Source of the DNA: Kiritimatiellia bacterium
GTDB taxonomy: Bacteria; Verrucomicrobiota; Kiritimatiellia; RFP12; JAAYLN01
Assembly (NCBI GenBank): GCA_017962605.1
Contig: JAGCUY010000070.1
Coordinates: 2,095 to 66,094, forward strand
Direction of reading: 5' to 3'
Length of the DNA stretch: 64,000 bases
Part shown: one piece after another, positions 1 through 64,000 of the stretch
Position numbering within the stretch: the stretch's first letter is position 1
Layout: each line of letters starts with the position of its first letter
The notes under the pieces: generated by a model
Told to the model about the DNA's origin: nothing
Databases searched by the model: none
Seen by the model: the letters and a program-made list of their open reading frames with translations, nothing else
Translations under genes and position numbers: made by a program

Positions 1-10
1 GAGAACGCCC

Positions 11-409
11 ATGAAAACAACAATCATCATCGATGCGGAGGATGACCCCAGTGTCGTTGAGGCTTTCATGAAGGTATCCAATGGCTTCTTCGATGCCGCA
101 ACGGACTTCATGGACCGCAGTTTTAAAAGCATGGAGGCCCTCCGCGACCTCATCGCAAAATATGGCTCCGGGAAGAAGGTCATAATCAAGCATTCCTCGA
201 AGATGGACGGTGACGCACGACAGATCTTCAAGGACGCCATGTCTGAAACTTCCGGGTTCACCGTCATCTTCGAGGACGAGGACACGAAGCCCAAAAGAAA
301 AGACCGCAGTTTCTTTACCATGCTCGGGAGAATCGTCCTCATCTTTTTAGCCGCGAGTATCGTAATCACCGCCGTGGCGATGCTGGCGAAAACCCTTTTT
401 GGTCTGTGA
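11..409 (+). CDS. hypothetical small protein with C-terminal transmembrane helix (tail-anchored)
   Basis: ATG at 11, 132 aa. Acidic N-terminal half, single hydrophobic stretch LGRIVLIFLAASIVITAVAMLA at the C-terminus. No recognisable family. Confidence 0.35.
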   Translation: MKTTIIIDAEDDPSVVEAFMKVSNGFFDAATDFMDRSFKSMEALRDLIAKYGSGKKVIIKHSSKMDGDARQIFKDAMSETSGFTVIFEDEDTKPKRKDRSFFTMLGRIVLIFLAASIVITAVAMLAKTLFGL

Positions 410-507
410 GAATATCAATATCATTCTCTGTTTCATGAAGAGCAAAAACATGGTCAATGTTTGCGGTTCCCCCGCTTACTTGTTAGAATGTGTGCGCCCG
501 TTATCAA

Positions 508-1638
508 ATGAGCAAGTATTCCAAATGTAAAAAAGCAGACAGGGGGGGGAGAGTTGCCTTTGTTGAAAAGGTGTTCCTCGACCGCCGCGCCAGCGCCTCT
601 GCGCTGCGCGGCGTGGAGCTCTTCAACCTCCGCCTTGTGCGCGACCTCTGCGCCCACGGCATTGGGGTTGACCTTTTCGCGGAGCCTTCCTGGCACGAGA
701 CGATCCTTCGTGAAATCCCCGGCGCAAAAACGCTGTGCATCGTCGGGGCGAATGGCTCTGGCTCGTCTTTCCTGGCGGGCTTGGCTGCGGCGTTCCGCGT
801 CAGGGGCCTCGCAAGGCGCGAGGGCCGCTACGACGCGCTCCTCTTGGGGAATGTCGCCAACCGCCTCATCCCAGCGATCTGGCTCCTGAAGTCTGGGCGC
901 GACTTCGCCCGCGCGACCCTCGTCGCCCACCGGGAGCCCTCGCCGCGCTTCCTGCGCTCCATTCGCCGCATGCCCGGGCGGGTCGTCGCGGTGAGCGAAC
1001 CCGTCGCGGCCGATTTCCGCGACCAGGGGCTTGCCGCCGATGTCGTCGTCGATTACGGCATCATGGACGCCGACCTCTTCCACCCATCCTCAAGAGAGCC
1101 TGACGGAAAAGTCCGCTTCTGCGTCCTTGGCGCGCTCGACAACGCATGGAAGGGGGCCGACACCGCAATCGCCGCCTTCCGTCTTTTGCCCGATGCCCTG
1201 CGTGCCCGCTGCGAGCTGCACCTGATGGCCTACCGCTCGCCGCCAGCCTTCCCCGGCGAGCCGGGAATCGTAGCCCATCCCTGGCGTGGCGCAACTGGAA
1301 TCCCCGACTTCCTCCGCACGATGGACGTGATGCTCGTTCCCTCACGAGACGAGCATATCATGCGCGAGACATTCTCCCAGTCTGTCGTCCAGGGGATGCT
1401 CACCGGCCTACCAGTAGTCTATGCGCCCATCCCCGTGCTGGCTGAGAAGTTCGACTGCGGCGGCGGATTCCCTGCGGAAACCCCTGAAGCCTATGCGGAG
1501 GCGATGGCGAGGTTGGCAGAAGATCCGAACCTGCGCGCTACCCTTGGCGCGAAGGGACGCGAAACCGCGCTGGCCCGCTACGTATGGGACACCGGGCGTT
1601 TCATCGAACGGCATCTCTTTTCAGGAGACGCGCCATGA
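508..1638 (+). CDS. glycosyltransferase, GT4-like (GT-B fold)
   Basis: Long ORF. C-terminal E-x7-E-like region (MRETFSQSVVQGMLTGLPVVYAPIPVLAEKF) is typical of the GT4/GT1 donor-binding domain. First in-frame ATG at 508; the track start at 490 is a GTG. Confidence 0.55.
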   Translation: MSKYSKCKKADRGGRVAFVEKVFLDRRASASALRGVELFNLRLVRDLCAHGIGVDLFAEPSWHETILREIPGAKTLCIVGANGSGSSFLAGLAAAFRVRGLARREGRYDALLLGNVANRLIPAIWLLKSGRDFARATLVAHREPSPRFLRSIRRMPGRVVAVSEPVAADFRDQGLAADVVVDYGIMDADLFHPSSREPDGKVRFCVLGALDNAWKGADTAIAAFRLLPDALRARCELHLMAYRSPPAFPGEPGIVAHPWRGATGIPDFLRTMDVMLVPSRDEHIMRETFSQSVVQGMLTGLPVVYAPIPVLAEKFDCGGGFPAETPEAYAEAMARLAEDPNLRATLGAKGRETALARYVWDTGRFIERHLFSGDAP

Positions 1639-3380
1639 AGACGCGCGGCGAGGGAATCCCCGGCGGCCGCCTCTGGCTGGGCGGCGAAGGCCCCGATGCG
1701 GAGGCGGTGCGGCGCTTCGTCGTCTCCGGCGAGGCCCTGAAACTCCCGCCGGAATGCCGCCTCGGCCACCATACCCGGCATGGCGCCGTTTACGTCGTTG
1801 AGATCGCGGGTGTCGGGCGCTGCGTCCTGAAGGAGTTCCGGATTCTCCGCGACCGGGGGCTTTTCAGGCGCCTTGAAAGCGCCTTCAAGCTGCTCTTCGT
1901 CCACCGGGGCCTTCGCACGATGCGCCTGGCGGGACGCCTTGCGGCGGCCGGCGTCAGGACAATCGAACCGCTGGCCTTCTGGACGGACACGCGCGGCGCG
2001 ATTCGAAACTTCCTCCTTTATCGCTTCATTGAAGGCGAGGTCTTCGGTGAACATTGGATGGGCGAACTTGCTGCAATCTCGCCCCCGTCAAAGGCCGATG
2101 CCGCTCCCGCTCCGGAGGCGCTTGAGGCGTTCTTCGGCAGGGCAGGGGAGATGGCCCGCCGGATGCATGACGCAGGAGTCGTACACACGGACCTTCATCC
2201 CAAGAACTTTATCGCCGCCGACGTTTCGCATCCAGCGGACACATTGGCGCTGATCGACCTCGACTCAGCCCATCCTTCATCCTCTTCAGGGCGCATCGCG
2301 TTCAACGCAAGGATGCGTTCGCTCCGCCGCCTTGCGCAGTGCTTCAAGGACGAGGACGCCCCACTGCTGCGCCTGTTCGTGCGGGCCTACTCGCAGGAAG
2401 ACCCGGAGACGGAGGCCGCCGTCCTCCGCGCCCTCCGCTTTTGGCGCGGGCGCAAGTGGCACAGCATTTCCGATGTCGTCCTATCCTGGTTGCGATGCCG
2501 TCCGCCTCGCCCCGTGGACAGGCGCGGCCGCACCGAGTACGACGTGGTCTTCTCGATTGGCTACGACTGCAAATGCTCCCAGAGCCTCCGCCGCGCCGGG
2601 CTCCAGCACTTTTCATATCCCTGCGACTGGCTGACAGGAGCTCCGCTGCGGGAGCGCGCGCGCATTGTCGCCGGCGGCTTCCGCGACTGGTTCCGCCTGG
2701 AAGACCTTGAGGACATCGGCACCGCCCGCTTCAACCGCTTCGCCGGCATGAAGCGCATTGCGAAGGACCGCCGCAACGGCCTTGAGTTCCGCCATGACTT
2801 CCCAGCCGAGGGTTCCCTCGCCGAAGGCTTCCCCGAAGCCGCCGCCAAATACGAGAGGCGCTCCGAGAGGCTTCTGGACGCCATCGGCAAGGCCGGACGT
2901 GCGCTGGCCGTCTTCTGCGACGGCTACGGCTGCCCGCCCATCAGCCTCGCAGACCTCCGGGAAGCCCGCGACATCCTCGCCGGACGCTTCGGCGATAAGA
3001 TTGATTTGCTAGGCATCTTCGACGATGCGCCGGGGACGCCCCACGAGGCTGCGGAGGCCGCCTCTGCCGACGGCCATGTCAGGCGCTGGTCTTTGCCCTG
3101 CCTCCGGCGTTCGCCAGACGGCCTCGTTGTCCGCGACCGCGTCGTCGCGCGCGCCCTTGCGGCGCGTGTGTCCTGCCCAGACCCCCATTCGCCTGCGGAG
3201 CGCCGCGCACGCAAGGAGGCCGACCGCGCCGCCCTCTACGCCAAATACAAGGCGAAGTCCTGGCTGGGAATGACCGTCAACCGCCTCCTCTTCCGCCACT
3301 ACCGCAGCCTGACGCGGCTGCTTCAGAAAAAGGGAATCATCCCCGCGAACACCGCCAACAACCCCGTCCCCCAACCATGA
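1635..3380 (+). CDS. two-domain protein: lipopolysaccharide (Kdo/WaaP-family) kinase-like domain fused to a DUF1796-type putative papain-like cysteine peptidase domain
   Basis: N-terminal half has kinase-like catalytic motifs (VHTDLHPKNFI ... LIDLDSA) as in Kdo/WaaP LPS kinases. C-terminal half has SIGYDCKCSQSL...SYPCDWL, which resembles the DUF1796 signature. ATG at 1635 overlaps the upstream stop. Confidence 0.5.
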   Translation: MKTRGEGIPGGRLWLGGEGPDAEAVRRFVVSGEALKLPPECRLGHHTRHGAVYVVEIAGVGRCVLKEFRILRDRGLFRRLESAFKLLFVHRGLRTMRLAGRLAAAGVRTIEPLAFWTDTRGAIRNFLLYRFIEGEVFGEHWMGELAAISPPSKADAAPAPEALEAFFGRAGEMARRMHDAGVVHTDLHPKNFIAADVSHPADTLALIDLDSAHPSSSSGRIAFNARMRSLRRLAQCFKDEDAPLLRLFVRAYSQEDPETEAAVLRALRFWRGRKWHSISDVVLSWLRCRPPRPVDRRGRTEYDVVFSIGYDCKCSQSLRRAGLQHFSYPCDWLTGAPLRERARIVAGGFRDWFRLEDLEDIGTARFNRFAGMKRIAKDRRNGLEFRHDFPAEGSLAEGFPEAAAKYERRSERLLDAIGKAGRALAVFCDGYGCPPISLADLREARDILAGRFGDKIDLLGIFDDAPGTPHEAAEAASADGHVRRWSLPCLRRSPDGLVVRDRVVARALAARVSCPDPHSPAERRARKEADRAALYAKYKAKSWLGMTVNRLLFRHYRSLTRLLQKKGIIPANTANNPVPQP

Positions 3381-4375
3381 ACATCATTCCACTTTGCCTG
3401 CGCAGCGGGAAAAACTCGAAATTCACCTACTTCGCGCGGGCCTTTGCTCGGGAACTTGTGCCGTGGTCGATTTACCGCGCCCGCCGCGAAGGTCTGCTGG
3501 AATCAATTGCCAGCCGCCCCGACCGCGACGAAATCGAGGCGCGCGCGGCCTACTGCTGCCGGCTCGACCCCGCCGCGCCCGTCACGCTTTCCGATGCCGC
3601 CCAGCGTCTGCGCGACCAGCCGCTCCCGAAGAAGAAGCATACCTACTACTTCGACTCCCGCGAGTATCTCCGCTACTTCCCGCGCGACCTGCGCTGGTTC
3701 CATGTCCCCGGCGACGTGACAAAGATCCCACCAGAACCGGCAATCGTGAAGTCCCGCCCCATCGCGGAGGACCTTGGCGGCATGAGCGTCAATGCGCGCT
3801 CTGTGCTGCTCAACGAGGACAAGGTCCGCCATTTCACCTTCGTCCATGACAAGCTCCGCTTCGAGGAGAAGATTTCGCGCGCGATTTTCCGTGGCGTGGT
3901 CCGCGCCAAGCCCAAGCGGATTACCTTGTTCGAGAAATACTTCGGGCGTCCGGGATATGACTTGGGCGACACCTCTTCGCGCCCCGTGCGTCCCGAATGG
4001 CTCGTCGGCAAGATCTCGATTGCCGACCATCTGCGCTGCCGCTACATCCTCGCGATTGAGGGGAACGACGTGGCGTCGAACCTCAAGTGGGTGATGTCGT
4101 CGAACTCCCTTGCCGTGATGCCGTGCCCCCAATATGAGACATGGTTCCAGGAAGGGCTGCTAGTTCCCGGCGTCCATTTCGTTGAGATTCGCAAGGACTA
4201 TGAAGACCTGCCGGAGAAAATCGCATGGTACGACGCGCATCCGGAAGAGGCGGAGAAGATCATCGCAGCCGCCCACGCCTGGGTGGCGCGGTTCCAAGAC
4301 CCCAGCCGCGAACGCCTCGTTTCGCTCCGTGTCCTTGACCGCTACTTCCGCGGAACCGGCCAGCAACCCCACTAA
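3377..4375 (+). CDS. glycosyltransferase family 90 (CAP10/LpsA-like) protein
   Basis: ATGA overlap with the upstream gene. Central/C-terminal motifs (RGVVRAKPKR..., YILAIEGNDVASNLKWVMSSNSLAVMPCPQYETWFQEGLLVPGVHFVEI) match GT90/CAP10 glycosyltransferases as I recall them. Confidence 0.5.
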   Translation: MNIIPLCLRSGKNSKFTYFARAFARELVPWSIYRARREGLLESIASRPDRDEIEARAAYCCRLDPAAPVTLSDAAQRLRDQPLPKKKHTYYFDSREYLRYFPRDLRWFHVPGDVTKIPPEPAIVKSRPIAEDLGGMSVNARSVLLNEDKVRHFTFVHDKLRFEEKISRAIFRGVVRAKPKRITLFEKYFGRPGYDLGDTSSRPVRPEWLVGKISIADHLRCRYILAIEGNDVASNLKWVMSSNSLAVMPCPQYETWFQEGLLVPGVHFVEIRKDYEDLPEKIAWYDAHPEEAEKIIAAAHAWVARFQDPSRERLVSLRVLDRYFRGTGQQPH

Positions 4376-4446
4376 ACTTCCCAACCTCCCAACTTTTCAA
4401 CCTCCCAACTTTTCAACTTCCCAACTTTTCAACTTTTCAACTCCTC
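4376..4446. repeat. tandem octamer repeat (CCAACTTTTCAAC... = (GTTGRRAR)n on the other strand)
   Basis: cttcccaacctcccaacttttcaacctcccaacttttcaacttcccaacttttcaacttttcaactcc read directly. The same family occurs at 28560-28720, 42538-42650 and 52250-52310. Confidence 0.8.
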
Positions 4447-5292
4447 ATGCATCCTCCCGCCCTAATAGCCCTCGACCTCGACGGCACCCTCCTCGATTCC
4501 CAGAAGCGCATTACGCCGCGCACGCTGGCGGCGCTGGAGGCCGCCGCCGCGCGCGGCATCCACATCGTCCCCACAACGGGGCGCTTTTTCGACGGCATGC
4601 CGGAGTGCGTCAAGGCGCTGCCGTTCGTCCGCTACGCCGTCACCTGCAATGGAGCAGCTGTCTTCGACCGCGTGGACAATGTCGTCGTCGCCCGGGAGGA
4701 ACTTGCCCTCGACAAGGCGCTTGCCGCCATAGCCGTGTTCGAGCGCTTCGATGTCATCTACGACTGCTACCAGGACAACTGGGGCTGGATTACCGCCTCG
4801 ATGGTCTCCAAGGCCGACGACTACACGCCGAACGCCTTCTACGCGCGTATGATGACGGAGCTGCGCACCCCTGTGCCTGAACTCAAGGCATACTTGAAGG
4901 AGAAGGGGTGTGACGTGCAGAAAGTGCTGTCATACGCCCGTGACCCGTCTGTTTACGAGACGATGATCCCAATCCTCAAGGCGGAAGTCCCGCACGTTTT
5001 CGTGACGATGTCCAACTCCAAGATGCTGGAGGTGAACGCCGAGAACTGCCACAAGGGGCGGGCGCTGGAGCTTCTGGCTGCGCATCTGGGCTTCGGCATG
5101 GACCGCGTGATGGCATTTGGCGACGGCCTCAATGACCTCACGATGGTGCGCGACTCTGGCATGGGCGTGGCTATGGCCAACGCCGTGCCGGAAGTCCTTG
5201 CCGCCGCGAAGATCAAGACGCTCTCCAACGACGAGGACGGCGTTGCCGCAGTCATCGAGAAGTTCTTGGGGGCTTCCTCGGAGAGCATTTAG
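4447..5292 (+). CDS. Cof-type HAD-IIB family hydrolase
   Basis: N-terminus LIALDLDGTLLDS (HAD motif I), TGR (motif II), C-terminal GDGLNDLTMV (motif IV). 281 aa. Confidence 0.75.
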   Translation: MHPPALIALDLDGTLLDSQKRITPRTLAALEAAAARGIHIVPTTGRFFDGMPECVKALPFVRYAVTCNGAAVFDRVDNVVVAREELALDKALAAIAVFERFDVIYDCYQDNWGWITASMVSKADDYTPNAFYARMMTELRTPVPELKAYLKEKGCDVQKVLSYARDPSVYETMIPILKAEVPHVFVTMSNSKMLEVNAENCHKGRALELLAAHLGFGMDRVMAFGDGLNDLTMVRDSGMGVAMANAVPEVLAAAKIKTLSNDEDGVAAVIEKFLGASSESI

Positions 5293-5360
5293 CCAAGGCG
5301 TTCGCGCAGAATATGATATACTAACAGAAACTTGGATGGAAACCATCCTGTTCTGGTGCA

Positions 5361-6122
5361 TTGATGAGAGGCGCGTTTTTCACAGTTGAATCCAATAGGG
5401 CGTTGGCGCCGGGCGTGTTTGAACTCGTCCTGGCCGGCGACTGCTCGGCCGTCCAGCGGCCGGGGCAGTTCGTCAATGTCGCCGTCCCCGGTCTTTTCCT
5501 GCGCCGCCCGATTTCCATCTGCGACTGGACTGCCGGCTCCATGACGCTTCTCGTCCGCACCGTCGGGCGCGGAACGGCTTGGCTTGAAAAGGTTGTGCGC
5601 GGCGAGAAGCTTGACGTTCTCCTCCCGCTGGGCAATGGCTTCGACATCTCCGCCGTTCCCGATGGCGGCACGGCAATCCTGGCAGGTGGCGGCATCGGCA
5701 TCGCCCCACTGTACGCGCTCGCAAAGGCGCTTCTCGCCTCTGGCCGCCGCTGTGTCGCGGCTCTTGGCTTCCGTTGCGCTTCAGATGTTTTCTACGCCGA
5801 CGAGTTCGCCGCCATTGGCTGCGAGGTCGCCATCGCCACCGAGGATGGCTCCCGAGGCCAGCGCGGTTACGTGACGGATGTCGTAAGCGCCTATTGCACG
5901 CATGGGCGCAGGGGCACGGAGTATCTTTTCGCTTGCGGGCCGGAGCCGATGCTGAAGGCGTTGGCGGCGAATGGATGGACCTCATCTACGCAGTTCAGCC
6001 TTGAGACCCGCATGGGGTGCGGCTTTGGCGCATGCATGGGCTGCACCACGGAAACGACGCATGGCCCTGCCCGCATCTGCCACGAGGGGCCGGTATTCCG
6101 CGTGGAGGACTTGAAATGGTAG
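5361..6122 (+). CDS. pyrK: dihydroorotate dehydrogenase electron transfer subunit
   Basis: FAD/NAD-binding ferredoxin reductase fold with a C-terminal 2Fe-2S cysteine cluster (CGFGACMGC...CHEGPVF). Directly precedes and overlaps pyrD. Confidence 0.8.
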   Translation: MMRGAFFTVESNRALAPGVFELVLAGDCSAVQRPGQFVNVAVPGLFLRRPISICDWTAGSMTLLVRTVGRGTAWLEKVVRGEKLDVLLPLGNGFDISAVPDGGTAILAGGGIGIAPLYALAKALLASGRRCVAALGFRCASDVFYADEFAAIGCEVAIATEDGSRGQRGYVTDVVSAYCTHGRRGTEYLFACGPEPMLKALAANGWTSSTQFSLETRMGCGFGACMGCTTETTHGPARICHEGPVFRVEDLKW

Positions 6123-7045
6123 CCCTCTCCGTCAATCTGGCAGGCGTCAAGCTGAAGAACCCGGTGGTTCCCGCCTCCGGCACCTTCGGCTTCGGGCGCG
6201 AGTTCTCCGAACTCTACGACCTCAACGTCCTTGGCGCGATTTCCGTGAAGGGGATCACCAGGGAGCCGCGCATTGGCAATCCGCTTCCGAGAATCGCCGA
6301 GACGCCATCGGGAATGCTGAATGCGGTGGGGTTGGAGAACCGGGGCATCGACGCCGTCCTGAGCGAGGAGCTGCCATGGCTGCGCGCCCACTTCGACGGC
6401 CCTATCATCGCGAACGTCGGCGGCTTCTCGCCAGAGGAGTATGCCTCGAACTGCGAGCGCCTCGCAGCCAGCGCCGCCGTCTCCATCCTTGAAGTAAACA
6501 TCTCATGCCCGAACGTCCATTGCGGCGGCCGCAATTTCGGCTCGTCGCCTGAGTCTGCCACCGCCATCACGAAGGCCGTGCGCGGCGTCACGGGCAAGCC
6601 GGTCTTCATGAAGCTCTCGCCCAATGTCGCCGACATCGCTGAGGTGGCGCGGGCATGCGAGGGCGAGGGCGCTGACGGCCTCTGCCTCATCAACACGCTT
6701 GTGGGGATGCGCATCGACATCGCCAGGCGGAAGCCCGTCCTCGCGAACGTGACCGGAGGGCTTTCCGGCCCTGCCATTCTGCCTGTCGCCCTGCGAATGG
6801 TCTGGGCGGCCTACGAAGCGGTGAAGATACCGATCATCGGCTGCGGTGGCGTGGCTTCCGCCGAGGACGCGATTGAGATGATGATGGCCGGCGCGACCGC
6901 AGTGGAGGTCGGCGCGGCGAACCTGATCGACCCAATGGCCTCAAGGCGAATTGCCGAGTCCCTTCCGGCGCTCTGCGAGCGCCTCGGCATTGCGGACATC
7001 GCCGGCATCGTCGGCGCGGCACATGATTTCCAACGAACCAAGTAA
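6116..7045 (+). CDS. pyrD: dihydroorotate dehydrogenase catalytic subunit (class 1B)
   Basis: MVALSVNLAGVKLKNPVVPASGTFGFG start, conserved NxSCPN (NISCPNV) and GGV motifs. Coupled to pyrK. ATG at 6116 rather than the track start at 6017. Confidence 0.85.
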   Translation: MVALSVNLAGVKLKNPVVPASGTFGFGREFSELYDLNVLGAISVKGITREPRIGNPLPRIAETPSGMLNAVGLENRGIDAVLSEELPWLRAHFDGPIIANVGGFSPEEYASNCERLAASAAVSILEVNISCPNVHCGGRNFGSSPESATAITKAVRGVTGKPVFMKLSPNVADIAEVARACEGEGADGLCLINTLVGMRIDIARRKPVLANVTGGLSGPAILPVALRMVWAAYEAVKIPIIGCGGVASAEDAIEMMMAGATAVEVGAANLIDPMASRRIAESLPALCERLGIADIAGIVGAAHDFQRTK

Positions 7046-7078
7046 CACTAACCCATAATCAAGTCAAGGAGTAAACAA

Positions 7079-7432
7079 ATGGCATGCTTCACAGCGCCTC
7101 TGGCGCAGGCGATAGCGATAAACGTGACCAAGCCCGCGGATTGCGGCAAGTCGGGCAACCCCTTCGTGCGCAGGCTGGGCGCCTTGCAGAAGATGCTCTA
7201 CGGCGGCGCGGGGCTGCTGGCAATCGAGCACGTGTGGCACGGCGAGATCACCTGGCGGTTCCCATTCCTGACGGCTGTGGCCGAGGGCGAGACGGCAGGG
7301 ATGCTGCGCGAGATCGCCACGTCGGGCGTCGCGATGGCGCTGCTCGTTACGGCGGTCTGGGCCGTTGGCGTCCTCGTCGCGGAAGCTTTTTCACGCTCCG
7401 CCGCGCGCCGCGCTTCGTCGCAGGAGGCGTAG
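7079..7432 (+). CDS. hypothetical small membrane protein
   Basis: 117 aa, C-terminal hydrophobic segment. No family recognised. Confidence 0.3.
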   Translation: MACFTAPLAQAIAINVTKPADCGKSGNPFVRRLGALQKMLYGGAGLLAIEHVWHGEITWRFPFLTAVAEGETAGMLREIATSGVAMALLVTAVWAVGVLVAEAFSRSAARRASSQEA

Positions 7433-7435
7433 GCC

Positions 7436-7708
7436 ATGTGTGAAATCCTCACCATAATCGCGGCGCTGGCCTTTTCGGCGCTGTGGATGTCGAAGCGCCG
7501 CGCCGGACGCGACGCCGGGGCCGAGGGCACAACCGCCTTGGCCTTTTGGGGCGCGGCCCTGATGTGGGCGGTCGATTGCGCCGTCTCGTTCATGGAGGGC
7601 GAGGGGCTTCTCGACCTTTCCTGGGATGACACCGCGCTAGGCGCGGTGATCGTCGCCGCCGGACTGGCCTTCTACGGAATCCTGCGCATACGGCGCGCCA
7701 AGGCCTAA
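7436..7708 (+). CDS. hypothetical small membrane protein (2-3 TM)
   Basis: 90 aa with three hydrophobic stretches. Tightly follows the preceding small ORF. Confidence 0.3.
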   Translation: MCEILTIIAALAFSALWMSKRRAGRDAGAEGTTALAFWGAALMWAVDCAVSFMEGEGLLDLSWDDTALGAVIVAAGLAFYGILRIRRAKA

Positions 7709-7714
7709 CGGGGC

Positions 7715-8602
7715 GTGGAGGCGCGTCAGGCGATGTTTAAGAGCGTAAAGGACCAGATCTGGTTTTTCGACTGCGAATGGGTGCCGGACCCCAAGGCGGG
7801 CCGGCTCCTATACGGACTGAAGGAAGACATGTCCGACAGCGATGTGCTGAAGGAGATGTGGAAACGCGGCGGCGCGACCGAGGAGGATCCGCAGCCCTTC
7901 CTCAAGACGAACCTCTGCAGGGTCGTGTCGATCGCGGCGCTGATGCGCAGGGTCGTCCCGCCCGAGCAGAACGACGGCATTCCTGTGAAGCACCACCTGC
8001 TTTGGCTGCCGCGCGACGTTGACGACGTGGCCGGGCGCTCCGAGGCTGCGGTCATCGGCACCTTCCTCGGCGCGGTCGGCAAGTTCAAGCCGCAGCTCGT
8101 GGGCTTCAACTCGCGTGCCTCCGATTTGCGCATCCTCTTCCAGCGCGCCTTGGTGAACGGCATCTCGGCGCCGGACTTCTGCAAGCGCCCCGACAAGCCC
8201 TGGGAGGGCGTGGACTACTTCGCCCGTGACAACGAGTGGTCCATTGACCTAATGGACTCCCTCTCTGGCTTCGGCTCCAAGCCGCCGTCGCTCAACGAAA
8301 TCGCCGTCTGCTCTGGCATCCCCGGCAAGATGGACGTCTGTGGCGACGACGTGGCTGGCATGTGGCTCGGCGGACGCTGGCGCGAGATAGTCCAATACAA
8401 CTGCTTCGACGCGCTCACTACCTACCTCGTCTGGCTGCGCATGGCGCATCTGGGCGGGTTCCTCACCGACGACGCCTACGAAGAGGAGCAGATGGCCTTC
8501 AACAACATGCTGCTGGAGGAGGCCGAGAAGCCGGGAATGGACTTCCTCAACAAATACATAGACGAGTGGAACAGACTTCAGGAGGCAATTGAAAATGGCT
8601 GA
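7715..8602 (+). CDS. predicted 3'-5' exonuclease, PolB exonuclease-domain-like (RNase H-like fold)
   Basis: N-terminal IWFFDCEWVPD matches the D-x-E Exo I motif of the 'predicted 3'-5' exonuclease related to PolB exo domain' family. 295 aa. Confidence 0.45.
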   Translation: MEARQAMFKSVKDQIWFFDCEWVPDPKAGRLLYGLKEDMSDSDVLKEMWKRGGATEEDPQPFLKTNLCRVVSIAALMRRVVPPEQNDGIPVKHHLLWLPRDVDDVAGRSEAAVIGTFLGAVGKFKPQLVGFNSRASDLRILFQRALVNGISAPDFCKRPDKPWEGVDYFARDNEWSIDLMDSLSGFGSKPPSLNEIAVCSGIPGKMDVCGDDVAGMWLGGRWREIVQYNCFDALTTYLVWLRMAHLGGFLTDDAYEEEQMAFNNMLLEEAEKPGMDFLNKYIDEWNRLQEAIENG

Positions 8603-9110
8603 CAGCAACGGACACGCCGGACACGTCCATGACAAGCGTCCGGACTGGGACTCATATTTCATGCAGATCGCGCATGTCGTGAAACTGCGTGCGAACTGCT
8701 CGCGGCGTATGGTCGCTGCGGTGATCGTGAAGGACAAGCGCATCATCTCGACAGGCTACAACGGCACTCCGCGCGGAGTCAGGAACTGCTTTGAGGGCAG
8801 TTGCGGGCGTTGCTCCGGCCACGCGCCCTCGGGTAGCGGCCTCGACGAGTGCATCTGCTCGCACGCCGAGGAAAACGCCATTACCCAGTCGGCCTACCAC
8901 GGCATCTCGACCAAGGGCGCGACGATGTATGTGACCCTCAACCCCTGCCTGACCTGCGCGAAGATGATCATCAACGCCGGGATCAAGGAGGTCATCTACG
9001 ACGAGGAATACCGTTTTTCGGATCAGACAAAGGCCCTGCTCGCCGAGGGCGGCGTCGTGTGCAGGAAGTTTACCGGCACTCGCCTTGAGATACACTTCCC
9101 GGAGGAGTAG
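8595..9110 (+). CDS. dCMP (deoxycytidylate) deaminase
   Basis: CSHAEENAI (zinc-binding H-A-E) and PCLTCAKMIINAGIKEV (PC-x2-C) motifs of the cytidine/dCMP deaminase superfamily. ATG at 8595. Confidence 0.8.
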   Translation: MADSNGHAGHVHDKRPDWDSYFMQIAHVVKLRANCSRRMVAAVIVKDKRIISTGYNGTPRGVRNCFEGSCGRCSGHAPSGSGLDECICSHAEENAITQSAYHGISTKGATMYVTLNPCLTCAKMIINAGIKEVIYDEEYRFSDQTKALLAEGGVVCRKFTGTRLEIHFPEE

Positions 9111-9112
9111 CG

Positions 9113-9925
9113 ATGAAGCAGCGCATAATCCTCTGCATTGCGGTTGCTGCCGGCCTGGTGGCCGCGTTTCTCACGCGGCAGTATATGGTTGGCAAGGACC
9201 GCGAGGTCGAGCGCGAGCTGGCGAAGCTTGCGCGGCGCTACAGCCGCATTTCCGTGGTCACGGTGAAGCGAGACCTGCCGGCCGGTAGCGTCATCCAGGC
9301 GGCCGACATCGGCGCAATCGAGGTGGTTGAGAGCCAGATGCGCTCCGACCGCATCCTCCAGGACGACTGGCGCTCGGTAATCGGGCGCAAGGCCCTTCAC
9401 CGGCTTGAAAAGGGCGTTCCGCTTTTCTGGACCGACGTCGAGGGCGGCGCTCCGGGGCAGGGGAGGCTCTCCCAGGATGTCAAGGAGACGATGCGCGCCC
9501 TCTCGATCAACGTCTCCGGCGCGGCGGCTGTCAGCGGCATGGTGCGCCCGAACGACCATGTCGATGTCATTGGCACCTTCACATTCCCGTCAAAGGATAG
9601 GCCCGACGAAATGGAGCTGGTCACCTTTACCGTTGTCCAGGACGTCACCGTTCTGGCAACTGGCGCCGAGACTGCCAAGAACGCATCCGGCAATGCCTCC
9701 AAGGCGTCCTCCTACGGGACGGTGACGCTTGAAGTCACGCCGCGCGAGGCGGAGATGCTGGTATTCGCAGAGCAGATTAAGGGACGCCTCGTCCTGGCGC
9801 TGCGCAACCCCTCCGACGTCCACTATGAGAAGGAGCTGCCGCGCGTCGATTTCGACAAGATCGAATCGGAAATCGAGCGCCTCAACCTCTACCGCCAGCA
9901 GACCCTCTTGAAAAAGCGGCAGTAG
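9113..9925 (+). CDS. CpaB/RcpC-like Flp pilus assembly protein (SAF domain)
   Basis: N-terminal TM (ILCIAVAAGLVAAFL), SAF-like segment (ISVVTVKRDLPAGSVIQAADI), C-terminal beta-rich domain. No other tad/cpa genes in the window. Confidence 0.55.
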   Translation: MKQRIILCIAVAAGLVAAFLTRQYMVGKDREVERELAKLARRYSRISVVTVKRDLPAGSVIQAADIGAIEVVESQMRSDRILQDDWRSVIGRKALHRLEKGVPLFWTDVEGGAPGQGRLSQDVKETMRALSINVSGAAAVSGMVRPNDHVDVIGTFTFPSKDRPDEMELVTFTVVQDVTVLATGAETAKNASGNASKASSYGTVTLEVTPREAEMLVFAEQIKGRLVLALRNPSDVHYEKELPRVDFDKIESEIERLNLYRQQTLLKKRQ

Positions 9926-9989
9926 CGAAAGTTGCACTTTTTTCTGGTCTTTGATAGTATTGAAAGCCAATTTTTTGGAAGGACAAAAC

Positions 9990-11558
9990 ATGAACATCTC
10001 AATGCTCGCATCGTTCGGCCTATACTTCGCCGCAATCCTCGCAATCGGAATATACTTCTTCTTGAAGACCAAGGGAGGCGGTGAGAAGGAATACTTCCTC
10101 GGCGGCCGCTCCATGGGGCCTTGGGTCACCGCCATGTCCGCCCAGGCGTCTGACATGTCCGGCTGGCTGCTGATGGGCTTCCCCGGCTCGATCCTCGCGT
10201 TCGGCATGGGAAAGGTGTGGATTGGCATCGGCCTGGCGATTGGCACCATCGCAAACTGGGTTCTCGTTGCCGCGCGCCTGCGCCGCTTCTCTGCGGCGGC
10301 TGGCGATGCCATCACCCTTCCGCAGTATCTCACCAACCGCTTCGCCTCGACGAATCCCGCCCTTAAAATCGCGTGCGCAGTCGTCTTCCTCATTGCCTTC
10401 ACGGTCTATGTGGCGAGCGGTTTCGTGGCCGGAACCAATGTCTTCATCAGCGTCTGCCCCGCCCTCAAGGGCCACGAGCTTCTCGCAATGGAGATTTTCT
10501 CCGCGCTCATCCTCTGCTACACCTTCCTCGGTGGCTACAAGGCCGTCTGCTGGACTGACTTCTTCCAGGGCATCATGATGCTCTGCGCCCTTCTTCTCGT
10601 GCCAATCGCCATGAAGGCCAGCGGCGCCTTTGATCCCGTCTTTGCTGAGAAGACCTGGACGATTACGAACGACGCCGGCGAAGTGGTGAAGGAGATCCCC
10701 GCCTTCGGCAACAGCCCGTGGACGGCGTCGTGGAACGACATCGTCTCTGGCCTCGGCTGGGGCCTCGGCTACTTCGGCATGCCGCACATCCTCGTCCGCT
10801 TCATGGGCATCAAGGATCCCAAGCAGGTCAAGACATCCGCCTGGATTGCCTGCGTCTGGGTGGTGCTTGCGCTTGGCGCCGCCATCGCGGTAGCCATCCT
10901 CGGCCGCACCTTCCTGCTCAAGAACCCCGATGGGACCATCGCCCTCGCCGAGAAGCTCTTCCCCACGCTCACCCAGCAGATGGTGTTCGTTGAAATCGTG
11001 AACGCGATCTTCCCCGCCTTCATCGCCGGCATTCTCCTTGCAGCCATCATCGCCGCATCGATGAGCACGGCGGACTCGCAGCTCCTCGTCGCCTCCTCTG
11101 CCTTCTCAAGCGACTTCTACCAGCCAATCGTCCGCAAGAACAAGGCCACCGACGCCGAGATGCTCTGGGTCGGCCGCTTCATCGTGATGATCGTCGCCTT
11201 TGTCGCCTTCTACATCGCGGCCAGCGGCCTGGGCAAGCCTGGATCTTGGGCTTCCAGCATCATGGACATGGTGGAGAACGCCTGGGGGCTTTTCGGCGCC
11301 GCCTTCGGCCCGGTCGTCATCCTCTCGCTCTTCTGGCGTCGCTTCAACTACGCCGGTGCCCTCGCGGGCATCATTGGTGGCGCGGTCGTGGACATCGTCT
11401 GCCTCTACAACCTCTCCAACTGGCTTGGCGGCACATACCTCTACGAAATCGTTCCCGGCTTCATCGCGAGCTTCATTTGTGCCATTATCGTGACGCTTGT
11501 GACGAAGAAACCCGGCGAAGAAGTCGAAGCCATTTTCGACAAGGCAATTGCCGACTAA
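9990..11558 (+). CDS. putP: sodium:solute symporter family transporter, proline permease-like
   Basis: About 13 TM segments. SSS-family motifs (YFLGGRSMGPWV, GWLLMGFPG). ATG at 9990 (MNISML). Confidence 0.75.
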   Translation: MNISMLASFGLYFAAILAIGIYFFLKTKGGGEKEYFLGGRSMGPWVTAMSAQASDMSGWLLMGFPGSILAFGMGKVWIGIGLAIGTIANWVLVAARLRRFSAAAGDAITLPQYLTNRFASTNPALKIACAVVFLIAFTVYVASGFVAGTNVFISVCPALKGHELLAMEIFSALILCYTFLGGYKAVCWTDFFQGIMMLCALLLVPIAMKASGAFDPVFAEKTWTITNDAGEVVKEIPAFGNSPWTASWNDIVSGLGWGLGYFGMPHILVRFMGIKDPKQVKTSAWIACVWVVLALGAAIAVAILGRTFLLKNPDGTIALAEKLFPTLTQQMVFVEIVNAIFPAFIAGILLAAIIAASMSTADSQLLVASSAFSSDFYQPIVRKNKATDAEMLWVGRFIVMIVAFVAFYIAASGLGKPGSWASSIMDMVENAWGLFGAAFGPVVILSLFWRRFNYAGALAGIIGGAVVDIVCLYNLSNWLGGTYLYEIVPGFIASFICAIIVTLVTKKPGEEVEAIFDKAIAD

Positions 11559-11689
11559 TCTTTCGCCTAATCCGCTGGCCGTCTTGCTAGATGCCATCGG
11601 ATACATTCGCTTCCAAAAGCGAACCACCGGCGCACAGCCCAAAAGGTTGTGCGCCTTGATTATATCTGACGGAATAATAGACTCACCCG

Positions 11690-12340
11690 TTGCTTGTCGA
11701 TGTTGGATTACGGTGCGGAAAAGTCTTTTGACTACGGCACTGAAATGTCGCTAGACTACGGCACGGAAATATCGCTAGACTACGGTGCGGAATAGTCTTC
11801 GGTAAGGCAAGCACACCATACTAATCACTAGCTACTAACGACTAACTACTAACGACTAACCATCCCCAGCGCTCCGCGTCAAACATCTAAACATTCAAGG
11901 CGCGAACGCGCCAAACCTCCCAGGCGCGCCAGCGCCAAACTTCGCCCGAAGGGCTCACCCTTTCACAAGACCACGGTGCGGAAAAGTCTTTTGACTACGG
12001 TTCGGGATGTCATTGGATTACGGATAGGAAATTTGGCTATACTTCGGTGCGGAAAGGTCTTTTGACTACGGTTCGGGATGTCATTGGATTACGGATAGGA
12101 AATTTGGCTAGACTTCGGTGCGGAAAGACAATTAGACCATGGAGCGTAAACATCAATAGACCATGGTTCGGAAAAAACTTTGGATCATGTTTCGGAAAAG
12201 TCGATAGACTATACAGTGCGGGAATGTCGATAGACCATGGTGCGGAAACATCGATAGACTACGGGTCGGAAAGGTCGCTAGACCACGGTGCGGAGAAGTC
12301 GATAGATTACAGTGCAGAAAGGTATTTGATAGGGGATGCA
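11690..12340. repeat. degenerate 24-bp direct tandem repeat array (about 19 units, consensus GGTGCGGAAANRTCGMTAGACTAC), with an internal near-perfect duplication of about 70 bp
   Basis: Units read directly (ggtgcggaaaagtcttttgactac / ggcactgaaatgtcgctagactac / ggcacggaaatatcgctagactac ... ggtgcggagaagtcgatagattac). The segment 11975-12040 is duplicated at 12043-12110. Lies in the convergent intergenic region between putP and the large secreted-protein gene. Confidence 0.8.
11878..11946. repeat. REP-like palindromic element (GGCGCGAACGCGCC / GGCGCGCCAGCGCC cores), copy A
   Basis: tcaaacatctaaacattcaaggcgcgaacgcgccaaacctcccaggcgcgccagcgccaaacttcgcc. Its reverse complement is nearly identical to 34018-34090. 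Confidence 0.6.
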
Positions 12341-12446
12341 CACCATGCGAGCCTTCGCAGGGGGAGTTATGGCACGGGCAACGGCGAGAGCGAGGATTGG
12401 TTGTGGCGAGAGAAAGCTTTGGCGATGGCGGCGTTGTTTCGCGCAC

Positions 12447-15400
12447 TTATTCTACTGTTGCCATCTCGCCTTTGTTCTCGCGGAGAATGGATAGGTTGCG
12501 CTTCGCCATCGCATTTCCTTTTTCAGCAGAACGATTGAGCATTTCAAGCACTGTGGCCTCATGGTATTCCCCGGGATTTGCTATCTCCGCATAGAGAAGA
12601 ACCGCCAGGTTGTTGAGCGCTTCCGCATCGTCGGCCATCGCGTTCAAGACAGTGTTGCCAATCGCCCGTGACGGCAACTCGCTGAAGAAAAACATCTGCG
12701 CGATGCCATCGCTCCCAGCGGTTTTGCGCAAGAAGAAATACTTTCGCGGCCCGAAGTCGTCGCTATGCCGCGCCAGTATCACAAAGCGGATGTCCTGCGA
12801 AATCTGCCACATGGCGATTGCTCGCTCGACCCCTTCAGGCAAATCCCCATATTGGATGGGCTTATCTTCGGAAATAACAGTCTCGTCCCAGTAGTCATAT
12901 CCGAGAACGGGGGAAAGCAATTCTTTTATTTCCTTTTCCCCGCAGCGTTGATACGCCCCGTCGAGTTTGTCGTATGCGTATTCCTCAGCCAAACAGTTCT
13001 GCGTCCAGTATGTATCCCTGACGCAAATGTAGCACTCCTCCTTATCGCCGCCTTTGTCAGCGGGAATGTGAAGCCTATAGACGCCATCGGCCAGTTCCGC
13101 CAGCAAGGCGCCGCTTTCTGCCTCATAGTCATCCATGTCAAGTTCCCAAAGGTCATTCGCCGCCGGTTTCCATGGACAGAAAACCATCCGTTTCAGCGTC
13201 TCCGGAGGAACAAGCCCCTTTTGCCTCAAAGCCACATGGGAATCCTCACGAAGCAGTTCGTTGACGTATTTACGCCAGTCGAGTGTGTCGTGGCGATAAC
13301 CCACATGGCGGTAGTAGCCGAGCATCATCTGGTCAATGAGCGGCAGCGCAAACCCGCTTTCCATGGAGAAATCTGCTCTGAGACAGAGTTCCGGCCTGTA
13401 GCGGAAGGGACGTGGGGGCTTTATAGATGGCTCGCCAACGAGGTCTGCGTCGCTTTTGTATTCGTATTTCCATGCAAGCGTTGACCGAGAGGGGTCTTCC
13501 TCAGTGAGGTCATATTGATGGCCATAGTAGCCAATCTTGGCATTGGCGAGGCCGTTTGTCAGATCTTCAGCGTCTAGCTCTTGCGTCCAAAACGCCTCCA
13601 TGCTTTGGTGGCCCTCAAGAGGTCTTCCAAGCTCATCGCGCGAGTCAATGATGAACCCCTCTCGCGTGAACTCGTTGGTTGATGCGTTGCCGTTGGACGC
13701 AGGTGTCACGCGCGTCCAGCCGATAAGTTCGCCGTCGTTGCCGTAGTGGAACGAATCAATCCACGTTCCCTTGGCGCATCGCCAAGGGCAAAACCCGCCA
13801 ATCTGCCGCTTCGTAAAGTCGCTGACAGCAAGCCGCCCCTGGGCGTCATATTCGCGCGTCTCGTTCGGATTGAAATAAACGCTGGCAATCGCCGGGACCG
13901 AGGCGCGGCCATTGCAGACGAAGAAGCATCCGATATCGACGCGGGAAGACTTGATGGTCGCGCCGCCCGGAAGCGGCGCGTCGAAAGCCCCGTGCCAGTC
14001 TATTTCGATGCGGGCATGTGCGGAGTCTTCTCCCTGCGTTGTTATTCGCACCTTGTCTGCATCCCCTTGCAGCACTTTCCACACGAACTCGCCGCCCGTG
14101 TTGTTTTCATTGAACAGGCCGTCGGGTTCGGGCAGCCTTTGGGCCTCCACCTCCATTATGGCCGTTTTCGCCGCCCAGAAAGCCTGGATTGCGAAATGAT
14201 GGGCGGAACGTGCGACATATTTGCCGGAATCGTCGCCGAAGTCGATGTTCGCCGCAGGAGACGTGTCAAACGGAAGCGACACCTTGATGAACGGCATGTA
14301 GGGCGGTAGCGCGTTCGTCATCGCGCGGGCGTCCGCCAAGGCCCTCCCGACGTCGATGTCCGCGAAGGACAGGACAGGGCGCTGGGCGACCCCATCCATG
14401 AACGCCGCCTCGTTCGTGACGCACCGCTGGGCGTGGCGGATGATGTTCAGCGCGGCAAGCGATGCCCGGTTCGCGAAGTTCGTCGGGAGCGCCACTACGA
14501 TGTCCCTGAAAAGGCCGGCGAACTTCGACGCATCGTCTGCGCCGCTGCTGACGCCGACGCAGACTGGCAGGTTCGCCATGAAGCGGTCGATGCCGTCCGC
14601 GCCATAGTCCGAACCTGCGGCGTAGAATCCGAGCATGTTCCGAAGGCCGTGTCGCCACACCTCGCGGCATGCCCCGCCCCTGTCGAGGGCGATGATGGCC
14701 GCCGTGCCCATCGGCCTGTTCAGGCGGTTGTCTTCACCCGGGCAGTCGCCTGTCGCCACGGTCGGGATGTGCTCCTCCCTGCGTGTGTCCCTGAACCTGA
14801 ATATCGTCTTGCGCTTGTCGTGGCCAGCCTTGCGGAGCGAGTCGGAAAACGAGACGGCCGTCATTCCCAGAGGCGGCTGGACGCGACTTCCCCAGTCGTA
14901 GTTGAGAAGGAGGACGGGCCGCGCGTCTTCGTCGGTATCGACAGAAACAAGATACTCGCCGCCGATGGGGCTTGTAGCCTCGCCGAACTCGTAATACACG
15001 TTGTCGTCGTCAAGTGCAAGCACGCCATCGGCAATCCGGGCGTGCTTGCGCGGCTCGTCCCACTGCTCCTTGATTTCGCCGGCAATGCTGACGAGTCTGT
15101 CGAACCGCGCGTCGCCGCGAATCCCGGCGAGGTCTTCGTCCTCCATCATGTAGTCCGCCTCGTTGTACCCGGCGGCGATGGCCTGTTCCAGGGCTTCGAT
15201 GGCCTCGTCGGCCCGCCCCTGGCGGGCGAGGGCGCAGGCAAGGTTGTAGAACCAGCGCGGCGGGGCGATTCTGAGACGAATTCCCTCGCGGGCGACCCTC
15301 TCGAAAACCTCCGCCCGCCCTCCGATGTCCTCGGAACACCAGTCCTGCGCCCTTTCCAATTCAAAGAAGTCCTCCGCATAGTCGGGCATTTCCGACATCG

Positions 15401-16133
15401 GGACGCGGACGTCCGCGCCGCGCCACTTGCGGCGCAGCGCGGCAAGCGCCTCGGACGCATCTTCGATTGCGTAAACATCGACATTGGCGGCCTCGATGGC
15501 CTCTGCGAAAAGCGCGTCCACCGCGTCGAGGATTGACTTGAAGTCGGTTGGCGGCGCCTCGCAGGGAAGGACGTTGGCGCTCTCGGCAAGCCGGGAGTAG
15601 CGTATCTTCACGAAACGGCCGCGCCATGCGGTGATGAAGGTCAGGGACAAGCACTTCGCCGGGGCGTCGTTCGCGTCAAATGTGAGCGATGTCCAGAGGA
15701 AAGGGAGCTTCGACCTTTCAAGCACTCCCTCCTCGCTTCTGCCAAGCCATTTGAAATTGTGCCTTATTTGCTCGATTTCATGGCATGCCTTTGCAAGTTC
15801 GCGCCTGACCTCGCCCCCTACGCCATCAGGCAGGATTGGATCGTCGCGCATGAAGATAAAGAGGCTCAATAGACGCCCATTACCGCCCAGGGTCGGGTCT
15901 TCACCAGAACTGTAAACGAGTGCGTAGTCGTCATCGCCAGATTCGGTGAAAGTTCTTCTATCCAGCATCGTCAGGCCGTCTATTTTCTCCGGGAATTCGA
16001 CGCGGAGAACAGGCTCCACCCAGGTGCTGCATTGCTGGATTGAGTTCGCCTCGTATTTCTGGGCCGCGCAAGCGTCTGACATTGCCATGCTTGCCGCGCA
16101 AATCAATGCTGCCGCTATTGTTTTTGTGTTCAT
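12447..16133 (-). CDS. large secreted hypothetical protein (1228 aa) with C-terminal Sel1-like repeats
   Basis: N-terminal signal peptide (MNTKTIAAALICAASMAMSDACAAQ). C-terminal AEALNNLAVLLYAEIANPGEYHEATVLEMLNRSAEKGNAMAKRNL resembles Sel1/TPR repeats. Confidence 0.5.
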   Translation of the reverse strand: MNTKTIAAALICAASMAMSDACAAQKYEANSIQQCSTWVEPVLRVEFPEKIDGLTMLDRRTFTESGDDDYALVYSSGEDPTLGGNGRLLSLFIFMRDDPILPDGVGGEVRRELAKACHEIEQIRHNFKWLGRSEEGVLERSKLPFLWTSLTFDANDAPAKCLSLTFITAWRGRFVKIRYSRLAESANVLPCEAPPTDFKSILDAVDALFAEAIEAANVDVYAIEDASEALAALRRKWRGADVRVPMSEMPDYAEDFFELERAQDWCSEDIGGRAEVFERVAREGIRLRIAPPRWFYNLACALARQGRADEAIEALEQAIAAGYNEADYMMEDEDLAGIRGDARFDRLVSIAGEIKEQWDEPRKHARIADGVLALDDDNVYYEFGEATSPIGGEYLVSVDTDEDARPVLLLNYDWGSRVQPPLGMTAVSFSDSLRKAGHDKRKTIFRFRDTRREEHIPTVATGDCPGEDNRLNRPMGTAAIIALDRGGACREVWRHGLRNMLGFYAAGSDYGADGIDRFMANLPVCVGVSSGADDASKFAGLFRDIVVALPTNFANRASLAALNIIRHAQRCVTNEAAFMDGVAQRPVLSFADIDVGRALADARAMTNALPPYMPFIKVSLPFDTSPAANIDFGDDSGKYVARSAHHFAIQAFWAAKTAIMEVEAQRLPEPDGLFNENNTGGEFVWKVLQGDADKVRITTQGEDSAHARIEIDWHGAFDAPLPGGATIKSSRVDIGCFFVCNGRASVPAIASVYFNPNETREYDAQGRLAVSDFTKRQIGGFCPWRCAKGTWIDSFHYGNDGELIGWTRVTPASNGNASTNEFTREGFIIDSRDELGRPLEGHQSMEAFWTQELDAEDLTNGLANAKIGYYGHQYDLTEEDPSRSTLAWKYEYKSDADLVGEPSIKPPRPFRYRPELCLRADFSMESGFALPLIDQMMLGYYRHVGYRHDTLDWRKYVNELLREDSHVALRQKGLVPPETLKRMVFCPWKPAANDLWELDMDDYEAESGALLAELADGVYRLHIPADKGGDKEECYICVRDTYWTQNCLAEEYAYDKLDGAYQRCGEKEIKELLSPVLGYDYWDETVISEDKPIQYGDLPEGVERAIAMWQISQDIRFVILARHSDDFGPRKYFFLRKTAGSDGIAQMFFFSELPSRAIGNTVLNAMADDAEALNNLAVLLYAEIANPGEYHEATVLEMLNRSAEKGNAMAKRNLSILRENKGEMATVE

Positions 16134-16161
16134 GTTGCGTATCCTTTGAAAGTGTAGGCTA

Positions 16162-18228
16162 TCAAAGCAGAATACTCTGTTTTAAAGCATTCCAGTCCTT
16201 TTCGTTCAGCGTATTCACACCAGAATTTGTCACTCGGCCCTTTGCATCAAAGTATAGATCGAGTTCACCTCCTCCGATTGGTGACTGAAAACTCAACCTT
16301 ATATGGTAATCAGAGAATGCTTTTGCAGAAACGAGTTGGAGAGGCTTGCCCTTCAGAGATTGCAAGATGCGAGCGACTATTGTTTCGTGTTGCGGACGGA
16401 CACTAATTTCTGGCTCGGCAACATCTGATTGTTCGGCTTCCTCCCCAAAGACTTCTCCTGTCTTTTTACCAACCAAAGAAGACAAGCGCCTTCGTGCTGC
16501 ATCATCAAGGCCATCGACATGGTTTTCAATGTGGGTAATCATGGCATTCTTGCGGTATATGACATCAACATATCCCGTTTTGTCTTTGCCTTGAACATGT
16601 ATCCGATACCGAGAGGAAAGCTCTTCGATTTGTCCCAATGTCAATCCAATAGATCGAATAACTTCATCGATTGCCGATGACGTCCTTTGAACACAAGTAT
16701 CCACTTCTACAGCCTTATCATAAGACTTATTAGACGCGAAAACATTAGACAAAGCGTCAATATGCGGAGAATTGGCAACGAATAAGTGTTCCTTGGCGCG
16801 TGTTGTAACAGTGTATGCCCAGCGGAAGAAATAACTACTCATGAGATTTAATCCACAATTGTAGTCCGCCCATACATAATTCCATTCACCACCCTGTGAC
16901 TTGTGGCCTGTAACGGCATAGCCGAATTTTACAATTGGTGCGCGAAGCCAAGGCAACTCTGCCATTTTTTCTTTAACCAATTTGTCCCAAAACAGCTTTT
17001 TGCTTCGGTCTTTTCGGAAATCGGGATATTTCTTTCGCAAAATTTCTTCTGCAAAATGTTTTACCCCATTGTAGAGTCCCATTTGGGCAAAACAATCATG
17101 TTCATCCCATTCGGAAAGAATTATGGGTGTAACATTTATCCAGATGTTATCGACCTGACCACGTTCGGGTTCATAAGTCCAACGCAGAGACATCCTCTTA
17201 AACGTGTATGTGAAGGTGAAAGTCTTTTCACTTTCTTTTGGGCGATAATACCCTTGCAAAGAAAAAGTTTCCCCGAAAGTGTTCACAACAGTGAGAAAGT
17301 CGCCATTGAAGAACTGCACCTTCTCTCCAGATGGAAGAAGAATGCGTGTGTTTCTGATGGATAGAAGCCTTTCTCCGTATTCCGGCAATTTGCCAAAATG
17401 CCCCAAAAAACCTCGAATTACAGCATTGTATTCTTGTACTTTGGCATTAGTATGGGCAATGGCAATCTTTTCGTCTATTGAATCCTTCCAATCGGGAACG
17501 ACAGACAATGTCTCTTCAGAGACCATTGAGACATCCTCGTGCGAGGTAAATGAGAAACGATTGAAGTCTTTTGCTTCAAGCGCTGAGCGCAACCTTGTCG
17601 CCTCAGCAAGGATGCCACTCCCTTTGCTTTGACGGAATACCTCGGTAAGTTCTATTACAGTCGGTTTAAATGAGGTTAATTCCTCTATCTTTTCCGCATC
17701 CAGGGCAGGAGGAGTCTCGCATTGCTCCATGACAGGAGGAAGCTGGAAAGAGTCTCCGACGAAAAAAAGAATGTTTGACGTATTTTGAGTCTTAATTCCA
17801 GAATACTGAATCAAATCCCCCAAAAGAGAACCACTGCCGAATTGAAACAACTCACGATCATTATCATGCTTGGAAAGACCGACCATCGAGGCTTCGTCTA
17901 TGATAAAAGCCGTGTTTTCAACATCCTTGTCATCCTTTAGTGGGAAAATCCATTTCAGCGCATCGTCTTGCTCGTCCCGGATTGGTTCATTCACAATGTT
18001 GAAGATTCCTGAATGGATAGTTGAAGTATCAAATCCTGTTCTCTTGTGTAGAACCATCGCAGCCCGACCCGTAGGAGCCATCAGCATCGGGAAGAGTCCG
18101 CGTTCTTGAAGAACTGGCACAAGCGAACGGATAAGGGTTGTTTTACCAGTACCAGCGGCACCCCGGATGATGAAACAGCGGGTACCAGCATCAAGCGCAT
18201 GCAAAATAGTGTCAAGAGGATTTCTCAT
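16162..18228 (-). CDS. SF1B RecD/Pif1-like DNA helicase (AAA_30 + UvrD_C_2-type) with about 200-aa C-terminal extension
   Basis: Motifs I GAAGTGKTT, Ia MAPTGRAA, II IIDEASMV, III VGDSFQLPPV, IV VFRQS, V YAVTGHKSQGGEWNYVW, VI YTVTTRAKEHL. Start codon lies 2 nt after the RT stop. Low-GC gene. Confidence 0.75.
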   Translation of the reverse strand: MRNPLDTILHALDAGTRCFIIRGAAGTGKTTLIRSLVPVLQERGLFPMLMAPTGRAAMVLHKRTGFDTSTIHSGIFNIVNEPIRDEQDDALKWIFPLKDDKDVENTAFIIDEASMVGLSKHDNDRELFQFGSGSLLGDLIQYSGIKTQNTSNILFFVGDSFQLPPVMEQCETPPALDAEKIEELTSFKPTVIELTEVFRQSKGSGILAEATRLRSALEAKDFNRFSFTSHEDVSMVSEETLSVVPDWKDSIDEKIAIAHTNAKVQEYNAVIRGFLGHFGKLPEYGERLLSIRNTRILLPSGEKVQFFNGDFLTVVNTFGETFSLQGYYRPKESEKTFTFTYTFKRMSLRWTYEPERGQVDNIWINVTPIILSEWDEHDCFAQMGLYNGVKHFAEEILRKKYPDFRKDRSKKLFWDKLVKEKMAELPWLRAPIVKFGYAVTGHKSQGGEWNYVWADYNCGLNLMSSYFFRWAYTVTTRAKEHLFVANSPHIDALSNVFASNKSYDKAVEVDTCVQRTSSAIDEVIRSIGLTLGQIEELSSRYRIHVQGKDKTGYVDVIYRKNAMITHIENHVDGLDDAARRRLSSLVGKKTGEVFGEEAEQSDVAEPEISVRPQHETIVARILQSLKGKPLQLVSAKAFSDYHIRLSFQSPIGGGELDLYFDAKGRVTNSGVNTLNEKDWNALKQSILL

Positions 18229-18230
18229 GG

Positions 18231-20069
18231 CTATAGGTCTCCATAAATGCCGAAATTGCTACCAGATTTTTCTTTGCAATAGTAGTCTTGAATCTCTACC
18301 CTTGTTAATCCCTTGAAAGAGCCATAGTAGCTAAATGGCGCTCCATAGTACCCTCGTTTAATTGTCAAGGTCGTGCTGTCGTTTACGGAAAGGTCTTTGT
18401 TGCCATTATCGCAGTCTATCGCCGGAGTTGCGGGATGCTGTTTCCGCCACTCTCTCTTCATGGCCTTTTTCGCCAGTTTCAGAACAGAGTTGCGTGTTCT
18501 ATCGAGGTTTTTAAGTTGAGACACTACTGAAGGACAAGACGAAATGTGGGGCAGAAATACCGCCAGCCAACTTCTGGCAAATCTTGCATTAGCCGGACGA
18601 TCAATCCTTCCCACGCCAATGGCTGTTAGACGCAATTGGAAAACCTTGAAGAGGTCATACCAGGTAAATCCATTCCTAAACTGGGATTGCGCGTCTTTGA
18701 GCATACGAGTAAGTCGCGTCTTTTCCATGTACATTTTATCCTGATGCTTTTTTATAGTTTCCTTTTTTATGCGGACTGCTCCATCATATCGTATCTGATG
18801 GCCCAGAAAACTAATCCATGGCGTACCAGGGCGTCCTAATCCAGTCTCCTTCCAGGCAATGGGGCCTTTTGATTTTTCGGTGAAGTACGCCGATGAATAC
18901 CTCGCACTTTTAGCTATGGGGTGTGTCGGTAGTTTTAATCGTTTCACAGCATCCAAATACCTGTCAAGAGCCTCCTTGCACTTCTTTTTTTCGGGATGTA
19001 CGATAATTATGTCATCGCAAAATCTTGCATAAAACAAGTTCTCATCTGCATCAGCCATAACAGCGCGGTCGGCTTCATCCATGACGATGTTAGCCAAAAG
19101 TGGTGAAAGCGCACCGCCTTGCGGAATCCCTATTTCATGTGGATTCACATCTTCGTCCCCATAAACTGATTGCAGGACACTAATCGGCACACGATCTACA
19201 CACTCGCGCTTAGCAATGATTTCCGGGTCTTCGTATTCGTCAAGATTGCGTGGAAATGCGTAAACATTCAAATATGCTTCAAGCACTTTCCGAGCGCGGT
19301 TGTCAACACCTTGCGGGGCACGGGCGGAAAAAATGTCGAAAGCTCGCCTAATTATATCGTGGTTGATTACGTCAAAGAACTTTTGAATATCGCAATCTGC
19401 CACATAGAGAGTTTGGTTCGTAAAGCGTTTTCTATATTCGATAAGATTGTTTATGGCCGTATGGATGGAATACTTTTTCCCGTTGCGGCGAAAAGCATAG
19501 CAACAGTTCAGCAAATGTGAATCAAAAACATTCCGAAGATATGCGGCAGTTTTTGAAAGAATTACCCGATCTTTTGAATCGGTAAAACACGACAGGCATC
19601 GGTATGAAGATTTCTTGTTCTCTTCGTCCATCGTTTTTACACGTCCTGTATTCTTCCGAATCAACATCAACTCAGGCCTTCTAAATGCGAATTCGCCGAT
19701 GGTTATAGTTTTTTGTATGTCCATGGCAAATGCAACCAGATTTCTGCCCCATTGGGAGTCTTTGAGCTTTCCGGCTTTCAGCATTCCAGAAATAACGCGA
19801 ATGATTGACAATGTGGCAACATCATTTTGCGATAAACCTTTTCGGGCTTCTTTGCCGCCCCGTCGCCACAGACGGCGCGGCGGAAGCATCTTAGTAATGG
19901 ATTCTTCACTTATCTTACTCTTGGGTTCAAGTTCCTTTCCGGCGTCATCGTGCAAAACCAGCCGGTCCCAATACATATGGTATCTATGGCGTGAAGAGGC
20001 AATACGAGTCCGCAAGGCGCACAGCACCTTTACGATGTCATCAAAACTGAAATACTGCTCAAAATCCAT
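18231..20069 (-). CDS. reverse transcriptase (612 aa) with long N- and C-terminal extensions; not intron/retron/DGR-like in context
   Basis: RT motifs 1-2 (CCYAFRRNGKK ... YVADCDIQKFFDVINHD), 4 (IGIPQGGALSPLLANIVMDEAD), 5 (YARFCDDIIIV = YxDD box), 7 (ISFLGHQIRYDG). About 190 aa precede motif 1 and about 200 aa follow the thumb. Low-GC. Confidence 0.8.
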   Translation of the reverse strand: MDFEQYFSFDDIVKVLCALRTRIASSRHRYHMYWDRLVLHDDAGKELEPKSKISEESITKMLPPRRLWRRGGKEARKGLSQNDVATLSIIRVISGMLKAGKLKDSQWGRNLVAFAMDIQKTITIGEFAFRRPELMLIRKNTGRVKTMDEENKKSSYRCLSCFTDSKDRVILSKTAAYLRNVFDSHLLNCCYAFRRNGKKYSIHTAINNLIEYRKRFTNQTLYVADCDIQKFFDVINHDIIRRAFDIFSARAPQGVDNRARKVLEAYLNVYAFPRNLDEYEDPEIIAKRECVDRVPISVLQSVYGDEDVNPHEIGIPQGGALSPLLANIVMDEADRAVMADADENLFYARFCDDIIIVHPEKKKCKEALDRYLDAVKRLKLPTHPIAKSARYSSAYFTEKSKGPIAWKETGLGRPGTPWISFLGHQIRYDGAVRIKKETIKKHQDKMYMEKTRLTRMLKDAQSQFRNGFTWYDLFKVFQLRLTAIGVGRIDRPANARFARSWLAVFLPHISSCPSVVSQLKNLDRTRNSVLKLAKKAMKREWRKQHPATPAIDCDNGNKDLSVNDSTTLTIKRGYYGAPFSYYGSFKGLTRVEIQDYYCKEKSGSNFGIYGDL

Positions 20070-20222
20070 AGGAGAAAAAAAGGAGGCGGCGTCGCGGAAT
20101 TCTACCTAGTTGGCCGCTTTGCGCCCTTTAGGGCGCAGGAATTTGACGCGGGGAACCAATTGGCCTGCAAGCCCCGCCAGAATCACGGTCGTTAGCCGTG
20201 CGCGACGCGCGCCTCCATAAAA
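20070..20222 (-). ncRNA. candidate structured non-coding RNA / regulatory leader immediately upstream of the RT gene
   Basis: 153-nt spacer that is GC-rich inside an AT-rich island. Contains a perfect hairpin TGCGCCC-TTTA-GGGCGCA (about 20119-20136) and further GC palindromes (GCGCGACGCGCGC). No ORF. Confidence 0.25.
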
Positions 20223-22925
20223 TCATTTCACAACCTCCAATGTGACAGCCTTCCACCCAACGCGATCCTTGAGCTTGTCGTAGGATTTCACCGCTACGCC
20301 TCCGATTTCCGTGCCATTTGTTAAGTCCTGAATAAGGCTTTGTGGCACGAAAATATCTTTTGAGTCGCCTGTTCTGTTGCGAACGAAACCATAGTTACGG
20401 CCTTCGGGCCTGTTGAATGTCCCGGAATAAAACATGCCGAAAGAAGGGAACCCTTCGTACTTGACATTTATTATTTCAAGAATATATGATTTGCCGCTTT
20501 TTGCGCTTCTTTCAAGAGCCAATTCGCATACCGTTCCGCTAGGCATGTTAGCCAGACATGGAAGCTTTGCCCAGTCACCTGTGCATGTTTCGCCATTGTT
20601 GCCGATTGTAAACTCTGAACGCCCACGACGTTTGTCTTGATAAGATAGAATGGCAATCTGCTTGGGGTAAATGTCCCATGGGACTCCCTCCTCTCTTTTC
20701 TCAACCTTGAGGACTCGTAGCCGTTCGCCAACCACTTCCGTCCAGATTTTCACGGGCATTCCTGGCGTAGCCATGCCAAGTACGGGAAATCGTCTTGTTT
20801 CAACGCGAACTTCGGTTGAATTTCCAAAATCTGCAAAAATCTTGGCAATTTTCTCATTGCGTTCCTTGTCAACATAGCATGTCATGAGAACGGCATTAAT
20901 GAAAGGCTGGCCGGCAAACGCGATTTCATCTGCCTTGGCCGCAAACTCATGGTACACGTCTTCATTACTATTTGTTGGAGTTGGATCGGTGGTAAACCGC
21001 ATCTTCTCGCCATCTGGAATTGCCTTTATTGTAACCAACTGTTTTTTTAGCAATTCGTCTTTTTTTTGCCGGAGTTGGTAGAGACTCCATTTTTTTGCGG
21101 TTCGGATCTCTTTTACAATCCTCAATTCACATAGAGCCTCAGGTATTTTTCCCATTTCAATGAAGGCGTCAGCAAGCATTTCATGGACGCCTACAAGATA
21201 CGAACTGTCTTTTGCCGGACAAAGCGCTGCGCGGCAAAGGCAGGCAAAGAATTTCTCCCTGTCATCGTGAAATGTTTCGGCAAGAAGTTGCCAAGTCCAA
21301 AACTGAGCCGATTTTTTGCGAGTTATTTTCGCTATATACTCTCTGGCCTTGACGGATTCGCCGCTTTCAACAAGCAGTTTTCCATAATAGAATGGAAACC
21401 ATTCCTGCGAAGGGTATCTTTCCATGGCCATCCTGATGAAATCCAATATCCATTTGTGGCCTACCACGAACGCAAGGTTTTCACTACGGCCTTTTTGTTT
21501 TGCACACTTATAAAGCAATCCTACTACAGTTTCAACAAGAGAAGGAAATGATTTGTTCGGATTGTCTTTCGGGATGAACGGCGCGTAATCTTCTTCGGCG
21601 AAATTGGAGACATCCCAATTTTTGACAAAATGGAGGAATTGAATGGCCAATTGTTCTTGGATATTCTCACCCGCAGCCTTTACTATCTTTGCATAGATTC
21701 GCAGATATTGCGAATAGGCAACCGAAGGCTTCGGAACGGCCGAGCAGCAATTCACCAAATTGAAACCTTCGACGACGCAATTTGTGACGGCATCTTCCTG
21801 CCCGTTCTTTTCTCGTCCCTCTGGGAAAACGTCATTGAGAATTTTCTTCAATGACGCAGGAGTCAAATCTGCCGCATTTGGATTCCAGCCTTTCTTCAAG
21901 GCTTCGTCTATTGTTCGATAAAGCGCCCAGATTGCACTGGTCTGGGCTTTCTCGCTTTCTGGGTTTAGCGGAATGGCGGCACAGTATTCCCTGAAGGCAC
22001 GGGGATAATCACCAAGCTTGTCACAGACAGAAGCCAATGCCATGTGTGCAAGGAAACTTGTTGGCTGTTCACTAATAAGCGATTCTGCCTTTGACAATGC
22101 TTCTGCCAGCGACTCCGGGTTTGCTGCCAATGCTTTTATTTCACCAGTCCCACTCAAAAACTGGTCAGCTTTTTTTAAGTCTATTGGTCTTGTCGCTTTG
22201 ACTTTGCTTTCTCCTGCGGCTTCCTCATTAAGAGAGAGGTTACGCATTTCGTTGGCAAAGAACTCGACTAGCTTTCGATTCTTAAGGTTTTCCATCGATT
22301 GTTTTAGGCAATCATGGAGCGTCCAAAACATATCTAGTTGGCATGAGGTATCATCACATTTATCAAGCAGTTTTGCCCTGCATTCCTCGAATTGTGCCGA
22401 AAGGTGTTCCTCGCTTGAAAGAGCCTCTGAGGCATAATGTTGAATCAGCTTTTTCAAAATCATGTCATATTCACTATCTCCAAGAGAAAGCCCTTGAAGG
22501 ATAGAGACGAATCTTTCTCGCGTTTTCTGAAGAGTTTCTTTTTGTGTTTTTCCAAGAACATGTAGAGACTTAAGGGCGGCGATTGCGTTGCATCCAGCCC
22601 AGCCAACTGCGCTCGCATTTTTAGCGGTGTCGAGATTGTAGAGGTCGCAGGCCATCAGGAACGCTATAATGCGACATGATTGCAATTCAATATTGTCAGA
22701 GCCACAAGTAGTAATTGCAGCTTTTGCCTCCCGTCTTATGGCCGTGCAAACCTTGAATGCATCCTGACGGTTCGCTGCTGCATATGTTATCCATGACTTT
22801 TGCACTTCATCAGCATAGATCCCATTCAAGGCTGCAATGACATCTACGTCTTTGCGCGTCGCAAGGCCGGAAGCTAGCAACTGCTGCAAATCATCTAGTT
22901 TCCATGTTGTCGTGAAGGTTGCCAT
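20223..22925 (-). CDS. 900-aa alpha-helical (TPR-like) protein with C-terminal cold-shock-domain-like OB fold
   Basis: Mostly helical, repeat-like N-terminal 650 aa. C-terminus NYGFVRNRTGDSKDIFVPQSLIQDLTNGTEIGGVAVKSYDKLKDRVGWKAV parallels the CspA RNP1/RNP2 motifs (KGFGFI ... DVFVHFSAI). No nucleotide-binding motifs. Low-GC. Confidence 0.45.
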   Translation of the reverse strand: MATFTTTWKLDDLQQLLASGLATRKDVDVIAALNGIYADEVQKSWITYAAANRQDAFKVCTAIRREAKAAITTCGSDNIELQSCRIIAFLMACDLYNLDTAKNASAVGWAGCNAIAALKSLHVLGKTQKETLQKTRERFVSILQGLSLGDSEYDMILKKLIQHYASEALSSEEHLSAQFEECRAKLLDKCDDTSCQLDMFWTLHDCLKQSMENLKNRKLVEFFANEMRNLSLNEEAAGESKVKATRPIDLKKADQFLSGTGEIKALAANPESLAEALSKAESLISEQPTSFLAHMALASVCDKLGDYPRAFREYCAAIPLNPESEKAQTSAIWALYRTIDEALKKGWNPNAADLTPASLKKILNDVFPEGREKNGQEDAVTNCVVEGFNLVNCCSAVPKPSVAYSQYLRIYAKIVKAAGENIQEQLAIQFLHFVKNWDVSNFAEEDYAPFIPKDNPNKSFPSLVETVVGLLYKCAKQKGRSENLAFVVGHKWILDFIRMAMERYPSQEWFPFYYGKLLVESGESVKAREYIAKITRKKSAQFWTWQLLAETFHDDREKFFACLCRAALCPAKDSSYLVGVHEMLADAFIEMGKIPEALCELRIVKEIRTAKKWSLYQLRQKKDELLKKQLVTIKAIPDGEKMRFTTDPTPTNSNEDVYHEFAAKADEIAFAGQPFINAVLMTCYVDKERNEKIAKIFADFGNSTEVRVETRRFPVLGMATPGMPVKIWTEVVGERLRVLKVEKREEGVPWDIYPKQIAILSYQDKRRGRSEFTIGNNGETCTGDWAKLPCLANMPSGTVCELALERSAKSGKSYILEIINVKYEGFPSFGMFYSGTFNRPEGRNYGFVRNRTGDSKDIFVPQSLIQDLTNGTEIGGVAVKSYDKLKDRVGWKAVTLEVVK

Positions 22926-22961
22926 GTCAATCTCCGGTTATTGTCATTCAATTTGCAATTG

Positions 22962-24170
22962 CTAACCCTCAAAAACTAATCGTATCTTCGGACTTGGGCG
23001 TATACATTTTTCATACGGACGTGGGATGTCAATATCGCTCCCCTCAAAAAAACGTTTCACGTGGTCAACTATCTGACAACGTCTAAACTTCGCATCATCT
23101 CGTTCCAATGAACCATCACCTATGTCCCCGCTATAAGGGTGAAAGGTATTTAAATGGCCATTTTCATCACAGATATCAAGGCCTTCGGGAATCCTCATTG
23201 AGTAAATGCCGCCAACAATTGCACGGTTGTGAAACGTATGCGTCCTCCTAGAGTTATAATCCTTTTTGAGTAGCAAAACACGTATCAACAAACCCATTGC
23301 ATTGTTGTGCCTTATTTTATTGGTTCTTCCCATTTCTTCAATCAGATTAATCACTTCTAAGGCTGAAAACTTTTCATATTCCACAGGGTATTTCGAGATT
23401 ATCGTCAGTTCCGTAATATCAGAATTTGACATAAATGGTTGCAACAACGCTTTTGAGGAATGCTTCCATCGGTTTTGATTGTCAATGTGTTCGGAAGTAT
23501 TATCATCATTAGGTTTCGCAATTGCGCTCCAGTACCGGTCGGCAAGCACTACTTGTCCTTCTGCTGCGGCACAAAAAGCATTCATATAGTCATAAAAAGA
23601 GTTTTTGGAACTATCATCATATGTTTGTTCTCCTATCCATTTTTTACGCAATATTTCTGTATCACTTTCTTCATAGTTATCTATTGATTCACAGACGAAA
23701 GATTGTCGTAAGTTGTTTATTGATAACCCTTCACTAAACTTGTCGGTTATTATAACGAAGCCCTTGATTTCTCGTGGGGTGGCAATACGCCGAGTATGTT
23801 TGGTCCATGCTTGGATACATTCTTTCAAATAGTCATTATCATCGCCCGTGGACTCGTTAATCGCTACTATATGTTTTCGATCTTCATAAAGGCTATCATA
23901 ATTTTTGAGAACGTTGCAAAGATTGCCAAAAAAGCCGCCTTCTTCTAGTTCGGCATATTCCTCCGCATATTGTTCTGCAATGGTCGTAATTAAAGCAAGA
24001 GGTTTGCGCGCTTTACTAAACTCGTCAAGAATGAGAATACCATTGGCTTCAATAGCATTGCGAAGATTGACAAGTCTGCTTTGAAGTTGTACGGCATACA
24101 CTATGTTATTCGCCGCCTTATCGATGCAACGGCGAATATGCATCCAATCTATGAGATACTGAACAATCAC
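22962..24170 (-). CDS. hypothetical 402-aa protein, partner of the adjacent ABC-type ATPase
   Basis: GTGA start/stop overlap with the upstream ATPase gene. Very AT-rich. No confident domain. C-terminal C-x-x-N-G-H...H...C...D-H region is a possible but unconvincing nuclease-like motif. Confidence 0.4.
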   Translation of the reverse strand: MIVQYLIDWMHIRRCIDKAANNIVYAVQLQSRLVNLRNAIEANGILILDEFSKARKPLALITTIAEQYAEEYAELEEGGFFGNLCNVLKNYDSLYEDRKHIVAINESTGDDNDYLKECIQAWTKHTRRIATPREIKGFVIITDKFSEGLSINNLRQSFVCESIDNYEESDTEILRKKWIGEQTYDDSSKNSFYDYMNAFCAAAEGQVVLADRYWSAIAKPNDDNTSEHIDNQNRWKHSSKALLQPFMSNSDITELTIISKYPVEYEKFSALEVINLIEEMGRTNKIRHNNAMGLLIRVLLLKKDYNSRRTHTFHNRAIVGGIYSMRIPEGLDICDENGHLNTFHPYSGDIGDGSLERDDAKFRRCQIVDHVKRFFEGSDIDIPRPYEKCIRPSPKIRLVFEG

Positions 24171-25228
24171 CTCACGCCCTCAATTCCGAAGAATTCATCG
24201 ACAACTCTTGTTCGAGCAGTAAAGAATCCACCCGGCCATCTCGTTCGATAGTTTCCATAGGAGTCGGTCTTTATCTCATCCACTATACTACCCTCTTCGG
24301 TTTTTGTAACATATAGCACGGAAAGGTCATCTGGCGTAATCGTTCCCATCCTAAGGAAGTTTTTTAGTTTCAAAGCCATTAGTTCGCTATGGCTCTCAAC
24401 AATAAGCTGTCTGTCTCGATTCTCATTAGCGGTCTTGAAAATGAAATTCATGAGACTGGATATTTGCCGCTCGTTGACATGGGATTCCGGCTCTTCAAGT
24501 GCAAAAAGATGTTTTTGCCCCGCCCTCCATTTGCAAAGGCTCAGTCCTGTCTCATACAATCCGTCTATCCCTGCTCCTGTATTGTCTCGCACGACAGTTA
24601 TACCAAAAGTTTTGTCTTTAAGTCTGCTAAAGTCAAGGGCCTCATAAGGGACATTTAGTTCCGAAAAAAACTCATTAACAAATTTGATTGCATCCGTCCC
24701 AAGAAGGAGTGCTTCGTCCAGACTCGTTTTTTTCGTTTCGTCGATTCTGGTCCGAATTGGACGAGCGGCTTCTTGGTGAATCATTTCTGGAACGCCATTG
24801 ACATACGGATCTTTCAAACTCTGATGAATACGTTTCCTCTCTTCAACATCGGTCGGCCTTTCATAAAAGCTATGGACAGCCCCTGAATATGGAGTTTCAT
24901 AGCCGATGTACTTTAGAGAATGTCCGTTTTCACTTTCTCGCCCTTCTTGCCTTGCAGAATACTCATATTTTGGGGAGTGTCCCAAAGAATCTGCGGATGT
25001 TGTTATCCTCAATTTGATTTCCAGATTTGTGTCGCCTGAAAAAACATACTCTTTAAAATTAGCACGAATGGCGGCTACTTCGTCGTTGCATATCATGCGC
25101 AACAATTGAAGGAAAGTGCTTTTCCCGGCGCTATTGTCACCAAAGATAAAGTTGATTCGCCGCAGAGAAAAATCTACTCCTGGGTCACCATAGCACTTGA
25201 AGTTTTTCAGTTGAATTCGCCTAATCAT
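24167..25228 (-). CDS. ABC-type (AAA_15/AAA_21, SMC-head-like) ATPase, defence-associated type
   Basis: MIRRIQLKNFKCYG N-terminus typical of the family. Walker A GDNSAGKST. Walker B/D-loop LFALEEPESHV ... LIVESHS. Likely start at 25228 (MIRR) rather than the track start at 25318. Confidence 0.65.
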   Translation of the reverse strand: MIRRIQLKNFKCYGDPGVDFSLRRINFIFGDNSAGKSTFLQLLRMICNDEVAAIRANFKEYVFSGDTNLEIKLRITTSADSLGHSPKYEYSARQEGRESENGHSLKYIGYETPYSGAVHSFYERPTDVEERKRIHQSLKDPYVNGVPEMIHQEAARPIRTRIDETKKTSLDEALLLGTDAIKFVNEFFSELNVPYEALDFSRLKDKTFGITVVRDNTGAGIDGLYETGLSLCKWRAGQKHLFALEEPESHVNERQISSLMNFIFKTANENRDRQLIVESHSELMALKLKNFLRMGTITPDDLSVLYVTKTEEGSIVDEIKTDSYGNYRTRWPGGFFTARTRVVDEFFGIEGVR

Positions 25229-25262
25229 GAGCAAACCTCTCCTCCAAAAACAAACGATAAGA

Positions 25263-26417
25263 TTATACCAAAAAATGGCTTTCTTTGATAAGGTCTGGAC
25301 ATCCGCAGACATCCGCAACTATTTCCCTGTTCCTCCACTTGATTCGTTGCAGGGGGAATGTGACAGGGGCGTTGCGCTTGGGGACAAGTGTTTCCACGGC
25401 TGTGAAGCCGGCGGCGGCAAGGCTTTTGCGGAGGTTCGACATGGTCTTGGTCAGGTCTTCCGCGAACTTCTCGTTGGAGAAGAGCGAACCCTCCTGGAAA
25501 GTGGCTATCCAGTCGCATTTGCCGGATGCATGGTTTTCCGTGCCATGCAGGGCGAGTAGTCGCCTATGGAGGTCACGGATAGGGCACCCGCCAGCAATCA
25601 AAAGGAGCGTCGCAAAGCATGGGCGGCTCATGGGGACTGTCGCCCCGTCGAGTGTCACCCAGCCATTCCATGCGTCGATTTCAATCTCAGGATAAACAAC
25701 GGCTGGCGGTGCGACTTCCTGAACCCGCGAAACAAGTGTTCCGTAATTTGGCGGCAGCGACTTGAACTTCTCCTGATACCACCCACGCATGCGCACATAC
25801 GGCACCTCGAACAGCTCGCTTTTCAGCGAAGCACCCGCATGACTCTTTCCCGTAAGCAGGGACTTGTAGCGCGTTCCCTTTTTGGGGAAGAAGAAGGGCG
25901 GCTCACTTCCACCCTCCAATGCTGGCGGCAGCAACACATGGTAAACCTTGTCGCAATCGCGGCCGAGAAGCGTCATGCAGGAAAACATGAGGGCGCTCAT
26001 TGTCTTTCGTCCGCCTGCAATCGATACGTGGAGTTCCGTCCCGCAATCCTCTGTGAATTGGCGTAGTTGCGAGAGCATGAAGTTTGCTGCGCGGAGATTG
26101 TCGTCGCCCGTCCTGAGATCGTCGATTTCGTTGCCATGCGCATCAGGGATGGCGCGAATGGATGCGCTCCCGAAAACGAGACGCCCTTCGACATCAAGCC
26201 CGCTCCGCTTCATGCAAGCCAACATGTCGTTCCAAACGCCCCCTTCGAGAAGCGCTTCGCAAAGACATCTCTTCCCGCTCTTCGTCGTGATGGCGACGAC
26301 CTCGTCAGGCACAACCGGAACATCACAATGGGCCAGCGCCCATGCGGTCTCCGTGAGAATCGACGGCGTCGTGCCAACAACGGCCACCAAAACTGCCTTC
26401 TTGTCCTTTTCCATCAC
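25263..26417 (-). CDS. CARF-domain protein (CRISPR-associated NE0113-like Rossmann sensor) with uncharacterised C-terminal domain
   Basis: Strand-1 motif VLVAVVGTTPSILTETAWAL and strand-4 motif LHVSIAGGRKTMSA match the two CARF signatures. 384 aa. GC-rich, host-like composition. Directly upstream of the AT-rich island on the same strand. Confidence 0.45.
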   Translation of the reverse strand: MMEKDKKAVLVAVVGTTPSILTETAWALAHCDVPVVPDEVVAITTKSGKRCLCEALLEGGVWNDMLACMKRSGLDVEGRLVFGSASIRAIPDAHGNEIDDLRTGDDNLRAANFMLSQLRQFTEDCGTELHVSIAGGRKTMSALMFSCMTLLGRDCDKVYHVLLPPALEGGSEPPFFFPKKGTRYKSLLTGKSHAGASLKSELFEVPYVRMRGWYQEKFKSLPPNYGTLVSRVQEVAPPAVVYPEIEIDAWNGWVTLDGATVPMSRPCFATLLLIAGGCPIRDLHRRLLALHGTENHASGKCDWIATFQEGSLFSNEKFAEDLTKTMSNLRKSLAAAGFTAVETLVPKRNAPVTFPLQRIKWRNREIVADVCGCPDLIKESHFLV

Positions 26418-27676
26418 TATTCCCCCTCTAGCAGAAAGTCGTAGGCGTTGACTTGGTGGACGCCATTGTTCGAGGCTGGCAGATCCATGTCGAGCGTAAT
26501 CAGCGTCTTGGGGTAGTGGTCGCGTATCGCCAAAAGAGGCGCGTATTCGCGCATCCGCGTCGTTTCGTCCCGCACTGTCTCCGCAACCTGGTAATAGCGG
26601 ATGTCGTCGCCATCCCGCGTGACAAAATCGACTTCTCGGCCGTCATGTTGCCCAACCATGACATTTCCCGAACGGCGCAGCAACTCAAGATAGACGATAT
26701 TCTCCAGCATGCGCCCCGAATCGCCGGAACGGTTGCCCAGAAGACGGTAACGCAATCCCATGTCAACGGCATAGTATTTGCACCCGCTTGTGAGTACATC
26801 CCGTCCGCGAATGTCATAGCGCGGGGCCTTTAGGAAAAGGAAGGCGTCGCACAAGGCATCAACATAGCCCTCGACCGTGTTGCCGTTCGTCCTGGCACCG
26901 GCGGAGGAAAGCGAGGTGGCGATGTTCCTGAGGCTCGTCAGATTGCCGATATTGTCCAAGAGGAAACGAGCTATGCGGTCGACCAGCCCCGCGTCCGTCA
27001 TCTTCCGCCGTCGCAGAACATCCTTCACCAGAACGGTATTGTAGATGCCGTCAAGATACTCGCCTACAAGCCTCGCATCGCCCCGCAGTGACGGAACATA
27101 CGGAAAAGAACCGAAGCGAAGGTAATCTAGGTAATGACGGGTGTAGTCCCCTGTCGCGCCGATGGCGTTGCAGTATTCGCGGAATGACAGCGGCTGCATC
27201 TTGATTTCAACATAGCGGCCGGAGAGAAATGTCGCGAGGTCGCCTGAAAGCATGTTGGCGTTCGAACCCGTGACATAGACGTCGATGTTCTTGCGCGAAT
27301 GGAGTCCGTCAACCAGCTTCTCGAACTCCGGCAAACGCTGAACCTCGTCAAGGAAGACATATGTCTTTCCATGAGTGGCAATCTGCTGCTTGATGAGATT
27401 CCAAGCATCGCGCCATGACGAAAACTCCGGCGTATCGGGATCCTCGAAGTTGAGGGCGACAATCCGGCTGTCAGGTACGCCGGCGCGCTTCAAACTGTCA
27501 CGAAAGATTTCAAGGATCGTGGACTTTCCGCAACGGCGGACGCCTGTCACGACTTTGACAAGATCATGGTCTCGCCAATGTTCCAACTGGCGCACGTAAT
27601 ACGGCCTGCCGAAGATAGTCTTTTCGCTGTTGTCCATAAGCAACTTCCCGATATAAAAACACTTCAATTGAATCAC
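26417..27676 (-). CDS. AAA+ ATPase, AAA_14 + DUF4143 family
   Basis: Walker A GVRRCGKST, Walker B VFLDEVQ, and a C-terminal region typical of DUF4143 ATP-binding proteins. 1-nt overlap with the CARF gene. Confidence 0.65.
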   Translation of the reverse strand: MIQLKCFYIGKLLMDNSEKTIFGRPYYVRQLEHWRDHDLVKVVTGVRRCGKSTILEIFRDSLKRAGVPDSRIVALNFEDPDTPEFSSWRDAWNLIKQQIATHGKTYVFLDEVQRLPEFEKLVDGLHSRKNIDVYVTGSNANMLSGDLATFLSGRYVEIKMQPLSFREYCNAIGATGDYTRHYLDYLRFGSFPYVPSLRGDARLVGEYLDGIYNTVLVKDVLRRRKMTDAGLVDRIARFLLDNIGNLTSLRNIATSLSSAGARTNGNTVEGYVDALCDAFLFLKAPRYDIRGRDVLTSGCKYYAVDMGLRYRLLGNRSGDSGRMLENIVYLELLRRSGNVMVGQHDGREVDFVTRDGDDIRYYQVAETVRDETTRMREYAPLLAIRDHYPKTLITLDMDLPASNNGVHQVNAYDFLLEGE

Positions 27677-27734
27677 ATTTCATCGAGAAAGTCAAGAACT
27701 GCTAAAATATTTGAGCATTTTTAAATAAAACATG

Positions 27735-27762
27735 GGAAATGCTAATCTCGATTAGCATTTCA
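27735..27762 (-). terminator. perfect 11-bp inverted repeat (AAATGCTAATC-N3-GATTAGCATTT) followed by a T-rich tract on the minus strand
   Basis: Read directly. Sits at the 3' end of the ferredoxin-like gene and upstream of the DUF4143 ATPase gene. Could be a terminator or an operator. Confidence 0.3.
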
Positions 27763-28404
27763 CAGGCCATCCTCCATCGTAAGCGTGTGGCGGGGGCAGC
27801 GGTCTATGCAGCGGCGGCACTGGATGCAATCGGGGTTGCGGAAGAGTCCGTCCTGCGTGTCCTTGGGTGGGGTGAATCCGAAGGGGCAGACCCTTGAGCA
27901 GAGCCCGCATTTGACGCAGGTGTCCGCGACGCGGATGGCGGTGCGCTCGGGACGGATCGTCTTGTAGATTTTCCCCATCGGGCAGACGGAACACCAGAAC
28001 CAGCGGTTGAAGACAAGCCACCCGACAAGGCCTACCGTCGTAGTGATGGCGATCATGGCATAGAAGAGGAACCCCCAGCCGCGCACCGTTGATGGCCGCA
28101 TCCAGAGGTAAAGCCCCGCCACCATCGCCACCATGACGAAGAGCGATGTTTTCCGCGAAAGGAGTTTCGTCGGAACCTTGCGCCCGGTGTCGGGCAGCAG
28201 CGAATAGAACGCGCCCCGTGGGCAGAAGTTCCCGCACCCGTGCCGTCCGCCGTGCCGGAGCGCCCCGACAAGCCCCACCGCCACATTCACGAAAAGGCAG
28301 TAGGCGAGATACGGGTATTTCCATCCAAGCGCCAGGACGATTACAAACACCAGCGCCTTGATTCTGTCTTTGGTCTTCCTAGTCATGGTGGTTCTCGGCT
28401 TCAT
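27760..28404 (-). CDS. membrane-bound 4Fe-4S ferredoxin-type protein (NapH/MauN-like)
   Basis: Several TM helices plus two C-x2-C-x2-C-x3-CP clusters (CVKCGLCSRVCP, CIQCRRCIDRCP). Confidence 0.55.
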   Translation of the reverse strand: MKPRTTMTRKTKDRIKALVFVIVLALGWKYPYLAYCLFVNVAVGLVGALRHGGRHGCGNFCPRGAFYSLLPDTGRKVPTKLLSRKTSLFVMVAMVAGLYLWMRPSTVRGWGFLFYAMIAITTTVGLVGWLVFNRWFWCSVCPMGKIYKTIRPERTAIRVADTCVKCGLCSRVCPFGFTPPKDTQDGLFRNPDCIQCRRCIDRCPRHTLTMEDGL

Positions 28405-28559
28405 GAGGCGTTACGACTTCCCAATGACCGCCCTTGTCCGGACCGACGCGGCGGATAACGCCCGGTTGCTTCGCTGACCCGCGCCAATAGCGGGGGAGAA
28501 GTGAATTTGCCTCTCCAAATTCATGCCCGCGAAACGCATTTATTCTAGCACAATGCGCA

Positions 28560-28720
28560 TTAGGAAGCAAATGGAAGTTCTTGAAGTTGAAAAGTTGAGA
28601 GGTTGAAAGGTTGAAAAGTTGAAAAGTTAGGCGCTGACGCACGACAAATAATCTCACACAGAGGCACAAAGACACAGAGGAGAAGTTGAGAGGTTGAGAG
28701 GTGGGGCGAAAGGGCCATGC
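28560..28720. repeat. tandem octamer repeats (GTTGARAR)n with an embedded REP-like fragment (AGGCGCTGACGCACG)
   Basis: gaagttgaaaagttgagaggttgaaaggttgaaaagttgaaaagttaggcgctgacgc...gagaagttgagaggttgagaggtgggg. Confidence 0.75.
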
Positions 28721-28723
28721 CAC

Positions 28724-31519
28724 CTAGTGCATTTCCCTTGAGAGGGAGACGACTTCCATGAGGGTGCGGTCGTCGAGGCCGGCAAGCCAGCTGGCGCCGT
28801 CGGTCACGATGGTGCCTGCAAGCTGGCGCTTGCCGGAGATGAGGTCGTCAATTTTGGACTCAAGTGTCCCGTCGCAGATGAAGGTGTGGACGAAGACTGT
28901 CTTGGTCTGGCCTATGCGGTGGGCACGGTCGGTCGCCTGGCTCTCTGTCGCGGGATTCCACCAGCGGTCGTAGTGGAAGACGTGGTTGGCGCGGGTGAGG
29001 TCGAAGCCAAGTCCGCCCGCGCGGATTGAGATTAGGAAAATCGGCGGCCCCGACGGCTCCTGGAACTTGCGGACCATCTCGGCGCGGGCGGTGGCCGGAA
29101 CTCCACCGTGGAGGAAGGGGACCTCGAAGCCGAACTTCTCCGAGAGGTGGGCGGCCAGGAGGTGTCCGAAGGTAGCATACTGCGTGAATACGAGCGCCGC
29201 CTCGCCAGATGAGACAACCTGGTCGAGCATTTCGTCGAGCGTGGCGAGCTTGCCGGACTGCTCCGGGTCGAGCGTGCCCGAGCCGTCGGTGGGATAGTCG
29301 CAAATCTGCTTGAGGCGCGTAATGAGGGCGAGAACGGCCCCGCGCCTGGATATGCCTTGGCGTCCGGCGAGGTCCTTTTCGGCTGCGGCTGTCTCGGCGG
29401 CGTAGAGCGACGCCTGCGCGACGGTGAGATGGCAGAAGACCTTCTCCTCGACCTTGTCGGGGAGTCCGGCGGCGATTTCCGGGTCGGCCTTGACGCGCCT
29501 CAAAACGAATGGCGCGACAATGCGGCGCAGCTGCGTGGCGGCCTCAGCGCTGGCGTCTGCCGGCGCGGCGGAGCCGAACTTGCGTTCGAACTCGGACTTG
29601 CCGGGGAGAAGCCCGCGGTTGACGAAGTCCATGATGGCCCAGATGTCGGTGATGCCGTTCTCGACGGGCGTGCCGGTGATGGCGAGCCGCCAGGAGGCGT
29701 CGAGCGAACGCGCCGCGCGCGACTTCATTGTCTCGGGGTTCTTGATGTTCTGCGCCTCGTCGAGTGCGACAATCGCCCAGCGGATCTGCCCTATGGACTC
29801 AATCTCCGCCGCGAGCATCTGGTAGCTGGTGATGCAGATGTCCTTCCTGTTGGCCTTCGCAATGAAGTCTGCGCCGTGGGGGCGCTCAAGGCCGTGGTAT
29901 ATCCACGACGAGAGCGATGGGGCAAAGCGCCGCGCCTCATGGAGCCACTTGAGCATGATCGACATCGGGCATACCACGAGGAAGGGGCCGGTCACGCCGT
30001 CGCGGCGCGCGTCGAGGAATGAGACAATCGCCTCGATTGTCTTGCCGAGGCCCATGTCGTCGGCCAGGCATGCGCCAAAGCCCGACCTGCGCAAATAGGA
30101 GAGCCAGTCCAGCCCCTGCCGCTGGTAGGGGCGCAGCGAGCCGGCGAAGTCATCCGGAACTGCGACCTGCTTCAGCCTGCCGCCTCCGCGCAGCGGTGCA
30201 GTGAGGCGACGCGCCTCCGCAGGCAGCGCCGCATCCGGGACCTCAACGGAAATCTCGCCGCCTACGCCCATGCCGAGACGCACAAGGTCGCGCAGGCTCG
30301 TCGTGCGGCTGGCAAGCGTGGCGAGGGTGGATGCGGCCTCCTTGACCAGTTCGGGATCGACATTCATCCACTTGCCGCCGATTTTGGCGACGGGGACTTC
30401 GTTCTCCGCGATCCACTTCAGCTCGCGGGCGGAGATGCCTGTGCCGCCAAGGACGACCTCCCACTTGACATTGACGATGGAGTCGAGGGAGAAGGCGCCC
30501 TCGCGGTGGATGCGTTCAGCCGACACGGCGCGGATGAAGGGGCGTCTCGCGGAGGCGGGCTTCCACCAGCGCGGCGCGAAGACGGGGAACCCGGCGGCGG
30601 CGAGGCGCGGCATCGCCGACTCCATGAAGGAGCGGAGGGCCGCGCCGTCGAGAGTCGCGGCGGCGAAGCGTCCGGCTGAGCCGCCGTCCTCATCCGAGAG
30701 GCCGTGGAAGAGGCGCGAAGCGCCGCCGAGGGCCAGGAGGATGCGGCGTGCTGCGGCGGGGCCGATTTCATCGAGCAGCTTGCGCGTTACGGGGCGCGCG
30801 GAGGAGTCGGTAATCGCCACTGGGACAAGCCGCCAGAGCGGGCTGACGGAATCGCTGCCGGTGGGGTCGGCGATTTTGAAGCCGAGCGCGGGGGATTCGC
30901 ACTGCGCGGGCATGGCCTGGCCGCGCCAGGTTTCGAGCGATGATGCGAGTTTGGCTAGGTCGGCGTCGCTGCCGACGGCGACCTCGCCATTAGGCGTGGC
31001 CAGAGACGCGAGGAAGAAGGAGTGCGGGTTGCTTGGTGAGAAGCGCTCGAGGAGCAGGCTCTTGAAGGGAAGGCAGAACTTCCGCATCTGGATATCGACG
31101 GCGTCGAGGAAGAATGCGTAGGGGGCGGATACGCAGGACAGAGCCTGCGAATCAGGACAGGAGGGTGAGGGAACGCAGGACGGAGCCGGAGAATCAGGAC
31201 GGGAGACGACGGACTCAGGGCGGAAGGCGCTGGCCGCAGCCTCGCAGAGGGTGGCGAGGCGGGCGCGGTCGGCGGCGCAGAGCAGGGGCGTCCAGCGGCT
31301 GCGGCGGCCGCTCAGCGAGGGCAGAACGCATTTCGCCTCAATGGCCTCGGTGGCGAAGCGCCAGAGCGCGGCGAGGGCCTTGAGGTCTGCGCCGAGTTCG
31401 GTGCCTTCCGGCGGCTTCGCGAAGAGCGCTGCCGGATTGGGGCAGGGGACGGGGCGTTGCGCCCCTTCCTTCCACACCCAGAGGCGTCCGCGAGTCCAAT
31501 TGCCGTGAAGGATGTCCAT
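28724..31519 (-). CDS. SNF2-family helicase (RapA/HepA-like) with long N-terminal region
   Basis: DEXD box (LADDMGLGKTIEAI, DEAQNIKN) and helicase-C motifs (GGLGFDLTRANHVFHYDRWWNPATESQATDRAHRIGQ). Confidence 0.8.
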   Translation of the reverse strand: MDILHGNWTRGRLWVWKEGAQRPVPCPNPAALFAKPPEGTELGADLKALAALWRFATEAIEAKCVLPSLSGRRSRWTPLLCAADRARLATLCEAAASAFRPESVVSRPDSPAPSCVPSPSCPDSQALSCVSAPYAFFLDAVDIQMRKFCLPFKSLLLERFSPSNPHSFFLASLATPNGEVAVGSDADLAKLASSLETWRGQAMPAQCESPALGFKIADPTGSDSVSPLWRLVPVAITDSSARPVTRKLLDEIGPAAARRILLALGGASRLFHGLSDEDGGSAGRFAAATLDGAALRSFMESAMPRLAAAGFPVFAPRWWKPASARRPFIRAVSAERIHREGAFSLDSIVNVKWEVVLGGTGISARELKWIAENEVPVAKIGGKWMNVDPELVKEAASTLATLASRTTSLRDLVRLGMGVGGEISVEVPDAALPAEARRLTAPLRGGGRLKQVAVPDDFAGSLRPYQRQGLDWLSYLRRSGFGACLADDMGLGKTIEAIVSFLDARRDGVTGPFLVVCPMSIMLKWLHEARRFAPSLSSWIYHGLERPHGADFIAKANRKDICITSYQMLAAEIESIGQIRWAIVALDEAQNIKNPETMKSRAARSLDASWRLAITGTPVENGITDIWAIMDFVNRGLLPGKSEFERKFGSAAPADASAEAATQLRRIVAPFVLRRVKADPEIAAGLPDKVEEKVFCHLTVAQASLYAAETAAAEKDLAGRQGISRRGAVLALITRLKQICDYPTDGSGTLDPEQSGKLATLDEMLDQVVSSGEAALVFTQYATFGHLLAAHLSEKFGFEVPFLHGGVPATARAEMVRKFQEPSGPPIFLISIRAGGLGFDLTRANHVFHYDRWWNPATESQATDRAHRIGQTKTVFVHTFICDGTLESKIDDLISGKRQLAGTIVTDGASWLAGLDDRTLMEVVSLSREMH
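31120..31225. repeat. in-frame tandem repeats (GGACGGAGCCGGAGAATCAGGAC-type) inside the SNF2 gene, encoding SRPDSPAPSCVPSPSCPDSQALSCV
   Basis: Same repeat family as 33075-33205, 33580-33675 and 35785-35875. Confidence 0.7.
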
Positions 31520-31520
31520 T

Positions 31521-32966
31521 TTACCGCCGTTTGACGGCGGTGCCGCCGCTCAGTTTTGCCACGAGGTCGTAGCCTTCGTGGCCGGTGATTTCGACTTCGG
31601 CAAAGTCGCCAGGCCGGAGGCTGGCGGGAGGATTTGCAATCAGCGTGGCGCCATCGACGTCGGGCGCCTGGAATTCGGCGCGGGCGACGGCGCGGTCGCC
31701 GTCAACTTGCTCGACGAGGACGCGGGCGCGGATGCCGGCCATCGAGGCGAGACGGCGCTCCACGATCTCCTGCTGAGCCTCCATGAGACGGCTGCGGCGG
31801 AGCTCGGCCATTTCCGGCGCGACGGTGCCGTCCATCTTCGCGGCCGGAGTGCCCTCTTCGGGCGAGAAGGTGAATACGCCAAGCTGGTCGAACTCCGAGG
31901 CGCGGACGAAGTCGAGGAGGTGCTCGAAGTGGGCCTCGGTCTCGCCGGGGAAGCCGACGATGAAGGTGGTGCGCAGGGCGATACCTGGGACGGCGGCGCG
32001 GAGGCGGCCGACGATGGAGCCGATGTGGCGCACTGTGTCGGCGCGGCGCATGGCGCGTAGCATCTCAGGGTGGCTGTGCTGGAGCGGGAGGTCGATGTAG
32101 CGGCAGACATGGCGGGCGGAGGCCATGACGGAGAGAAGTTCGTCGCTGATGAGCGACGGATAGCCGTAGAGGAGGCGGAGCCAGAAGTCGCCGCGAATCC
32201 GGTCGAGGCTGGTGAGGAGCGAGGCGAGCGATGTGCCGTCGCGCAGGTCGCGGCCGTAGGCGGTGACATCCTGCGCGACGACATCGAGTTCGCGGATGCC
32301 GGAGCGGACTAGCGCCCTGGCCTCGGCAAGTATGTCGCGAGGCCGGCGCGAGCGCAGATGGCCGCGGATGGCGGGGATGGCGCAGTAGGCGCATGCGTGG
32401 TTGCAGCCATCGGCGACCTTGAGGAAGGCGTGGACTCCGCCGGTGATGGTGAAGTCGGGAACTGGCGGCTCAAAGAGGGTGTCGCGGGCGGTGGAGACGA
32501 GGACGGGGGCGGCCGCTGGCGCGGCCGCCGTGGAAGGCGCGGTTTGAAGAACCGCGCCGACAAGACGGGAGGCGACAGACTTAGGACGGTCGGGAGCTGA
32601 GAGGGAGCGGAGAAGTGCGGGGAGGTCGAAGAGGTGGTCTATGCCGAGCCAGCCATCGACTTCCGGGTATTTGGCGGCGAGGGAGGCTCCGTAGCGCTGC
32701 GGAAGGCAACCTGTAACAACGACGAACCGCGCCTTGCCCGAACGCTTGAGGTCGCATGCGCGGAGAATTTCGTCGTTGGCCTCCTGTCGTGCCGCCTCAA
32801 TGAAGGCGCATGTGTTCACGAGAATGCAGTCGGCGCGATCAGGATTTGACGACAGCGCGATGCCCTCTGTGAGGAGGGCGCCTGCCATTACCTGAAGATC
32901 GACGGCGTTCTTGGCGCAGCCCAGGCTGACAAGCCCCACCGAAAACTGGCGCCTTTTATTCGGCAT
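31521..32966 (-). CDS. rimO: ribosomal protein S12 methylthiotransferase (MiaB-family radical SAM MTTase)
   Basis: MTTase N-domain, radical-SAM CxxxCxxC (DGCNHACAYCAIP), C-terminal TRAM. Carries a Pro/Ala-rich insertion that contains the hairpin repeat element. Confidence 0.7.
   Translation of the reverse strand: MPNKRRQFSVGLVSLGCAKNAVDLQVMAGALLTEGIALSSNPDRADCILVNTCAFIEAARQEANDEILRACDLKRSGKARFVVVTGCLPQRYGASLAAKYPEVDGWLGIDHLFDLPALLRSLSAPDRPKSVASRLVGAVLQTAPSTAAAPAAAPVLVSTARDTLFEPPVPDFTITGGVHAFLKVADGCNHACAYCAIPAIRGHLRSRRPRDILAEARALVRSGIRELDVVAQDVTAYGRDLRDGTSLASLLTSLDRIRGDFWLRLLYGYPSLISDELLSVMASARHVCRYIDLPLQHSHPEMLRAMRRADTVRHIGSIVGRLRAAVPGIALRTTFIVGFPGETEAHFEHLLDFVRASEFDQLGVFTFSPEEGTPAAKMDGTVAPEMAELRRSRLMEAQQEIVERRLASMAGIRARVLVEQVDGDRAVARAEFQAPDVDGATLIANPPASLRPGDFAEVEITGHEGYDLVAKLSGGTAVKRR
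32527..32590. repeat. GC-rich hairpin repeat element (GGCGCGGTT-TGAAG-AACCGCGCC core), copy 1, in frame within rimO
   Basis: gccgtggaaggcgcggtttgaagaaccgcgccgacaagacgggaggcgacag. Encodes ASRLVGAVLQTAPSTA on the minus strand. Confidence 0.8.
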
Positions 32967-33972
32967 AGCTGTCGGGGGGTGGAAGAAGGTTGTCGGTGAG
33001 GGCGCTGCCGACTATGGTGATTCGGGCCTGTGAACTGGGGGCATCCAGGCTTTCGCTAGCAGGTTCGGCAGATTCGGCTACGGTGGACGGAGCCGGTGGG
33101 GCAGGAGGTGTGGGCGTGGCTACGCTGGACGGAGCCGGCGAATCAGGTTGGGGGGCCACGGCTATGTTGGATGGAGCCGGTGAATCTGGATTGGAGGGTT
33201 CGGGGCCGCCGATGGAGAGCGTGCAGATCCAGGCTGCGGCGGCCAAAACCAGCACTGCCGCGCATGCACGCTGGAAAAGGGGAGTGCGCGCAATGCGGCC
33301 AGCGGCTGTGATGGCTTGCGAGAGGATGGCCTTGGCCTGTGAACTGAGGGCCTTCGTGCGATTGCGGGAAGGCGCAGTTACGCGGGACGGGGCTGGCGAC
33401 TCAGGCCGCGAGGGGGCGACCTCTGGCGCGACCGCCGTGGCAGGCGCGGTTTGAAGAACCGCGCCGACAGGACGGGAACCGACAGAATCAGGGCGAGTGG
33501 GGGCGGGGGGTGGAGTTGGGCGCGGTGTTTCCTCGAAGAGATCGCCTTGGGCCTGTGTGCTGGCGCTTGTGGGCGCGGATACGCTGGACGGAGCTGGGGA
33601 ATCAGGATGGGAGGGAGATACGCGGGACGGAGCCCGCGAATCAGGACGGGAAGGGGCTGGCTCAGGGCGGGCGGGGGCGCGGTGGCTGGAGAACTTCTGC
33701 GGCGGGGCCTTGGTCTTGGGCAGGGCGGTGTGGGCCTCTACCCATGCCTGGTATTCCTGTGCGAATGTTTCGCGGAGGGGGGCGGCGTCCACGCCGTAGT
33801 ATTTGGCGAGGATTTTTATGAAGCCGCTGCCGTAAATGGCCGCAGAGATTCTGGAATAGTCGCCGGCCTCAAATTCCCTGAGGACATGCGGGCCGATGTG
33901 GGTTTCCTCGGAAAGCTTTTCAATCGTGAGGCCTTTTGCCTCGCGCAGTTTTACAAGTTCAGTGCCTAACAT
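32956..33972 (-). CDS. RodZ-like protein: N-terminal XRE-type HTH, Pro-rich linker, one TM, periplasmic C-terminus
   Basis: MLGTELVKLREAKGLTIEKLSEETHIGPHVLREFEAGDY resembles the RodZ/HTH_25 N-terminus. TM LFQRACAAVLVLAAAAWICTL. Linkers are built from the repeat elements. Confidence 0.5.
   Translation of the reverse strand: MLGTELVKLREAKGLTIEKLSEETHIGPHVLREFEAGDYSRISAAIYGSGFIKILAKYYGVDAAPLRETFAQEYQAWVEAHTALPKTKAPPQKFSSHRAPARPEPAPSRPDSRAPSRVSPSHPDSPAPSSVSAPTSASTQAQGDLFEETPRPTPPPAPTRPDSVGSRPVGAVLQTAPATAVAPEVAPSRPESPAPSRVTAPSRNRTKALSSQAKAILSQAITAAGRIARTPLFQRACAAVLVLAAAAWICTLSIGGPEPSNPDSPAPSNIAVAPQPDSPAPSSVATPTPPAPPAPSTVAESAEPASESLDAPSSQARITIVGSALTDNLLPPPDSYAE
33075..33205. repeat. in-frame tandem repeats (GGACGGAGCCGGYGAATCAGG) inside the rodZ-like gene
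   Basis: ctacggtggacggagccggtggggcagg...gctggacggagccggcgaatcaggttgggg...ggatggagccggtgaatctggattggaggg. Confidence 0.7.
33434..33477. repeat. GC-rich hairpin repeat element, copy 2, in frame within the rodZ-like gene
   Basis: gccgtggcaggcgcggtttgaagaaccgcgccgacaggacggga. Encodes SRPVGAVLQTAPATA. Confidence 0.8.
33580..33675. repeat. in-frame tandem repeats (GGACGGAGCYSGGGAATCAGGA) inside the rodZ-like gene
   Basis: gatacgctggacggagctggggaatcaggatgggagggagatacgcgggacggagcccgcgaatcaggacgggaagggg. Confidence 0.7.
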
Positions 33973-33985
33973 GGGATGGTGAGGG

Positions 33986-34120
33986 GAGGTTTAGAAGTTT
34001 AGAAGTTTGGCGCAAGCGCCTTGGATGTTTAGAAGTTTGGCGCTGACGCGCCTGGGAGGTTTGGCGCTGACGCGCCTTGGAGGTTTAGATGTTTAGAAGT
34101 TGGGAGGATGGGAAGTTGGG
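33986..34120. repeat. intergenic composite repeat: (GTTTAGAA)n octamers plus REP-like palindromes GGCGCTGACGCGCC x2, copy B of the 11878-11946 element
   Basis: aggtttagaagtttagaagtttggcgcaagcgccttggatgtttagaagtttggcgctgacgcgcctgggaggtttggcgctgacgcgccttggaggtttagatgtttagaagttggg. Confidence 0.7.
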
Positions 34121-34122
34121 GG

Positions 34123-36780
34123 TTATTCGTCGGCGGGGACATCGGTGGGGATTTCGCCGTCGAGGTCAATGAGGATTTCGCGCGGGAGGGCGCCGCGTGA
34201 CGGCCCGACTATGCCGCGCTCTTCGAGCTGGTCGAAGATGCGGGCGGCGCGGCCGTAGCCGATGCCGAGGGCGCGTTGGAGCGACGAAGTCGATGCGCGG
34301 CGCGTCCTGCGGATGACGGCGATGGCGTCCTGGAAGAGCGGGTCGGTGCCGTCGCCGGAGTCCGCCGCGACATCGGGGCTTGCCTCCATCGCCGTGGAGG
34401 CGGGTGCGCTGGAGTGGCCGCCAGAACGGTCCTTCTCCTTGTCCTTGCCCTCGCCGGTGGTGGCCTCCAGCTGGCGCTGCGCCTCCTCGCTGTATTTCGG
34501 GCGGGCCTGGGAGCGGATGTATGTGGTGACCGCTTCGGCGTCGCCATCGGTGATGAAGGCGCCCTGCGCACGGATGGTCTTTCCGGTGCGCGGGTTGAGG
34601 AAAAGCATGTCGCCCTTGCCGATGAGGGATTCCGCGCCCATGCGGTCGATGATGGTCTTGCTGTCGTTCTTCTGCGCCACCTGGAAGGCGATACGGCCTG
34701 CGATGTTGGCCTTGATGGTGCCGGTGACGATGTTCACCGTGGGGCGCTGGGTGGCGAGGATGAGGTGGATGCCGACGGCGCGTGACTTCTGCGCGAGGCG
34801 GGTGATGCCGTCCTCGATCTCCTTCTTCACCTGAAGCATCAGGTCGGCCATTTCGTCGATGACGATGAGGATGTAGGGGAGCTTGTCGGGGAGTTCGCTG
34901 GCGGGGTCGTCGTCTTGCGTGTCCTCGAACATGTCCTGCTGGACGGGAACGTGCTTGCGGTTGTTGAAGGAAGCGATGTTCTTTACCCCGGCGGTGCTCA
35001 GCATCTGGTAGCGGCGCTCCATCTCGTGGATGGCCCAGATGAGGCCAAGCGCAACCTTCTTGGGGTCGGTGATGACGGGGACGACCAGGTGCGGGATGTC
35101 CCTGTATCCGGCGAACTCGACGACCTTGGGGTCAACGAGGATGAGCTTCAGCTCTTCGGGCGTGCGGCTCATCAGGAGGCCGGTGAGCATGGCGTTCATG
35201 CAAACGGACTTGCCGGAACCGGTGGCGCCGGCGACGAGGAGGTGCGGCATTTCCGTCATGTCAACGACGAGGTCGTGGCCGCTGGCGTCCTTGCCGAGCA
35301 GGAGCGGGAGGTTGTACTTACGGACGGCGGCGCGCCAGGTGTCGCCTTCGAGGACCTCGCGGACGGTGACGGAGCGGGCGACGCGGTTGGGGACCTCAAT
35401 GCCGCAGACGCCCTTGCCGGGAATTGGAGCCTCGATGCGAAGGGACTTGGCCTTGATGCGCATCTCAAGGGTCTTGTCCATCGCGGCGACCTGCTCGGGG
35501 CGAATGCGCTGCGCGGGGAGGAACTCGTAGGTGGTGATGACCGGCCCGACCTCGACATGGGTGATGTCGCCGGGAACGCGGAACTCGGCGAGTGTGGCGG
35601 CGATGTTCGCCGCAGTCTCCTCGGTGTCGCCGGCGTCGGCCTCGCCCTCGGGGATAGGTGAGAGCAGGTCGATGGAGGGGGAGACATAGGGCTTTTCTTC
35701 GGCGGAGAGGGCGGCCGCTGGTGTGCCCGCCGTGGCAGGCGCGGTTTGAAGAACCGCGCCGACAGGACGGGAGACGACGGAATCAGGACGGGAGGGGGAT
35801 ACGCGGGACGGAGCCCGCGAATCAGGACAGGAGGGTATGCTGGACGGAGCCGGAGAATCGGGGCGGGAGGGGGCGGGTTCGGGTTGTGGCTCTGGTTCGG
35901 ATTCGCGCCGGGCCTCCTCGATGGCGGCGCGGCGGCGCTCCTCGGCGGCTTCTCGTTCAAGGCGCAGGCGCTCCTTTTCCGCCTCGTATGCGCGCTCGCG
36001 TTCGGCGCGTTGCTCCTCTTTGGCGCGCAGACGCTCCTCCTTCTCAAAGCGGCGCTGCTCCTTCTCGGCCTCGCGCTCCTGGCGCAGGCGATCCTTCTCG
36101 GCCTGCTTCGCGGCCTTGGCCTCCTCGCGGAGACGACGCAGCTCCTCCTGTTCCGCACGTCGGCCCTCATCCATGCGGGCCATTCGCCAAGCGCGGAATT
36201 TTTCCCAAAGAGATGCGAAAAGGTTGCGCCAGTTCCGCCAGCCAACACCGAAGACAATCGCGATTATGGCAAGCACAAGGACAATCTGCGTGCTCCCCAC
36301 TCGCCCGAGGACTGGCCGCAGGCATTCGGTCATCATGAACCAGCCAATTGCGCCGCCAGCGCTCTTGAGGTTCAGGGCCTCGCATTTCGCCTGGAAGCCG
36401 CCGGCCTCAAGCAGCGCCGAAATGCAAGACTGAAGAAGCAGCGCCCAAAGTAACTTGCGCCAGGGGTGCGGCATCTTGTCCGTGACCATCAAGTAGCCGA
36501 AAAGCAGCATCCAAACGGGCAGGAGCCAAATCCCGAGGCCGAAAAGTGTGTAGCCAAAGAAAGTGCCAATAGCGCCCGCCATGCCTACAAGGTTGCGGAC
36601 ATCGCCGGTACCGCCGGCGTGGAGCCACGGGACATCGTGCCAGTCATAGCTCGCTATGCTCAGCAGTGGAAAGCTTACAAGCAAAATGAGAACGAACCCC
36701 ACGATACGTGTCGTGACGGTTGGTTCGTATTCTTCTTCTTCCAAACGTTTGTTGGATCGACCTTTCGAATTCAGCATCAT
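34123..36780 (-). CDS. ftsK: DNA translocase FtsK
   Basis: N-terminal 4-TM domain, Pro/Glu/Ala-rich linker, motor domain with Walker A (GATGSGKS) and a C-terminal gamma winged-helix (TSSLQRALGIGYGRAARIFDQLEERGIV). Confidence 0.85.
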   Translation of the reverse strand: MMLNSKGRSNKRLEEEEYEPTVTTRIVGFVLILLVSFPLLSIASYDWHDVPWLHAGGTGDVRNLVGMAGAIGTFFGYTLFGLGIWLLPVWMLLFGYLMVTDKMPHPWRKLLWALLLQSCISALLEAGGFQAKCEALNLKSAGGAIGWFMMTECLRPVLGRVGSTQIVLVLAIIAIVFGVGWRNWRNLFASLWEKFRAWRMARMDEGRRAEQEELRRLREEAKAAKQAEKDRLRQEREAEKEQRRFEKEERLRAKEEQRAERERAYEAEKERLRLEREAAEERRRAAIEEARRESEPEPQPEPAPSRPDSPAPSSIPSCPDSRAPSRVSPSRPDSVVSRPVGAVLQTAPATAGTPAAALSAEEKPYVSPSIDLLSPIPEGEADAGDTEETAANIAATLAEFRVPGDITHVEVGPVITTYEFLPAQRIRPEQVAAMDKTLEMRIKAKSLRIEAPIPGKGVCGIEVPNRVARSVTVREVLEGDTWRAAVRKYNLPLLLGKDASGHDLVVDMTEMPHLLVAGATGSGKSVCMNAMLTGLLMSRTPEELKLILVDPKVVEFAGYRDIPHLVVPVITDPKKVALGLIWAIHEMERRYQMLSTAGVKNIASFNNRKHVPVQQDMFEDTQDDDPASELPDKLPYILIVIDEMADLMLQVKKEIEDGITRLAQKSRAVGIHLILATQRPTVNIVTGTIKANIAGRIAFQVAQKNDSKTIIDRMGAESLIGKGDMLFLNPRTGKTIRAQGAFITDGDAEAVTTYIRSQARPKYSEEAQRQLEATTGEGKDKEKDRSGGHSSAPASTAMEASPDVAADSGDGTDPLFQDAIAVIRRTRRASTSSLQRALGIGYGRAARIFDQLEERGIVGPSRGALPREILIDLDGEIPTDVPADE
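35729..35875. repeat. GC-rich hairpin repeat element copy 3 plus adjacent tandem GGACGGAGCC-GAATCAGG repeats, in frame within the ftsK linker
   Basis: gccgtggcaggcgcggtttgaagaaccgcgccgacaggacgggagacgacggaatcaggacgggagggggatacgcgggacggagcccgcgaatcaggacaggagggtatgctggacggagccggagaatcgggg. Confidence 0.8.
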
Positions 36781-36887
36781 TGCGTCCGCCTAAAACAAAA
36801 CACCATATTTTATTATAATTCGACAAGAATATCCACTTTGCCACAGCCGCGTTGCCGATTCCGCAAAAATGATAGAATCTTTTAATC

Positions 36888-38522
36888 ATGAAACTCGATT
36901 GCACGCTAGTTCCTTCCACACTTCGCATTTTCCCGAACGACGCCCTTCCGGCGCGTTCACTGTCCTCGATTGACGCCGCCCTAAACGAGCGGTTCTCTTT
37001 CCAATTGGGGCTTCGCGCCGACGAGGCGGTTCGCGTCCGCGTGTCGCTAGTCGGCCCGGAAGGGTGGTCGTTGAGAGTCCGCCGCGTGGGCTTCGTCCCC
37101 ATGCCGCACCACAACACCCTCATCATAAGAGACCCGCTGGACACCGACGGCCTCGGCCGCATCCCAGGCTTCGTCCCAGACCCGCTCTTCGACGAAAGCG
37201 AATTCTCCCTCCCGCAATCTGAAACGAACGCCTTTTGGTTCACGGTGACGCCATCTGCAGGCGCCGATCCTGGGCGCCACCGCCTCCAAGTGACGGTTGA
37301 GACATTCGACGAAAAAGGCAACCCGGCGGGGCGTCCGCGCCGCCTTGCGCTCATCGTGCGGCTGCACAACGTGCGCCTCGCCAAGCGCAGCGGGTTCCAT
37401 GTCACCCACTGGCTCTACACCGACTGCCTAATGGACCGTTACGGAACTGACGGCTTCGACGAAAAGTTCTGGCGCATCCTTCCCGCCTATTTGCGCAACG
37501 TCGTCGAGCATGGGCAGGACACGATCTACGTGCCGATGTTCACGCCGCCGCTCGACGGAGTGAAGCGCCCCTCGCAGCTCCTGCGCGTCAAGCGCCGCAA
37601 AGGCGGCGGCTATGAATTCGACTGGACGGATGTGCGGCGCTACGTCCGGCTGGCGAAAAAGTGCGGGCTCGGCACATTCGAGTGGTGCCACCTCTTCGCG
37701 CAATGGGGGTGCCGCCATGCCCTCCGCATCTACGAAGGGCAGGGGAAAGACGAAAAACTCCTCTGGCCGGAAGAGACACCCGCGACCTCGCCAATCTACC
37801 GCGACTTCCTAGCGCAGCTGCTTCCCGAACTGCGCGCCTTCCTGCGCGACGAACGCATACTTGGCGCGTCGCTCTTCCACCTCTCGGACGAACCGTCTGG
37901 GGAGGAGGCGCGCGTCAACTACGCGGCGGCAAAGAGCATGCTGGTCGGCATCGCGCCATGGATGCGCTTCATCGACGCAGTTTCGGAAATCGAATTCGGC
38001 AAGGGCGGCCTCATAGACACGCCGGTTCCGAGCATCCATACGGCACTCGACTTCCATGCGGCAGGCATATCGAGCTGGTGCTACTACTGCTGCGGGCCTC
38101 GCGGCCCCTTCCTCCAGCATCTGCTCGACACGCCTCTGGCAAAGGTCGCCATGCACGGGTTCCTCTTCTGGCGCTGGCCCTTCCTCGGCTTCCTGCACTG
38201 GGGGCTCAACTATTGGAACCAGCGCGGCACGCGCACGCCCATCGACCCATTTGCCGTGTGCGACGCGGGCGCCTGGCCGATTTGGGCCTACGGCGACACC
38301 TTCCTCATCTACCCCGGCCCAGATGGCCCGATTGACTCGATGCGCTGGGAGGTCTTTGCCGAAGCAATGCAGGACTACGCCCTTTTGCAGACGCTGGGCG
38401 TCGCCCGCGACAATGCCATTCTCGCGCCGCTGCGCTCCTTCTCCGATTTCCCGAAAGACGCGGAGTGGCGCATTGCCGCCCGCCGCCGCCTATTCGCCCT
38501 TGCGGAGCGCTCCGCTCTTTGA
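36888..38522 (+). CDS. hypothetical protein, possibly DUF4091/glycoside-hydrolase-like
   Basis: 544 aa, no signal peptide seen. HLSDEPSGEE and W/Y/C-rich C-terminal segment are only vaguely reminiscent of DUF4091 (GH123-like) proteins. Confidence 0.3.
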   Translation: MKLDCTLVPSTLRIFPNDALPARSLSSIDAALNERFSFQLGLRADEAVRVRVSLVGPEGWSLRVRRVGFVPMPHHNTLIIRDPLDTDGLGRIPGFVPDPLFDESEFSLPQSETNAFWFTVTPSAGADPGRHRLQVTVETFDEKGNPAGRPRRLALIVRLHNVRLAKRSGFHVTHWLYTDCLMDRYGTDGFDEKFWRILPAYLRNVVEHGQDTIYVPMFTPPLDGVKRPSQLLRVKRRKGGGYEFDWTDVRRYVRLAKKCGLGTFEWCHLFAQWGCRHALRIYEGQGKDEKLLWPEETPATSPIYRDFLAQLLPELRAFLRDERILGASLFHLSDEPSGEEARVNYAAAKSMLVGIAPWMRFIDAVSEIEFGKGGLIDTPVPSIHTALDFHAAGISSWCYYCCGPRGPFLQHLLDTPLAKVAMHGFLFWRWPFLGFLHWGLNYWNQRGTRTPIDPFAVCDAGAWPIWAYGDTFLIYPGPDGPIDSMRWEVFAEAMQDYALLQTLGVARDNAILAPLRSFSDFPKDAEWRIAARRRLFALAERSAL

Positions 38523-38557
38523 TATCATTGAAGCGAACTAACCCCAAATCACCCAAA

Positions 38558-39865
38558 ATGTCAGAAATTCGCGTAAGATTCGCCCCGTCGCCAACGGGAC
38601 AGGTGCACATCGGAAACATCCGTGCCGCTATTTTCAACTGGCTATACGCGCGCCATGTCGGAGGCAAGTTCCTCCTGCGCGTCGAGGACATCGACCTCGA
38701 ACGCTCCACGCCGGAAGCCATAAAGGCGCTGCTCGACGTCATGCAGTGGCTGCGCCTCGACTACGACGAACCAGAAGTTTACCAGACCCACAATGTCGCC
38801 CGTCACCTCGCCTGTGCCGAAGCCCTCCTGGCCTCCGGCCACGCCTACAAGGCCGAGAAAGCCACCAAGGACGGCAAGACCGGCGAAGTCGTGATCTTCC
38901 GCATGCCGAAGGAAGGCATCCTCTCCTACGACGACCTTGTCAAGGGTCACATGGAGAAGAAGGCCGCCGACACGCAGGACTTCGTTATCGTGCGGTCCGA
39001 TGGCTCGCCGGTCTTCCACCTAGCCAATGTCGTCGATGACCTCGACCAGGGCATCACCCACGTCATCCGCGGCGACGACCACGTGGAGAACACCTTCAAG
39101 CACCTGGCCCTCTTCCGCGCCCTAGGGGCCGAACCCCCGCGCTACGGCCACCTGCCGATGATCGTGAACGCCCAGGGCAAGCCCTACTCCAAACGCGACG
39201 GAGCGGCCTTCGTGGGCGAGTTCCGCGACCAGGGCTATCTGCCCGACGCCCTCTTCAACTACCTCCTGCTCCTCGGCTGGAATCCGGGCGACGACCGCGA
39301 GGTCCTCACCCGCGACGAGATGGTCGATCTCTTCACGCTGGAGGCGTGCCACAGCTCCCCGGCGAAGTTCGACATCAAGAAACTCACCTGGATGAACGGC
39401 GAATACATCCGTCGCGCGCCTGCGGCAGAGTTCGAGGCCGAGCTGCGCCGCCGCGTCGCCGCCGCCGGACTCACCATCCCCGAAGGCTTCGATGTTCCGT
39501 TCCTCGTCCAGCAGCTTCAAGTGCGCACGAAGTTCTGGGGCGACATCCCCGGCAACTGCGCCTACTTCTTCACCGACGACTACGAGTTCGACCAGAAGGC
39601 AGTCGAGAAGCGCCTGTCTGGACCGGAGGTTCCGGCGCTGCTGGAAGACCTCGCCAACCGCTTCGAGGCGCTTGAACCCTGGACGGCGGCCGCCGGCGAG
39701 GAAATGGTGAAGCAACTCTCGCAAGGCAACGGCATGGGACCGTGGGTCCACCCCATCCGCGTGGCCGTCTCAGGCCGCATGGAAGGGCCGGGATTATTCG
39801 AGATGCTCCAGCTCCTCGGCCGCGAAAAGACGGTGGCGCGCCTCCGCCGCGCCGCGAGAAGGTAG
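38558..39865 (+). CDS. gltX: glutamate--tRNA ligase
   Basis: Class I aaRS HIGH (PSPTGQVHIGN) and KMSKS-like (KFDIKKLTWMNG region) motifs. Typical GluRS N-terminus MSEIRVRFAPSPTG. ATG at 38558. Confidence 0.85.
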   Translation: MSEIRVRFAPSPTGQVHIGNIRAAIFNWLYARHVGGKFLLRVEDIDLERSTPEAIKALLDVMQWLRLDYDEPEVYQTHNVARHLACAEALLASGHAYKAEKATKDGKTGEVVIFRMPKEGILSYDDLVKGHMEKKAADTQDFVIVRSDGSPVFHLANVVDDLDQGITHVIRGDDHVENTFKHLALFRALGAEPPRYGHLPMIVNAQGKPYSKRDGAAFVGEFRDQGYLPDALFNYLLLLGWNPGDDREVLTRDEMVDLFTLEACHSSPAKFDIKKLTWMNGEYIRRAPAAEFEAELRRRVAAAGLTIPEGFDVPFLVQQLQVRTKFWGDIPGNCAYFFTDDYEFDQKAVEKRLSGPEVPALLEDLANRFEALEPWTAAAGEEMVKQLSQGNGMGPWVHPIRVAVSGRMEGPGLFEMLQLLGREKTVARLRRAARR

Positions 39866-39884
39866 GGTGGTGTCGGAGGCCAGC

Positions 39885-41186
39885 ATGGCAAGGCAGCAGT
39901 CAAAGACATCCAAGACAGTGACCGCGCCAGCACTGGCCATCGACGGCGGCCCGAAGACACTTTCGCGGCCGCTGCCGCCCTGGCCGCAATTCGACCGCGC
40001 CACCGACGCCAAGGTCCTCGACATCCTCCACAGCGGCCGCGTCAACTACTGGACGGGCCCCTGCGGCCGCGCCTTCGAGGAGGCCTTCGCAAAATGGCTG
40101 GGGACAGGCAACGCCGTAGCCGTGACCAACGGCACGGCCGCCCTGCATGTGACCCTAGCAGCATTGGGCGTAGGCCCGGGCGACGAGGTCGTCTGCACGC
40201 CATATTCATTCATGGCCTCCTCCTTCTGCGCCCTCCAGGCCGGGGCGCGTCCGGTCTTCGCCGATGTCGGCGAAGACCATCTCCTCAACGCCAAAACGAT
40301 CGAGGCGGCGATCACGCCGCGCACGAAGGCGGTTGTGGTAGTCCACCTCTACGGCCTCGTGGCCGACATGGATCCGATTGTCGAAATGGCGCGGCGGCGG
40401 GGGATATTCATAATAGAAGACTGCGCCCAATGCCTCGGCGGCACCTACAAGGGTAGAAAAGTCGGAACACTTGGCGACGTCGGCTGCTTCTCCTTCTGCC
40501 AGAGCAAGCACTTCACCACAGGCGGCGAAGGCGGCATGGTCTGCTGCAACGACGACGCCCTGGCATGGGAGTGCCGTTCGCTGCGTGATCACGGCTGCGA
40601 CATCGCGGCGCGGCTACTCGGCACCGGCAACGGCAAGGCGACAATATTCAAGCGCGTGGGCTACAACTTCCGCATGACCGAACTCCAGAGCGCGATTGGC
40701 CTCGGCGAACTCGCCCGCTTTGACAAATGGAACCTCCCACGCCGCGCCAGGCTCGCAAAGGCGCTCCTCGATGGCCTCGCCGGACACCCGCTCGTGAAGC
40801 GGCTCCCTCAGCCAACGCCAGAGCGGACGCCATCCTTCTGGCTCGTTCCGGTGACATTGGACATGAAGCGGCTAAAGAAAGGCGTAACGGCGTTGCGCTT
40901 CGCCCAGGCGCTACAGGCGGAAGGGGTTGGCGCATACGCAATCCTCTGGCCGGAGATGTTCCGAGAAGAAGCCTTCCAGAAAAGGCGCGGCTTTGGATCA
41001 AAGGGCTACCCATTTGGGGACCCTTCCTTTGGCGAACCCATCGACTACACCAAGTGCCGCTGCCCGGTGGCGCATAGGCTGCTGGCATCGACCATTGGCT
41101 TCTGGGTTCACCCCACCTACGCTCCGGCGCACATGCGCGCCGCCGTGGCCGCATTCAGGAAAGTGGCCGACGCCTGGATGGCGTAG
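39885..41186 (+). CDS. DegT/DnrJ/EryC1/StrS-family PLP-dependent aminotransferase
   Basis: Fold-type I aminotransferase. NGTAALHV, C-terminal domain, and the catalytic-Lys region (FSFCQSKHFTTGEGG) typical of DegT-family sugar aminotransferases. A GTG at 39867 is an alternative start. Confidence 0.7.
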   Translation: MARQQSKTSKTVTAPALAIDGGPKTLSRPLPPWPQFDRATDAKVLDILHSGRVNYWTGPCGRAFEEAFAKWLGTGNAVAVTNGTAALHVTLAALGVGPGDEVVCTPYSFMASSFCALQAGARPVFADVGEDHLLNAKTIEAAITPRTKAVVVVHLYGLVADMDPIVEMARRRGIFIIEDCAQCLGGTYKGRKVGTLGDVGCFSFCQSKHFTTGGEGGMVCCNDDALAWECRSLRDHGCDIAARLLGTGNGKATIFKRVGYNFRMTELQSAIGLGELARFDKWNLPRRARLAKALLDGLAGHPLVKRLPQPTPERTPSFWLVPVTLDMKRLKKGVTALRFAQALQAEGVGAYAILWPEMFREEAFQKRRGFGSKGYPFGDPSFGEPIDYTKCRCPVAHRLLASTIGFWVHPTYAPAHMRAAVAAFRKVADAWMA

Positions 41187-41226
41187 TGGCGTTTGATTGT
41201 TTTTTCGGGAATGGAGAACTGACTCT

Positions 41227-42537
41227 ATGAGCGATAAAAGAACGGAACAGGACGCGGGCGCGCCACGGCTGGAAGTAGTGGCCGGGCCTGACAAAGGGCT
41301 TGTTTTCGCCCTGCCGGAAGGCGTGGCGACAGTAGGTCGCGCCGGAAACAGCACCCTTGCCCTGAAGGACCCGCTGCTCTCGCGGCAGCACTGCCAGTTT
41401 TCGCGCAACGGCTCAAAGGTCGAGGTCGCCGACCTCGACAGCGCCAATGGCACAATCGTGAACGGAGTAGAGGTGCCGTCCGCCACGCTGAAGGACGGCG
41501 ACGAGATCCTCCTCGGCGACACCCGCCTCATTTTCAGGGCAGGGGGGAGCGCCGCAGAGGCGCCACTCGTTGACCTCGGCTTCGACTCGCCGGAGGACGT
41601 GGCGTCCGATTCAGCCACGCGCCCGAACTGGCGTCCGCTGATTTGGGCCATCGCGGCAGTGGCGGTCGTGGCGATAGCCGCGTCATTCATACTTCGCGGC
41701 GGCTCGGCGCCAACGGAGCCGAAGATCGTGGCACCAGTGGAGGCACCTGTCCTGCCGCTTGTGGTGCGCTACGAGAAGGTCGAGGCAAACGACTCCAACA
41801 TCTTCCGCTACGGGATGGAGCTTTCCCCATCGCGGATGCTCTCCATTGAAATCGACGACCTAAGCGAAGACCGCCATGTGCGCAAGAGCGCCGAAGTGCC
41901 CGTCGAGAATGTGGAGCGGCTGGCCCGGCGCCTGGAGAAGGCCGGGATGTTCGCTCTTGAAAGCCCATCGCAGGGAATCTCGCCGGATGGCTCGCTCATG
42001 CGCAGGTCGGTGTCGGTCGCGTCGGGCAAGCGCTTTGGCGAGGCGGTCGTTGAGAACCGCGTCGTTCCGCCCGCCATTTCCGATGTATGCGACCTGCTTG
42101 AGACATTCGGGCGAAACGAGCTTGGAATCTGGGCCGTCCAGTATCCCACCGAGAAGTTAATTGAGCTGGCGCGCGAGTCATTCACCAGGGCGCGGAACCT
42201 CTTTGAGCAGCGCGACATCTCCCACGGGAACCTATATGACTCGGTCAAGGCTTGCCGCGAGTCGATCTTCTACTTGGAGACAGTAGAGCCAAAGCCTGAC
42301 TTCAACGTCGAGATGCTAGATCTGCTCGAAGACGCGGAGGCCGAACTCTCCCGCCGCTACGAGGAGCAGCGTTTCCGCGCCGACCGCGCAATCAACCTGA
42401 AGGAGTGGCAGACTGCCGCAGAGGAGCTGCGCATCCTGCGGGAGCAGATTCCAGACGAGGACGATCCGCGCAACGCGGACGCCACTCGCAAGCTGCTTGA
42501 CGTTGAGAACCGCATAAGGAAGGGGAAGGGGAAATGA
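41227..42537 (+). CDS. FHA-domain membrane protein
   Basis: FHA signature (TVGRAGNSTLALKDPLLSRQHCQF ... GSKVEVADLDSANGTIVNGVEV), followed by a single TM (LIWAIAAVAVVAIAASFIL) and a C-terminal helical domain. Confidence 0.65.
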   Translation: MSDKRTEQDAGAPRLEVVAGPDKGLVFALPEGVATVGRAGNSTLALKDPLLSRQHCQFSRNGSKVEVADLDSANGTIVNGVEVPSATLKDGDEILLGDTRLIFRAGGSAAEAPLVDLGFDSPEDVASDSATRPNWRPLIWAIAAVAVVAIAASFILRGGSAPTEPKIVAPVEAPVLPLVVRYEKVEANDSNIFRYGMELSPSRMLSIEIDDLSEDRHVRKSAEVPVENVERLARRLEKAGMFALESPSQGISPDGSLMRRSVSVASGKRFGEAVVENRVVPPAISDVCDLLETFGRNELGIWAVQYPTEKLIELARESFTRARNLFEQRDISHGNLYDSVKACRESIFYLETVEPKPDFNVEMLDLLEDAEAELSRRYEEQRFRADRAINLKEWQTAAEELRILREQIPDEDDPRNADATRKLLDVENRIRKGKGK

Positions 42538-42650
42538 AGTTGGGAAGTTGGGAAGTTGGGAAGTTGAAAGGTTGGGAAGTTGAAAAGTTGAAAGGTAGAA
42601 AGGTTGAAAAGTTGGGAAGGGGAAGTTTAGATGTTTGGAAGGTAGGAAGG
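42538..42650. repeat. tandem octamer repeats (GTTGGGAA / GTTGAAAG)n
   Basis: aagttgggaagttgggaagttgaaaggttgggaagttgaaaagttgaaaggtagaaaggttgaaaagttgggaagg. Confidence 0.8.
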
Positions 42651-42671
42651 GCGCTGGTGGCGGTGGTGATG

Positions 42672-43973
42672 GAGGCGCCGGTGGTGGCTGCCGTTCCGGC
42701 GCAGCCTGCCTGTAGGGTCGAGATAGAGGCTGATCCGGCTGGCGCGGAAATCTTGCTGGACCACAAGCCGCTTGCGGACTGGCCTGGAGCGATGTCCGTA
42801 GAGCCTGGCAAGTGGGAAGTGCGGCTTGATCCGGGCGACTACCTCGTCGGCTTCAAGGCCGAGGACTACGATCCGGCTACCGCGCCGCTGCGTGTCAGGC
42901 AGGGCGATGCCCGCGCCCTCGTGGCCCGCACGCTGGCCAAGACCACCGGTCTTGCGCTGCTGACAAGTGATCCGCCAGAGGCGGAGATCACCATTGACGG
43001 CGTTTCATTTGGCAGAACGCCGCGCATGATTTCCGATTTGGCCCTTGGCACATGGCAGGCGACATTCTCTCTGCCCAGCTTCAAGGCGCAGACTCTCCAG
43101 TTCACCCTCAAGGACCGCACACCAGTGGCGGTCGCCGCTAAGCTGTCTTCCGACTCCGCCACGCTAGAGATCGTAGCCAACGTGGCCGATGCCGAGATTA
43201 GCGTGAACGGCGCACCACGCGGACGAGCCCCTTGCACAGTCGAGCGCATCCCCGCTGGCGAAGTCGTAATTGAGGCGAAAGCCCATGGCTACCGCGACTT
43301 CACACTGAAGGTTCGCGTCGGCGAGGCGGAGCGCCTGCCAGTCGATGTGCGCATGGAGCCGCTTCCGGCCTCCCTCTCCGTGTATTCCATCCCCGTCGGC
43401 GCACGCGTCTATATCGACAACAACTACCGAGGGGAGTCGTCGCTTACGCTGGATGACCTCGCGCCCGGTGTCCACCGCATCCGCGTCGAGAAGGACGGGT
43501 TCGACCCGATGGCGCGCACAGTCTCGCTAGGGCGCGGCGACAGCGCGACAGAGGAGTTCAGGCTGCGGGCCAACACGGGCAAGCTCTCCATTACCTCCGT
43601 TCCGGCCGGCGTCACCGTGTTCGTCGATGGCGTGAAGTCCGGCGAAACGCCTCCAGGCGAAGTCAAAGACCTTTCGGGCGTCTTGGAAATTGACAGCGTC
43701 GCCGAGGGGCCCCATTCGCTGAAGTTCTCCAAGCCCGGATATTATGAGAAGAGTGCAGAATGCCTTGTCCGGCGCGGCGAGACGACGCTCCAGCGCATCG
43801 AGTTGGCGCGCCAGTTCATTCCCGACTACGAGGTGGTCACTGAGACAGGTGCGCACAAGGGCATATTCCTCTCGATCACACCCACGGCTGTGCGCATGGA
43901 GACAAGCCCCGGCGTGGTGAGCCAATACCCGATTTTGAACATCATCAGCCACGGGCCATTGAAGGAGAAATGA
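42672..43973 (+). CDS. PEGA-domain repeat protein (about 5 PEGA domains)
   Basis: Repeated PEGA-type motifs: PAGAEILLD, PEAEITIDGVSFGRTP, ADAEISVNGAPRGRAP, GARVYIDNNYRGES, PAGVTVFVDGVKSGETP. The 5' end of the track ORF (from 42534) translates the octamer repeat, so the true start is probably downstream, near 42672. Confidence 0.55.
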   Translation, partial: EAPVVAAVPAQPACRVEIEADPAGAEILLDHKPLADWPGAMSVEPGKWEVRLDPGDYLVGFKAEDYDPATAPLRVRQGDARALVARTLAKTTGLALLTSDPPEAEITIDGVSFGRTPRMISDLALGTWQATFSLPSFKAQTLQFTLKDRTPVAVAAKLSSDSATLEIVANVADAEISVNGAPRGRAPCTVERIPAGEVVIEAKAHGYRDFTLKVRVGEAERLPVDVRMEPLPASLSVYSIPVGARVYIDNNYRGESSLTLDDLAPGVHRIRVEKDGFDPMARTVSLGRGDSATEEFRLRANTGKLSITSVPAGVTVFVDGVKSGETPPGEVKDLSGVLEIDSVAEGPHSLKFSKPGYYEKSAECLVRRGETTLQRIELARQFIPDYEVVTETGAHKGIFLSITPTAVRMETSPGVVSQYPILNIISHGPLKEK

Positions 43974-46036
43974 AAGTGACAAATTCGAAAGGCGGCTATG
44001 TGGGCGGCTGGGCGCTTGGCTGCCTTTTCCAGATTGGGCTGCTGATCATACTGGCCGCCGTTTTCTCAAAGGAAACGTTTGCGAGCATCTGCACCTATGC
44101 CGTGGCCTTGTCTATCCCGGCGGTGATCACGCGTTTCGTCTGCCATGAGTTCGACATCGAGGACGGGTGGTTCGAGCGGCTGCTAGGCCCTGGATATCTC
44201 ATCCTCGCAATTGCCTTGGCACTCATATTCCCCATAGGCGACAAGGTCAATCCGCAGGGTGGCGGCGATGCGCCCGTGGCGGCAACGGACGGCCCCGACA
44301 AGGACGCTGATGGCGGCGACGGCGGCGAAGCTGCGGACGGCGGCAACGTAAGCATCCAGCAAGTCGAGGAGGCGACGCTGGAAGAGGCGCTTGCGGAACT
44401 GGACGAGCTCGTGGGGCTGGAGCCTGTAAAGGCCGAGGTTCGCAAGATCGCCAATGGCGTGAAAATCGCGCAGGCCCGCAAGGCCGCCGGGATGCAGGTG
44501 CCGACAGTGTCATACCACATGGTCTTCACAGGCAATCCCGGCACTGGCAAGACTACAGTCGCCCGCATTCTCGCAAAGATATTCCGTGCGTTGGGCGTGC
44601 TGGAGAAAGGGCAGCTCGTCGAAACCGACCGCTCGGGACTGGTCGCCGGCTACCAGGGCCAGACGGCTATCAAGGCGAGCGAGACGATTGACAAGGCAAT
44701 CGGCGGAATTCTGTTCATTGACGAGGCATACTCCCTCGCAGGCAAGGACGGGAAGGGCGACTCCTACGGCGACGAGGCCATCGCCACACTGCTCAAGCGC
44801 ATGGAAGACGACCGCGACCGCCTGATTGTAGTCGTCGCCGGATACACCGACGAGATGCGCGACTTTATCAACGCCAACCCAGGACTGAAGTCGCGCTTCA
44901 ACCGCTACCTTGACTTCCCCGACTACTCCGGCGCGGAACTGGCCGAGATGTTCCGCCGCCGCGCCGCCAAGAACGAGTATTCGCTCACGCCAGAGGCCAA
45001 CGCGGCCCTAGAAAAACTCCTGGCCGACGCGGTGAAGAAGCGCGACCGCCAGTTTGGCAACGGGCGCTTCGTCCGCAACCTCTTCGAGAAGGCGCTTGAG
45101 CGCCAGGCGGAACGCCTTGCCGCCTTGGACAACCTAACGCCAGAGGCCCTGGCCACACTGGAAGCCGATGACATCAAGCTGGAGAAACCGGCCGACGTCG
45201 GCCGTCCATCTTTGGAGGAGGCGCTTGCGGAACTGGACGGGCTCGTGGGGCTTGAGCCCGTCAAGGAAGAGGTGCGCAAACTAGCGGCCTACTGCAAGAT
45301 GGCCAAGGAGAGAGAGGCGCAGGGGCTGGAGACGGCCTCTGTCTCATACCACTTCGTGTTTACCGGCAACCCTGGCACGGGCAAGACCACAGTCGCGCGC
45401 ATCCTCGCAAAGATTTTCCGCGCGCTAGGCGTGCTGGAGAAAGGGCAGCTCGTCGAGACCGACCGCTCTGGACTCGTCGCGGAATACGTGGGCCAGACGG
45501 CAGTCAAGACCAACCGCAAGATAGACGAGGCAATCGGCGGCATTCTATTCATTGACGAGGCATACGCCCTGGCGGGCGACGCCTACGGCAAGGAAGCCGT
45601 AGCCACCCTGCTCAAGCGCATGGAAGACAGCCGCGACAGTTTGGTAGTAATAGTCGCCGGATACTCCAAGGAGATGAAGGACTTCATGGAGACCAACTCG
45701 GGGCTGGAAAGCCGCTTCAATCGCCGCATTGACTTCCCCGACTACAATGCGCGGGAACTTGGCGCCATCTTCCGCCTCACGGTGAAGAAGAACAAGTACG
45801 TCCTCTCTGCCGATCTGGAACACTGGCTAGACCCGGCGATCGCGCTTTGGACAAAGAACCGGGACCGCTCCTTCGGCAACGGGCGCTACGTGCGCAACCT
45901 CTTTGAAAAGGCAGTCGAGCGCCAGGCCATGCGGCTGTCGGAAATCGACTCGCCGACGAAGGAGCAACTGGTGACCCTCACACTCTCGGACGTTGGCATC
46001 TCGCTGAAAGACCCCGACGCCTCGGATGAGGACTAA
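43970..46036 (+). CDS. membrane-anchored protein with two tandem CbbX/SpoVK-type AAA+ ATPase domains
   Basis: N-terminal 2 TM. Two near-identical modules, each with VSYH(M/F)VFTGNPGTGKTTVARILAKIFRALGVL Walker A, DEAY Walker B and an arginine-finger region. ATGA overlap with the PEGA gene. Confidence 0.7.
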   Translation: MKVTNSKGGYVGGWALGCLFQIGLLIILAAVFSKETFASICTYAVALSIPAVITRFVCHEFDIEDGWFERLLGPGYLILAIALALIFPIGDKVNPQGGGDAPVAATDGPDKDADGGDGGEAADGGNVSIQQVEEATLEEALAELDELVGLEPVKAEVRKIANGVKIAQARKAAGMQVPTVSYHMVFTGNPGTGKTTVARILAKIFRALGVLEKGQLVETDRSGLVAGYQGQTAIKASETIDKAIGGILFIDEAYSLAGKDGKGDSYGDEAIATLLKRMEDDRDRLIVVVAGYTDEMRDFINANPGLKSRFNRYLDFPDYSGAELAEMFRRRAAKNEYSLTPEANAALEKLLADAVKKRDRQFGNGRFVRNLFEKALERQAERLAALDNLTPEALATLEADDIKLEKPADVGRPSLEEALAELDGLVGLEPVKEEVRKLAAYCKMAKEREAQGLETASVSYHFVFTGNPGTGKTTVARILAKIFRALGVLEKGQLVETDRSGLVAEYVGQTAVKTNRKIDEAIGGILFIDEAYALAGDAYGKEAVATLLKRMEDSRDSLVVIVAGYSKEMKDFMETNSGLESRFNRRIDFPDYNARELGAIFRLTVKKNKYVLSADLEHWLDPAIALWTKNRDRSFGNGRYVRNLFEKAVERQAMRLSEIDSPTKEQLVTLTLSDVGISLKDPDASDED

Positions 46037-47391
46037 ATTTCAAGAGACTTGCCGCTGGCCAGGGCGCGGACGACGAGCGACGCGCCTGAGGCGCAGTCGC
46101 CAACGCAGTAGATGTTGCGCGCCGGATCCTGGATGAGCGCCGTTCGCGGTGTCTGCGAGAGACCCAGCTGCGAGACAATCGGGTTGTCCGCCGGAACGCC
46201 GGTGAAGCCCATTGCGAGGAATATGAGGTCCGCCTCGATGATCTCCTTGGTATCGGGAACCGCGTGGAACTTCATCGGCCTGCCCTCAGGCGAGAACTCC
46301 CACTCAACAGTCTCGACTTCAACTCCCGTCGTTTGATTGTCGGCGCCGATGAAGCGCAAGGAGTTGAGGTTCCAGCGCCGTTCGCAGCCCTCCTTGTGGC
46401 TGGAGCTGGTGCGGAGCATGTAGGGCCATAGCGGCCATGGCGTTGACGGGTCGCGTTCGTCCGGCGGGCGCGGCATGATTTCGATTTGCGTGACGCTGGC
46501 CGCGCCGTGGCGGATGGCGGTGCCAACGCAGTCGCTACCGGTGTCGCCGCCGCCGATGACGAGGACCTTCTTGCCCTTGGCATTGATGGGCGGGGCGTCA
46601 ATCTCGCCGGTGAGGAACCTGTTCTCCCCTTCGAGGAGTTCAAGGGCCAGGTGGATGCCGTTTAGCTCGCGGCCGGGGATCTTGAGGTCGCGTGCCGCCG
46701 GGGTGCCGATGGCGACGATCACGGCGTCGTTTGTCTTGGCAAGCCAATCCGCCGAAAGGTCCTTGCCGACCTCGATGCCGGTTACGAAGCGGATGCCCTC
46801 TTCCTCGAGGATTTTGCGGCGGCGGTCGATGAGGGCCTTGTCGAGCTTGAAGCAGGGGATTCCGTAGCGGAGGAGGCCGCCGATGTTCGCGCGGCGTTCA
46901 TAGACCGTCACCGCCCAGCCGCGCCGCCGCAGAGTGACGGCGGCTGAGAGGCCGGACGGGCCGCCGCCGATGACTGCGGCGCGCTTCCCGTTCTCCGTGG
47001 CGGGAGGATGCGGGACAACCCAGCCGTTGTCGAATGCGGTCTCGATGATGCGCTTCTCGCTCTGGCGGATCATTACGGCCTCCTCGTCGAGGCCATGGAC
47101 GCACGATGCCTCGCAGAGGGCGGGGCAGATGCGCGAGGTGAACTCCGGGAAGTCGGAGTGTTCGGAAAGGAGGTCGTAGGCGCGGTGCCAGTTGCCCTGC
47201 GCCACGGCGCGGTTCTGGTCGGGCACGAGGTTCCCGAGCGGGCAGCCGTAGGCATGGCAGAAAGGCTGGCCGCAGTTCATGCAGCGGGATGTCTGCTCAA
47301 CAAGCTCCTCATCGGTGAGGAAGCGCTCGACTTCGCGCCAGTCGCTCTTGCGCTCGTCAGTTGGACGGTAGATGTCGTGAATTCTTTCCAT
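46033..47391 (-). CDS. glutamate synthase small-subunit-like NAD(P)H-dependent FAD oxidoreductase
   Basis: N-terminal 4Fe-4S-type cysteine cluster (CMNCGQPFCHAYGCP), two Rossmann GxGxxG motifs (IGGGPSGLSAA, VIGGGDTGSDC). GltD/DPD family. Confidence 0.7.
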   Translation of the reverse strand: MERIHDIYRPTDERKSDWREVERFLTDEELVEQTSRCMNCGQPFCHAYGCPLGNLVPDQNRAVAQGNWHRAYDLLSEHSDFPEFTSRICPALCEASCVHGLDEEAVMIRQSEKRIIETAFDNGWVVPHPPATENGKRAAVIGGGPSGLSAAVTLRRRGWAVTVYERRANIGGLLRYGIPCFKLDKALIDRRRKILEEEGIRFVTGIEVGKDLSADWLAKTNDAVIVAIGTPAARDLKIPGRELNGIHLALELLEGENRFLTGEIDAPPINAKGKKVLVIGGGDTGSDCVGTAIRHGAASVTQIEIMPRPPDERDPSTPWPLWPYMLRTSSSHKEGCERRWNLNSLRFIGADNQTTGVEVETVEWEFSPEGRPMKFHAVPDTKEIIEADLIFLAMGFTGVPADNPIVSQLGLSQTPRTALIQDPARNIYCVGDCASGASLVVRALASGKSLEI

Positions 47392-47415
47392 AGTATGCAG
47401 GCTCCTATGCCATGT

Positions 47416-49155
47416 TCAATAGGATCGTTCGTTTTTGCGGTCGAGGTAGTTTTGCAGCGCCTTGCGCAGCACCTTGTAGCCGCCAGGAGTGGGATAGTTG
47501 CCGGAGAAGCACCAGTCGCCGACAGCATAAGAAGAGTTCTGGGTTTTGGGGGCAAGGGGTGGAGTGAGTGGTTTGAGGCAGCGGCGCAGATTGCCGACCG
47601 TCTGGAAGACAACGGCGACTTCGGCCTTCATCCCAGGCGGGGTGAGGAGGCGTGCGATCTCGGCGCTGTGCTGCTCCTCCGTGAAGCGGGCGTAGAGAGG
47701 GGCCAGAGGGTCTTGGTCAGGGGCAATGCCTGCAGGGGAGGCAATGGCGGAGCGAAGTTCTCCTTCCGCGCCCTCGCCAAGGAGATGAACAAGGGCGCGG
47801 AAGGCGACGAGTTCGCCGAGAGTGGACATGTCAATGCCGTAGCAGTCGGGATAGCGGATTGGCGGCGCGGAGGAGGCTACGACGATGCGCTTTGGCCCTA
47901 GGCGGTCGAGCATCGGCAGGATGGCGTCGCGCATCGTGTTGCCGCGCACGATGGAGTCGTCGAGGACGACGAGGGTGTCCTGGCCTGGCCGAACGAGGCC
48001 GTAGGTGACATCGTAGATGTGTTTGTAGAACTCGCTGCGGGCAGTGGCGTCGGCGATGAAGGTGCGGAACTTGGCGTCCTTGACGGCGACCTCGCCGAAG
48101 CGGGGAATGGTTAATGACGAAGCCTCGCTCGAAGGCGTGGAGGTGCGGAGACGTTCCTGAAGAAGCTCTTCCAGAAGCCCGTGGAAGGCGATGCGGGCGG
48201 AGTTGGGGATATAGGAGAAGAAAATGTCGGGAAGGTCCGCCTTGGCCGCTTTGAGGATGTCCGGCAGCAGCGCCGCGCCGAGGGCCTTGCGCTCGCGATG
48301 GATGTCGGCGTCGTTGGCTCGGGAGAAGTAGATGCGCTCGAAGGCGCAGGGGGTGTGGGGCTGTTTGACAGAACATAGTTCTGCCATCTGGACTTCACCA
48401 GAAGGGGAGACGAGGAGGGCCTGGCCGGGAGGCAGTTCGCGCACGGATTCGGGCGGGACGTTGAAGGCCGCCTGGATTGCGGGGCGCTCGCTCGCCACTA
48501 CGACAACGTCGTCGTCGATTAGACAGTAGCCGGGGCGGATGCCGTGCGGGTCGCGGGTGGCGAAGGCCCAGCCGTCGCCGGTCATGCCGCAGAGAGTCCA
48601 GGCACCGTCGGCGTCGGCCAGGGCCTTGGAAAGCGCATCGGCGAGATTGCTGCCGCGCGAAAGCTCGTGCGCGACAAGTTCGGCGATCAGGTAGCCATCG
48701 GCCTTGCTTGTGGGGAACTCCCCCTGGCGGCTGTAGCGCTCAAAGAGCTCCGGCGTGTTGGTGAGGTTGAAGTTGCCGGCTAGGATAAGAGTGTGCTCAA
48801 GCTCGCTTGCCTGGTGGACGAACGGGTGGCAGAAGGCGTCGTCGTTCTTGCCGAAAGTTGCGTAGCGCAGATGGCCGAGGAAAATGCGCTCGGCGTTCCT
48901 CTTCCGCCTGGAGATTGCGGCAAGGACGTCGGCAAGGGGTGTGGCGGAGGCCGATTTGCTGATCCAGTAAGGCGATTCGCCCGGTTCGGGGTGGGCGTCG
49001 AGGATTGCCGCGCCAGCGCCGTCCTGGCCTCGGTTGTGCTGCTTCTCAAGCAGAAGCGACAGCTTGGCGCCGCCGAAGTCGCCGGCCTCCGCCGGAAGCG
49101 GCTTCCGCAGCACAACCATTGCCACGGCGCATTCATGCTTGAGATCGTCGGACAT
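47416..49155 (-). CDS. class II glutamine amidotransferase + PRTase, amidophosphoribosyltransferase-like
   Basis: N-terminal nucleophile Cys (ECAVAMVV), GHLRYATFG (like GHNRYSTAG), PRTase motif VLDDSIVRGNT. Longer than canonical PurF (579 aa). Confidence 0.6.
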   Translation of the reverse strand: MSDDLKHECAVAMVVLRKPLPAEAGDFGGAKLSLLLEKQHNRGQDGAGAAILDAHPEPGESPYWISKSASATPLADVLAAISRRKRNAERIFLGHLRYATFGKNDDAFCHPFVHQASELEHTLILAGNFNLTNTPELFERYSRQGEFPTSKADGYLIAELVAHELSRGSNLADALSKALADADGAWTLCGMTGDGWAFATRDPHGIRPGYCLIDDDVVVVASERPAIQAAFNVPPESVRELPPGQALLVSPSGEVQMAELCSVKQPHTPCAFERIYFSRANDADIHRERKALGAALLPDILKAAKADLPDIFFSYIPNSARIAFHGLLEELLQERLRTSTPSSEASSLTIPRFGEVAVKDAKFRTFIADATARSEFYKHIYDVTYGLVRPGQDTLVVLDDSIVRGNTMRDAILPMLDRLGPKRIVVASSAPPIRYPDCYGIDMSTLGELVAFRALVHLLGEGAEGELRSAIASPAGIAPDQDPLAPLYARFTEEQHSAEIARLLTPPGMKAEVAVVFQTVGNLRRCLKPLTPPLAPKTQNSSYAVGDWCFSGNYPTPGGYKVLRKALQNYLDRKNERSY

Positions 49156-50816
49156 CAGCCTTTCCTCCTGGCGAGGGCGGCGGCCACGAGGCCGACGAAC
49201 AGCGGGTGCGGGGCTGTGGGCCGCGACTTGAATTCGGGGTGGAACTGGCAGGCGATGAAGTAAGGGTGCTTCGACTGCGGAAGTTCGATGACCTCGACAA
49301 GTCGCCCGTCTGGCGAAGTTCCGGAGACCTGAAGCCCGGCATCGACGAGTGCCTTCCGCGCCTCGCCCTCGTTGTCTAACTCGTAGCGATGGCGGTGGCG
49401 CTCGGAGATAGTCAGCGAAGAGTTGCGGGAGGCGTGTGAAGAGTTGTAAAGCTTTGCGGCGAGGGAGCCTTTCCTGAGATCGCAGGGGTATGCGCCGAGG
49501 CGCATGGTGCCGCCCTTCTGCGTGATGCCGCGCTGCTCCTCCATGAGGTCGATCACGGGATGGTTTGTTCCAGCGTTGAACTCAGTAGAGTTGGCGTCCT
49601 TCCAGCCAAGGACGTCGCGGGCGTATTCGATAACGGCGCACTGCATTCCTAGGCAGATGCCAAGGAGCGGCACCTTGTGTTCGCGTGCGTATTTGATAGC
49701 CGCGATCTTCCCCTCGACGCCACGGGAGCCAAAACCGCCGGGAATGAGAAAGCCGTCGAAATCCTTCAGGGAACTTGAGGCGCGAGACGCGCCTTTCTCC
49801 AGCTCTTCCGCTTCGATAGGTATGACCTCGACATGGCAGTCCTTGGCCATGCCTGCGTGCTGCAAGGCCTCGTGGATGGACTTGTAGGCGTCGCGGACGG
49901 CGACATATTTGCCGATGAGGGCGATGCGGCAGTGCTTCTTCGGCTGGGTCGCCTTGCGAACGAGGGTGTCCCAGACGGTATGGCGGATAGGCCAGATGTC
50001 AAGGTGGAGGAGGCGCAGCACCTGTTCGTCGAGGCCCTGCTCGCGCAATTCGCGCGGAACGGCGTAAACGCTGTCGGCCACATCCTTCTCCTCGATGACA
50101 CATTCGCGGCGGACATTGCAGAAGAGGGCGAGCTTGTCGAGGTGTTCGGGCGGGATGGTGCGCTCGGTGCGGCAGACGAGGATATCGGGGATGATGCCGA
50201 TGGCGCGCAGCTGGCCGACCGAGTGCTGGGAAGGCTTCGTCTTGAGCTCGCCGGCGGCCTTGAGGTATGGCACGAGGGTGAGGTGGACGAAGCAGACGTT
50301 GCCGTCGCCGGCCTCGAAGCGGAACTGCCTGGCCGCTTCGAGGAAGGGCAGGGACTCGATGTCGCCGGAGACGCCGCCGATTTCGCAGAGGACGATGTCC
50401 GGCGCTGGCTCGTCGCCGTGCGGTTCTCCGGCTGAGCGGATGGCCGCCTTGATTTCATCGGTGATGTGCGGGACGACCTGGACAGTGCCGCCCAAGTAGC
50501 CACCGGCGCGTTCGCGGGCCAGAACTGCCGAGTAGATGCGGCCGGAGGTGTAGTTGCTGGCCTTGGTGCAGGTAACGCCGGCGAAGCGCTCGTAGTGGCC
50601 GAGGTCGAGGTCGGTTTCCGCGCCGTCGTCGGTCACGAAGACCTCGCCGTGCTGGTATGGCGACATCGTGCCGGGATCGACGTTCAGGTAGGGGTCGAGC
50701 TTCTGCATGAAGACGCGGTAGCCGCGACTCTTGAGAAGCAGGGCGAGGGAGGCGCTCGTAACCCCCTTGCCCAGGGAGCTCACGACGCCGCCCGTGATGA
50801 AAATGTATTTGGACAT
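49155..50816 (-). CDS. pyrG: CTP synthase
   Basis: MSKYIFITGGVVSSLGKG N-terminus, and a C-terminal class-I GATase domain (GICLGMQ ... HPEF). Confidence 0.9.
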   Translation of the reverse strand: MSKYIFITGGVVSSLGKGVTSASLALLLKSRGYRVFMQKLDPYLNVDPGTMSPYQHGEVFVTDDGAETDLDLGHYERFAGVTCTKASNYTSGRIYSAVLARERAGGYLGGTVQVVPHITDEIKAAIRSAGEPHGDEPAPDIVLCEIGGVSGDIESLPFLEAARQFRFEAGDGNVCFVHLTLVPYLKAAGELKTKPSQHSVGQLRAIGIIPDILVCRTERTIPPEHLDKLALFCNVRRECVIEEKDVADSVYAVPRELREQGLDEQVLRLLHLDIWPIRHTVWDTLVRKATQPKKHCRIALIGKYVAVRDAYKSIHEALQHAGMAKDCHVEVIPIEAEELEKGASRASSSLKDFDGFLIPGGFGSRGVEGKIAAIKYAREHKVPLLGICLGMQCAVIEYARDVLGWKDANSTEFNAGTNHPVIDLMEEQRGITQKGGTMRLGAYPCDLRKGSLAAKLYNSSHASRNSSLTISERHRHRYELDNEGEARKALVDAGLQVSGTSPDGRLVEVIELPQSKHPYFIACQFHPEFKSRPTAPHPLFVGLVAAALARRKG

Positions 50817-50960
50817 GTGTAAATATGGAAGTGTGAAAATGTGAAAATGTGGAAATGTGGAAATGTGGAAGTGTGGAAATGTGGAAGTGTGGAAATGTAA
50901 AGTGCTTATATCATTGGCTGTTGGCTGTTGGTTGTTTTCACATTTTCACACTTCCACATT
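50817..50960. repeat. (AARTGTGG)n octamer tandem repeat forming a long inverted repeat (arms about 50826-50851 and 50933-50958)
   Basis: gtgtaaatatggaagtgtgaaaatgtgaaaatgtggaaatgtggaaatgtggaagtgtgg...ggttgttttcacattttcacacttccacattc. The right arm is the reverse complement of the left arm. Lies between amt (3' end) and pyrG (5' end). Confidence 0.8.
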
Positions 50961-52244
50961 CTATATGTTGCTGAAGAATTGGAAGGATGCGTAGGCGTCT
51001 TGGCCGTGCTCGACGATGTCGAGGCCCTTGAGTTCGGTCTTGGCGGAGACGCGCAGGATTCCGGCTTTCTTCAGGACTGCGAAGATGACTGTGCCGCAGC
51101 CGAAGGCCCAGACGGCAGTGCATAGGGCGCCGAGCGCCTGGACGCCGAGGAATTTGATTCCGCCGCCGTAGAAGAGACCGACGAGGTCGTTGCCGTATCC
51201 GGCCGAGACTGGCGCGGCGAAGAGGCCAACGGCCAGGGTGCCCCAGACGCCGTTCACGCAGTGCACCGAGACTGCGCCGACGGGGTCGTCGATGTGGAGC
51301 TTATCGAAGGCGAATACCGACAGGACGACGAGGACGCCGGCGACTGCCCCGATTGCCAGCGATGCGTTGGCGGTGACGATGTCGCACGGCGCGGTGATGG
51401 CGACGAGTCCGGCGAGCGAGCCGTTGAGGGCCATGGTGAGGTCAGGCTTGCCCATGATCGCCCATGCGGTGACGAGGGCGGCGCATGTTCCGGCGCAGGC
51501 GGCGAGGTTGGTGGTCATGGCGACGCGGCCGATGGAGCCGATGCCCGCCGTGTAGCTGCCGGGGTTGAAGCCGAACCAGCCAATCCAGAGCAGGAATACG
51601 CCGAGGGTGCCGAGGACGAGCGAGTGGCCTGGAATGGGGTTGGCCGAGCCGTCGTGGCGGTATTTGCCGATGCGCGGGCCGAGGGCCATCGCGCCGGCCA
51701 GGGCGATCCAGCCGCCGACGGAGTGGACGACCGTCGATCCGGCGAAGTCGTGGAAGCCTAGTTTCTCAAGCCATCCGGCTGAAGCCTCCCCCGCGAGCGA
51801 ACCCCACATCCAGTGGCCGCTGATGGGATAAACTATCGCCGAGACGAGTACGGAGTAGATGAGGTAGCTCTTGAACTCGATGCGCTCGGCGACGGCGCCC
51901 GACACGATGGTCGCGGCAGTCGCGGCGAACATCGTCTGGAAGAATAGGAAGGTCCAGTCCCACGAGCCTTCGCCCGAGGAGAGCTGCGGCATTCCGAGAC
52001 CGCCCCAGCCGAGGAATCCGCCGGCGAAGGTGGCGCCGAACATGAGCGCCGCGCCGAGGATGTAGAAGGCGAGGGAGCCGGCCGCGAAGTCCATGAGGTT
52101 CTTCATCATGATGTTGGCGGCGTTCTTCGCACGGGTGAACCCCGTCTCGACAAGGGCGAAGCCCGCCTGCATTGTGAAGACGAGTATGCCTGCGATTAGG
52201 GTCCATACGACATTTAGGTTGGTTTGAACAATTTCTGGGTTCAT
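50961..52244 (-). CDS. amt: ammonium transporter
   Basis: 11 TM Amt/MEP/Rh family. Conserved DFAGSTVVH and GxxxxG segments. Directly downstream of glnK. Confidence 0.85.
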   Translation of the reverse strand: MNPEIVQTNLNVVWTLIAGILVFTMQAGFALVETGFTRAKNAANIMMKNLMDFAAGSLAFYILGAALMFGATFAGGFLGWGGLGMPQLSSGEGSWDWTFLFFQTMFAATAATIVSGAVAERIEFKSYLIYSVLVSAIVYPISGHWMWGSLAGEASAGWLEKLGFHDFAGSTVVHSVGGWIALAGAMALGPRIGKYRHDGSANPIPGHSLVLGTLGVFLLWIGWFGFNPGSYTAGIGSIGRVAMTTNLAACAGTCAALVTAWAIMGKPDLTMALNGSLAGLVAITAPCDIVTANASLAIGAVAGVLVVLSVFAFDKLHIDDPVGAVSVHCVNGVWGTLAVGLFAAPVSAGYGNDLVGLFYGGGIKFLGVQALGALCTAVWAFGCGTVIFAVLKKAGILRVSAKTELKGLDIVEHGQDAYASFQFFSNI

Positions 52245-52249
52245 GGTAG

Positions 52250-52310
52250 AAGGGTTGAAAAGTTGAGAGGTTGAAAAGTTGGGAAGTTGAGAGGTTGAGA
52301 GGTTGAAACG
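52250..52310. repeat. tandem octamer repeats (GTTGARAR)n
   Basis: agggttgaaaagttgagaggttgaaaagttgggaagttgagaggttgagaggttgaaacgg. Confidence 0.8.
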
Positions 52311-52337
52311 GGGAAACGGACAAAGAATTGATCGGCG

Positions 52338-52679
52338 TTAGCCGATTGCCTCCGGGCCGCGTTCGCCGGTCCTGATTCTCACGCACTCCTCCATCGGGAG
52401 GACAAAAATCTTGCCGTCGCCGATGTCGCCGGTGCGTGCTCCTTCGATGATTGCCTCGATCGTCTTCTCGATGAAGTCATCGTTGACGCCGATGGCGAGG
52501 CGCATCTTCTTGTGGAGCGAGACCTCCTCGGTCGCGCCGCGATACATGTGGACATATCCGCCCTGCTGCCCGCAACCGAGGGCGTTGGTTACGGACATCT
52601 TGTAGATTTCGCGGGCGAACAGCGCCTGCTTGACGGCATTCAGCCTCTCGGGCTGGATGTATGCGATAATGAGCTTCAT
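52338..52679 (-). CDS. glnK: nitrogen regulatory protein P-II
   Basis: [20 protein letters not shown] ... T-loop YRGATEEV ... [20 protein letters not shown]. 113 aa. Start at 52679 (MKLII) rather than the track start at 52808. Upstream of amt. Confidence 0.85.
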
Positions 52680-52728
52680 TGTTTTAACATTTAATAGAGC
52701 CGCGCCCATCGCGGCTGCACGCTTGTTA

Positions 52729-52748
52729 GAAGCACATCCCGTGCCAAC
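52729..52748 (-). promoter_or_regulatory. candidate sigma54 (-24/-12) promoter for glnK-amt
   Basis: Minus strand reads TGGCACG-GGAT-GTGCTT, against the consensus TGGCACG-N4-TTGCW. About 45-55 nt upstream of the glnK start. The palindrome GCCGCG-CCCAT-CGCGGC lies in the leader. Confidence 0.35.
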
Positions 52749-52891
52749 TGGCGGCGGGGAGGGGGAGACGGGGTTGTATTTACATTTTCTGTAATTGTTG
52801 CCATTCACGCCCCCGCGCCATTGTAAACTGGCAATTGGAGCGGAAAAGGTGTAAAATAGATAGCTTGTTTTACTGGAAACGAGGCTAAACT

Positions 52892-53137
52892 ATGGATGAT
52901 AAAGGCAATGGATCCCCGGCACTGCCGAGGCCGGTCTTCAACGAAGACCACTGCAAGGGGTGCGGTCGCTGCGTGGCGGCCTGCCCGCGCAAGGTTCTGC
53001 GCATCAAGGATACGCTCAATGTCCGCGGCGTGAACCCCGCCGAGTATGTTGGCGAGGGCTGCATTGGCTGCGCAATTTGCTTCTACAACTGCCCGGAACC
53101 TTATGCCATCCAGGTGCATAAGCCCGAGAAGAAATAG
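52892..53137 (+). CDS. 4Fe-4S dicluster ferredoxin subunit of 2-oxoacid:ferredoxin oxidoreductase (delta subunit)
   Basis: Two CxxCxxCxxxCP motifs ([24 protein letters not shown]). 81 aa. Precedes the alpha subunit. Confidence 0.6.
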
Positions 53138-53149
53138 GAGGGCTACAAG

Positions 53150-54193
53150 ATGACTAAATTCGTGAAAGGCAACGAGGCCGTGGTTATCGGCGCGCTCTAT
53201 GCGGGCTGCGACGCCTTCTTCGGCTATCCCATCACCCCCGCCAGCGAGGTCGCCCAGATGGCGGCCCTGTATTTCCCCTCGGTCGGGAAGGAGTTCCTCC
53301 AGGCGGAGTGCGAGACTTCCTCCATCAACATGGTCTATGGCGCCGCCTCGACGGGCAAGCTTTCCATGACGGCCACTTCCGGCCCCGGCATGAGCCTGAT
53401 GCAGGAAGGCATCTCCTACCTCGCCGGCGCAGAACTTCCGGGCGTGATCGTCACGGTGCAGCGCGCGGGGCCGGGCCTGGGCAACGTCTATCCCGAACAG
53501 GGCGACTACAACCAGGCCGTCAAGGGCGGCGGGCACGGCAATTACCACTGCCTCGTCCTCGCTCCCGGAAACGTCCAGGAGATGTGCGATCTTACGATGA
53601 AGGCCTTTGAGCTTTCGTTCAAGTACCGCAACCCGGTGATCGTAATCGCCGATGCCGTCCTCGGGCAGATGATGGAGACGCTGCGGCTTCCCGAAAAGGA
53701 GTCGCCCCGTCCTGACACCTCCGCTTGGGCAGCCGAAGGCAACGCCAAGACGCGTGGCAACCTCATCACCTCAATCTTCCTCAACGCGCCCCAGCAGGAG
53801 GAGCACAACATCCACCTGCAGGCGAAATACCGCAAGATCGAGGCCGCCGAGCAGATGGCCGAGTGCTACCGCACCGACGACGCGGAGATCGTCCTCTGCG
53901 CATACGGGACGTCGAGCCGCATCTGCCGTTCGGCGGTGGACGCCCTCCGCGAGGGCGGCGTGAAGGTCGGCATGTTCCGTCCGCAGACGCTCTATCCCTT
54001 CCCGGAGAAGGCGCTGGCCGAGGTCGCGGAAGGCCGCAAGCTGATGGTGGTCGAGATGAGCGCGGGGCAGTTCCGCGACGACATCGCGCTCCATCTGGGC
54101 CGCCGCGCCGAGACGATTCCGCTGGTGAACCGCATGGGTGGCATCCTCGTGACCGTCGAGCAGGTCATTGACGCGGTGAAGGGGCTTGCGTAG
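53150..54193 (+). CDS. 2-oxoacid (2-oxoglutarate/pyruvate):ferredoxin oxidoreductase alpha subunit
   Basis: MTKFVKGNEAVVIGALYAGCDAFFGYPITPASEV is the typical KorA/PorA N-terminus. Confidence 0.8.
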   Translation: MTKFVKGNEAVVIGALYAGCDAFFGYPITPASEVAQMAALYFPSVGKEFLQAECETSSINMVYGAASTGKLSMTATSGPGMSLMQEGISYLAGAELPGVIVTVQRAGPGLGNVYPEQGDYNQAVKGGGHGNYHCLVLAPGNVQEMCDLTMKAFELSFKYRNPVIVIADAVLGQMMETLRLPEKESPRPDTSAWAAEGNAKTRGNLITSIFLNAPQQEEHNIHLQAKYRKIEAAEQMAECYRTDDAEIVLCAYGTSSRICRSAVDALREGGVKVGMFRPQTLYPFPEKALAEVAEGRKLMVVEMSAGQFRDDIALHLGRRAETIPLVNRMGGILVTVEQVIDAVKGLA

Positions 54194-54219
54194 CGAGGCA
54201 AGAATTGGTAATGGTTCAA

Positions 54220-54420
54220 AGAAGAAAGTCCAGGTTTCGGAATTTGAAATTTGAGATTTAAGATTTCAGATTTGAGATTTCAGGATTTAGGATTTAAGAT
54301 TTCAGATTTGAGATTTCAGGATTTCAGGATTTGAAATTACAGATTTGAGATTTGAAATTTGGAATTTGAGATTTGAAACTTTAGATTTCTAATTTAGGAT
54401 TTGGACTTTCAGGCAAGGAA
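54220..54420. repeat. tandem heptamer repeats (GATTTSA)n, about 25 units
   Basis: gaatttgaaatttgagatttaagatttcagatttgagatttcaggatttaggatttaagatttcagatttgagatttcaggatttcaggatttgaaattacagatttgagatttgaaatttggaatttgagatttgaaactttagatttctaatttaggatttggactttcagg. Confidence 0.85.
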
Positions 54421-54444
54421 ATAGATTTTCAAGGAGGCAAACAA

Positions 54445-55854
54445 ATGGCTGTAATAAAGGCAAAGGGCTTCTACGATACTTTCGACCGTTCGGGCACGCC
54501 AACCCGCGACACCCACTACTGTCCAGGATGCGGCCACGGCATCATCCACAAGCTTCTCTGCGAGGCGATGGCCGACATGGGCATCCAGGACAGGACGGTC
54601 ATCGTCAACCCGATCGGCTGCGCCGTCTTCGGCTACTACTACTGGGACGTGGGCAACGTCGGCGCGGCGCACGGCCGTGCGCAGTCGGTGGCGACCGCCA
54701 TCAACCGCACGCGCCCCGACAGCATCGTCATCTCCTACCAGGGCGACGGCGACCTCGCGGCAATCGGCTTCAACGCCACCTTCCAGGCGGCGAACCGCGG
54801 CGAGCACGTGGCGACCTTCTTCGTGAACAACTCGACCTACGGCATGACCGGCGGCCAGATGGCCCCGACGACGCTCCTCGGCCAGAAGACGAAAACCACG
54901 CCATTCGGCCGCGCCGCCGACCACGAGGGCTACCCGCTCTGCGTCTGCGAGGCGCTGAACCAGCTCAAGGCCCCGGTTTACATCGCCCGCGTCTCCGTGG
55001 CCGACACGAAGCGCATCATGGAGGCCAAGAAGGCCATCCGCAAGGCGCTTGAAATCCAGGTGCAGAAGAAGGGCTTCGCCTTCGTGGAAATCCTCTCGCC
55101 CTGCCCGACGAACCTCGGCCTCGACCCGCTCAAGGCCGCGCAGTGGGAAATCGAGCAGTCCGAGCAGATCTTCCCGCTCGGCACCTTCCGCGACATCTCG
55201 GCCGAAGCCGAGTCGCGCAAGGATCCGGAACCCAAGCCGACCCCGAGCGAGTTCTTCGGCGGCGGCACCGACGTCAAAGCGCCGGAACCCGACTACGCAT
55301 TTGGCACCAAGCACATCAAGATCGCCGGCTTCGGCGGCCAGGGCATCCTGTCGCTCGGCCTCGCCATCGCTGAGGCGGCCCGCTATTCGGCCCGCTACTC
55401 CTCCTGGTTCCCCAGCTACGGGCCTGAGCAGCGCGGCGGATCGTCTTCCTGCAACGTCATCGTCAGCGGCACCCCGATTGGCTCGCCCGACGCGCCCCAG
55501 CCCGACGTCCTCGTCTGCATGAACCGCCCCTCCTACGACCGCTTCGCGAAGGACGTGCCTAAGGGTGGCGTGATCCTCTGCGACGCCACGGTGGAGATCA
55601 CCGAGCAGCCGCCGGAGGGCGTGAAGCTCTTCATGATGCCGTCGCTGAAGCTCGCCACCGAGTTCGGCGTCCCGAAGGCCACCAACACCGTGATGCTCGC
55701 GGCGTTGGCGCACCTCGGCGTAACCGGCCTCGCCACGGAGCAGCTGCTGAACGCGCTCGACGACAGCTTCAAGAAAAAGCCGAAACTAATCCCGATCAAC
55801 CGCGACATCTTCCAGAAGGCCTACGCATGGTGCGAGGCGAATTGGAAGGCGTAG
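54445..55854 (+). CDS. 2-oxoacid:ferredoxin oxidoreductase beta subunit fused to gamma subunit
   Basis: N-terminal TPP-binding beta subunit (CPGCGHG, GDGD). C-terminal 180 aa (IKIAGFGGQGILSLG ...) is the gamma/CoA-binding subunit. A Pro/Glu-rich linker joins them. Confidence 0.7.
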   Translation: MAVIKAKGFYDTFDRSGTPTRDTHYCPGCGHGIIHKLLCEAMADMGIQDRTVIVNPIGCAVFGYYYWDVGNVGAAHGRAQSVATAINRTRPDSIVISYQGDGDLAAIGFNATFQAANRGEHVATFFVNNSTYGMTGGQMAPTTLLGQKTKTTPFGRAADHEGYPLCVCEALNQLKAPVYIARVSVADTKRIMEAKKAIRKALEIQVQKKGFAFVEILSPCPTNLGLDPLKAAQWEIEQSEQIFPLGTFRDISAEAESRKDPEPKPTPSEFFGGGTDVKAPEPDYAFGTKHIKIAGFGGQGILSLGLAIAEAARYSARYSSWFPSYGPEQRGGSSSCNVIVSGTPIGSPDAPQPDVLVCMNRPSYDRFAKDVPKGGVILCDATVEITEQPPEGVKLFMMPSLKLATEFGVPKATNTVMLAALAHLGVTGLATEQLLNALDDSFKKKPKLIPINRDIFQKAYAWCEANWKA

Positions 55855-55879
55855 GCGGCTGGCGCACGGACTCACGCCC

Positions 55880-56152
55880 ATGGACAAAGTAGTAATCACA
55901 GTCGTCGGCAAGGATACCGTCGGCATAATAGCGAACGTCTGCAACTGCCTTGCGGAAGCCAATGTCAATGTCCTGGACATAGCCCAGACAACTGTCCAGA
56001 ACTTCTTCAACATGATGATGGTCGCCGACTTCACCAGGGCCGTGCGCCCCTTTGACACCATCGCCGCCGACCTCCGCGCCGTCGGCGACAGGATGGGGCT
56101 GCAGATCCGCTGCCAGCGCGAGGAAATCTTCGACATGATGCACCGCATCTAG
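55880..56152 (+). CDS. ACT-domain protein (UPF0237 family)
   Basis: MDKVVITVVGKDTVGIIANV... is the classic ACT start. 90 aa. Paired with the UPF0210 gene. Confidence 0.7.
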   Translation: MDKVVITVVGKDTVGIIANVCNCLAEANVNVLDIAQTTVQNFFNMMMVADFTRAVRPFDTIAADLRAVGDRMGLQIRCQREEIFDMMHRI

Positions 56153-56161
56153 GGGGCCGCC

Positions 56162-57526
56162 ATGATCAGCATCCGCGAGGTCGTAGAGACCAACCAGATG
56201 ATCGCCCACGAGAATCTGGACGTTCGCACGATCACATTGGGCGTAAGCCTCCTTGACTGCGCCTCGTCAGACCTGAAGGAAACCTGCGCCAACATCCGCA
56301 AGAAACTCCTGCGGCTTGGCGGGAAGCTGGTAGAGACCGGCGAGGAGATTTCACGTGACTACGGCATCCCGATTGTGAACAAGCGCATTTCGGTGACGCC
56401 GGCGGCGCTCGTTGGCGCTTCGTGCGCACGCGGGCCCGAGGACTTCGTGAAAATCGCCGAGACGCTTGACGGCGCGGCGCGCGACCTGGGCGTGAACTTC
56501 CTGGGCGGCTTCTCGGCGATTGTCTCAAAGGGAATGACCGCCGCCGACGAGAACCTGATCCGCTCTATCCCAGCGGCGCTGGCCTCAACGGAGCGCGTCT
56601 GCTCCAGCGTGAACGTGGGCTCCACCAAGACCGGCATCGACATGGATGCCGTCCGCCTCATGGGCGAGACGATCCTGGAGGCGGCGCGCCTCACGGCAGA
56701 CCGCGACTCGCTAGGCTGCGCCAAGCTGGTGGTGCTTTGCAACGCGCCAGACGACAACCCCTTCATGGCCGGCGCCTTCCATGGCGTCAGCGAGGGCGAC
56801 GCCGTAATCAACGTGGGCGTTTCTGGGCCGGGCGTGGTCAAGCACGCGCTTTCGCAGATTCGCGGCGCGAACTTCGAGACCCTTTGCGAAACCATCAAGA
56901 AGACGGCCTTCAAAATCACGCGCGTCGGGCAGCTCGTCGCGCAGGAGGCGTCGCGCAGGCTTGGCGTGCCATTCGGCATTGTCGATTTGTCGCTTGCCCC
57001 GACGCCGGCCGTTGGCGACAGCGTCGCCGACATCCTCAAGGAGATTGGCCTTGAGCAGCCTGGCGCGCCTGGAACGACCGCCGCGCTGGCGCTGCTGAAC
57101 GACCAGGTGAAGAAGGGCGGCGTAATGGCCTCCTCATACGTGGGCGGACTTTCCGGAGCCTTCATCCCGGTGTCCGAGGACCAGGGGATGATCGAGGCCG
57201 TAGAGGCAGGTGCGCTTTCCATTGAGAAGCTTGAGGCAATGACCTGCGTCTGCTCGGTTGGACTGGACATGATCGCCATTCCCGGCGACACTCCCGCGGC
57301 GACGATTGCCGGCATAATCGCCGACGAGGCGGCCATCGGCATGGTGAACCAGAAGACCACAGCCGTGCGCATCATCCCCGTTATTGGGAAGAAGGTCGGC
57401 GACAAGGTGGAGTTCGGCGGACTCCTCGGCCATGCGCCGGTGATGCCGGTGAGCCGCTTTGACTCGGAGAATTTCATTGTCCGTCGCGGCCGCATCCCCG
57501 CGCCCATCCACTCCTTCAAGAATTGA
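56162..57526 (+). CDS. UPF0210 (DUF711, PFL-like) family protein
   Basis: [33 protein letters not shown] matches the UPF0210 N-terminus. 454 aa. Confidence 0.7.
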
Positions 57527-57534
57527 GGATGGAG

Positions 57535-57705
57535 AAGGCGAGAAGATGGGGTTGAATTTCGGAATTTCAAATTTGAAATTTATGATTTGAGATTTCAGAA
57601 TTTGAGATTTGAGATTTGAGATTTGAAATTTGAAATTTCAGGATTTGAGATTTCAGGATTTGAGATTTGAGATTTGAAATTTGAAATTTCAGGATTTGAG
57701 ATTTG
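57535..57705. repeat. tandem heptamer repeats (GATTTSA)n with an internal duplication of about 40 bp
   Basis: gaatttcaaatttgaaatttatgatttgagatttcagaatttgagatttgagatttgagatttgaaatttgaaatttcaggatttgagatttcaggatttgagatttgagatttgaaatttgaaatttcaggatttgagatttg. Confidence 0.85.
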
Positions 57706-57731
57706 ATTATTACCAACAGGCTTGCAAGACC

Positions 57732-60269
57732 ATGAGGCGCTTCTTAAAATCCTACTGGCCATTCGCCATCCTTATTGCCGCAATCGCAGTCGTCTTCTCG
57801 CCCACATGGGGGAAGTTCGTGGTGCTGCCGTCGCCCGACAGCAGTCCTGGCGAATTCACCCGCCCGATCTTCAGGTTGAACGAGTGCCTCTCCGGCCTAA
57901 TGACCATTGACTTCTACAGCCTCCTTGAAGTCATCCTCCCGCCCTACACCTTCTGCGACATAACCTACCCGATTGACACCTTCCTCATTGCCGTCGGGCT
58001 TGCTTGGTTCCTGCGTGCTCGTGGACTGGGCCGCACTGCTGCGTCCGTTGGCGGCGGCATCTTCGCCCTGATGGGTTACTCGCTGACGCTCGTGTCGGCT
58101 GGCCATCGAGGCTTCTTCTACCTGACGGTAAACATGATGTTCCTCTACGCCTTCTTCGCGCGAGGACTCGCCGGGGGGCGCCTTGCCAATTACGCGCTTG
58201 CCGGCGTGTGCGCCGCATGGGGGTTGCGCCACCAGCCCGACTTCGCCGCCATCTACCTGATCCTCCTCGCCATCTACGGCATCTGCGCCATAATCCATCA
58301 GGCGAGGTCTATTGACGATCGCGGCGCATTCTTCAAGCGGTTGGGCAAGGGCGTTGCCTTGACCGCAGCCACCTTCGCCCTTTGCGTCATCCCCATCTTC
58401 CGCAGCACGCTGCTGAGTTCCCTACAAGGTCGCCAGGAGACAATCGGTGAAAGCGGCGAGACGCAGGCTGAACAAGCGGAAGCGAAAAAGACTTCCGGCG
58501 AGACATTGGAGGAAGAGCTGAAGAGCAAATGGATTTTCACGACCAACTGGTCCCTGCCGCCCGATGAGGCGCTGGAGTTCGTGGCGCCTTCGGTCAAGGG
58601 CCGCCAGACTGGAGATCAGGCGCTTCCATACTGGGGGCGTCTGGGTCGGACCTGGAAATGGGAGGAAACCCACCAGGGCTTCATGAACTACCGCCAGCAT
58701 CTGGTTTATTTGGGCGTGGTTCCGCTGATGCTGGCGCTTCTCGCGGCCCTCACGGTGTTCGGGCCGCGAGAAGGGGGAGGGCTGAAGCCCACCCCTCCGA
58801 TACAAGCCGGGAAGACGCCCGAAGAACCGATATATGACGGGAAGACGCCCACCCCTTCGATAGCGCGGGGATTGCGCTTCGAGGTGTGGTTCTGGGGCGT
58901 TGTGTGGGTGGTGGCGCTGTTGCTGGCCTTTGGCCGCTACACGCCATTCTACAAGCTCTTCTACGCCCTGCCGTATGTCTCCCTGATGCGTGCGCCGGTG
59001 AAGTTCGTGCGACTGGTCGAACTGGCCACTGCAATCCTCGCCGCCATCGGCGCGCAGGCGTTTTTGGAGGCCGGCGTCGCAAAGCGCCAATTTAGGCGCT
59101 TTGCCGCAGTTTCCGGAATCCTCTTTGCAATCTTCGCCATCTTTGCGGTCACGGTATCGGCGAAGCCTTCGATTTACCTTTCGCCGCTGATGGCGCTAGG
59201 CGCTGATGAAAGGCTAATGGCGGCGATGTCCGCCAATGCAGTAAACGCGCTGCTGCATGCCGTGATTGGCCTTGCGGTTGTGGCGGCAGTGGCATGGTGG
59301 CGCGGACGCGATGGAACCAAAAACTCCTTTGCACCGTTTGGGCTGGCAGTCCTCTTCGTCGCTGCGGTGATTTCGGCCGCTGTCGCCGAACGCCCCTTCG
59401 CCGCCGCGAACGACATTGAATTCAAATACACCACGCGCAACCCCGTCTCGCAGATGGCGCTTGAGGGTGGTGTGGCCAATGGCCATCCGGCCGTCTGGAG
59501 CGCCGTCCAGAGCCGCTTCCATGACTACGCCCTGAAGCAGAACCTCATATGCCATGGTGTCGATGACGCCCCGCACGATTTCGACCAAAGGGGCTTTTTC
59601 GCCAATGCCGGGAACGACGCCTTCTTCCGCGCCATGGAGCTTTCCGGATGCCAGTATGCCGTTGTTCCCGCCTCGCAGGCCAAGGCGCTGCCAAAAGGTC
59701 GCTTTGAGCCGGTCTGCGGACTTGCCCTCCGTAACCCTCCGGCCCTCTTTGAAAAGACAATGGCCCCAGGCAAGGACGACTATCTGCTAGCCCGTGTTGT
59801 CTCGCCGTTGCCGGACGCGCAGTTCTTCACACGCTGGGCGCCGACAACCTACGAGAACCTCATGCGCGACGTTGCGCTCAAGATGCGCGGCGACTGGTCG
59901 CAATGGACGCTTCCAGTCGTCGATGCGCCGGACTCCAGTCCGGAAGAGGCCAAGATGCCGCCCAAGGCGAGCCAGGCAATAAAGTCCGTCCTCGCACTTT
60001 TGGGGGCGCGCAAGACCCTTGTGGAAGTCGATGCACCTGCCGATGGCTATTTGCTTCTCCGCTGGGGATACTGGGAACGCAATGCCGCCTGGGTGGATGG
60101 GAAGACGGTTCCGCAGCTCCGTGCCGGCTACAACCATACGGCTATATTCGTGCCGGCGGGGCGCCACACGGTGGAATTTTCGAACATTGGCCGCTCGCCG
60201 GCGTGGACTCCGGTGTTGGCCATTGTCCTTGTCGCCTTCGCAATCGGCTTTGTCCGCGAGGCCATTTAG
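57732..60269 (+). CDS. large polytopic membrane protein (YfhO-like / possible membrane glycosyltransferase)
   Basis: More than 12 hydrophobic segments spread over 846 aa with large loops. Overall organisation is similar to the YfhO/DUF2298 families. No catalytic motif confirmed. ATG at 57732. Confidence 0.4.
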   Translation: MRRFLKSYWPFAILIAAIAVVFSPTWGKFVVLPSPDSSPGEFTRPIFRLNECLSGLMTIDFYSLLEVILPPYTFCDITYPIDTFLIAVGLAWFLRARGLGRTAASVGGGIFALMGYSLTLVSAGHRGFFYLTVNMMFLYAFFARGLAGGRLANYALAGVCAAWGLRHQPDFAAIYLILLAIYGICAIIHQARSIDDRGAFFKRLGKGVALTAATFALCVIPIFRSTLLSSLQGRQETIGESGETQAEQAEAKKTSGETLEEELKSKWIFTTNWSLPPDEALEFVAPSVKGRQTGDQALPYWGRLGRTWKWEETHQGFMNYRQHLVYLGVVPLMLALLAALTVFGPREGGGLKPTPPIQAGKTPEEPIYDGKTPTPSIARGLRFEVWFWGVVWVVALLLAFGRYTPFYKLFYALPYVSLMRAPVKFVRLVELATAILAAIGAQAFLEAGVAKRQFRRFAAVSGILFAIFAIFAVTVSAKPSIYLSPLMALGADERLMAAMSANAVNALLHAVIGLAVVAAVAWWRGRDGTKNSFAPFGLAVLFVAAVISAAVAERPFAAANDIEFKYTTRNPVSQMALEGGVANGHPAVWSAVQSRFHDYALKQNLICHGVDDAPHDFDQRGFFANAGNDAFFRAMELSGCQYAVVPASQAKALPKGRFEPVCGLALRNPPALFEKTMAPGKDDYLLARVVSPLPDAQFFTRWAPTTYENLMRDVALKMRGDWSQWTLPVVDAPDSSPEEAKMPPKASQAIKSVLALLGARKTLVEVDAPADGYLLLRWGYWERNAAWVDGKTVPQLRAGYNHTAIFVPAGRHTVEFSNIGRSPAWTPVLAIVLVAFAIGFVREAI

Positions 60270-60329
60270 TTGAAATTTTGTCCGGCTTGCGCTAGAATGG
60301 CCATTAGAATGTAAGGTGAATAGACGGCA

Positions 60330-61340
60330 ATGGCAGACATTCCTCCAAGACAACAGGTGAGCGGTTCCGATACGATCCGCATGGGTCAGACTAAAGGTCT
60401 GCCCCAGTACCGAGACCCGAACGCCGCACAGCGCAGCGCAACGCAACGCGCCGAAGTAAGGACAGAGGCGCTGGCGCGCCGCACCCCGGAAAACAACGAC
60501 CAGGCATTTGCCATACTCAAGGCGTTTCAGGATTATCTTGAGCATGAGCGGCAGCGTGCCCAGCGCCGCACAGCGATAGCCATCACCGTATTCTCCGTGC
60601 TGCTCGTAATCGTAATCATCAGCTTCATCGCGGTCTGGCTCTCCACCATGGGCAGCATGCAGGGAACGCAGACCGATCTGCTGCGCATGGCCCTTGCGGC
60701 GCGTGAGGAGCGCGAGGCTGCGCATACGCAGGCCGACATTTCCGCTACGGTTAATGCCGCCGTGGCGCAGGCCGTGGCTCAGGCCGAGAGGGAGGCAAAC
60801 GAGAAGGCCGCGCGCGAGAGGGCGCTTCGCGAAGCCGAGGATGCACGCCGTGCCGCAGAGGCTGAGGCCCTTGAAAAGCGCCTTGCCGAAGAGCGGCGCA
60901 AAAACGCCGAGGAGGCCGCCGCAAAGGAGGCGGCCTTGGCCCAGGCGCTGAAGTCGCTCAACGAGACGGTGGAGGCGCTCCGCAAGGACAACGACATGCT
61001 TCGTGGAAGGATTTCGCGCCCCTCGGCGGCCGTACCCGCGCAAAAACAGCCCGCCCAGACAACGCAAGCGACGGCCGCGCCAAAGCCAGCAGCTGCTAAG
61101 TCCGCCGCCCAAAACAATGCGCCCTCGGCTGCTTCGGAAACTCCGGCTTCTTCGGCTCAGCCCGCAGCGCCCAAAAAGAATGTGGCCCAGGTCGGCACCA
61201 TTGTTCCGCCACTTACGATCAAGCGTCCGGTTCCCCCCAAGGGATATGCCGCCGAATCAATCACCATCCCAGTCGGTCAGGATGGCGCAAGCCAGGTTAA
61301 CTGGCGGCTTCTCCTCCCGAACGAACTCCCGGCGCAATGA
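60330..61340 (+). CDS. hypothetical membrane-anchored coiled-coil protein (Ala/Glu/Arg-rich)
   Basis: One TM ([22 protein letters not shown]), then a long AEAR-rich predicted coiled coil and a Pro/Ala-rich tail. Confidence 0.4.
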
Positions 61341-62197
61341 GCGCGGAATGCCAATACGCGCTGCTTGACAGCGGCCTGGGGCGCAAGCTTGAGCGCTTCG
61401 GCTCAATTTCCCTTGTCCGACCCTGCTCGCAGGCGATATGGCGTCCGACGCTCCCTGACGAAGCATGGCGCCGCGCCGACGCCACGTTTGACCGCGAAGG
61501 TGGCCTGAACTGGCGCGGGCGCGAGGCCCTGCCATCCGATTGGACAATAGCCGTAGAGGGAATGCGTCTCCGTCTCTCCTCCACCGACTTCGGCCATCTG
61601 GGCGTGTTCCCCGAGCAGAGGGCTTCATGGCGCTGGCTGCAGGAGACAGTCCGCGCCTTCCCCGGCCGCCGCCTATCCGTCTTGAACCTCTTCGCCTATT
61701 CTGGTGGCTCCACCCTGGCATGCGCCCTGGCCGGCGCAGATGTCTGCCATCTCGACGCCTCCCAGGGCATGGTGGATTGGGCGAGGAAGAACGCCGAACT
61801 CAACGGCCTGAAGGCGCATCCGATCCGCTGGATTACCGACGACGTCCACAAGTTCCTGACGCGCGAGGTCAAGCGCGGCCGCAAATACGACGGCATTGTC
61901 CTGGATCCTCCGTCATTCGGCCGCGGCGCCCGGGGCGAAGTTTACAAACTCGAGCGCGATTTGCCAAAGACCCTTGCCCTCTGCCGCGAGGTCCTGTCGT
62001 CGAAGCCGGCCTTCATGCTCCTGAGCGCGCATACGCCCGGCGTGACGCCAGTCGTCCTCAACCACCTGCTTTGTGACGCCCTTTCCGGAATTGGAATTCC
62101 GGGAACCTTCGAGTGCGGCGAGATGCTCCTCGAAGGGGAAGGGGATGTCCGCCCTGTCCCGAGCGGCTGCATGGCGAGGTGGAGGGCGGAGCCTTGA
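61337..62197 (+). CDS. class I SAM-dependent methyltransferase, RlmI/YccW-like rRNA methyltransferase core
   Basis: [20 protein letters not shown] (motif I), [30 protein letters not shown] (motif IV). Confidence 0.55.
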
Positions 62198-63723
62198 CAC
62201 GCGGCGCATCCAGAATAGCCCGCTGGCTGTCCTTCGGCTTCCTCTGCCTGTATGCGCTCACCGCGCAGCGAGGCGTCTCCTGGCAAGACAGCGGCGTTTT
62301 CCAACTGCGGATCTTATATCGCGACCTCTACGGCACCGACGGAATCGCCCTGGCACATCCCCTCTATGTGTTATTGACCCACGCCTTCTGCGCCCTGTTT
62401 GGCGACTTCTTCTCAATTGAAGCGCCAACGGCGGCAAACATTGCCAGCGGAATATGGATGGCAATGGCGTTATGGCTATTCCATGACTGCGCCATGCGGC
62501 TTTCCCGCTCAAGGGCCGCCGCCATGCTCGCAACGCTTACTTTGGGCTTCTCCCACCTCGCATGGTGGCTTTCAACCATTGCCGAGGTTTACACGCTCTC
62601 GCTGTGCCTTCTTCTGGCCGAGGCGAGATGCGTCATAAGACTACTCCAAGGTGAGCGCTCGCGTCGGCTGTTTGTGGGCGCGGCGGCTTTTTCCGGCCTG
62701 GGATTCGCCGTCCACAATTTTGCGCTTCTGTCTCTCCCTGTGACTGTTGGCGCAATCGCGATTTCAATAGCGCGCCAATGGCATGACAACAATACGCGGA
62801 TATCGGTTCCATCCTTTTTGCTAAAGACGGCTCTCCTGTTCGTCGTCTGGGCCTCCTGCGCGGGGCTGGTCCTGTGTCCGGCGCTGAAGTTGCTTGCAGG
62901 GGGCATGGCGCCAGGACAGGTCATCTCGGAGTTGCTTGTTGGAAAATATGGCACCCAGGTGGCAGGCCGCTCCAGCCTTTCCATTGGCATGACAATCGCG
63001 AATTTCGGAATTGCGGCCATCAGCCTCTTGTCTCCATGCTGGCTTGCAGGCGCCGTGGCCTTGCGCCGGAGTTTCGGCCGCGCGGCAAGCCTTGGCGGAT
63101 TCGTCAGGGCAATCAGTCCGGCGATGCGCTACACCATAGCCCTCTTCCTAGTCCACGCCCTATTCGCGCTGCGCTACCGCGTTCCCGACCAGGCGCTCTT
63201 CCTCCTCCCGACGCTTTCGTTTGCGGCGCTGCTCCTGGCTCCGTTGCTTTCGCGCATCGGGAAATGCGGCTTGTTAGCCCCCGCTCTCCTGGCGGTCGCC
63301 ACTGTTGTCTGCGGCGTTGCCATGCCGCTGGCTGCAAATGCCGTGCTTCACCTTCCGCCTTTCCAGAACCGCATCGTGGCCTCCAGAAGCAGGATACTGC
63401 CATTCCGCGACGAGGTCCGCTACTGGGCGCTCCCCTGGAAGCACGACGAAAGCTCGGCGGAACGCTTCTCGGCTGCGGCAATAGCCGCGATGGACGCCAA
63501 GGGGGATGCTTCGCTATTTGCCGACTCCACCTCCGCGCCACCCTTGTCTCTGCGGCTTGAGGATGCCTCTCCGTCCTGGCATCTCTACACGCCGTGGAAC
63601 GACTGTTCGCGCTTTACCGCTGAAGCCGTTGAGGGCAGGCAGACCTTCGCAGTCTCGCCAGTGCCGGGCTATTGCCCCAATGCCGCCCTGGCCACAGGGA
63701 ATGTGAAGCCGCTTTTCCCGTAA
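62194..63723 (+). CDS. DUF2723-family polytopic membrane protein (TMEM260-like putative glycosyltransferase)
   Basis: [11 protein letters not shown] ... [10 protein letters not shown] matches the DUF2723 N-terminal signature (VSFWDSGEF ... LGIAHPPGYPL). About 11 TM. Start uncertain: TTG at 62194 or GTG at 62179, overlapping the methyltransferase stop. Confidence 0.5.
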
Positions 63724-63729
63724 GCGGGC

Positions 63730-64000
63730 TCAAATGCCGAGGTTTGGCAGGGCGGCCTGGAATGAGGCTGCCGTGAGGCCGCGCAGGAGGATGCGCTTGT
63801 GCTTCGAAGTGGCGCCGCCCTTGATTTCAGCGGCGGACTTGGGGATTCCGAAGATGCGGGCAAGGGTCTCCGTAAGTTCCTTGTTGGCCTTGCCTTCGAC
63901 GGGCGCGGCCTTGATGCGGACCTTCAGCGCCTCGTCGCCGTAGAGGCCGTCAATGCCTGCTGTCGATGAGCGCGGAACGGCCTTGACGCTGACGACTACG
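63730..64000 (-). CDS. YggU/DUF167-family protein, 5'-truncated by window end
   Basis: Minus-strand translation ...LKVRIKAAPVEGKANKELTETLARIFGIPKSAAEIKGGATSKHKRILLRGLTAASFQAALPNLGI* matches the DUF167 pattern. Stop at 63730-63732. Confidence 0.5.
   Translation of the reverse strand, partial: VVVSVKAVPRSSTAGIDGLYGDEALKVRIKAAPVEGKANKELTETLARIFGIPKSAAEIKGGATSKHKRILLRGLTAASFQAALPNLGI

Follow-up and report, generated by a model that had tools for sequence, protein, structure and literature searches.

The contig JAGCUY010000070.1 of a Kiritimatiellia bacterium carries an island at positions 16134-25262 of the window (the whole stretch of DNA that was analysed, 64,000 nucleotides), in which five tightly packed genes lie on the minus strand, as the initial annotation had described. 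In the order in which they are read, these genes encode an ABC-type ATPase, a partner protein, a TPR/cold-shock-domain (TPR-CSD) protein, a reverse transcriptase (RT) and an SF1B helicase. All the domain calls made at first sight were borne out by the profile searches: RVT_1 with an FCDD motif in the RT, AAA_30/PIF1/UvrD_C_2 in the helicase, S1CSD-TOTE-2 in the TPR-CSD protein and AAA_15/AAA_21/DUF3696 in the ATPase.

The GC content of the island is 0.443, compared with 0.611 in the left flank and 0.622 in the right flank, and GC3 is 0.37-0.455 in the five island genes versus 0.655-0.83 in adjoining genes. This comparison confirms a low-GC island with sharp edges, although the GC of about 40% given earlier was slightly low: the two 60-bp examples cited for it have 37%, while the whole island has 44%. 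The edges lie at gene borders, with the helicase stop at 16162 and the next gene start at 16133 on the left, and the stop of the upstream CARF gene at 25263 on the right. Neither flanking direct repeats nor an integrase or a tRNA turned up around the island. The CARF protein gene and PDC-S01 are located immediately upstream, Type I R-M and DruA adjoin related cassettes in other genomes, and the cassette GC is below the flank GC in several hosts.

Of the gene junctions reported initially, the GTGA overlap between the ATPase and its partner, the 153-bp spacer and the 2-nt gap between RT and helicase are exact, while the junction given as 37 bp measures 36 nt. Only one promoter-like site was recognized, upstream of the ABC ATPase gene (25262..25291, minus strand; TTATCA, an 18-nt spacer and a TG-extended TATAAT), the junctions being overlapping or 2-36 nt long. 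It extends into the CARF stop codon, and its 10/12 consensus matches plus extended -10 come from a consensus scan, which is a pattern match only, with a consensus that may not be that of the Kiritimatiellae.

The ATPase pair and the TOTE pair

The ABC-type ATPase (24167..25228, minus strand, 353 aa, Walker A K36) starts at an ATG preceded by GGAGGAGAGG, the mechanical open reading frame beginning at TTG 25318. Its Pfam matches are AAA_15 (1e-16), AAA_21 and a C-terminal DUF3696 (23.6 bits, cut-off 22). Among PADLOC profiles, NsnB is the best (2.3e-26, profile positions 1-341 of 345), followed by AriA at 1e-18. The initial annotation took the pair for one of the PARIS/Septu/OLD kind; the best match of the ATPase is NsnB of the Menshen system.

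The partner protein (22962..24170, minus strand, 402 aa) has its start within the overlap with the ATPase stop. It is a two-domain alpha/beta protein with a C-terminal domain of the PLD superfamily, MIT_C/NucT-like, according to the predicted structure (pLDDT 90.4), and in the same model its N-terminal domain is probably PIN-like. The closest structures to the model are the PLD-like domain of MITD1 (2YMB), NucT, Nuc and Tdp1; 2YMB, NucT and Tdp1 are also the structural neighbours of the Menshen NsnC PB-PLD1 effector (PMC12065111). It is already known that NsnC consists of an inactive N-terminal PIN-like domain and a C-terminal nuclease domain, and that NsnA is a sensor made of ParB-DUF262 and ParBDB (PMC12065111). 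The partner would thus probably have an NsnC-like architecture, with a PLD-type nuclease fold behind a PIN-like domain. Partner homologues share an invariant D...HxR, and this acidic residue with its H-x-R site matches the NsnC PB-PLD1 class; since HxR departs from the classical HxK, the putative nuclease activity is uncertain. No match to a PADLOC NsnC profile was obtained at E <= 0.01, and few proteins belong to the partner family (44 representatives).

The likeness to Menshen (NsnA-NsnB-NsnC; PMC12065111) thus includes a DUF3696 ABC ATPase, its full-length NsnB match and the overlapping gene that follows. Unlike Menshen, the island cassette also includes an RT, an ncRNA, a TPR-CSD protein and a helicase, and NsnA is absent from the island and from every related cassette examined.

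The TPR-CSD protein (20223..22925, minus strand, 900 aa) is helical and ends in an S1/cold-shock-like OB domain. In Pfam it matches DUF7017 (3.5e-27, 95.5 bits, residues 508-616) and S1CSD-TOTE-2 (5e-13, 49-51 bits with a cut-off of 27, residues 833-895), the TPR matches being weak, and in PADLOC it matches PDC-M16B at 4.6e-65. Two TPR-CSD paralogues are present in many relatives of the cassette. The helicase (RecD/Pif1-like; 16162..18228, minus strand, 688 aa, Walker A K29), whose ATG lies 2 nt past the RT stop, matches AAA_30 (6e-19), AAA_19, PIF1 and UvrD_C_2 in Pfam and PDC-M16A over residues 5-669 (9.2e-116), and its motifs are intact (Walker A GAAGTGKT, DEAS). TBP-TOTE is sub-threshold in its C-terminus (16-20 bits, Pfam cut-off 27); the same domain is annotated in the homologous helicase of locus L165 and, weakly, in those of L166/L167.

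TOTE conflict systems comprise TPR, OB, TBP and Effector components, in the form in which Aravind, Iyer and Burroughs (2022) are cited in 10.1101/2025.09.15.676423. Judged by profile matches, the TPR-DUF7017-S1/CSD protein (the TPR-OB component) and the SF1 helicase with a putative TBP-like tail (the TBP-effector component) are this catalogued TOTE pair, which is also the PADLOC candidate PDC-M16, as they match PDC-M16B, PDC-M16A and TOTE-named Pfam domains. PDC-M16, however, is a two-gene candidate without an RT, while in the island the TPR-CSD gene lies between the Menshen-like pair and the ncRNA-RT unit.

The reverse transcriptase and its upstream RNA

The RT (18231..20069, minus strand, 612 aa, catalytic F350-C-D352-D353) matches the PADLOC profile RT_UG39 at 3.2e-131 and 437 bits, with residues 3-585 on profile positions 2-537 of 541. 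The next-best PADLOC profiles are the generic RT (1e-26), Drt2 (1e-25) and Drt9 (5.2e-22), with RT_UG17 at 2e-21. The PADLOC and RT profile search, a check suggested in the initial annotation, therefore places the enzyme in a described group. UG39 is a Class 2 UG/Abi group that was split from UG28 as 'UG28b'; its recorded neighbour is a VirE+PriCT-2 (primase-polymerase-like) protein of cluster 64 and none of the other island genes, and its defence association was graded inconclusive (Mestre et al. 2022, PMC9226505). The island RT resembles this group in its end-to-end profile match and in containing RVT_1 alone in Pfam with no other known domain fused, which is a Class 2 trait. It differs in being only ~28-32% identical to the VirE-linked members and in lacking a VirE/PriCT-2 (BT4734-like_N) neighbour, standing instead behind the TPR-CSD, ABC and partner genes.

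The AF2 model of the RT (pLDDT 87.8) has DRT9 RT chains as its best PDB matches (9vma_A, E 2e-15, TM-score 0.63 when normalised to target length); the DRT9 structures 9vma, 9nlv and 9ioa match at E 2e-15 to 2e-13, and group II intron RTs and DRT2 rank behind. By sequence, an assignment to UG28/DRT9 was rejected on the Drt9 and UG39 profile values given above, although DRT9 is structurally closest in the PDB. The NCBIfam models also reject Drt2 (86 bits, cut-off 390) and Drt3a (60 bits, cut-off 200). The C-terminal tail of the RT is flexible and has conserved tyrosines, Y581 and Y609 (28 homologues, predicted structure).

The 153-bp stretch between the TPR-CSD and RT genes, taken initially for a mere GC-rich spacer, proved to be a conserved structured RNA (20074..20216, minus strand). 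It consists of a closing stem P1, hairpins P2-P4, a single-stranded stretch of ~25 nt and a U-run that ends 4 nt ahead of the RT ATG, with a minimum free energy of -69.4 kcal/mol (z = -3.9). RNAalifold on 10 sequences gave 35 pairs, 18 of them with compensatory changes. Both-sided changes are found in 29 of the 35 pairs, which was reached by 0 of 500 shuffles, and 95.7% of alignment cells are paired, compared with 37-49% with slid partners. Two covariance models, R1 and R2, have 24 and 34 matches, respectively, every one of them immediately ahead of an RT gene and in its orientation, and the island element scores 138.5 bits (R1) and 121.8 bits (R2). The Rfam scan gave no relevant family at this position, only one weak chance match on the opposite strand, and no element was detected by covariance model upstream of VirE-linked RTs.

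In the Class 2 UG RTs DRT2, DRT9 and DRT10, the template is an upstream ncRNA, and DRT9 is primed from C-terminal tyrosines (PMC12483538, PMC12632851). By analogy, the island RNA is probably the template of its RT, and hence a candidate template ncRNA. The resemblance to DRT9 (UG28 RT + ncRNA; PMC12483538, PMC12489045) lies in the structured ncRNA that immediately precedes the RT and has a U-run at its 3' end, in the conserved tyrosines of a flexible C-terminal tail and in the nearest solved structure. However, DRT9 consists of RT and ncRNA alone, sometimes with SLATT, while the island RT is linked to four further proteins, and the DRT9 ncRNA has an internal poly-U template that is universally conserved. 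In the island ncRNA no conserved poly-U tract lies internally, the 3' terminal U-run being the sole conserved one, nor was a stop-free circular reading frame like that of DRT2 found; because of this, the product of the ncRNA is not predictable.

Gene linkage in other genomes and alternative readings

Of 113 RT-family loci, 19 have the TPR-CSD gene as the next gene upstream of the RT, down to ~30% RT identity, and these loci span Kiritimatiellia, Lentisphaerae, Verrucomicrobiota and Chromatiales. The ABC gene is present in 13 of the 19, the partner gene likewise in 13, and the helicase in 10, while the VirE-like (BT4734-like_N) neighbour found in 47 of the 113 loci accompanies none of them. From an independent start, four sampled partner homologues at ~20% identity led to eight contigs (L161-L168), and in all eight the partner is directly after the ABC gene. 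In the five that are long enough (L165-L168; L162/L163 with a cut third gene), a ~790-aa protein, an RT and a DUF7017 protein follow, and a TBP-TOTE helicase is also present in L165-L167. The linkage of RT, TPR-CSD, ABC, partner and helicase, proposed at the outset as something to look for, thus recurs in other genomes. The island cassette may be a reduced form, because many relatives have a LysR regulator and a second DUF7017 protein that it lacks.

It can be asked whether these genes belong to separate systems that lie next to each other in a defence hotspot and do not work together, namely an ABC-ATPase/nuclease system (Menshen-, PARIS- or Septu-like), a TOTE/PDC-M16 pair and a DRT9-like RT with its ncRNA, which we regard as unlikely, yet worth serious consideration. 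PDC-M16 is catalogued as a two-gene candidate, and the stretch from the CARF gene to the TPR gene resembles an integration hotspot. RT and ncRNA occur without the other cassette genes (e.g., L006-L013), and besides the VirE-like protein, RT-family neighbours include OLD (6 loci) and, elsewhere, DUF1848, DprA-like or PARG-like proteins. The helicase changes position: it follows the RT in the island and L082, is divergent upstream in L083/L084, lies upstream on the same strand in L009/L086, follows the second DUF7017 paralogue in L005 and is not found within 10 kb in L002. Identities between the island and L082 are also uneven (RT 80%, TPR-CSD 80%, ABC 74%, helicase 51%, partner 37%), and therefore module exchange took place. 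Against independence, the rare partner family stands behind the ABC gene in every sampled context, and a TPR-type protein of ~790-900 aa and an RT follow the partner wherever the contig is long enough. Moreover, the same succession of ABC, partner, TPR-CSD, ncRNA and RT is seen in different phyla and at RT identities from 80% down to ~30%, all the genes lie on one strand with overlaps or gaps of 2-36 nt, and the NsnB/NsnC-like pair, since its usual sensor NsnA is missing, needs another input.

That the spacer RNA only terminates or attenuates transcription on the way from the TPR-CSD gene to the RT gene, and is not a functional partner RNA of the RT, is quite improbable. A GC-rich closing stem followed by a U-run directly before the RT ATG has the appearance of a terminator, and the DRT9 ncRNAs likewise have a dispensable 3' U-rich stretch (PMC12483538). 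However, compensatory changes keep not only the closing stem but also three internal hairpins (helices 4-7), for which a terminator has no need, and unpaired positions such as the CC just before the P1 3' strand are conserved. The element also accompanies RTs that have no preceding TPR-CSD gene (L006, L008, L010-L013, L091-L096, L104), and its placement mirrors that of the DRT2, DRT9 and DRT10 ncRNAs.

A selfish or non-defence element (the remnant of a group II intron, retron or DGR, or an RT system for DNA repair or housekeeping) is highly improbable, for although the identical protein is listed at NCBI as 'group II intron reverse transcriptase domain-containing protein' and the top NCBIfam match is group_II_RT_mat, its 100 bits are far under the cut-off of 300 and cover palm and fingers only, no group II intron match was found by Rfam in 11000-30000 at E <= 1, retron RT models reach at most 42 bits with cut-offs of at least 235 and no retron RNA or other Rfam family was found in the scan, no long near-identical direct repeats (TR/VR-like) are present in 15500-26000 and no Avd-like gene among the five open reading frames, the best profile (UG39) and the best structure (DRT9) are both those of defence-type RTs, and the neighbour genes are of defence type. 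The initial view of a conserved defence-type module, distinct from group II introns, retrons and DGRs, agrees with these profile cut-offs, the Rfam scan and the linkage.

A composite candidate system

We consider it fairly probable that the island is one composite, RT-based candidate anti-phage system of three modules, and, as part of this reading, that it was acquired horizontally and is mobile. The first module is the UG39-like RT, structurally nearest to DRT9, with its own ncRNA immediately upstream. The second is the TOTE/PDC-M16 pair, the SF1B helicase having putative TBP-like C-terminal repeats, and the third is a transducer/effector pair of Menshen type, with an NsnB-like ABC ATPase and a probably NsnC-like protein that has a predicted nuclease domain of PLD type, but with no NsnA.

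The DRT10 paper predicted ncRNA templates for other Class 2 UG systems (PMC12632851). DRT10 itself (UG17 RT + ncRNA + SLATT; PMC12632851) shares with the island a Class 2 UG RT, an ncRNA upstream of it and an effector encoded by a gene of its own. Its RT group is different, as seen from the RT_UG17 value of the island RT, and its effector is a membrane SLATT protein, while the island has an ATPase/nuclease pair and a helicase. In Retron-Septu type systems, a retron RT and msDNA guard a pair of PtuA ABC ATPase and PtuB nuclease. The proposed logic of the island would be the same, with a nucleic acid made by an RT coupled to an ABC-ATPase/nuclease effector pair. However, the island RT is not a retron RT, the RNA architecture differs, the nuclease is predicted to be of PLD type and not HNH, and TPR-CSD and helicase components are added.

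Three things are observed, namely what the parts are, that the RNA structure is conserved and that the genes stay linked, and from them we infer the following working of the composite system. The RT would bind the upstream ncRNA and copy part of it into single-stranded cDNA, by analogy with DRT2, DRT9 and DRT10, a tyrosine of its disordered C-terminal tail probably serving as primer. This cDNA, or an RNA-DNA hybrid, could be bound or processed by the OB-fold/TPR protein and by the 5'-3' helicase, which would thereby signal what state it is in while the cell is infected. In this way these two proteins may substitute for NsnA, the sensor that is missing, and allow the ABC-ATPase/PLD nuclease pair to act; the pair would degrade nucleic acid and halt the phage or the cell.

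The initial annotation knew of no described family with this gene content. This may hold for the composite, which is neither DRT2 nor DRT3a, and no description of an RT, ncRNA, TOTE pair and Menshen-like pair together was found in the literature compared, which leaves out the 2022 TOTE review; it does not hold for the parts, which match RT_UG39, PDC-M16A/PDC-M16B and NsnB. The pieces of the cassette are already known, and it is their combination that may be new.

Composition and proteins of the island

The low-GC island recognised in the initial annotation is real, since the segment at 16134-25262 has a GC content of 0.443, as against 0.611 to its left and 0.622 to its right, and third-codon-position GC is 0.37–0.455 in its five genes versus 0.655–0.83 in their neighbours. 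Its sharp edges fall on gene borders, and the gene junctions had been placed correctly to within one base. All five genes lie on the minus strand: the ABC ATPase, with its likely ATG start at 25228, preceded by GGAGGAGAGG and, upstream, by a promoter-like TTATCA-18-TGnTATAAT (25291-25262, minus strand); the 402-aa partner protein (22962-24170); the 900-aa TPR-CSD protein (20223-22925); the reverse transcriptase (RT, 18231-20069); and the helicase (16162-18228). Neither tRNA genes nor an integrase were found at the island, and the search for mobile-element borders returned merely short chance matches as direct or inverted repeats. Milder GC dips occur outside it, at about 11500-13500 (0.49–0.55) and at 27250-27750 (0.48).

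RVT_1 is the sole domain found in the RT, which matches the PADLOC RT_UG39 profile from end to end (3e-131), the next RT profiles reaching 1e-26 or weaker. As a group II intron RT, Drt2, Drt3a or retron RT it scores far under the NCBIfam cut-offs; the earlier claim that it stands apart from group II intron and retron RTs therefore holds. For its AlphaFold model (pLDDT 87.8), the nearest PDB structures are DRT9 RTs, ahead of group II intron RTs and of DRT2. The C-terminal tail of the RT, disordered in the model, has invariant G576-P578-S580-Y581 and a near-invariant Y609. UG39 is a group of Class 2 UG/Abi RTs, split off from UG28 (= DRT9), with no known function and a defence association graded "inconclusive" (PMC9226505). 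DRT2, DRT9 and DRT10, all of them Class 2 RTs, each copy a template ncRNA whose gene lies immediately before their own, and C-terminal tyrosines serve for priming in DRT9 (PMC12483538, PMC12632851). The DNA products of Class 2 defence RTs are unusual and differ from one RT to the next, being a new gene in DRT2, poly-dA in DRT9 and telomere-like repeats in DRT10.

The helicase and the 900-aa protein match the two members of a PADLOC candidate pair, PDC-M16A (9e-116) and PDC-M16B (5e-65), respectively. The 900-aa protein contains DUF7017 and S1CSD-TOTE-2 domains, and the helicase C-terminus gives a sub-threshold match to TBP-TOTE, a domain on record in its homologues. TOTE (TPR, OB, TBP, Effector) is a family of conflict systems that was defined by computation (Aravind et al. 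2022, as cited in 10.1101/2025.09.15.676423). The ABC ATPase carries AAA_15, AAA_21 and DUF3696, and its best match, over the full length, is NsnB, the ABC ATPase of Menshen (2e-26).

A structured RNA upstream of the reverse transcriptase

The 153-bp GC-rich spacer, described initially as no more than that, is present, and is in fact a structured RNA with covariation. Folding (z = -3.9) gives a long closing stem and three hairpins (20074-20216, minus strand), downstream of which come about 25 single-stranded nt and then a U-run ending 4 nt before the RT ATG. The same architecture, with differing sequence, is found upstream of related RT genes; in ten copies RNAalifold predicted 35 pairs, with compensatory changes in 18. 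Covariance models recovered 24 and then 34 copies from about 1.3 Mb of related loci, all of them on the RT strand and just 5' of the RT gene, and the single match in the 64-kb window is the spacer element itself. The seed consisted of 10 sequences extended by covariance-model iteration, and a MAFFT alignment of 18 hand-trimmed copies was poor for divergent members. Across the 24 aligned sequences, pairing holds in 95.7% of cells, versus 37–49% with slid partners, both sides change in 29 of the 35 pairs, no shuffle out of 500 matched the observed values, and compensatory changes number 166 cells, versus at most 26 in slid controls; having been fitted to the model, this alignment is biased towards pairing, but the compensatory counts far exceed such bias.

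RTs lacking a TPR-CSD neighbour carry the element as well, which shows that it belongs to the RT. Scanning 11000-30000 against Rfam by E-value gave no relevant family, and the consensus has no conserved internal poly-U of the DRT9 kind. A "never-ending ORF" as in DRT2 was also sought: in the window copy, every one of the six frames of the circularised loop enclosed by the closing stem contains stops, and among the 34 ncRNAs no circular frame is consistently open, a weak test because the template borders are not defined.

Conservation and mobility of the cassette

For comparison, 160 loci with RT relatives were collected and annotated using iterated profiles of the window proteins, with annotated ORFs given priority so that false antisense ORFs were avoided in L002 and other GC-rich loci. 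Among the 113 loci with upstream context, the RT has a VirE-like neighbour, which defines canonical UG39, in 47, an OLD-type ATPase-TOPRIM in 6, and a different or no recognisable neighbour in 40. The neighbourhood conservation that the initial annotation had proposed looking for was found in a further class, where TPR-CSD lies directly upstream of the RT (19/113); these 19 loci have the ABC gene in 13, the partner in 13 and the helicase in 10. The order ABC, partner, TPR-CSD, ncRNA, RT is retained at RT identities between 80% and about 30% and recurs in Kiritimatiellia, Lentisphaerae and Verrucomicrobiota; one locus from a gammaproteobacterium has helicase, TPR-CSD, RT. The helicase gene is found in various places: behind the RT in the window and L082, upstream and divergent in L083 and L084, upstream on the same strand in L009 and L086, and, in L005, behind a second DUF7017 paralogue.

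An independent start was made from the partner protein, for which a word-index search gave just 2 homologues and an exhaustive profile search was needed. Four distant homologues (about 20% identity) led to eight contigs (L161-L168), the three shortest of which end before any RT could appear. The partner is directly behind the ABC gene in all eight, a protein of about 790 aa comes next in L162, L163 and L165-L168, and in L165-L168 the RT and then a DUF7017 protein are reached beyond it, with a TBP-TOTE helicase also present in L165-L167. A divergent LysR gene occurs in most of these contigs. In many related cassettes, likewise, a divergently transcribed LysR-family regulator lies upstream of the ABC gene, and a second, shorter DUF7017/TPR-CSD paralogue (630–726 aa) comes right after the RT; one or both features are seen in L005 (11695-13587), L009 (11689-13608), L086, L088 and L165-L168. 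The window has neither the LysR gene nor the second paralogue.

The cassette is GC-poor relative to its flanks in other hosts too (0.51 vs 0.63–0.66 in L002, 0.47 vs 0.63 in L004), which indicates horizontal spread. Between the window and L082, identity is 80% for RT and TPR-CSD, 74% for the ABC ATPase, 51% for the helicase and 37% for the partner; judged from these sequences, the mosaic suggests a recent swap of effector-type genes. Such uneven divergence agrees with the shuffling of effectors reported in Menshen, and also shows that the modules are separable.

Other neighbours of related RTs include DUF1848 (L007, L011, L089), DprA-like DNA_processg_A (L013, L005, L040) and a microbial PARG-like protein (L065), and the OLD ATPase-TOPRIM lies between hsdS and hsdR of type I R-M operons in L019, L020, L029, L039 and L109. 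The ncRNA is carried by L007, where the RT is in two tandem copies, and by L011, L013, L065 and L089; the OLD-linked loci gave no match to the ncRNA model. Type I R-M and DruA genes adjoin related cassettes.

Directly upstream of the island (25263-27676, minus strand; GC 0.55–0.565) are a Csx1/Csm6-like CARF protein (25263-26417; Cas_NE0113, NCBIfam family name "ring nuclease Csm6", PADLOC CARF5 8e-56) and an AAA_14/DUF4143 ATPase (PADLOC candidate PDC-S01, 4e-145). On other Kiritimatiellia/Verrucomicrobia contigs (L005, L007, L013, L071, L083, L084, L086, L091), related RT cassettes have CARF homologues a few kb upstream that are better conserved than the RT (e.g., 7e-150 in L007); at this site L071 has only a 58-aa RT remnant. 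The CARF gene may mark a conserved integration hotspot and not be a component of the system. A few kb further upstream, on the minus strand within 28724-36780, a wider defence region is suggested by a DUF3670-containing SNF2 helicase (PADLOC ZorD/DpdE-like, 4e-113) and by a protein of 885 aa with matches to SspH/mad8 profiles. On the other side, a 1228-aa gene of host-like GC (12447-16133, minus strand) starts 28 nt past the helicase on the same strand; its product has TPR/ABhydrolase-like_N matches and a signal-peptide-like N-terminus, and related RTs in L065 and L089 have proteins like it downstream (4585-6336 and 6745-8367, respectively), which may reflect either synteny of the hotspot or a link in function.

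A possible single immune system

Whether the five genes and the ncRNA work together can be argued both ways. The partner protein seems confined to the ABC/TPR-type/RT context, which favours one system, and the identities between the window and L082 show that the modules are exchangeable and separable, which weighs against it. On the analysis as it stands we propose, tentatively and at somewhat less than even confidence, that the cassette is a single immune system of a previously undescribed type, combining a Class 2 UG RT and a template ncRNA of a new family with TOTE readers and a Menshen-type effector. The RT-ncRNA particle would copy part of the ncRNA into cDNA, probably in a protein-primed reaction, and the OB/TPR protein and the SF1B helicase would bind or process this cDNA, signalling its fate during infection. 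These TOTE proteins, OB/TPR and TBP-helicase, would replace the missing Menshen sensor NsnA, and the pair of ABC ATPase and putative PLD nuclease, resembling NsnB and the nuclease effector NsnC and lacking its usual sensor, would be the effector under their control. The proposed coupling resembles that of retron-Septu systems, in which an RT product is likewise coupled to an ATPase-nuclease effector.

The initial annotation held that no described family fits. The combination of genes, like the ncRNA, was indeed not found described in the literature searched, the scope of which did not extend to the TOTE review (PubMed 35609893), but every protein falls in a catalogued family, and therefore the cassette is not categorically new.

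With a covariation-supported ncRNA in hand, RIP-seq and cDNA-IP can be designed directly for UG39, a group without a known product, RNA or phenotype, and the linked proteins hint at a route from an RT product to a nuclease effector. The RT and ncRNA form a portable core, joined to VirE-like, OLD, DUF1848, DprA-like or TOTE/Menshen-like partners, and this variety helps to separate the sensing from the killing parts. The locus also offers a testable role both for TOTE/PDC-M16, a family defined purely by computation, and for a Menshen-like NsnB/NsnC pair that lacks its sensor. If the proposal is true, this would be the first DRT-type cDNA synthesis tied to an ABC-ATPase nuclease outside the retrons, and the TOTE proteins would gain their first assigned role.

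Follow-up and report, generated by a model that had tools for sequence, protein, structure and literature searches.

The helicase gene analysed here encodes, with high confidence, the helicase-TBP subunit of a TOTE/PDC-M16-type conflict system (TOTE for TPR, OB, TBP, Effector; Aravind, Iyer and Burroughs 2022, as relayed in PMC12458937). We conclude with the same high confidence that a subclade of these systems has gained a UG39-type reverse transcriptase (RT) of UG/Abi class 2 and, with it, a structured non-coding RNA (ncRNA) belonging to that RT. The gene lies in a 64,000-nt stretch of a Kiritimatiellia bacterium genome (contig JAGCUY010000070.1; hereafter the window), in a cassette with the order AAA_15 ATPase, 402-aa partner, TPR-OB, ncRNA, RT, helicase-TBP (Table 1). 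Taken jointly, this identity and the mechanism proposed below are our best explanation of the locus, to which we assign a probability of about 0.6.

A block of low GC content (0.41-0.47, in a genome of 62% GC) coincides exactly with the region running from the ATPase through the helicase, and we infer that the functional unit is this whole cassette (16162-25318), comprising five genes and the RNA, horizontally acquired and a candidate anti-phage system. The initial annotation dealt with the RT and the helicase, a pairing that belongs to the picture given here, while the partner genes and the structured RNA were absent from it.

Table 1. Features of the RT-bearing TOTE cassette and its CARF neighbour (window coordinates).
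Feature	Coordinates	Strand	Size and basis
SF1B (RecD/Pif1/Dda-like) helicase with C-terminal tandem TBP-like module	16162..18228	minus	688 aa; PADLOC PDC-M16A
Helicase core, residues 1-490	16759..18228	minus	Pfam and motif alignment
TBP-like domain 1, residues ~518-584	16477..16677	minus	AF2 model, RnlA match
TBP-like domain 2, residues ~607-687	16168..16410	minus	AF2 model, RnlA match, Pfam TBP-TOTE (residues 617-668)
Reverse transcriptase, UG/Abi class 2, type UG39	18231..20069	minus	612 aa; PADLOC RT_UG39, Pfam RVT_1
Structured non-coding RNA	20075..20220	minus	~145 nt; folding energy, covariance model R1
TPR/DUF7017/S1-CSD (OB-fold) protein, TPR-OB (PADLOC PDC-M16B)	20223..22925	minus	PADLOC, Pfam
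Rare partner of the ATPase	22962..24170	minus	402 aa; family-less by sequence; confident model weakly resembles phospholipase-D superfamily
ABC-type AAA_15/AAA_21 ATPase with DUF3696 tail (NsnB/AriA/GajA-like)	24167..25318	minus	Pfam, PADLOC
CARF protein (Cas_NE0113/TIGR02584)	25263..26417	minus	Pfam, NCBIfam

Results

The helicase is a TOTE/PDC-M16 subunit

The helicase ORF opens with an ATG that is preceded, 10 nt upstream, by GGAG. The RT stop codon (TAG, 18233-18231) is followed by 'cc' and then by this ATG at 18228, which confirms the previously noted 2-nt spacing between the two genes. SF1 motifs I, Ia, II, III, IV, V and VI are all present and were invariant in an alignment of 18 family sequences, with GAAGTGKT at residues 23-30, PTGRAA at 52-57, DExSM at 111-115, GDxxQLPPV at 158-166, RQ at 199-200, GYxxTxHKxQGGxW at 436-449 and YTxxTRA at 472-478. 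Four Pfam domains scored above their cut-offs (AAA_30, 69 bits; AAA_19, 66; PIF1, 42; UvrD_C_2, 40). The helicase is therefore intact and the enzyme probably active, as the initial annotation had predicted from the motifs. The PADLOC PDC-M16A profile matched the protein end to end (E 9e-116, residues 5-669). Walker A begins at residue 23, and no N-terminal nuclease or relaxase domain was found in the helicase with Pfam, NCBIfam or the motif alignment.

The second defining TOTE/PDC-M16 protein, TPR-OB, is also present end to end; its gene lies two genes upstream of the helicase, with the RT in between. It matched PDC-M16B (E 5e-65), and its scores for DUF7017 (PF22860; E 3.5e-27, 95.5 bits) and S1CSD-TOTE-2 (PF22707; E 5e-13, 49.3 bits) were both above cut-offs. 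The locus thus shares with TOTE/PDC-M16 a helicase with TBP-TOTE, a TPR/DUF7017 protein with S1CSD-TOTE-2 and a defence-island setting. It differs in arrangement: in the classical pair the helicase comes first and TPR-OB second, whereas here the order is TPR-OB, RT, helicase, with the RT and the structured RNA between the two TOTE genes, the AAA_15 ATPase and its rare partner at the head of the operon, and a helicase that has no fused nuclease.

The helicase tail contains tandem TBP-like domains

Some 209 residues follow motif VI, in line with the extra C-terminal ~200 aa reported initially. The accompanying statement that no motif can be recognised in them has to be revised. On this helicase itself the Pfam TBP-TOTE profile (PF22721) stays below threshold, at 20.9 bits where 27 are required, with E 0.008 when the whole protein is searched and 2.8e-4 when only the tail is. 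The profile matched all 20 of the aligned family tails, the lowest E being 2.4e-10. The AlphaFold2 model built for residues 495-688 (pLDDT 85.9) contains two helix-4-strand-helix repeats; in the first, the elements are H25-32, E36-43, E46-52, E57-64, E69-75 and H82-89 at pLDDT >90, and in the second D657, Y659, K663, G664 and T667 are near-invariant in the family. In the PDB the model significantly matched nothing but RnlA of E. coli, through its tandem TBP-like domains (E 3e-4, prob 1.0). On the strength of this model, the helicase tail is a pair of TBP-like domains, a predicted nucleic-acid-binding fold.

The TBP1/TBP2 tandem of RnlA, of the RnlA/LsoA anti-phage toxins, is the closest solved match to the tail, but there the pair is fused to a HEPN RNase and here to a helicase, and sequence identity is 11-14%. 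The TBP-like domains of RnlA bind substrate (PMC8266594), and that of RNase H3 binds RNA-DNA duplex (PMC7221094), so that in RnlA and in the RNase H3 N-terminal domain the same fold serves to bind RNA or RNA-DNA duplex substrates. The tail is also variable: among homologs, identities were 22-36% in the TBP region and 60-70% in the N-terminal core, and DNA identity to the most similarly arranged locus (L086) stops within the gene, after about residue 234.

The reverse transcriptase belongs to UG39

By full-length profile match, and better than to other UG groups, the RT is assigned to UG39 (PADLOC RT_UG39, 436.9 bits, E 3e-131, residues 3-585). The next-best PADLOC profiles were Drt2 (88.8 bits) and Drt9 (76.3 bits, E 5e-22), and NCBIfam Drt2 gave 85.7 bits against a cut-off of 390. 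Catalytic D227, PQGGALSP (316-323) and FCDD (350-353) were invariant across 70 homologs. GenBank names the protein 'group II intron reverse transcriptase domain-containing protein'.

UG39, which is called 'UG28b' in myRT and was split off UG28 (PMC8934634), was given a VirE + PriCT-2 (primase-polymerase-like) protein as its partner (cluster 64) by Mestre et al. 2022, who graded its defence prediction as inconclusive (PMC9226505). No VirE + PriCT-2 domain was found among the window neighbours or in nine RT-seeded loci; this context was found only beside a plasmid RT of 27% identity. In the window, and in eight of the nine RT relatives, TOTE genes replace VirE + PriCT-2 beside an RT that is full-length UG39 by profile.

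The RT is preceded by a conserved structured RNA

The region directly upstream of the RT folds into a long closing stem, P1 (GGAGGCGCGCGUCGCG / CGCGACGCCGCCUCC), around three conserved hairpins, with a U/C-rich tract and then the RT start codon on its 3' side. Its minimum free energy is -69.6 kcal/mol (z -3.4). A covariance model, R1, found matches in 10 loci, all directly 5' of RT genes (E 1e-42 to 8e-9). In the alignment, which was fitted to the structure model itself and from which the covariation counts are taken, 96.7% of cells are paired and 21 of the 35 pairs have compensatory changes, against 7.3 +/- 1.8 in shuffled controls. Four further loci (L002, L085, L088, L171) have a conserved-looking structured spacer 5' of the RT, with a weak R1 match (E 2e-4) or none. 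At another locus (L170) the RNA accompanies the RT without TOTE genes.

Rfam searches with the RNA region and the window returned no family, only two chance-level matches, with no intron RNA at E<=1 and no retron RNA family; promoter and terminator scans of the window did no better than on shuffled sequences. From its sequence, the 145-nt element is a previously unlisted structured RNA with strong covariation that belongs with the RT. Class-2 UG RTs use ncRNA templates located upstream (PMC9226505, PMC12632851); for UG39 itself, no ncRNA is reported in the main text of PMC9226505.

DRT9 (UG28), DRT2 (UG2) and DRT10 (UG17) share with this locus the RT class, a structured ncRNA directly upstream and, here too, intact catalytic motifs. 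They differ in that the RT here scores far below equivalog level with the DRT2 and DRT9 profiles, and in that those systems consist of RT and ncRNA alone or with a SLATT protein, whereas in the present cassette the RT is joined by four other proteins, one of them a helicase. The RNA here is also set apart from their ncRNAs by having no Rfam match.

The cassette is retained in a subclade, with a variable helicase position

We compared the cassette with about 20 related loci. The constant adjacency is TPR-OB, then RNA, then RT; the helicase may lie upstream, downstream or divergently. In nine RT-seeded loci, with RT identities of 34-54%, TPR-OB is directly upstream of the RT in eight, and the ATPase and its partner are present in seven, with the ATPase at the head of the cassette. 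A helicase-TBP gene occurs within 10 kb of the RT in six of the nine and is absent from this range in three (L165, L170, L173), so the helicase is probably dispensable for the RT-RNA module. Seeding with the helicase instead, we found an RT homolog within 10 kb in five of six informative loci of the close clade. These counts, together with the common strand and the common low-GC cassette in the window, bear out the RT-helicase linkage proposed in the initial annotation. Direct adjacency of RT and helicase does not extend to these loci, where the unchanging neighbours are TPR-OB, the RNA and the RT.

Individual loci illustrate the point. L086 has the gene order of the window, with RT and TPR-OB 80% identical and a 4-nt overlap at the RT-helicase junction in place of the 2-nt spacer. 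L002, L085, L088 and L171 have the same genes in permuted order. At the locus of the closest helicase homolog (L001, 72% identity), the helicase start is overlapped by the TPR-OB gene and not by the RT, and L170 carries the same RT-RNA unit beside DUF1848 and an SF1-like protein of 888 aa. Identities of the RT and of the helicase do not run in parallel (80% vs 51% in L086, 34% vs 46% in L171 and 54% vs 31% in L164, helicase second). L089 looks decayed, with TPR-OB remnants and no R1 RNA match. On this comparison of about 20 loci, RT-helicase adjacency is local to the lineage of the window, and linkage within the cassette is kept in the subclade.

Beyond the subclade the picture is different. 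Among the matches listed, none of 152 loci with distant TOTE helicases (24-39% identity) had an RT nearby, and a directly downstream TPR-OB gene was detectable in 25 of these 152 RT-less loci. The suspicion that the helicase family is mostly free of RTs, which would make the pairing incidental, is therefore correct for the family as a whole but not for the subclade. A contig profile search with the 18-sequence alignment served as RT-negative background only; the matches listed were of 28-33% identity and mostly from Bacteroidota, and many of the distant contig matches cover the core alone and probably belong to another RecD-like family. A metagenome scan with the single helicase protein gave no match, and a scan with a second alignment instead gave eight close loci. 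In an RT-less sister clade a NERD nuclease is fused N-terminally to the helicase, whereas RT-linked helicases have no fused nuclease. A Rhodothermus plasmid carries the helicase-TBP and TPR-OB pair without an RT, and plasmid homologs of the cassette genes lie within defence islands.

Partner genes and flanks

The ATPase matched Pfam AAA_15 (E 1e-16) and DUF3696, as well as PADLOC NsnB (2e-26) and AriA (1e-18); its true start is probably M31, at 25228. Its gene overlaps that of the 402-aa partner by 4 nt (24167-24170). The partner had no Pfam, PADLOC or NCBIfam match and is rare, with 44 representatives among 1.84 billion proteins; D211, H314 and R316 are invariant. Its model (pLDDT 90.4) matched PLD3, PLD1 and PSS at E 7e-3 to 0.03 and TM 0.18-0.25, a weak resemblance to PLD proteins with HxR instead of HxK. 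The partner is only 37% identical to its counterpart in L086, compared with 74-80% for its neighbours. PARIS (AriA/AriB), Gabija (GajA) and Septu likewise couple an AAA_15/AAA_21 ATPase to a small partner, but no nuclease signature, whether Toprim, HNH or any other, was recognised in the partner here.

Within the cassette, Pfam and PADLOC recognised no nuclease domain of the kind expected of a TOTE effector. From the gene content, the candidates for this role are the RT-RNA module, or the ATPase with its possibly PLD-like partner.

The adjacent CARF gene (Pfam E 4e-28; NCBIfam 146.6 bits, cut-off 80.65) has homologs adjoining the cassette in L086 and L164. It is a recurrent yet optional neighbour and not part of the low-GC cassette; the CARF and AAA_14/DUF4143 genes were considered as members and rejected on composition (CARF GC 0.57 vs 0.41-0.47 for the cassette). 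The flanks consist of chromosomal housekeeping genes, namely FtsK, a MiaB-like gene and a symporter.

Alternative explanations

Several features of the proteins could suggest an origin outside defence. The RT has its GenBank name and a weak NCBIfam group_II_RT_mat score (100 bits), the helicase has weak scores for TraA_Ti (35.7 bits) and TraI (21.7 bits), and the closing-stem RNA upstream of the RT superficially resembles retron a1/a2 pairing, as if the pair came from a mobile retroelement (a group II intron or retron RT) or a conjugative TraA/TraI-type element. We consider this very improbable: the scores are far under the cut-offs of 300, 590 and 2212 bits, as is the 42 bits for retron_St85_RT (cut-off 235), compared with 437 bits for UG39; no Rfam intron family, relaxase, maturase or endonuclease domain was found, nor any tRNA in a search of the window; and the helicase begins at Walker A. 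The relaxase/TraA context about which the initial annotation had cautioned was likewise not encountered, given the housekeeping flanks of the cassette and the defence-island location of its plasmid homologs. Hardly credible, in our view, is the proposal that the helicase is a housekeeping RecD2-type repair enzyme placed beside a defence RT by chance. The full SF1 motif set and the PIF1/AAA_30/UvrD_C_2 architecture are indeed common to RecD2, Dda and Pif1, and RecD2 supplied the best NCBIfam and PDB sequence matches, but the RecD2 equivalog (TIGR01448) reached only 104.7 of the 500 bits required and aligned with residues 16-245 only. The protein is not a RecD2 ortholog, as it lacks the RecD2 N-terminal domain and has an extra, TOTE-specific TBP tail within an end-to-end PDC-M16A match, and its gene sits in a 42-47% GC island of the 62% GC genome. 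Relaxase/conjugative, group II intron, retron and RecD2 housekeeping identities were all rejected on curated score cut-offs and context.

Two other explanations accept the defence setting of the genes or their RNA and deny the connection between them. It is conceivable, though unlikely, that two independent neighbours are present, a stand-alone DRT-like RT with its ncRNA and a two-gene TOTE unit, that the 2-nt junction is a matter of operon packing in a defence island, and that the RT product is no substrate of the helicase. The RT-less helicase-TBP and TPR-OB pairs of distant relatives and the Rhodothermus plasmid fit this proposal, as do the RT and ncRNA without TOTE genes in L170, the three RT-seeded loci without a helicase and the decoupled identities. 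It is harder to reconcile with the insertion of RT and RNA between the TOTE genes here and in L086, with a TPR-OB gene directly before RNA and RT in eight of nine RT-seeded loci over 34-54% RT identity, with the single compositional block formed by the whole set, and with the lack, in RT-linked helicases, of the nuclease fusion of the RT-less sister clade. Rather improbable, too, is that the conserved structure is a cis-regulatory leader or intrinsic terminator governing RT expression rather than a template or scaffold working in trans, with the helicase unconnected. The element stays with the RT where the upstream gene differs (L170), its three hairpins with conserved loop nucleotides exceed what a terminator needs, and UG2, UG28 and UG17, the characterised RTs nearest to this one, each rely on an ncRNA lying upstream; these points weigh against the U-run after the 3' P1 strand in the window, the U/C-rich tracts elsewhere and an RNA end 10-15 nt before the RT start codon.

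Discussion

How an RT-bearing TOTE cassette might act can be sketched from its parts, with moderate to low confidence in all the roles given. The RT would bind the upstream ncRNA and use a portion as template for single-stranded or repetitive cDNA, as in DRT2, DRT9 and DRT10, either constitutively or when triggered on infection. Through its tandem TBP-like module the helicase would attach to the RNA-DNA hybrid or to some other nucleic-acid duplex, much as the fold grips duplex or structured nucleic acid in RnlA and RNase H3, and the SF1B motor would translocate on or strip the DNA strand, freeing the cDNA and allowing repeated rounds of synthesis. The S1/CSD OB-folds of the TPR protein may bind the single strand while its TPR array keeps the complex together, and the ATPase and 402-aa partner could form a sensor/effector pair that halts infection; in RT-less sister systems the NERD nuclease fused to the helicase would take over the effector role. 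Contact with phage would most likely be made by the helicase tail and the 402-aa partner, since these evolve fastest of all the parts. The complete scheme, in which the RT copies the 145-nt ncRNA, a TBP-guided helicase with a hypervariable, phage-facing tail unwinds the hybrid, and the scaffold with the ATPase and partner yields the antiviral outcome, is tentative, and we hold it to be possible rather than probable.

The pairing of an RT with a helicase is less unusual than the initial annotation suggested. Its parts are catalogued, as PDC-M16A/TOTE and UG39, and an RT is also linked to an SF1 helicase in other putative defence systems, namely UG35 with a UvrD-like helicase and UG34 with a NERD-helicase (both in PMC9226505) and PADLOC RTasHel. 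Those RTs are class 1, however, and their helicases are of other families (RTasHel matched the present helicase at E 0.008). In the literature searched we found no experimental study of anti-phage activity for PDC-M16/TOTE or UG39, and no mention of an RT-bearing TOTE variant in a set of papers that extended to sources other than the primary TOTE review.

Defence-associated RTs are a very active field, and DRT2, DRT9 and DRT10 have each uncovered an unexpected immune use of ncRNA-templated DNA synthesis. Further class-2 groups are expected to use ncRNA templates, in the explicit view of the authors of PMC12632851. For UG39, the loci compared here do not bear out the partner predicted in the literature. 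The 9.2-kb cassette offers a compact testable unit, with a 145-nt RNA of covariation-supported structure, an RT whose catalytic residues are intact and a helicase whose extra domain has a fold known from RNA-DNA duplex binding, and joins two previously separate catalogues, that of TOTE/PDC-M16 and that of the UG/Abi RTs; its organisation suggests that an RT-RNA module can act as an exchangeable TOTE 'effector'. Were the RT-TOTE mechanism correct, this would be the first DRT-type system with cDNA synthesis mechanistically coupled to a helicase, and processing of the RT product by the helicase would constitute a new DRT principle, possibly useful for engineered DNA-writing tools.

The TOTE cassette

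The helicase lies in a block of low GC content (42-47%, against ~62% for the genome) that extends from ~16100 to ~25300 at 400-nt resolution and carries, in minus-strand order, an ATPase, a 402-aa protein, a 900-aa protein, a spacer, the reverse transcriptase (RT) and the helicase.

Features of the cassette and its surroundings in the window
Feature	Coordinates	Strand	Length	Description
TPR-containing protein	12447-16133	minus	1228 aa	just downstream of helicase
Helicase	16162-18228	minus	688 aa	ATG start
RT	18231-20069	minus	612 aa	upstream of helicase
Structured RNA	20075-20220	minus	~145 nt	GC-rich; between TPR-OB gene and RT
TPR-OB protein	20223-22925	minus	900 aa	TPR repeats, DUF7017, C-terminal S1CSD-TOTE-2
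402-aa partner	22962-24170	minus	402 aa	no family match; 4-nt overlap with ATPase stop
ATPase	24167-25318	minus		AAA_15/AAA_21/DUF3696; PADLOC NsnB, AriA and GajA-like matches
CARF protein	25263-26417	minus		Cas_NE0113/TIGR02584 above cut-off; upstream of cassette
AAA_14/DUF4143 ATPase	26417-27676	minus		PADLOC PDC-S01, single-gene candidate, E 4e-145
SNF2-family helicase	28724-31519	minus	931 aa	DUF3670

The initial annotation placed the helicase start 2 nt past the RT stop, and this is exact, because the junction on the coding strand reads ...GGC ATT TAT GGA GAC CTA TAG cc ATG AGA..., with a GGAG 10 nt upstream of the helicase ATG. The SF1 motifs, likewise annotated as intact, were invariant in an alignment of 18 family members (26-72% identity): Walker A GAAGTGKT (residues 23-30), PTGRAA (52-57), DExSM (111-115), GDxxQLPPV (158-166), RQ (199-200), GYxxTxHKxQGGxW (436-449) and YTxxTRA (472-478). 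The protein scored above the Pfam cut-offs for AAA_30, AAA_19, PIF1 and UvrD_C_2, and PADLOC matched residues 5-669 to PDC-M16A (E 9e-116). Carrying the features tested for it, the helicase is assigned on sequence to the PDC-M16A/TOTE helicase family; it lacked those tested for RecD2, which was rejected. The relaxase or conjugative context that had been raised as an alternative was not borne out, and the helicase is not a relaxase. Database entries from a Kiritimatiellae MAG contain the identical helicase and RT sequences. PADLOC matched the 900-aa TPR-OB protein to PDC-M16B (E 5e-65).

Beyond motif VI the helicase continues for about 209 residues, in agreement with the extra C-terminal domain of ~200 aa first described, and the view that this tail has no recognisable motif must be revised. 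The full-length helicase matched PF22721 ('TATA-binding-like protein domain of the TOTE conflict systems') below the Pfam threshold (E 0.008). When the tails of 19 homologs were aligned with helicase residues 495-688 and every tail was scanned singly, PF22721 was matched by 20 of 20 tails (best E 2.4e-10), two of which also matched RnlA_toxin_N. AlphaFold2 run on this alignment (mean pLDDT 85.9; 137 of 194 residues at 90 or more) modelled two repeats, each comprising a helix, four strands and a helix, and the sole significant family in a Foldseek comparison of this model with the PDB was RnlA, an E. coli anti-phage toxin (4i8o, 6y2q/r/s; E 3e-4 to 8e-4, probability 1.0). The RnlA alignment extends over up to 188-198 columns and therefore covers both repeats; the TM-scores were low (0.32-0.38), as expected for two lobes whose mutual orientation is not fixed (pTM 0.51). 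The N-terminal TBP1 and TBP2 of RnlA have a TBP-like fold and are required for substrate binding (PMC8266594), and in RNase H3, which has the same fold, a conserved loop tyrosine touches the minor groove of the RNA-DNA duplex (PMC7221094). Near-invariant in the second tail repeat are D657, Y659, K663, G664 and T667.

The RT

PADLOC identified the RT as RT_UG39 (E 3e-131; residues 3-585 on profile positions 2-537 of 541), and its catalytic residues (D227, PQGGALSP 316-323, FCDD 350-353) are kept in 70 homologs. On this profile match we assign it to UG39, a class-2 UG/Abi RT type. The published partner of UG39 (also named UG28b), a VirE/PriCT-2 protein, is missing beside the window RT; we saw such a neighbour only on a Thiospirochaeta plasmid, next to an RT of 27% identity. 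The NCBIfam models for group II intron RT, Drt2, Drt3a and retron RTs all scored well under their cut-offs, and DRT2 and DRT9 were ruled out as identities. DRT9 and DRT10 are relatives of the RT in which DNA synthesis is primed on a protein residue. The RT family keeps tyrosines near its C-terminus, Y581 and Y609 (window 18231-18300, minus strand), the latter among the last four residues ahead of the helicase junction.

Conservation of the RT-TOTE association

Neighbourhoods of related loci were compared by tblastn and blastp with the window proteins and by precomputed Pfam matches. In the close clade, an RT lay within 10 kb in five of six informative loci found with the helicase as seed, and directly adjacent to the helicase in only one of these five. 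Locus L086 (helicase 51% identical) has the gene order of the window, with RT and TPR-OB 80% identical and a 4-nt overlap of RT stop and helicase start. The order in L002 (54%) is ATPase, partner, DUF7017 protein, RT, second DUF7017 protein, helicase, and in L085 and L088 (51% and 50%) it is helicase, opposite-strand gene, ATPase, partner, TPR-OB, RT, second DUF7017 protein; a second DUF7017 paralog past the RT is found in L002, L085, L088 and L171. L089 (46%) is a decayed copy, and L091 (42%) encodes a NERD-helicase-TBP protein (926 aa) followed by a DUF7017 protein, with the RT absent. In L001, the closest relative (72%), the C-terminus of TPR-OB, not the RT, overlaps the helicase start, and the contig ends there; a DUF1848 gene lies 0.8 kb downstream of that helicase. 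Among the 152 loci listed with more distant helicases (24-39% identical), none had an RT match and 25 had a detectable TPR-OB gene directly downstream of the helicase. This helicase then TPR-OB order is the classical two-gene arrangement, which also occurs on a Rhodothermus plasmid beside CRISPR-Cas genes.

With the RT as seed, nine loci (RT identity 34-54%) were picked for long available sequence. A DUF7017/TPR-OB gene lay directly upstream of the RT in eight, the ATPase and partner were found in seven, and a helicase-TBP gene within 10 kb in six. A divergent LysR regulator was present in 6/9, at the cassette head in L164, L166, L168, L171, L172 and L174; the window lacks it and has the CARF gene on that side. 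The exception was L170 (9825-15767), in which the RT (46% identical) and its RNA are present, a DUF1848 protein and an 888-aa SF1-like protein follow, and the TOTE genes are absent.

The main rival explanation, kept alive by loci without the helicase, holds that RT-RNA and TOTE lie side by side as independent units. It is countered by the insertion of the RT between two TOTE genes and by the TPR-OB gene adjoining the RT in all but one of the RT-seeded loci. We conclude that RT and TOTE are genuinely associated, a link that is conserved in a subclade; the linkage of RT and helicase initially proposed stands within that close subclade and fails as direct adjacency and among distant helicases. 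The invariant adjacency is TPR-OB, spacer and RT, while the position of the helicase floats, and the tight RT-helicase junction is specific to the lineage of the window and L086.

Uneven divergence within the cassette

Between 22944 and 17527 the window shares ~80% DNA identity with L086; this stretch spans TPR-OB, RNA, RT and helicase codons 1 to ~234, and past 17527, inside the helicase gene, the similarity ends abruptly. Identity between the two helicases is 60-70% over residues 1-250, 44-50% over residues 251-400 and 22-36% over residues 501-650 (the TBP region); divergence is much greater in the 2B region and TBP tail than in the remaining cassette. The pattern suggests that the tail is under recombination or diversifying selection. 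The 402-aa partner is 37% identical to that of L086, compared with 74-80% for the neighbouring genes, and RT and helicase identities are decoupled (34% vs 46% in L171, 54% vs 31% in L164). Because of the low identities and this decoupling, the helicase tail and the partner are exchangeable or fast-evolving modules, as is typical of parts that come into contact with phage components.

A structured RNA upstream of the RT

The 153-nt spacer between TPR-OB and RT has 60% GC inside a cassette of 45% GC. It folds into a long closing stem, in which GGAGGCGCGCGUCGCG pairs with CGCGACGCCGCCUCC, that encloses three hairpins and is followed by U7; the minimum free energy was -69.6 kcal/mol, compared with -56.0 +/- 4 in shuffles (z -3.4). 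Equivalent spacers of related loci share this architecture, with differing stem sequences. An alignment of six spacers gave a 35-pair consensus and a covariance model, R1, which was searched against both strands of 351 kb including the whole window. R1 sites occurred singly at RT loci and in every case immediately upstream of the RT start: in the window, L086, L172, L168, L164 and L165 (E 1e-42 to 4e-28); in four loci not used to build the model, L173 (E 3e-18), L166 (E 1e-9), L174 (E 6e-9) and L170 (E 8e-9); and weakly in L085 and L171 (E 2e-4). Apart from these, R1 matched just the opposite strand of the L165 site and a single further place (E 0.16).

Standard pairs filled 96.7% of cells in a 10-sequence alignment. 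In this alignment, which was fitted to R1, both sides had changed in 21 of 35 pairs, compared with 7.3 +/- 1.8 in shuffles (0 of 500 reached the observed value) and with only 3-7 pairs when the 3' partner was slid by 1-3 columns. Since L170 and L173 lack the helicase and ATPase yet keep the RNA beside the RT, RNA and RT form the tightest module. An Rfam search with the spacer RNA gave no match, and the ncRNAs predicted by Mestre et al. belong to UG2, UG3+UG8, UG28 and UG27, not UG39 (PMC9226505).

Between the RNA and the RT start codon, all related loci have a U/C-rich tract of 9-20 nt, which might serve as terminator tail, template or translation signal. In the more distant L002, L085, L088 and L171, the spacer ahead of the RT is shorter and its conserved sequence differs (GGGCACCGCAAAACUgCGAaCCGGGUUAAUCAUUU...); because R1 matches these spacers weakly or not at all, they may represent a second RNA type.

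Other genes of the cassette and its flanks

The mechanical ORF of the cassette ATPase has a TTG start and overlaps the CARF gene; the true start is probably M31 (ATG at 25228), since that is where both the homologs and the Pfam AAA_15 match start. The 402-aa partner is rare (44 representatives among 1.84 billion proteins at E<=1e-3). Its model was confident (pLDDT 90.4, pTM 0.89), and the top PDB matches, all weak (E 7e-3 to 0.08, TM 0.18-0.25), were PLD3, PLD1, phosphatidylserine synthase and F13 of the phospholipase-D superfamily. The invariants D211, H314 and R316 ('FHNR') may represent a variant HxK motif, which we offer only as a lead.

The CARF gene (GC 0.57) and the AAA_14/DUF4143 gene, a further candidate defence gene at the island edge, are set apart from the cassette by composition (56-58% GC), and no CRISPR-Cas genes were seen near the CARF gene. 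A 61%-identical CARF homolog comes after the RT in L164, the end of a CARF gene lies ahead of the ATPase in L086, and short CARF N-terminal fragments lie ahead of the helicase in L084 and L085. For the SNF2-family helicase the best NCBIfam match was SCO1167/SCO6262 (571 bits, under the cut-off of 1200), with ZorD and DrmD weaker. Housekeeping genes make up the wider flanks (FtsK, a MiaB-like radical-SAM enzyme, a sodium:solute symporter, CpaB), and the window contains no tRNA. Because the 1228-aa TPR protein has a 41%-identical homolog in L164 (19853-21805), ~8 kb from the RT, the cassette may occupy the same chromosomal neighbourhood in related bacteria.

Possible mechanism and significance

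Class-2 UG RTs copy an upstream ncRNA repeatedly into DNA, by rolling circle in DRT2, from poly-U to poly-dA in DRT9 and as tandem repeats in DRT10 (PMC12632851, PMC9226505), and TBP-like domains bind duplex or structured nucleic acid (PMC8266594, PMC7221094). Beyond the anatomy, conservation, RNA structure and intact RT and helicase catalytic motifs that we observed, a working model can be drawn in which the RT-RNA complex would make cDNA, the TBP pair of the helicase would dock on the hybrid or another duplex, and the SF1B motor would displace, or translocate along, DNA. The S1/CSD domains would hold single strands, the TPR array would scaffold the complex, and the ATPase and 402-aa partner would act as sensor/effector. 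The fusion of a NERD nuclease to the helicase in the RT-less sister clade fits the idea that the RT-RNA module or the ATPase pair fills the TOTE 'effector' slot in this subclade.

Our literature search found no paper on an RT-bearing TOTE system or on the five-gene cassette, either of which may be mentioned in the TOTE-defining review, and none on a UG39 ncRNA, which may appear in the supplements of Mestre et al.; both sources lay outside the search. Nor did it find an experimental test of TOTE/PDC-M16 or UG39. The helicase by itself is ordinary for its candidate family. The conserved RT-RNA-TOTE cassette with its new structured RNA gives a field in active search of such systems a specific lead that can be tested.

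Follow-up and report, generated by a model that had tools for sequence, protein, structure and literature searches.

The 153-nt spacer that directly precedes a reverse transcriptase (RT) gene in the 64-kb stretch of Kiritimatiellia DNA that we analysed (hereafter the window) is a previously undescribed, conserved and structured non-coding RNA. The RT itself belongs to UG39, an RT group that has been named and catalogued, yet is uncharacterised. We consider it reasonably probable that this RT works with its RNA of about 150 nt and that both are built into a TOTE/PDC-M16 anti-phage system. The locus is thereby well placed as a candidate for a new immune system that makes DNA on an RNA template.

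The reverse transcriptase and its assignment to UG39

The RT is encoded on the minus strand (18231..20069) by an ORF that begins with ATG and specifies 612 amino acids, of which residues 152-389 are covered by Pfam RVT_1 (E 1.6e-19). Its motifs were read off the translation and two homologue alignments, one of 46 and one of 115 sequences. They read ADCDIQKFFD for motif A (with D227 and D233 invariant in the alignments), GIPQGGALSPLLAN for motif B', YARFCDD for motif C and FLGHQ for motif E. Within the catalytic motif C (F350-C351-D352-D353; 19011..19022, minus strand), C351, D352 and D353 were invariant in the 115 homologues. This confirmed that the ORF is real and that its RT catalytic motifs are intact, as the original prediction had stated.

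A homologue search returned 322 matches, most of them spanning 85-100% of the query, and the N- and C-terminal extensions that flank the RT core were kept at full length in hundreds of homologues. These extensions, which had also been predicted, were confidently modelled by AlphaFold2 (AF2; mean pLDDT 90.3, pTM 0.88 for the whole protein), but the N-terminal one is nearer 130-150 aa than the about 190 aa originally proposed. A Pfam search of the RT detected the RT domain and no other domain, and a sequence-profile search of solved structures with the RT family profile matched RT cores and nothing else. The C-terminal 214 aa alone returned only spurious LptE matches from the PDB.

Close to the C-terminus, the RT carries the motif G576-A-P-F-S580-Y581-Y582-G583 (18321..18344, minus strand), which has the general form GxP[FY]SYxG among the homologues. 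S580 was invariant in the alignments, and G576, P578 and Y581 were at least 90% conserved. In the AF2 model the motif is ordered (pLDDT 80-91) and follows a disordered, low-confidence linker (residues 551-562). By analogy with the C-terminal tail of DRT9, it is a candidate protein-priming site.

The PADLOC profile RT_UG39 matched the RT with an E value of 3.2e-131 (436.9 bits), residues 3-585 aligning with profile positions 2-537 of 541. The second-best PADLOC RT model scored 91.6 bits, more than 340 bits behind. The RT thus belongs to UG39, extensions included, and is neither an orphan nor unclassifiable. The original prediction had also noted a likeness to UG/DRT-class enzymes and had proposed to pursue it with profiles and with a predicted structure. 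The full-length match to RT_UG39 bears out this likeness and comes near to what the original prediction had named as its refutation, homology to a characterised RT family with the extensions included; the family that was matched is, however, not a characterised one. With the AF2 model as query, the best Foldseek matches in the PDB were DRT9 structures (9vma, 9nlv and 9ioa; E 3e-15 to 4e-13, about 560 aligned columns).

UG39 was split off from UG28/DRT9 and lies in the Class 2 UG/Abi group of Mestre et al. 2022 (PMC9226505), who graded its defence prediction inconclusive and gave VirE + PriCT-2 (PrimPol-like; their cluster 64) as its signature neighbour. As in other Class 2 members, no alpha-Rep or other known fused domain is present in the RT studied here. 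In the literature searched for UG39 we found no report of an ncRNA, and no mention of the group beyond PMC9226505. The same family includes Bacteroidota RTs that follow a VirE(BT4734-like_N)+PriCT_2 gene, and gene clustering of 80 genome loci put a VirE-PriCT_2 gene immediately before the RT in 35 of them; these 35 make up a separate clade. In contrast, tblastn found no VirE/PriCT_2 homologue anywhere in the 64-kb window, and the RT described here sits in another UG39 clade, which is linked to TOTE genes.

A structured RNA upstream of the RT gene

The spacer (20070..20222, minus strand) has a core, 20082-20216, made of a closing stem (P1), three hairpins (P2-P4) and a single-stranded stretch (J4/1). 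Its overall architecture is a long closing stem, the three hairpins, the single-stranded stretch and a U-rich tail. The minimum free energy is -69.4 kcal/mol (z -3.3). A consensus fold was drawn from 9 loci, and the covariance model R1 gave the RNA of the window a score of 146 bits. R1 matched 34 of the 148 related loci that were fetched, in each case directly upstream of the RT and in the sense orientation. Some of these loci have DUF1848 plus a helicase, or DprA, as neighbours instead of TOTE genes.

In the 30 strongest R1 matches, 94.9% of the cells pair, vs 41-56% when the partners were slid. Compensatory changes were present in 25 of the 32 pairs, and double changes in 128 cells, compared with 33 +/- 5 in shuffles. 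The strand is fixed by many G-U pairs. Several unpaired nucleotides are also conserved (A31, U42, A45, U53, A57, U78, A80 and C126), and so is the length of the spacer: of 14 distinct TOTE-linked spacers that were measured, 11 had 151-160 nt. The region upstream of the RT had a median fold z of -3.4 in TOTE-linked, -3.8 in VirE-linked and -4.2 in DUF1848-linked loci, while controls taken inside the RT gene had medians of -0.2 to -0.5. The original treatment of the spacer as an RNA was therefore justified: it is structured, and it covaries in the 30 strongest matches. Neither R1 nor nhmmer detected the TOTE-clade RNA in VirE-linked loci. These UG39 loci show an analogous closing stem with hairpins, and the claim of a structured RNA throughout the family rests on a separate alignment and on the fold z-scores.

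A U7 tract (20075..20081, minus strand), read from the sequence, directly adjoins stem P1 on its 3' side and leaves 5 nt to the start codon of the RT. It belongs to a T-rich tail shared by nearly all aligned relatives and is possibly a terminator tail or a template. This tail is the sole U-rich stretch of the RNA, in which we found no conserved internal U-tract, nor did we find in the core a conserved homopolymer or any other obvious template comparable to the U4 loop of DRT9. A scan of positions 11000-29000 against Rfam (E up to 1) returned no known RNA family, its two matches (mir-242 and Ysr224, plus strand) being at chance level. A scan for consensus promoters and terminators gave nothing informative at the spacer, and no tRNA genes were found in the window.

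The candidate TOTE gene cluster

The gene on the other side of the spacer (20223..22925, minus strand) encodes a 900-aa protein with TPR, DUF7017 and S1/CSD (OB-fold) domains, a TOTE component that corresponds to PADLOC PDC-M16B (4.6e-65). It matched Pfam DUF7017 (3.5e-27, 95.5 bits) and S1CSD-TOTE-2 (5e-13, 49.3 bits vs a cutoff of 27), and more weakly TPR_14/19/16. The protein shows the fusion of TPR to S1/CSD OB-fold domains that is expected in a TOTE system. In 25 related loci, with 30-82% RT identity and from several phyla, the gene immediately before the RT encodes a TPR-S1/CSD protein. The RT context as TOTE/PDC-M16 had not been identified in the original prediction.

On the opposite side, an SF1B (RecD2/PIF1-like) helicase of 688 aa is encoded at 16162..18228 (minus strand). 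PADLOC PDC-M16A matched its residues 5-669 (9.2e-116), and Pfam AAA_30, AAA_19, PIF1 and UvrD_C_2 matched as well. A match to TBP-TOTE at its C-terminus was weak (16.2 bits, below the Pfam cutoff of 27); the 690-aa counterpart helicase of the related locus L083 carries this domain (PF22721, E at most 1e-5). The RT stop codon and the helicase start codon are separated by exactly 2 nt (...CTA TAG cc ATG AGA...). The tight coupling of the two genes, which the original prediction had pointed out, thus exists but is not conserved, since it was seen only here and in the nearest relatives (L081, L082 and L088). Of the 25 TOTE-linked loci, 16 had the helicase in their flanks; in other relatives it was upstream and divergent, upstream on the same strand, or absent from the flanks, as in L002 and L085. 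The neighbours that stay constant lie on the other side of the RT: the ncRNA and the TPR-S1/CSD gene.

Beyond the TPR-S1/CSD gene lies a gene for a 402-aa protein, which we call X (22962..24170, minus strand). X had no family match of its own in Pfam, PADLOC or NCBIfam; a homologue search with it gave 2 matches only, and a profile search of the PDB gave none. Its positional homologues do align, with invariant FHxR and GLD motifs, and two of nine members matched Pfam MIT_C weakly (best E 2e-4), so that X is tentatively considered a putative MIT_C/PLD-like effector. The next gene (24167..25318, minus strand) was assigned with Pfam and PADLOC to an ABC-type ATPase (AAA_15/AAA_21/DUF3696; like NsnB, AriA and GajA). 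Among the 25 TOTE-linked loci, 19 have a homologue of this ATPase, always -4.1 to -4.7 kb from the RT. The conserved order in the clade is ATPase, X, TPR-DUF7017-S1/CSD, ncRNA, RT. Further on, a Cas_NE0113/Csm6-type CARF protein (25263..26417, minus strand; Pfam 4.2e-28; NCBIfam TIGR02584 146.6 vs a cutoff of 80.65) is possibly an accessory gene of the island; the CARF gene lies ahead of the ATPase gene in L081 and L082, and after the RT gene in L083. The island has a GC content of 0.42-0.47, compared with 0.62 in the surrounding sequence.

Among 2.9 million viral contigs only one distant relative of the RT was found, indicating that the family is not typically phage-borne. A search of plasmids yielded a single VirE-linked relative, on a plasmid of Thiospirochaeta, in which the RT gene is split.

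Proposed mechanism, alternatives and known systems

By analogy with DRT9, DRT2 and DRT10, the RT would bind the upstream ncRNA as a scaffold and copy a short part of it into DNA, J4/1 and the U-rich tail being the candidate templates. DNA synthesis would probably begin on a hydroxyl of S580-Y581-Y582 in the RT tail, a role that we infer from the fact that DRT9 primes from tyrosines of its C-terminal tail (PMC12483538). The TPR-S1/CSD protein and the SF1 helicase may act on the DNA or RNA-DNA product by binding, sensing or unwinding it, or may instead gate its synthesis, with the ABC-ATPase and the PLD-like protein as the proposed output. Anti-phage defence would be the function of the cluster as a whole.

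One alternative is that the RT derives from a group II intron, a retron or a diversity-generating retroelement (DGR) whose RNA features were missed. The NCBI name of an identical protein ('group II intron reverse transcriptase domain-containing protein') and the similarity of the RT core to group II RTs point in this direction. However, the group II equivalog TIGR04416 scored 100.4 bits vs a cutoff of 300, the NCBIfam retron models reached at most 42 bits vs cutoffs of at least 235, the PADLOC retron RT models were weak, and the same database assigned the RT to UG39 by the wide margin given above. Moreover, the Rfam scan of 11000-29000 returned no intron RNA and no msr/msd of a retron, no TR/VR-like repeats were found within the same interval, and the 2 nt between the RT stop and the helicase gene cannot accommodate intron domains V and VI. 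A retroelement origin, for whose three types the original prediction had already noted the missing hallmarks, is therefore extremely improbable. It is also conceivable that the spacer is a cis-acting leader or terminator, in which P1 plus the U-tract would terminate the transcripts of the upstream genes or attenuate RT expression, and that the RT uses another template or none, like AbiK and DRT4, which are untemplated Class 1 enzymes. P1, long and rich in G+C, and the U7 that comes after it just ahead of the RT start codon do look like a terminator, the RNA core has no obvious conserved template tract, and the 3' stem-loop and U-rich region of the DRT9 ncRNA are thought to act in termination (PMC12483538). 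Yet a terminator would need far less than three internal hairpins that carry compensatory changes, plus conserved unpaired nucleotides; the element tracks the RT and not the upstream gene, and the simple scan for terminators passed it over. In addition, every characterised relative in Class 2 relies on a neighbouring ncRNA that is both scaffold and template. We consider a purely cis-acting role quite unlikely; a terminator role and a role with the RT are in any case compatible.

The occurrence of the RT-RNA unit with quite different partners goes against the mechanism proposed above, since the unit may be autonomous. The RT and its RNA would then suffice by themselves as a DRT-like system of two components that tends to settle beside TOTE genes in defence islands, while the TOTE, ATPase and helicase genes would work independently of it. 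The unit is found beside DUF1848 and a 900-aa helicase in L008, L011 and L086, beside a DprA-like gene in L006 and L140, beside VirE-PriCT_2 in more than 40 loci, and in some loci with no recognisable partner; the position of the helicase is also variable, and DRT2 and DRT9 require the RT and the ncRNA only (PMC9226505). Against this, the order ATPase, X, TPR-S1/CSD, ncRNA, RT was kept with near-constant spacing in about 20 loci (30-82% RT identity) from Kiritimatiellia, Lentisphaerae, Verrucomicrobia and one Chromatiales MAG. PDC-M16 is otherwise a candidate system of two genes, A and B, and the RT here lies between B and A. Furthermore, the RNA takes up everything from the TPR gene to the RT, which makes the genes look co-transcribed. 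We therefore regard full autonomy as unlikely and favour the UG39 RT and its RNA as a part of the TOTE/PDC-M16 system.

A more elaborate form of this preferred reading, which we put forward as speculative and on the unlikely side, is a composite immunity in which the DNA written by the RT would be an internal signal. A self-priming, DRT9-like RT-ncRNA particle would make short-repeat or homopolymeric DNA upon phage infection. The S1/CSD OB-folds on their TPR scaffold and the TBP-like helicase would be dedicated readers or processors of this DNA or of the RNA-DNA hybrid, and these TOTE proteins would in turn activate an ABC-ATPase / PLD-like effector. If true, this would unite DRT and TOTE, two defence families so far treated separately, and would add a new family of ncRNAs and a new type of DRT.

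To our knowledge, all RTs examined so far in a defence context have turned out to write DNA in an unexpected way: DRT2 assembles a gene, DRT9 produces poly-dA, DRT3 makes protein-templated repeats and DRT10 copies its template in a telomerase-like manner. For UG39, our analysis supplies the missing RNA component, with coordinates and a covariance-supported structure, and a candidate priming motif. The multigene context (TOTE, ATPase and PLD-like genes) suggests a route by which the cDNA product could be sensed, and TOTE/PDC-M16, itself a computational candidate only, gains a concrete and testable candidate nucleic-acid ligand.

DRT2 (UG2) and DRT10 (UG17) make repetitive cDNA from an ncRNA template. 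The RT described here is below the NCBIfam Drt2 cutoff (85.7 vs 390). It differs from both in that its candidate single-stranded template is only about 20-28 nt long and variable in sequence, and in that it has no SLATT partner.

A close known system is DRT9 (UG28), which consists of an RT and an upstream ncRNA of about 150 nt and, as a hexamer, performs protein-primed poly-dA synthesis (PMC12483538; PMC12489045); the template is a universally conserved U-tract within an internal loop of its ncRNA. Class 2 DRTs in general give ncRNA-templated products (10.64898/2026.05.04.722794). Besides the origin of UG39 from UG28 and the top Foldseek matches, the likeness to DRT9 extends to a structured RNA of about 150 nt that adjoins the RT upstream and ends in a stem and a U-rich tract, and to conserved tyrosines in the C-terminal tail of the RT. 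In contrast, PADLOC Drt9 matched only the RT core (153-446, E 5.2e-22), the RT is about 110 aa longer, and in the ncRNA we found neither a conserved internal U4 loop nor a similarity to DRT9 RNA recognisable by Rfam or otherwise. DRT9 is also a two-component system, whereas the RT here is inside a multigene TOTE cluster.

TOTE conflict systems are named for TPR, OB, TBP and Effector (Aravind, Iyer & Burroughs 2022, as cited in PMC12458937) and are equivalent to the PADLOC candidate PDC-M16. As in these systems, a TPR-DUF7017-S1/CSD protein (PDC-M16B) and an SF1 helicase with a possible TBP-like C-terminus (PDC-M16A) are present, here flanking the RT. The cluster differs from them in that an RT and its ncRNA are placed between the B and A genes, and in that an ABC-ATPase gene and a possibly PLD-like gene are constantly attached in this clade.

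The RT gene and its group

The reverse transcriptase (RT) gene was confirmed at 18231-20069 on the minus strand, where it starts with ATG and encodes 612 residues. Pfam RVT_1 spans residues 152-389 (E 1.6e-19). As predicted, the translation shows the RT motifs, whose catalytic residues, namely D227 and D233 (motif A), Q317-G318 (motif B') and C351-D352-D353 (motif C), do not vary across two homologue alignments (46 and 115 sequences). The polymerase is an intact member of the UG39 family. The original prediction had called the RT atypical, with flanking domains of unknown function. The protein is no orphan: residues 3-585 match positions 2-537 of 541 of the PADLOC RT_UG39 profile (E 3.2e-131, 437 bits), versus 92 bits for the second-best PADLOC RT profile. 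NCBIfam models for group II intron RT/maturase, Drt2, Drt3a and retron RT matched the core alone, far under their cutoffs. An identical protein is on record in a Kiritimatiellae metagenome-assembled genome; its NCBI name, 'group II intron reverse transcriptase domain-containing protein', is misleading, since the protein reaches only 100 bits with the group II equivalog, whose cutoff is 300.

Among 5.8 billion proteins searched, 322 homologues of the RT turned up, mostly with 85-100% query coverage and 31-82% identity. Conserved positions occur all through both extensions, among them L62-P-P-R-R-x-W68, R76, W107, P132, K139, K399-S-K401, W406, G487, W501, Q518 and D523. UG39 belongs to Class 2 of the UG/Abi RTs; Mestre et al. 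(2022) split it from UG28, now DRT9, reported a VirE + PriCT-2 gene as its partner and graded its defence prediction inconclusive (PMC9226505). No further relevant paper naming UG39 was found in the literature searched. The RT has no extra domain, as is typical of Class 2, and the published partner was not found in the window. The RT is nonetheless a member of this catalogued, uncharacterised group. In a neighbour-joining tree of 131 RTs, those linked to VirE formed one clade and those linked to TOTE genes another, with deep branches and with the DUF1848- and DprA-linked RTs interspersed.

The AlphaFold2 model, computed from a 115-sequence alignment, was confident (pLDDT 90.3, pTM 0.88), with low confidence confined to residues 551-562 and 604-612. 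Its top Foldseek PDB matches were the DRT9 structures 9vma, 9nlv and 9ioa (E 3e-15 to 4e-13, about 560 aligned columns, TM 0.47/0.57), followed by a group II RT, G2L4 and DRT2. We read the modelled core (fingers and palm at about 130-400; helical thumb at about 430-545, a boundary placed from predicted helices, as Foldseek aligned residues were not reported) as an ordinary bacterial RT fold, nearest the Class 2 UG and group II lineage. Fold equivalence to DRT9 is suggested, too, for the tail and the N-terminal 130 or so residues. The tail carries, beyond a low-confidence linker of variable length, the motif G576-x-P-F-S580-Y581-Y582-G, modelled as ordered (pLDDT 80-91); S580 never varies in it, and conservation is at least 90% at G576, P578 and Y581. 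Y609, three residues before the C-terminus, is invariant in the nearer clade.

A structured RNA upstream of the RT

The 153-nt spacer that separates the RT from the gene upstream of it (minus strand, 20070-20222) folds with an MFE of -69.4 kcal/mol (z -3.3). The predicted fold comprises a 15-bp closing stem, P1 (GGAGGCGCGCGUCGCG / CGCGACGCCGCCUCC), the hairpins P2 (CACGG...CCGUG), P3 (GCGGGG[GGCC...GGUU]CCCCGC) and P4 (UGCGCCC-UAAA-GGGCGCA), and a single strand of about 23 nt, J4/1; a U7 tract ends 5 nt ahead of the RT start codon. The RNA has no match in Rfam 15. J4/1 (about 20097-20119, minus strand) contains a short tandem duplication, UAGGUAG, and near relatives have others (UAGGUAGG in locus L082, UAAGUAAA in L088, AUUC..AUUC in L004). 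These recall telomerase-like or DRT10-like short-repeat templates, and could easily have arisen by chance.

The spacer measures 151-160 nt in 11 of the 14 distinct TOTE-linked relatives in which it could be measured, and aligning the spacers of such relatives revealed obvious compensatory changes. A covariance model, R1, was built from nine of them and run on 148 related loci (about 1.6 Mb). It matched immediately before the RT, in the RT's orientation, and in no other place except for weaker reverse-strand echoes of the same sites and one match (E 0.83) elsewhere in the window. With R1 and nhmmer together, 34 loci were positive. In the 30 strongest matches, 94.9% of cells held standard pairs, versus 41-56% when the 3' partners were slid by 1-3 columns; both sides had changed in 25 of 32 pairs, and double-change cells numbered 128, versus 33 +/- 5 in shuffles. 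Because this alignment had been fitted to R1, it is biased towards pairing; the slid controls and pair-type counts suffer less from this. Numerous G-U pairs show that RNA and RT have the same reading direction. A structured, co-evolving RNA is attached to the RT.

VirE-linked UG39 loci were undetected by R1 and nhmmer. Their upstream 180 nt or so are conserved, with an analogous closing stem (GGGGUUCYG / CAGGAACCCC) around several hairpins and then a U-rich tail; in an unrefined MAFFT alignment, 76% of cells were paired versus 41-51% in slid controls, and 26 of 50 pairs showed compensatory changes versus 16.6 expected. Across the family, the 175 nt ahead of the RT start fold far more stably than shuffled sequences: the median z was -3.4 for TOTE-linked, -3.8 for VirE-linked and -4.2 for DUF1848-linked RTs, and -1.9 where the RT had no recognised partner, as compared with -0.2 to -0.5 in control segments within the RT gene (rough values, from 14 mononucleotide shuffles per segment). 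The ncRNA predictions of Mestre et al. were limited to UG2, UG3+UG8, UG28 and UG27 (PMC9226505), so that an ncRNA in UG39 is new within the literature searched.

Gene neighbourhood

The RT lies in a low-GC island (about 16000-25500; GC 0.42-0.47 versus about 0.62 on both sides). Upstream of the RNA, on the minus strand, are a 900-aa TPR + DUF7017 + S1CSD-TOTE-2 protein (20223-22925; PADLOC PDC-M16B, 4.6e-65), a 402-aa protein with no family match, X (22962-24170), an ABC-type ATPase (AAA_15/AAA_21/DUF3696; 24167-25318) and a Cas_NE0113/Csm6-type CARF protein (25263-26417), followed by an AAA_14/DUF4143 ATPase (26417-27676). Downstream is a 688-aa SF1B helicase (16162-18228, minus strand; PDC-M16A, 9.2e-116; sub-threshold TBP-TOTE match). 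TOTE ('TPR, OB, TBP, Effector') is a conflict-system family whose definition PMC12458937 credits to Aravind, Iyer and Burroughs (2022).

Synteny was assessed in the 148 loci, drawn from genomes and metagenomes, plus five from exact protein look-up. The TPR-S1/CSD gene adjoins the RT upstream in 25 loci, 19 of which have the ABC-ATPase homologue at a constant -4.1 to -4.7 kb; between the two is a divergent protein of 320-400 aa, detected by similarity in just 8 of the 25. The helicase is inside the flanks in 16 of the 25, at variable positions: adjoining the RT downstream, as in the window, in L081, L082 and L088; further downstream in L005; upstream and divergent in L083, L084, L089, L090, L094, L098 and L118; and upstream on the same strand in L009, L055, L092 and L093. 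It was not found in the flanks of, for example, L002 and L085. RNA and RT together make up the conserved core; the conserved cassette of this RT's lineage is ATPase, X, TPR-S1/CSD, RNA and RT. The tight coupling to the helicase that had been predicted thus stands as to spacing, with 2 bases between the RT stop TAG and the helicase ATG, and fails as a general feature, the junction being a local arrangement.

X evolves fast and is invariably accompanied by the ABC-type ATPase upstream; it can be aligned to proteins at the corresponding position in relatives, and the FHxR and GLD motifs are invariant among them. A weak Pfam MIT_C (PLD-like) match (E 2e-4) in 2 of 9 members makes it, tentatively, a candidate phosphodiesterase-type effector. 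The CARF protein scored above its NCBIfam cutoff (146.6 versus 80.65), and a repeat scan of 11000-29000 showed no CRISPR array. Because its gene recurs ahead of the ATPase in L081 and L082 and after the RT in L083, it may belong to the island module of the RT.

The RT-RNA unit also occurs with other partner sets. L007 (5685-9650) has two UG39-like RT genes in tandem. In L008, L011 and L086 a DUF1848 protein and a helicase of about 900 aa come after or before the RT; in Mestre et al., DUF1848 is linked to UG25 rather than UG39 (PMC9226505). In L082 (9914-12841), nearest of the long relatives, a Sel1-repeat DarT-domain protein and a NADAR (DarG-like) gene come after the helicase; this further defence or toxin module of the island is missing from the window. 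L150, on plasmid pSpe of Thiospirochaeta perfilievii (NZ_CP035808.1, 21273-23032), is VirE(BT4734)-linked, and no other full-length relative was found on a cultured organism's plasmid. L150 could offer an experimental handle on canonical UG39; the annotation splits its RT into two ORFs, a possible sign of gene disruption. In the window, degenerate 24-nt direct repeats are densely arrayed at 11709-12346 (consensus about GGTGCGGAAAAGTCGATAGACYAC; higher-order periods 48, 71 and 98), just 3' of a 1228-aa minus-strand gene and at the edge where GC starts dropping.

Proposed mechanism and comparison with known systems

We favour, with some reserve, a defence system made of RT, RNA and TOTE genes. 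That RT and RNA form one unit is nearly certain, and the RT system probably serves defence; functional coupling of RT and RNA to the TOTE genes is likely, if less so. The RT would bind the spacer RNA and copy a short segment, candidate templates being the variable J4/1 strand beside the closing stem and the U-tail. Priming may be on S580, Y581 or Y582, protein priming at the tail being itself a tentative proposal. In a next step the TBP-like helicase and the OB-fold (S1/CSD) protein may bind, sense or unwind the single-stranded DNA or hybrid product, or else they may gate its synthesis, and the ATPase and PLD-like pair would be the output.

An autonomous RT-RNA system, with TOTE as a mere neighbour, appears unlikely. 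In its favour, RNA-positive loci include RTs beside DUF1848 and a 900-aa helicase, or a DprA-like gene, instead of TOTE genes; against it, the synteny with nucleic-acid-binding TOTE proteins is fixed, in a horizontally acquired island. A purely cis-acting spacer, leader or terminator, is more doubtful still. The terminal stem and U-rich region of DRT9 are thought to terminate transcription (PMC12483538); the conserved unpaired nucleotides of the spacer RNA (A31, U42, A45, U53, A57, U78, A80 and C126) point to a scaffold for specific protein binding. A missed retroelement is scarcely credible, the absence of group II and retron identity claimed originally having held against the NCBIfam models.

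The proposed mechanism is modelled on Class 2 relatives that have been characterised. In DRT9, an upstream ncRNA of about 150 nt is scaffold and template, and priming occurs on tyrosines of the RT's own C-terminal tail (PMC12483538). DRT2 and DRT10 are reported to copy an ncRNA template repeatedly, and according to 10.64898/2026.05.04.722794 Class 2 DRTs generally yield ncRNA-templated products. The RT differs from DRT9 in failing the full-length Drt9 profile and in an RNA with no recognisable U4-type template, and from UG39 as published in lacking the VirE+PriCT-2 partner. The literature searched offers no description of the RNA, of the candidate priming motif or of the RT-in-TOTE architecture. 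By analogy, we infer that this RT works most like DRT9 and DRT2.
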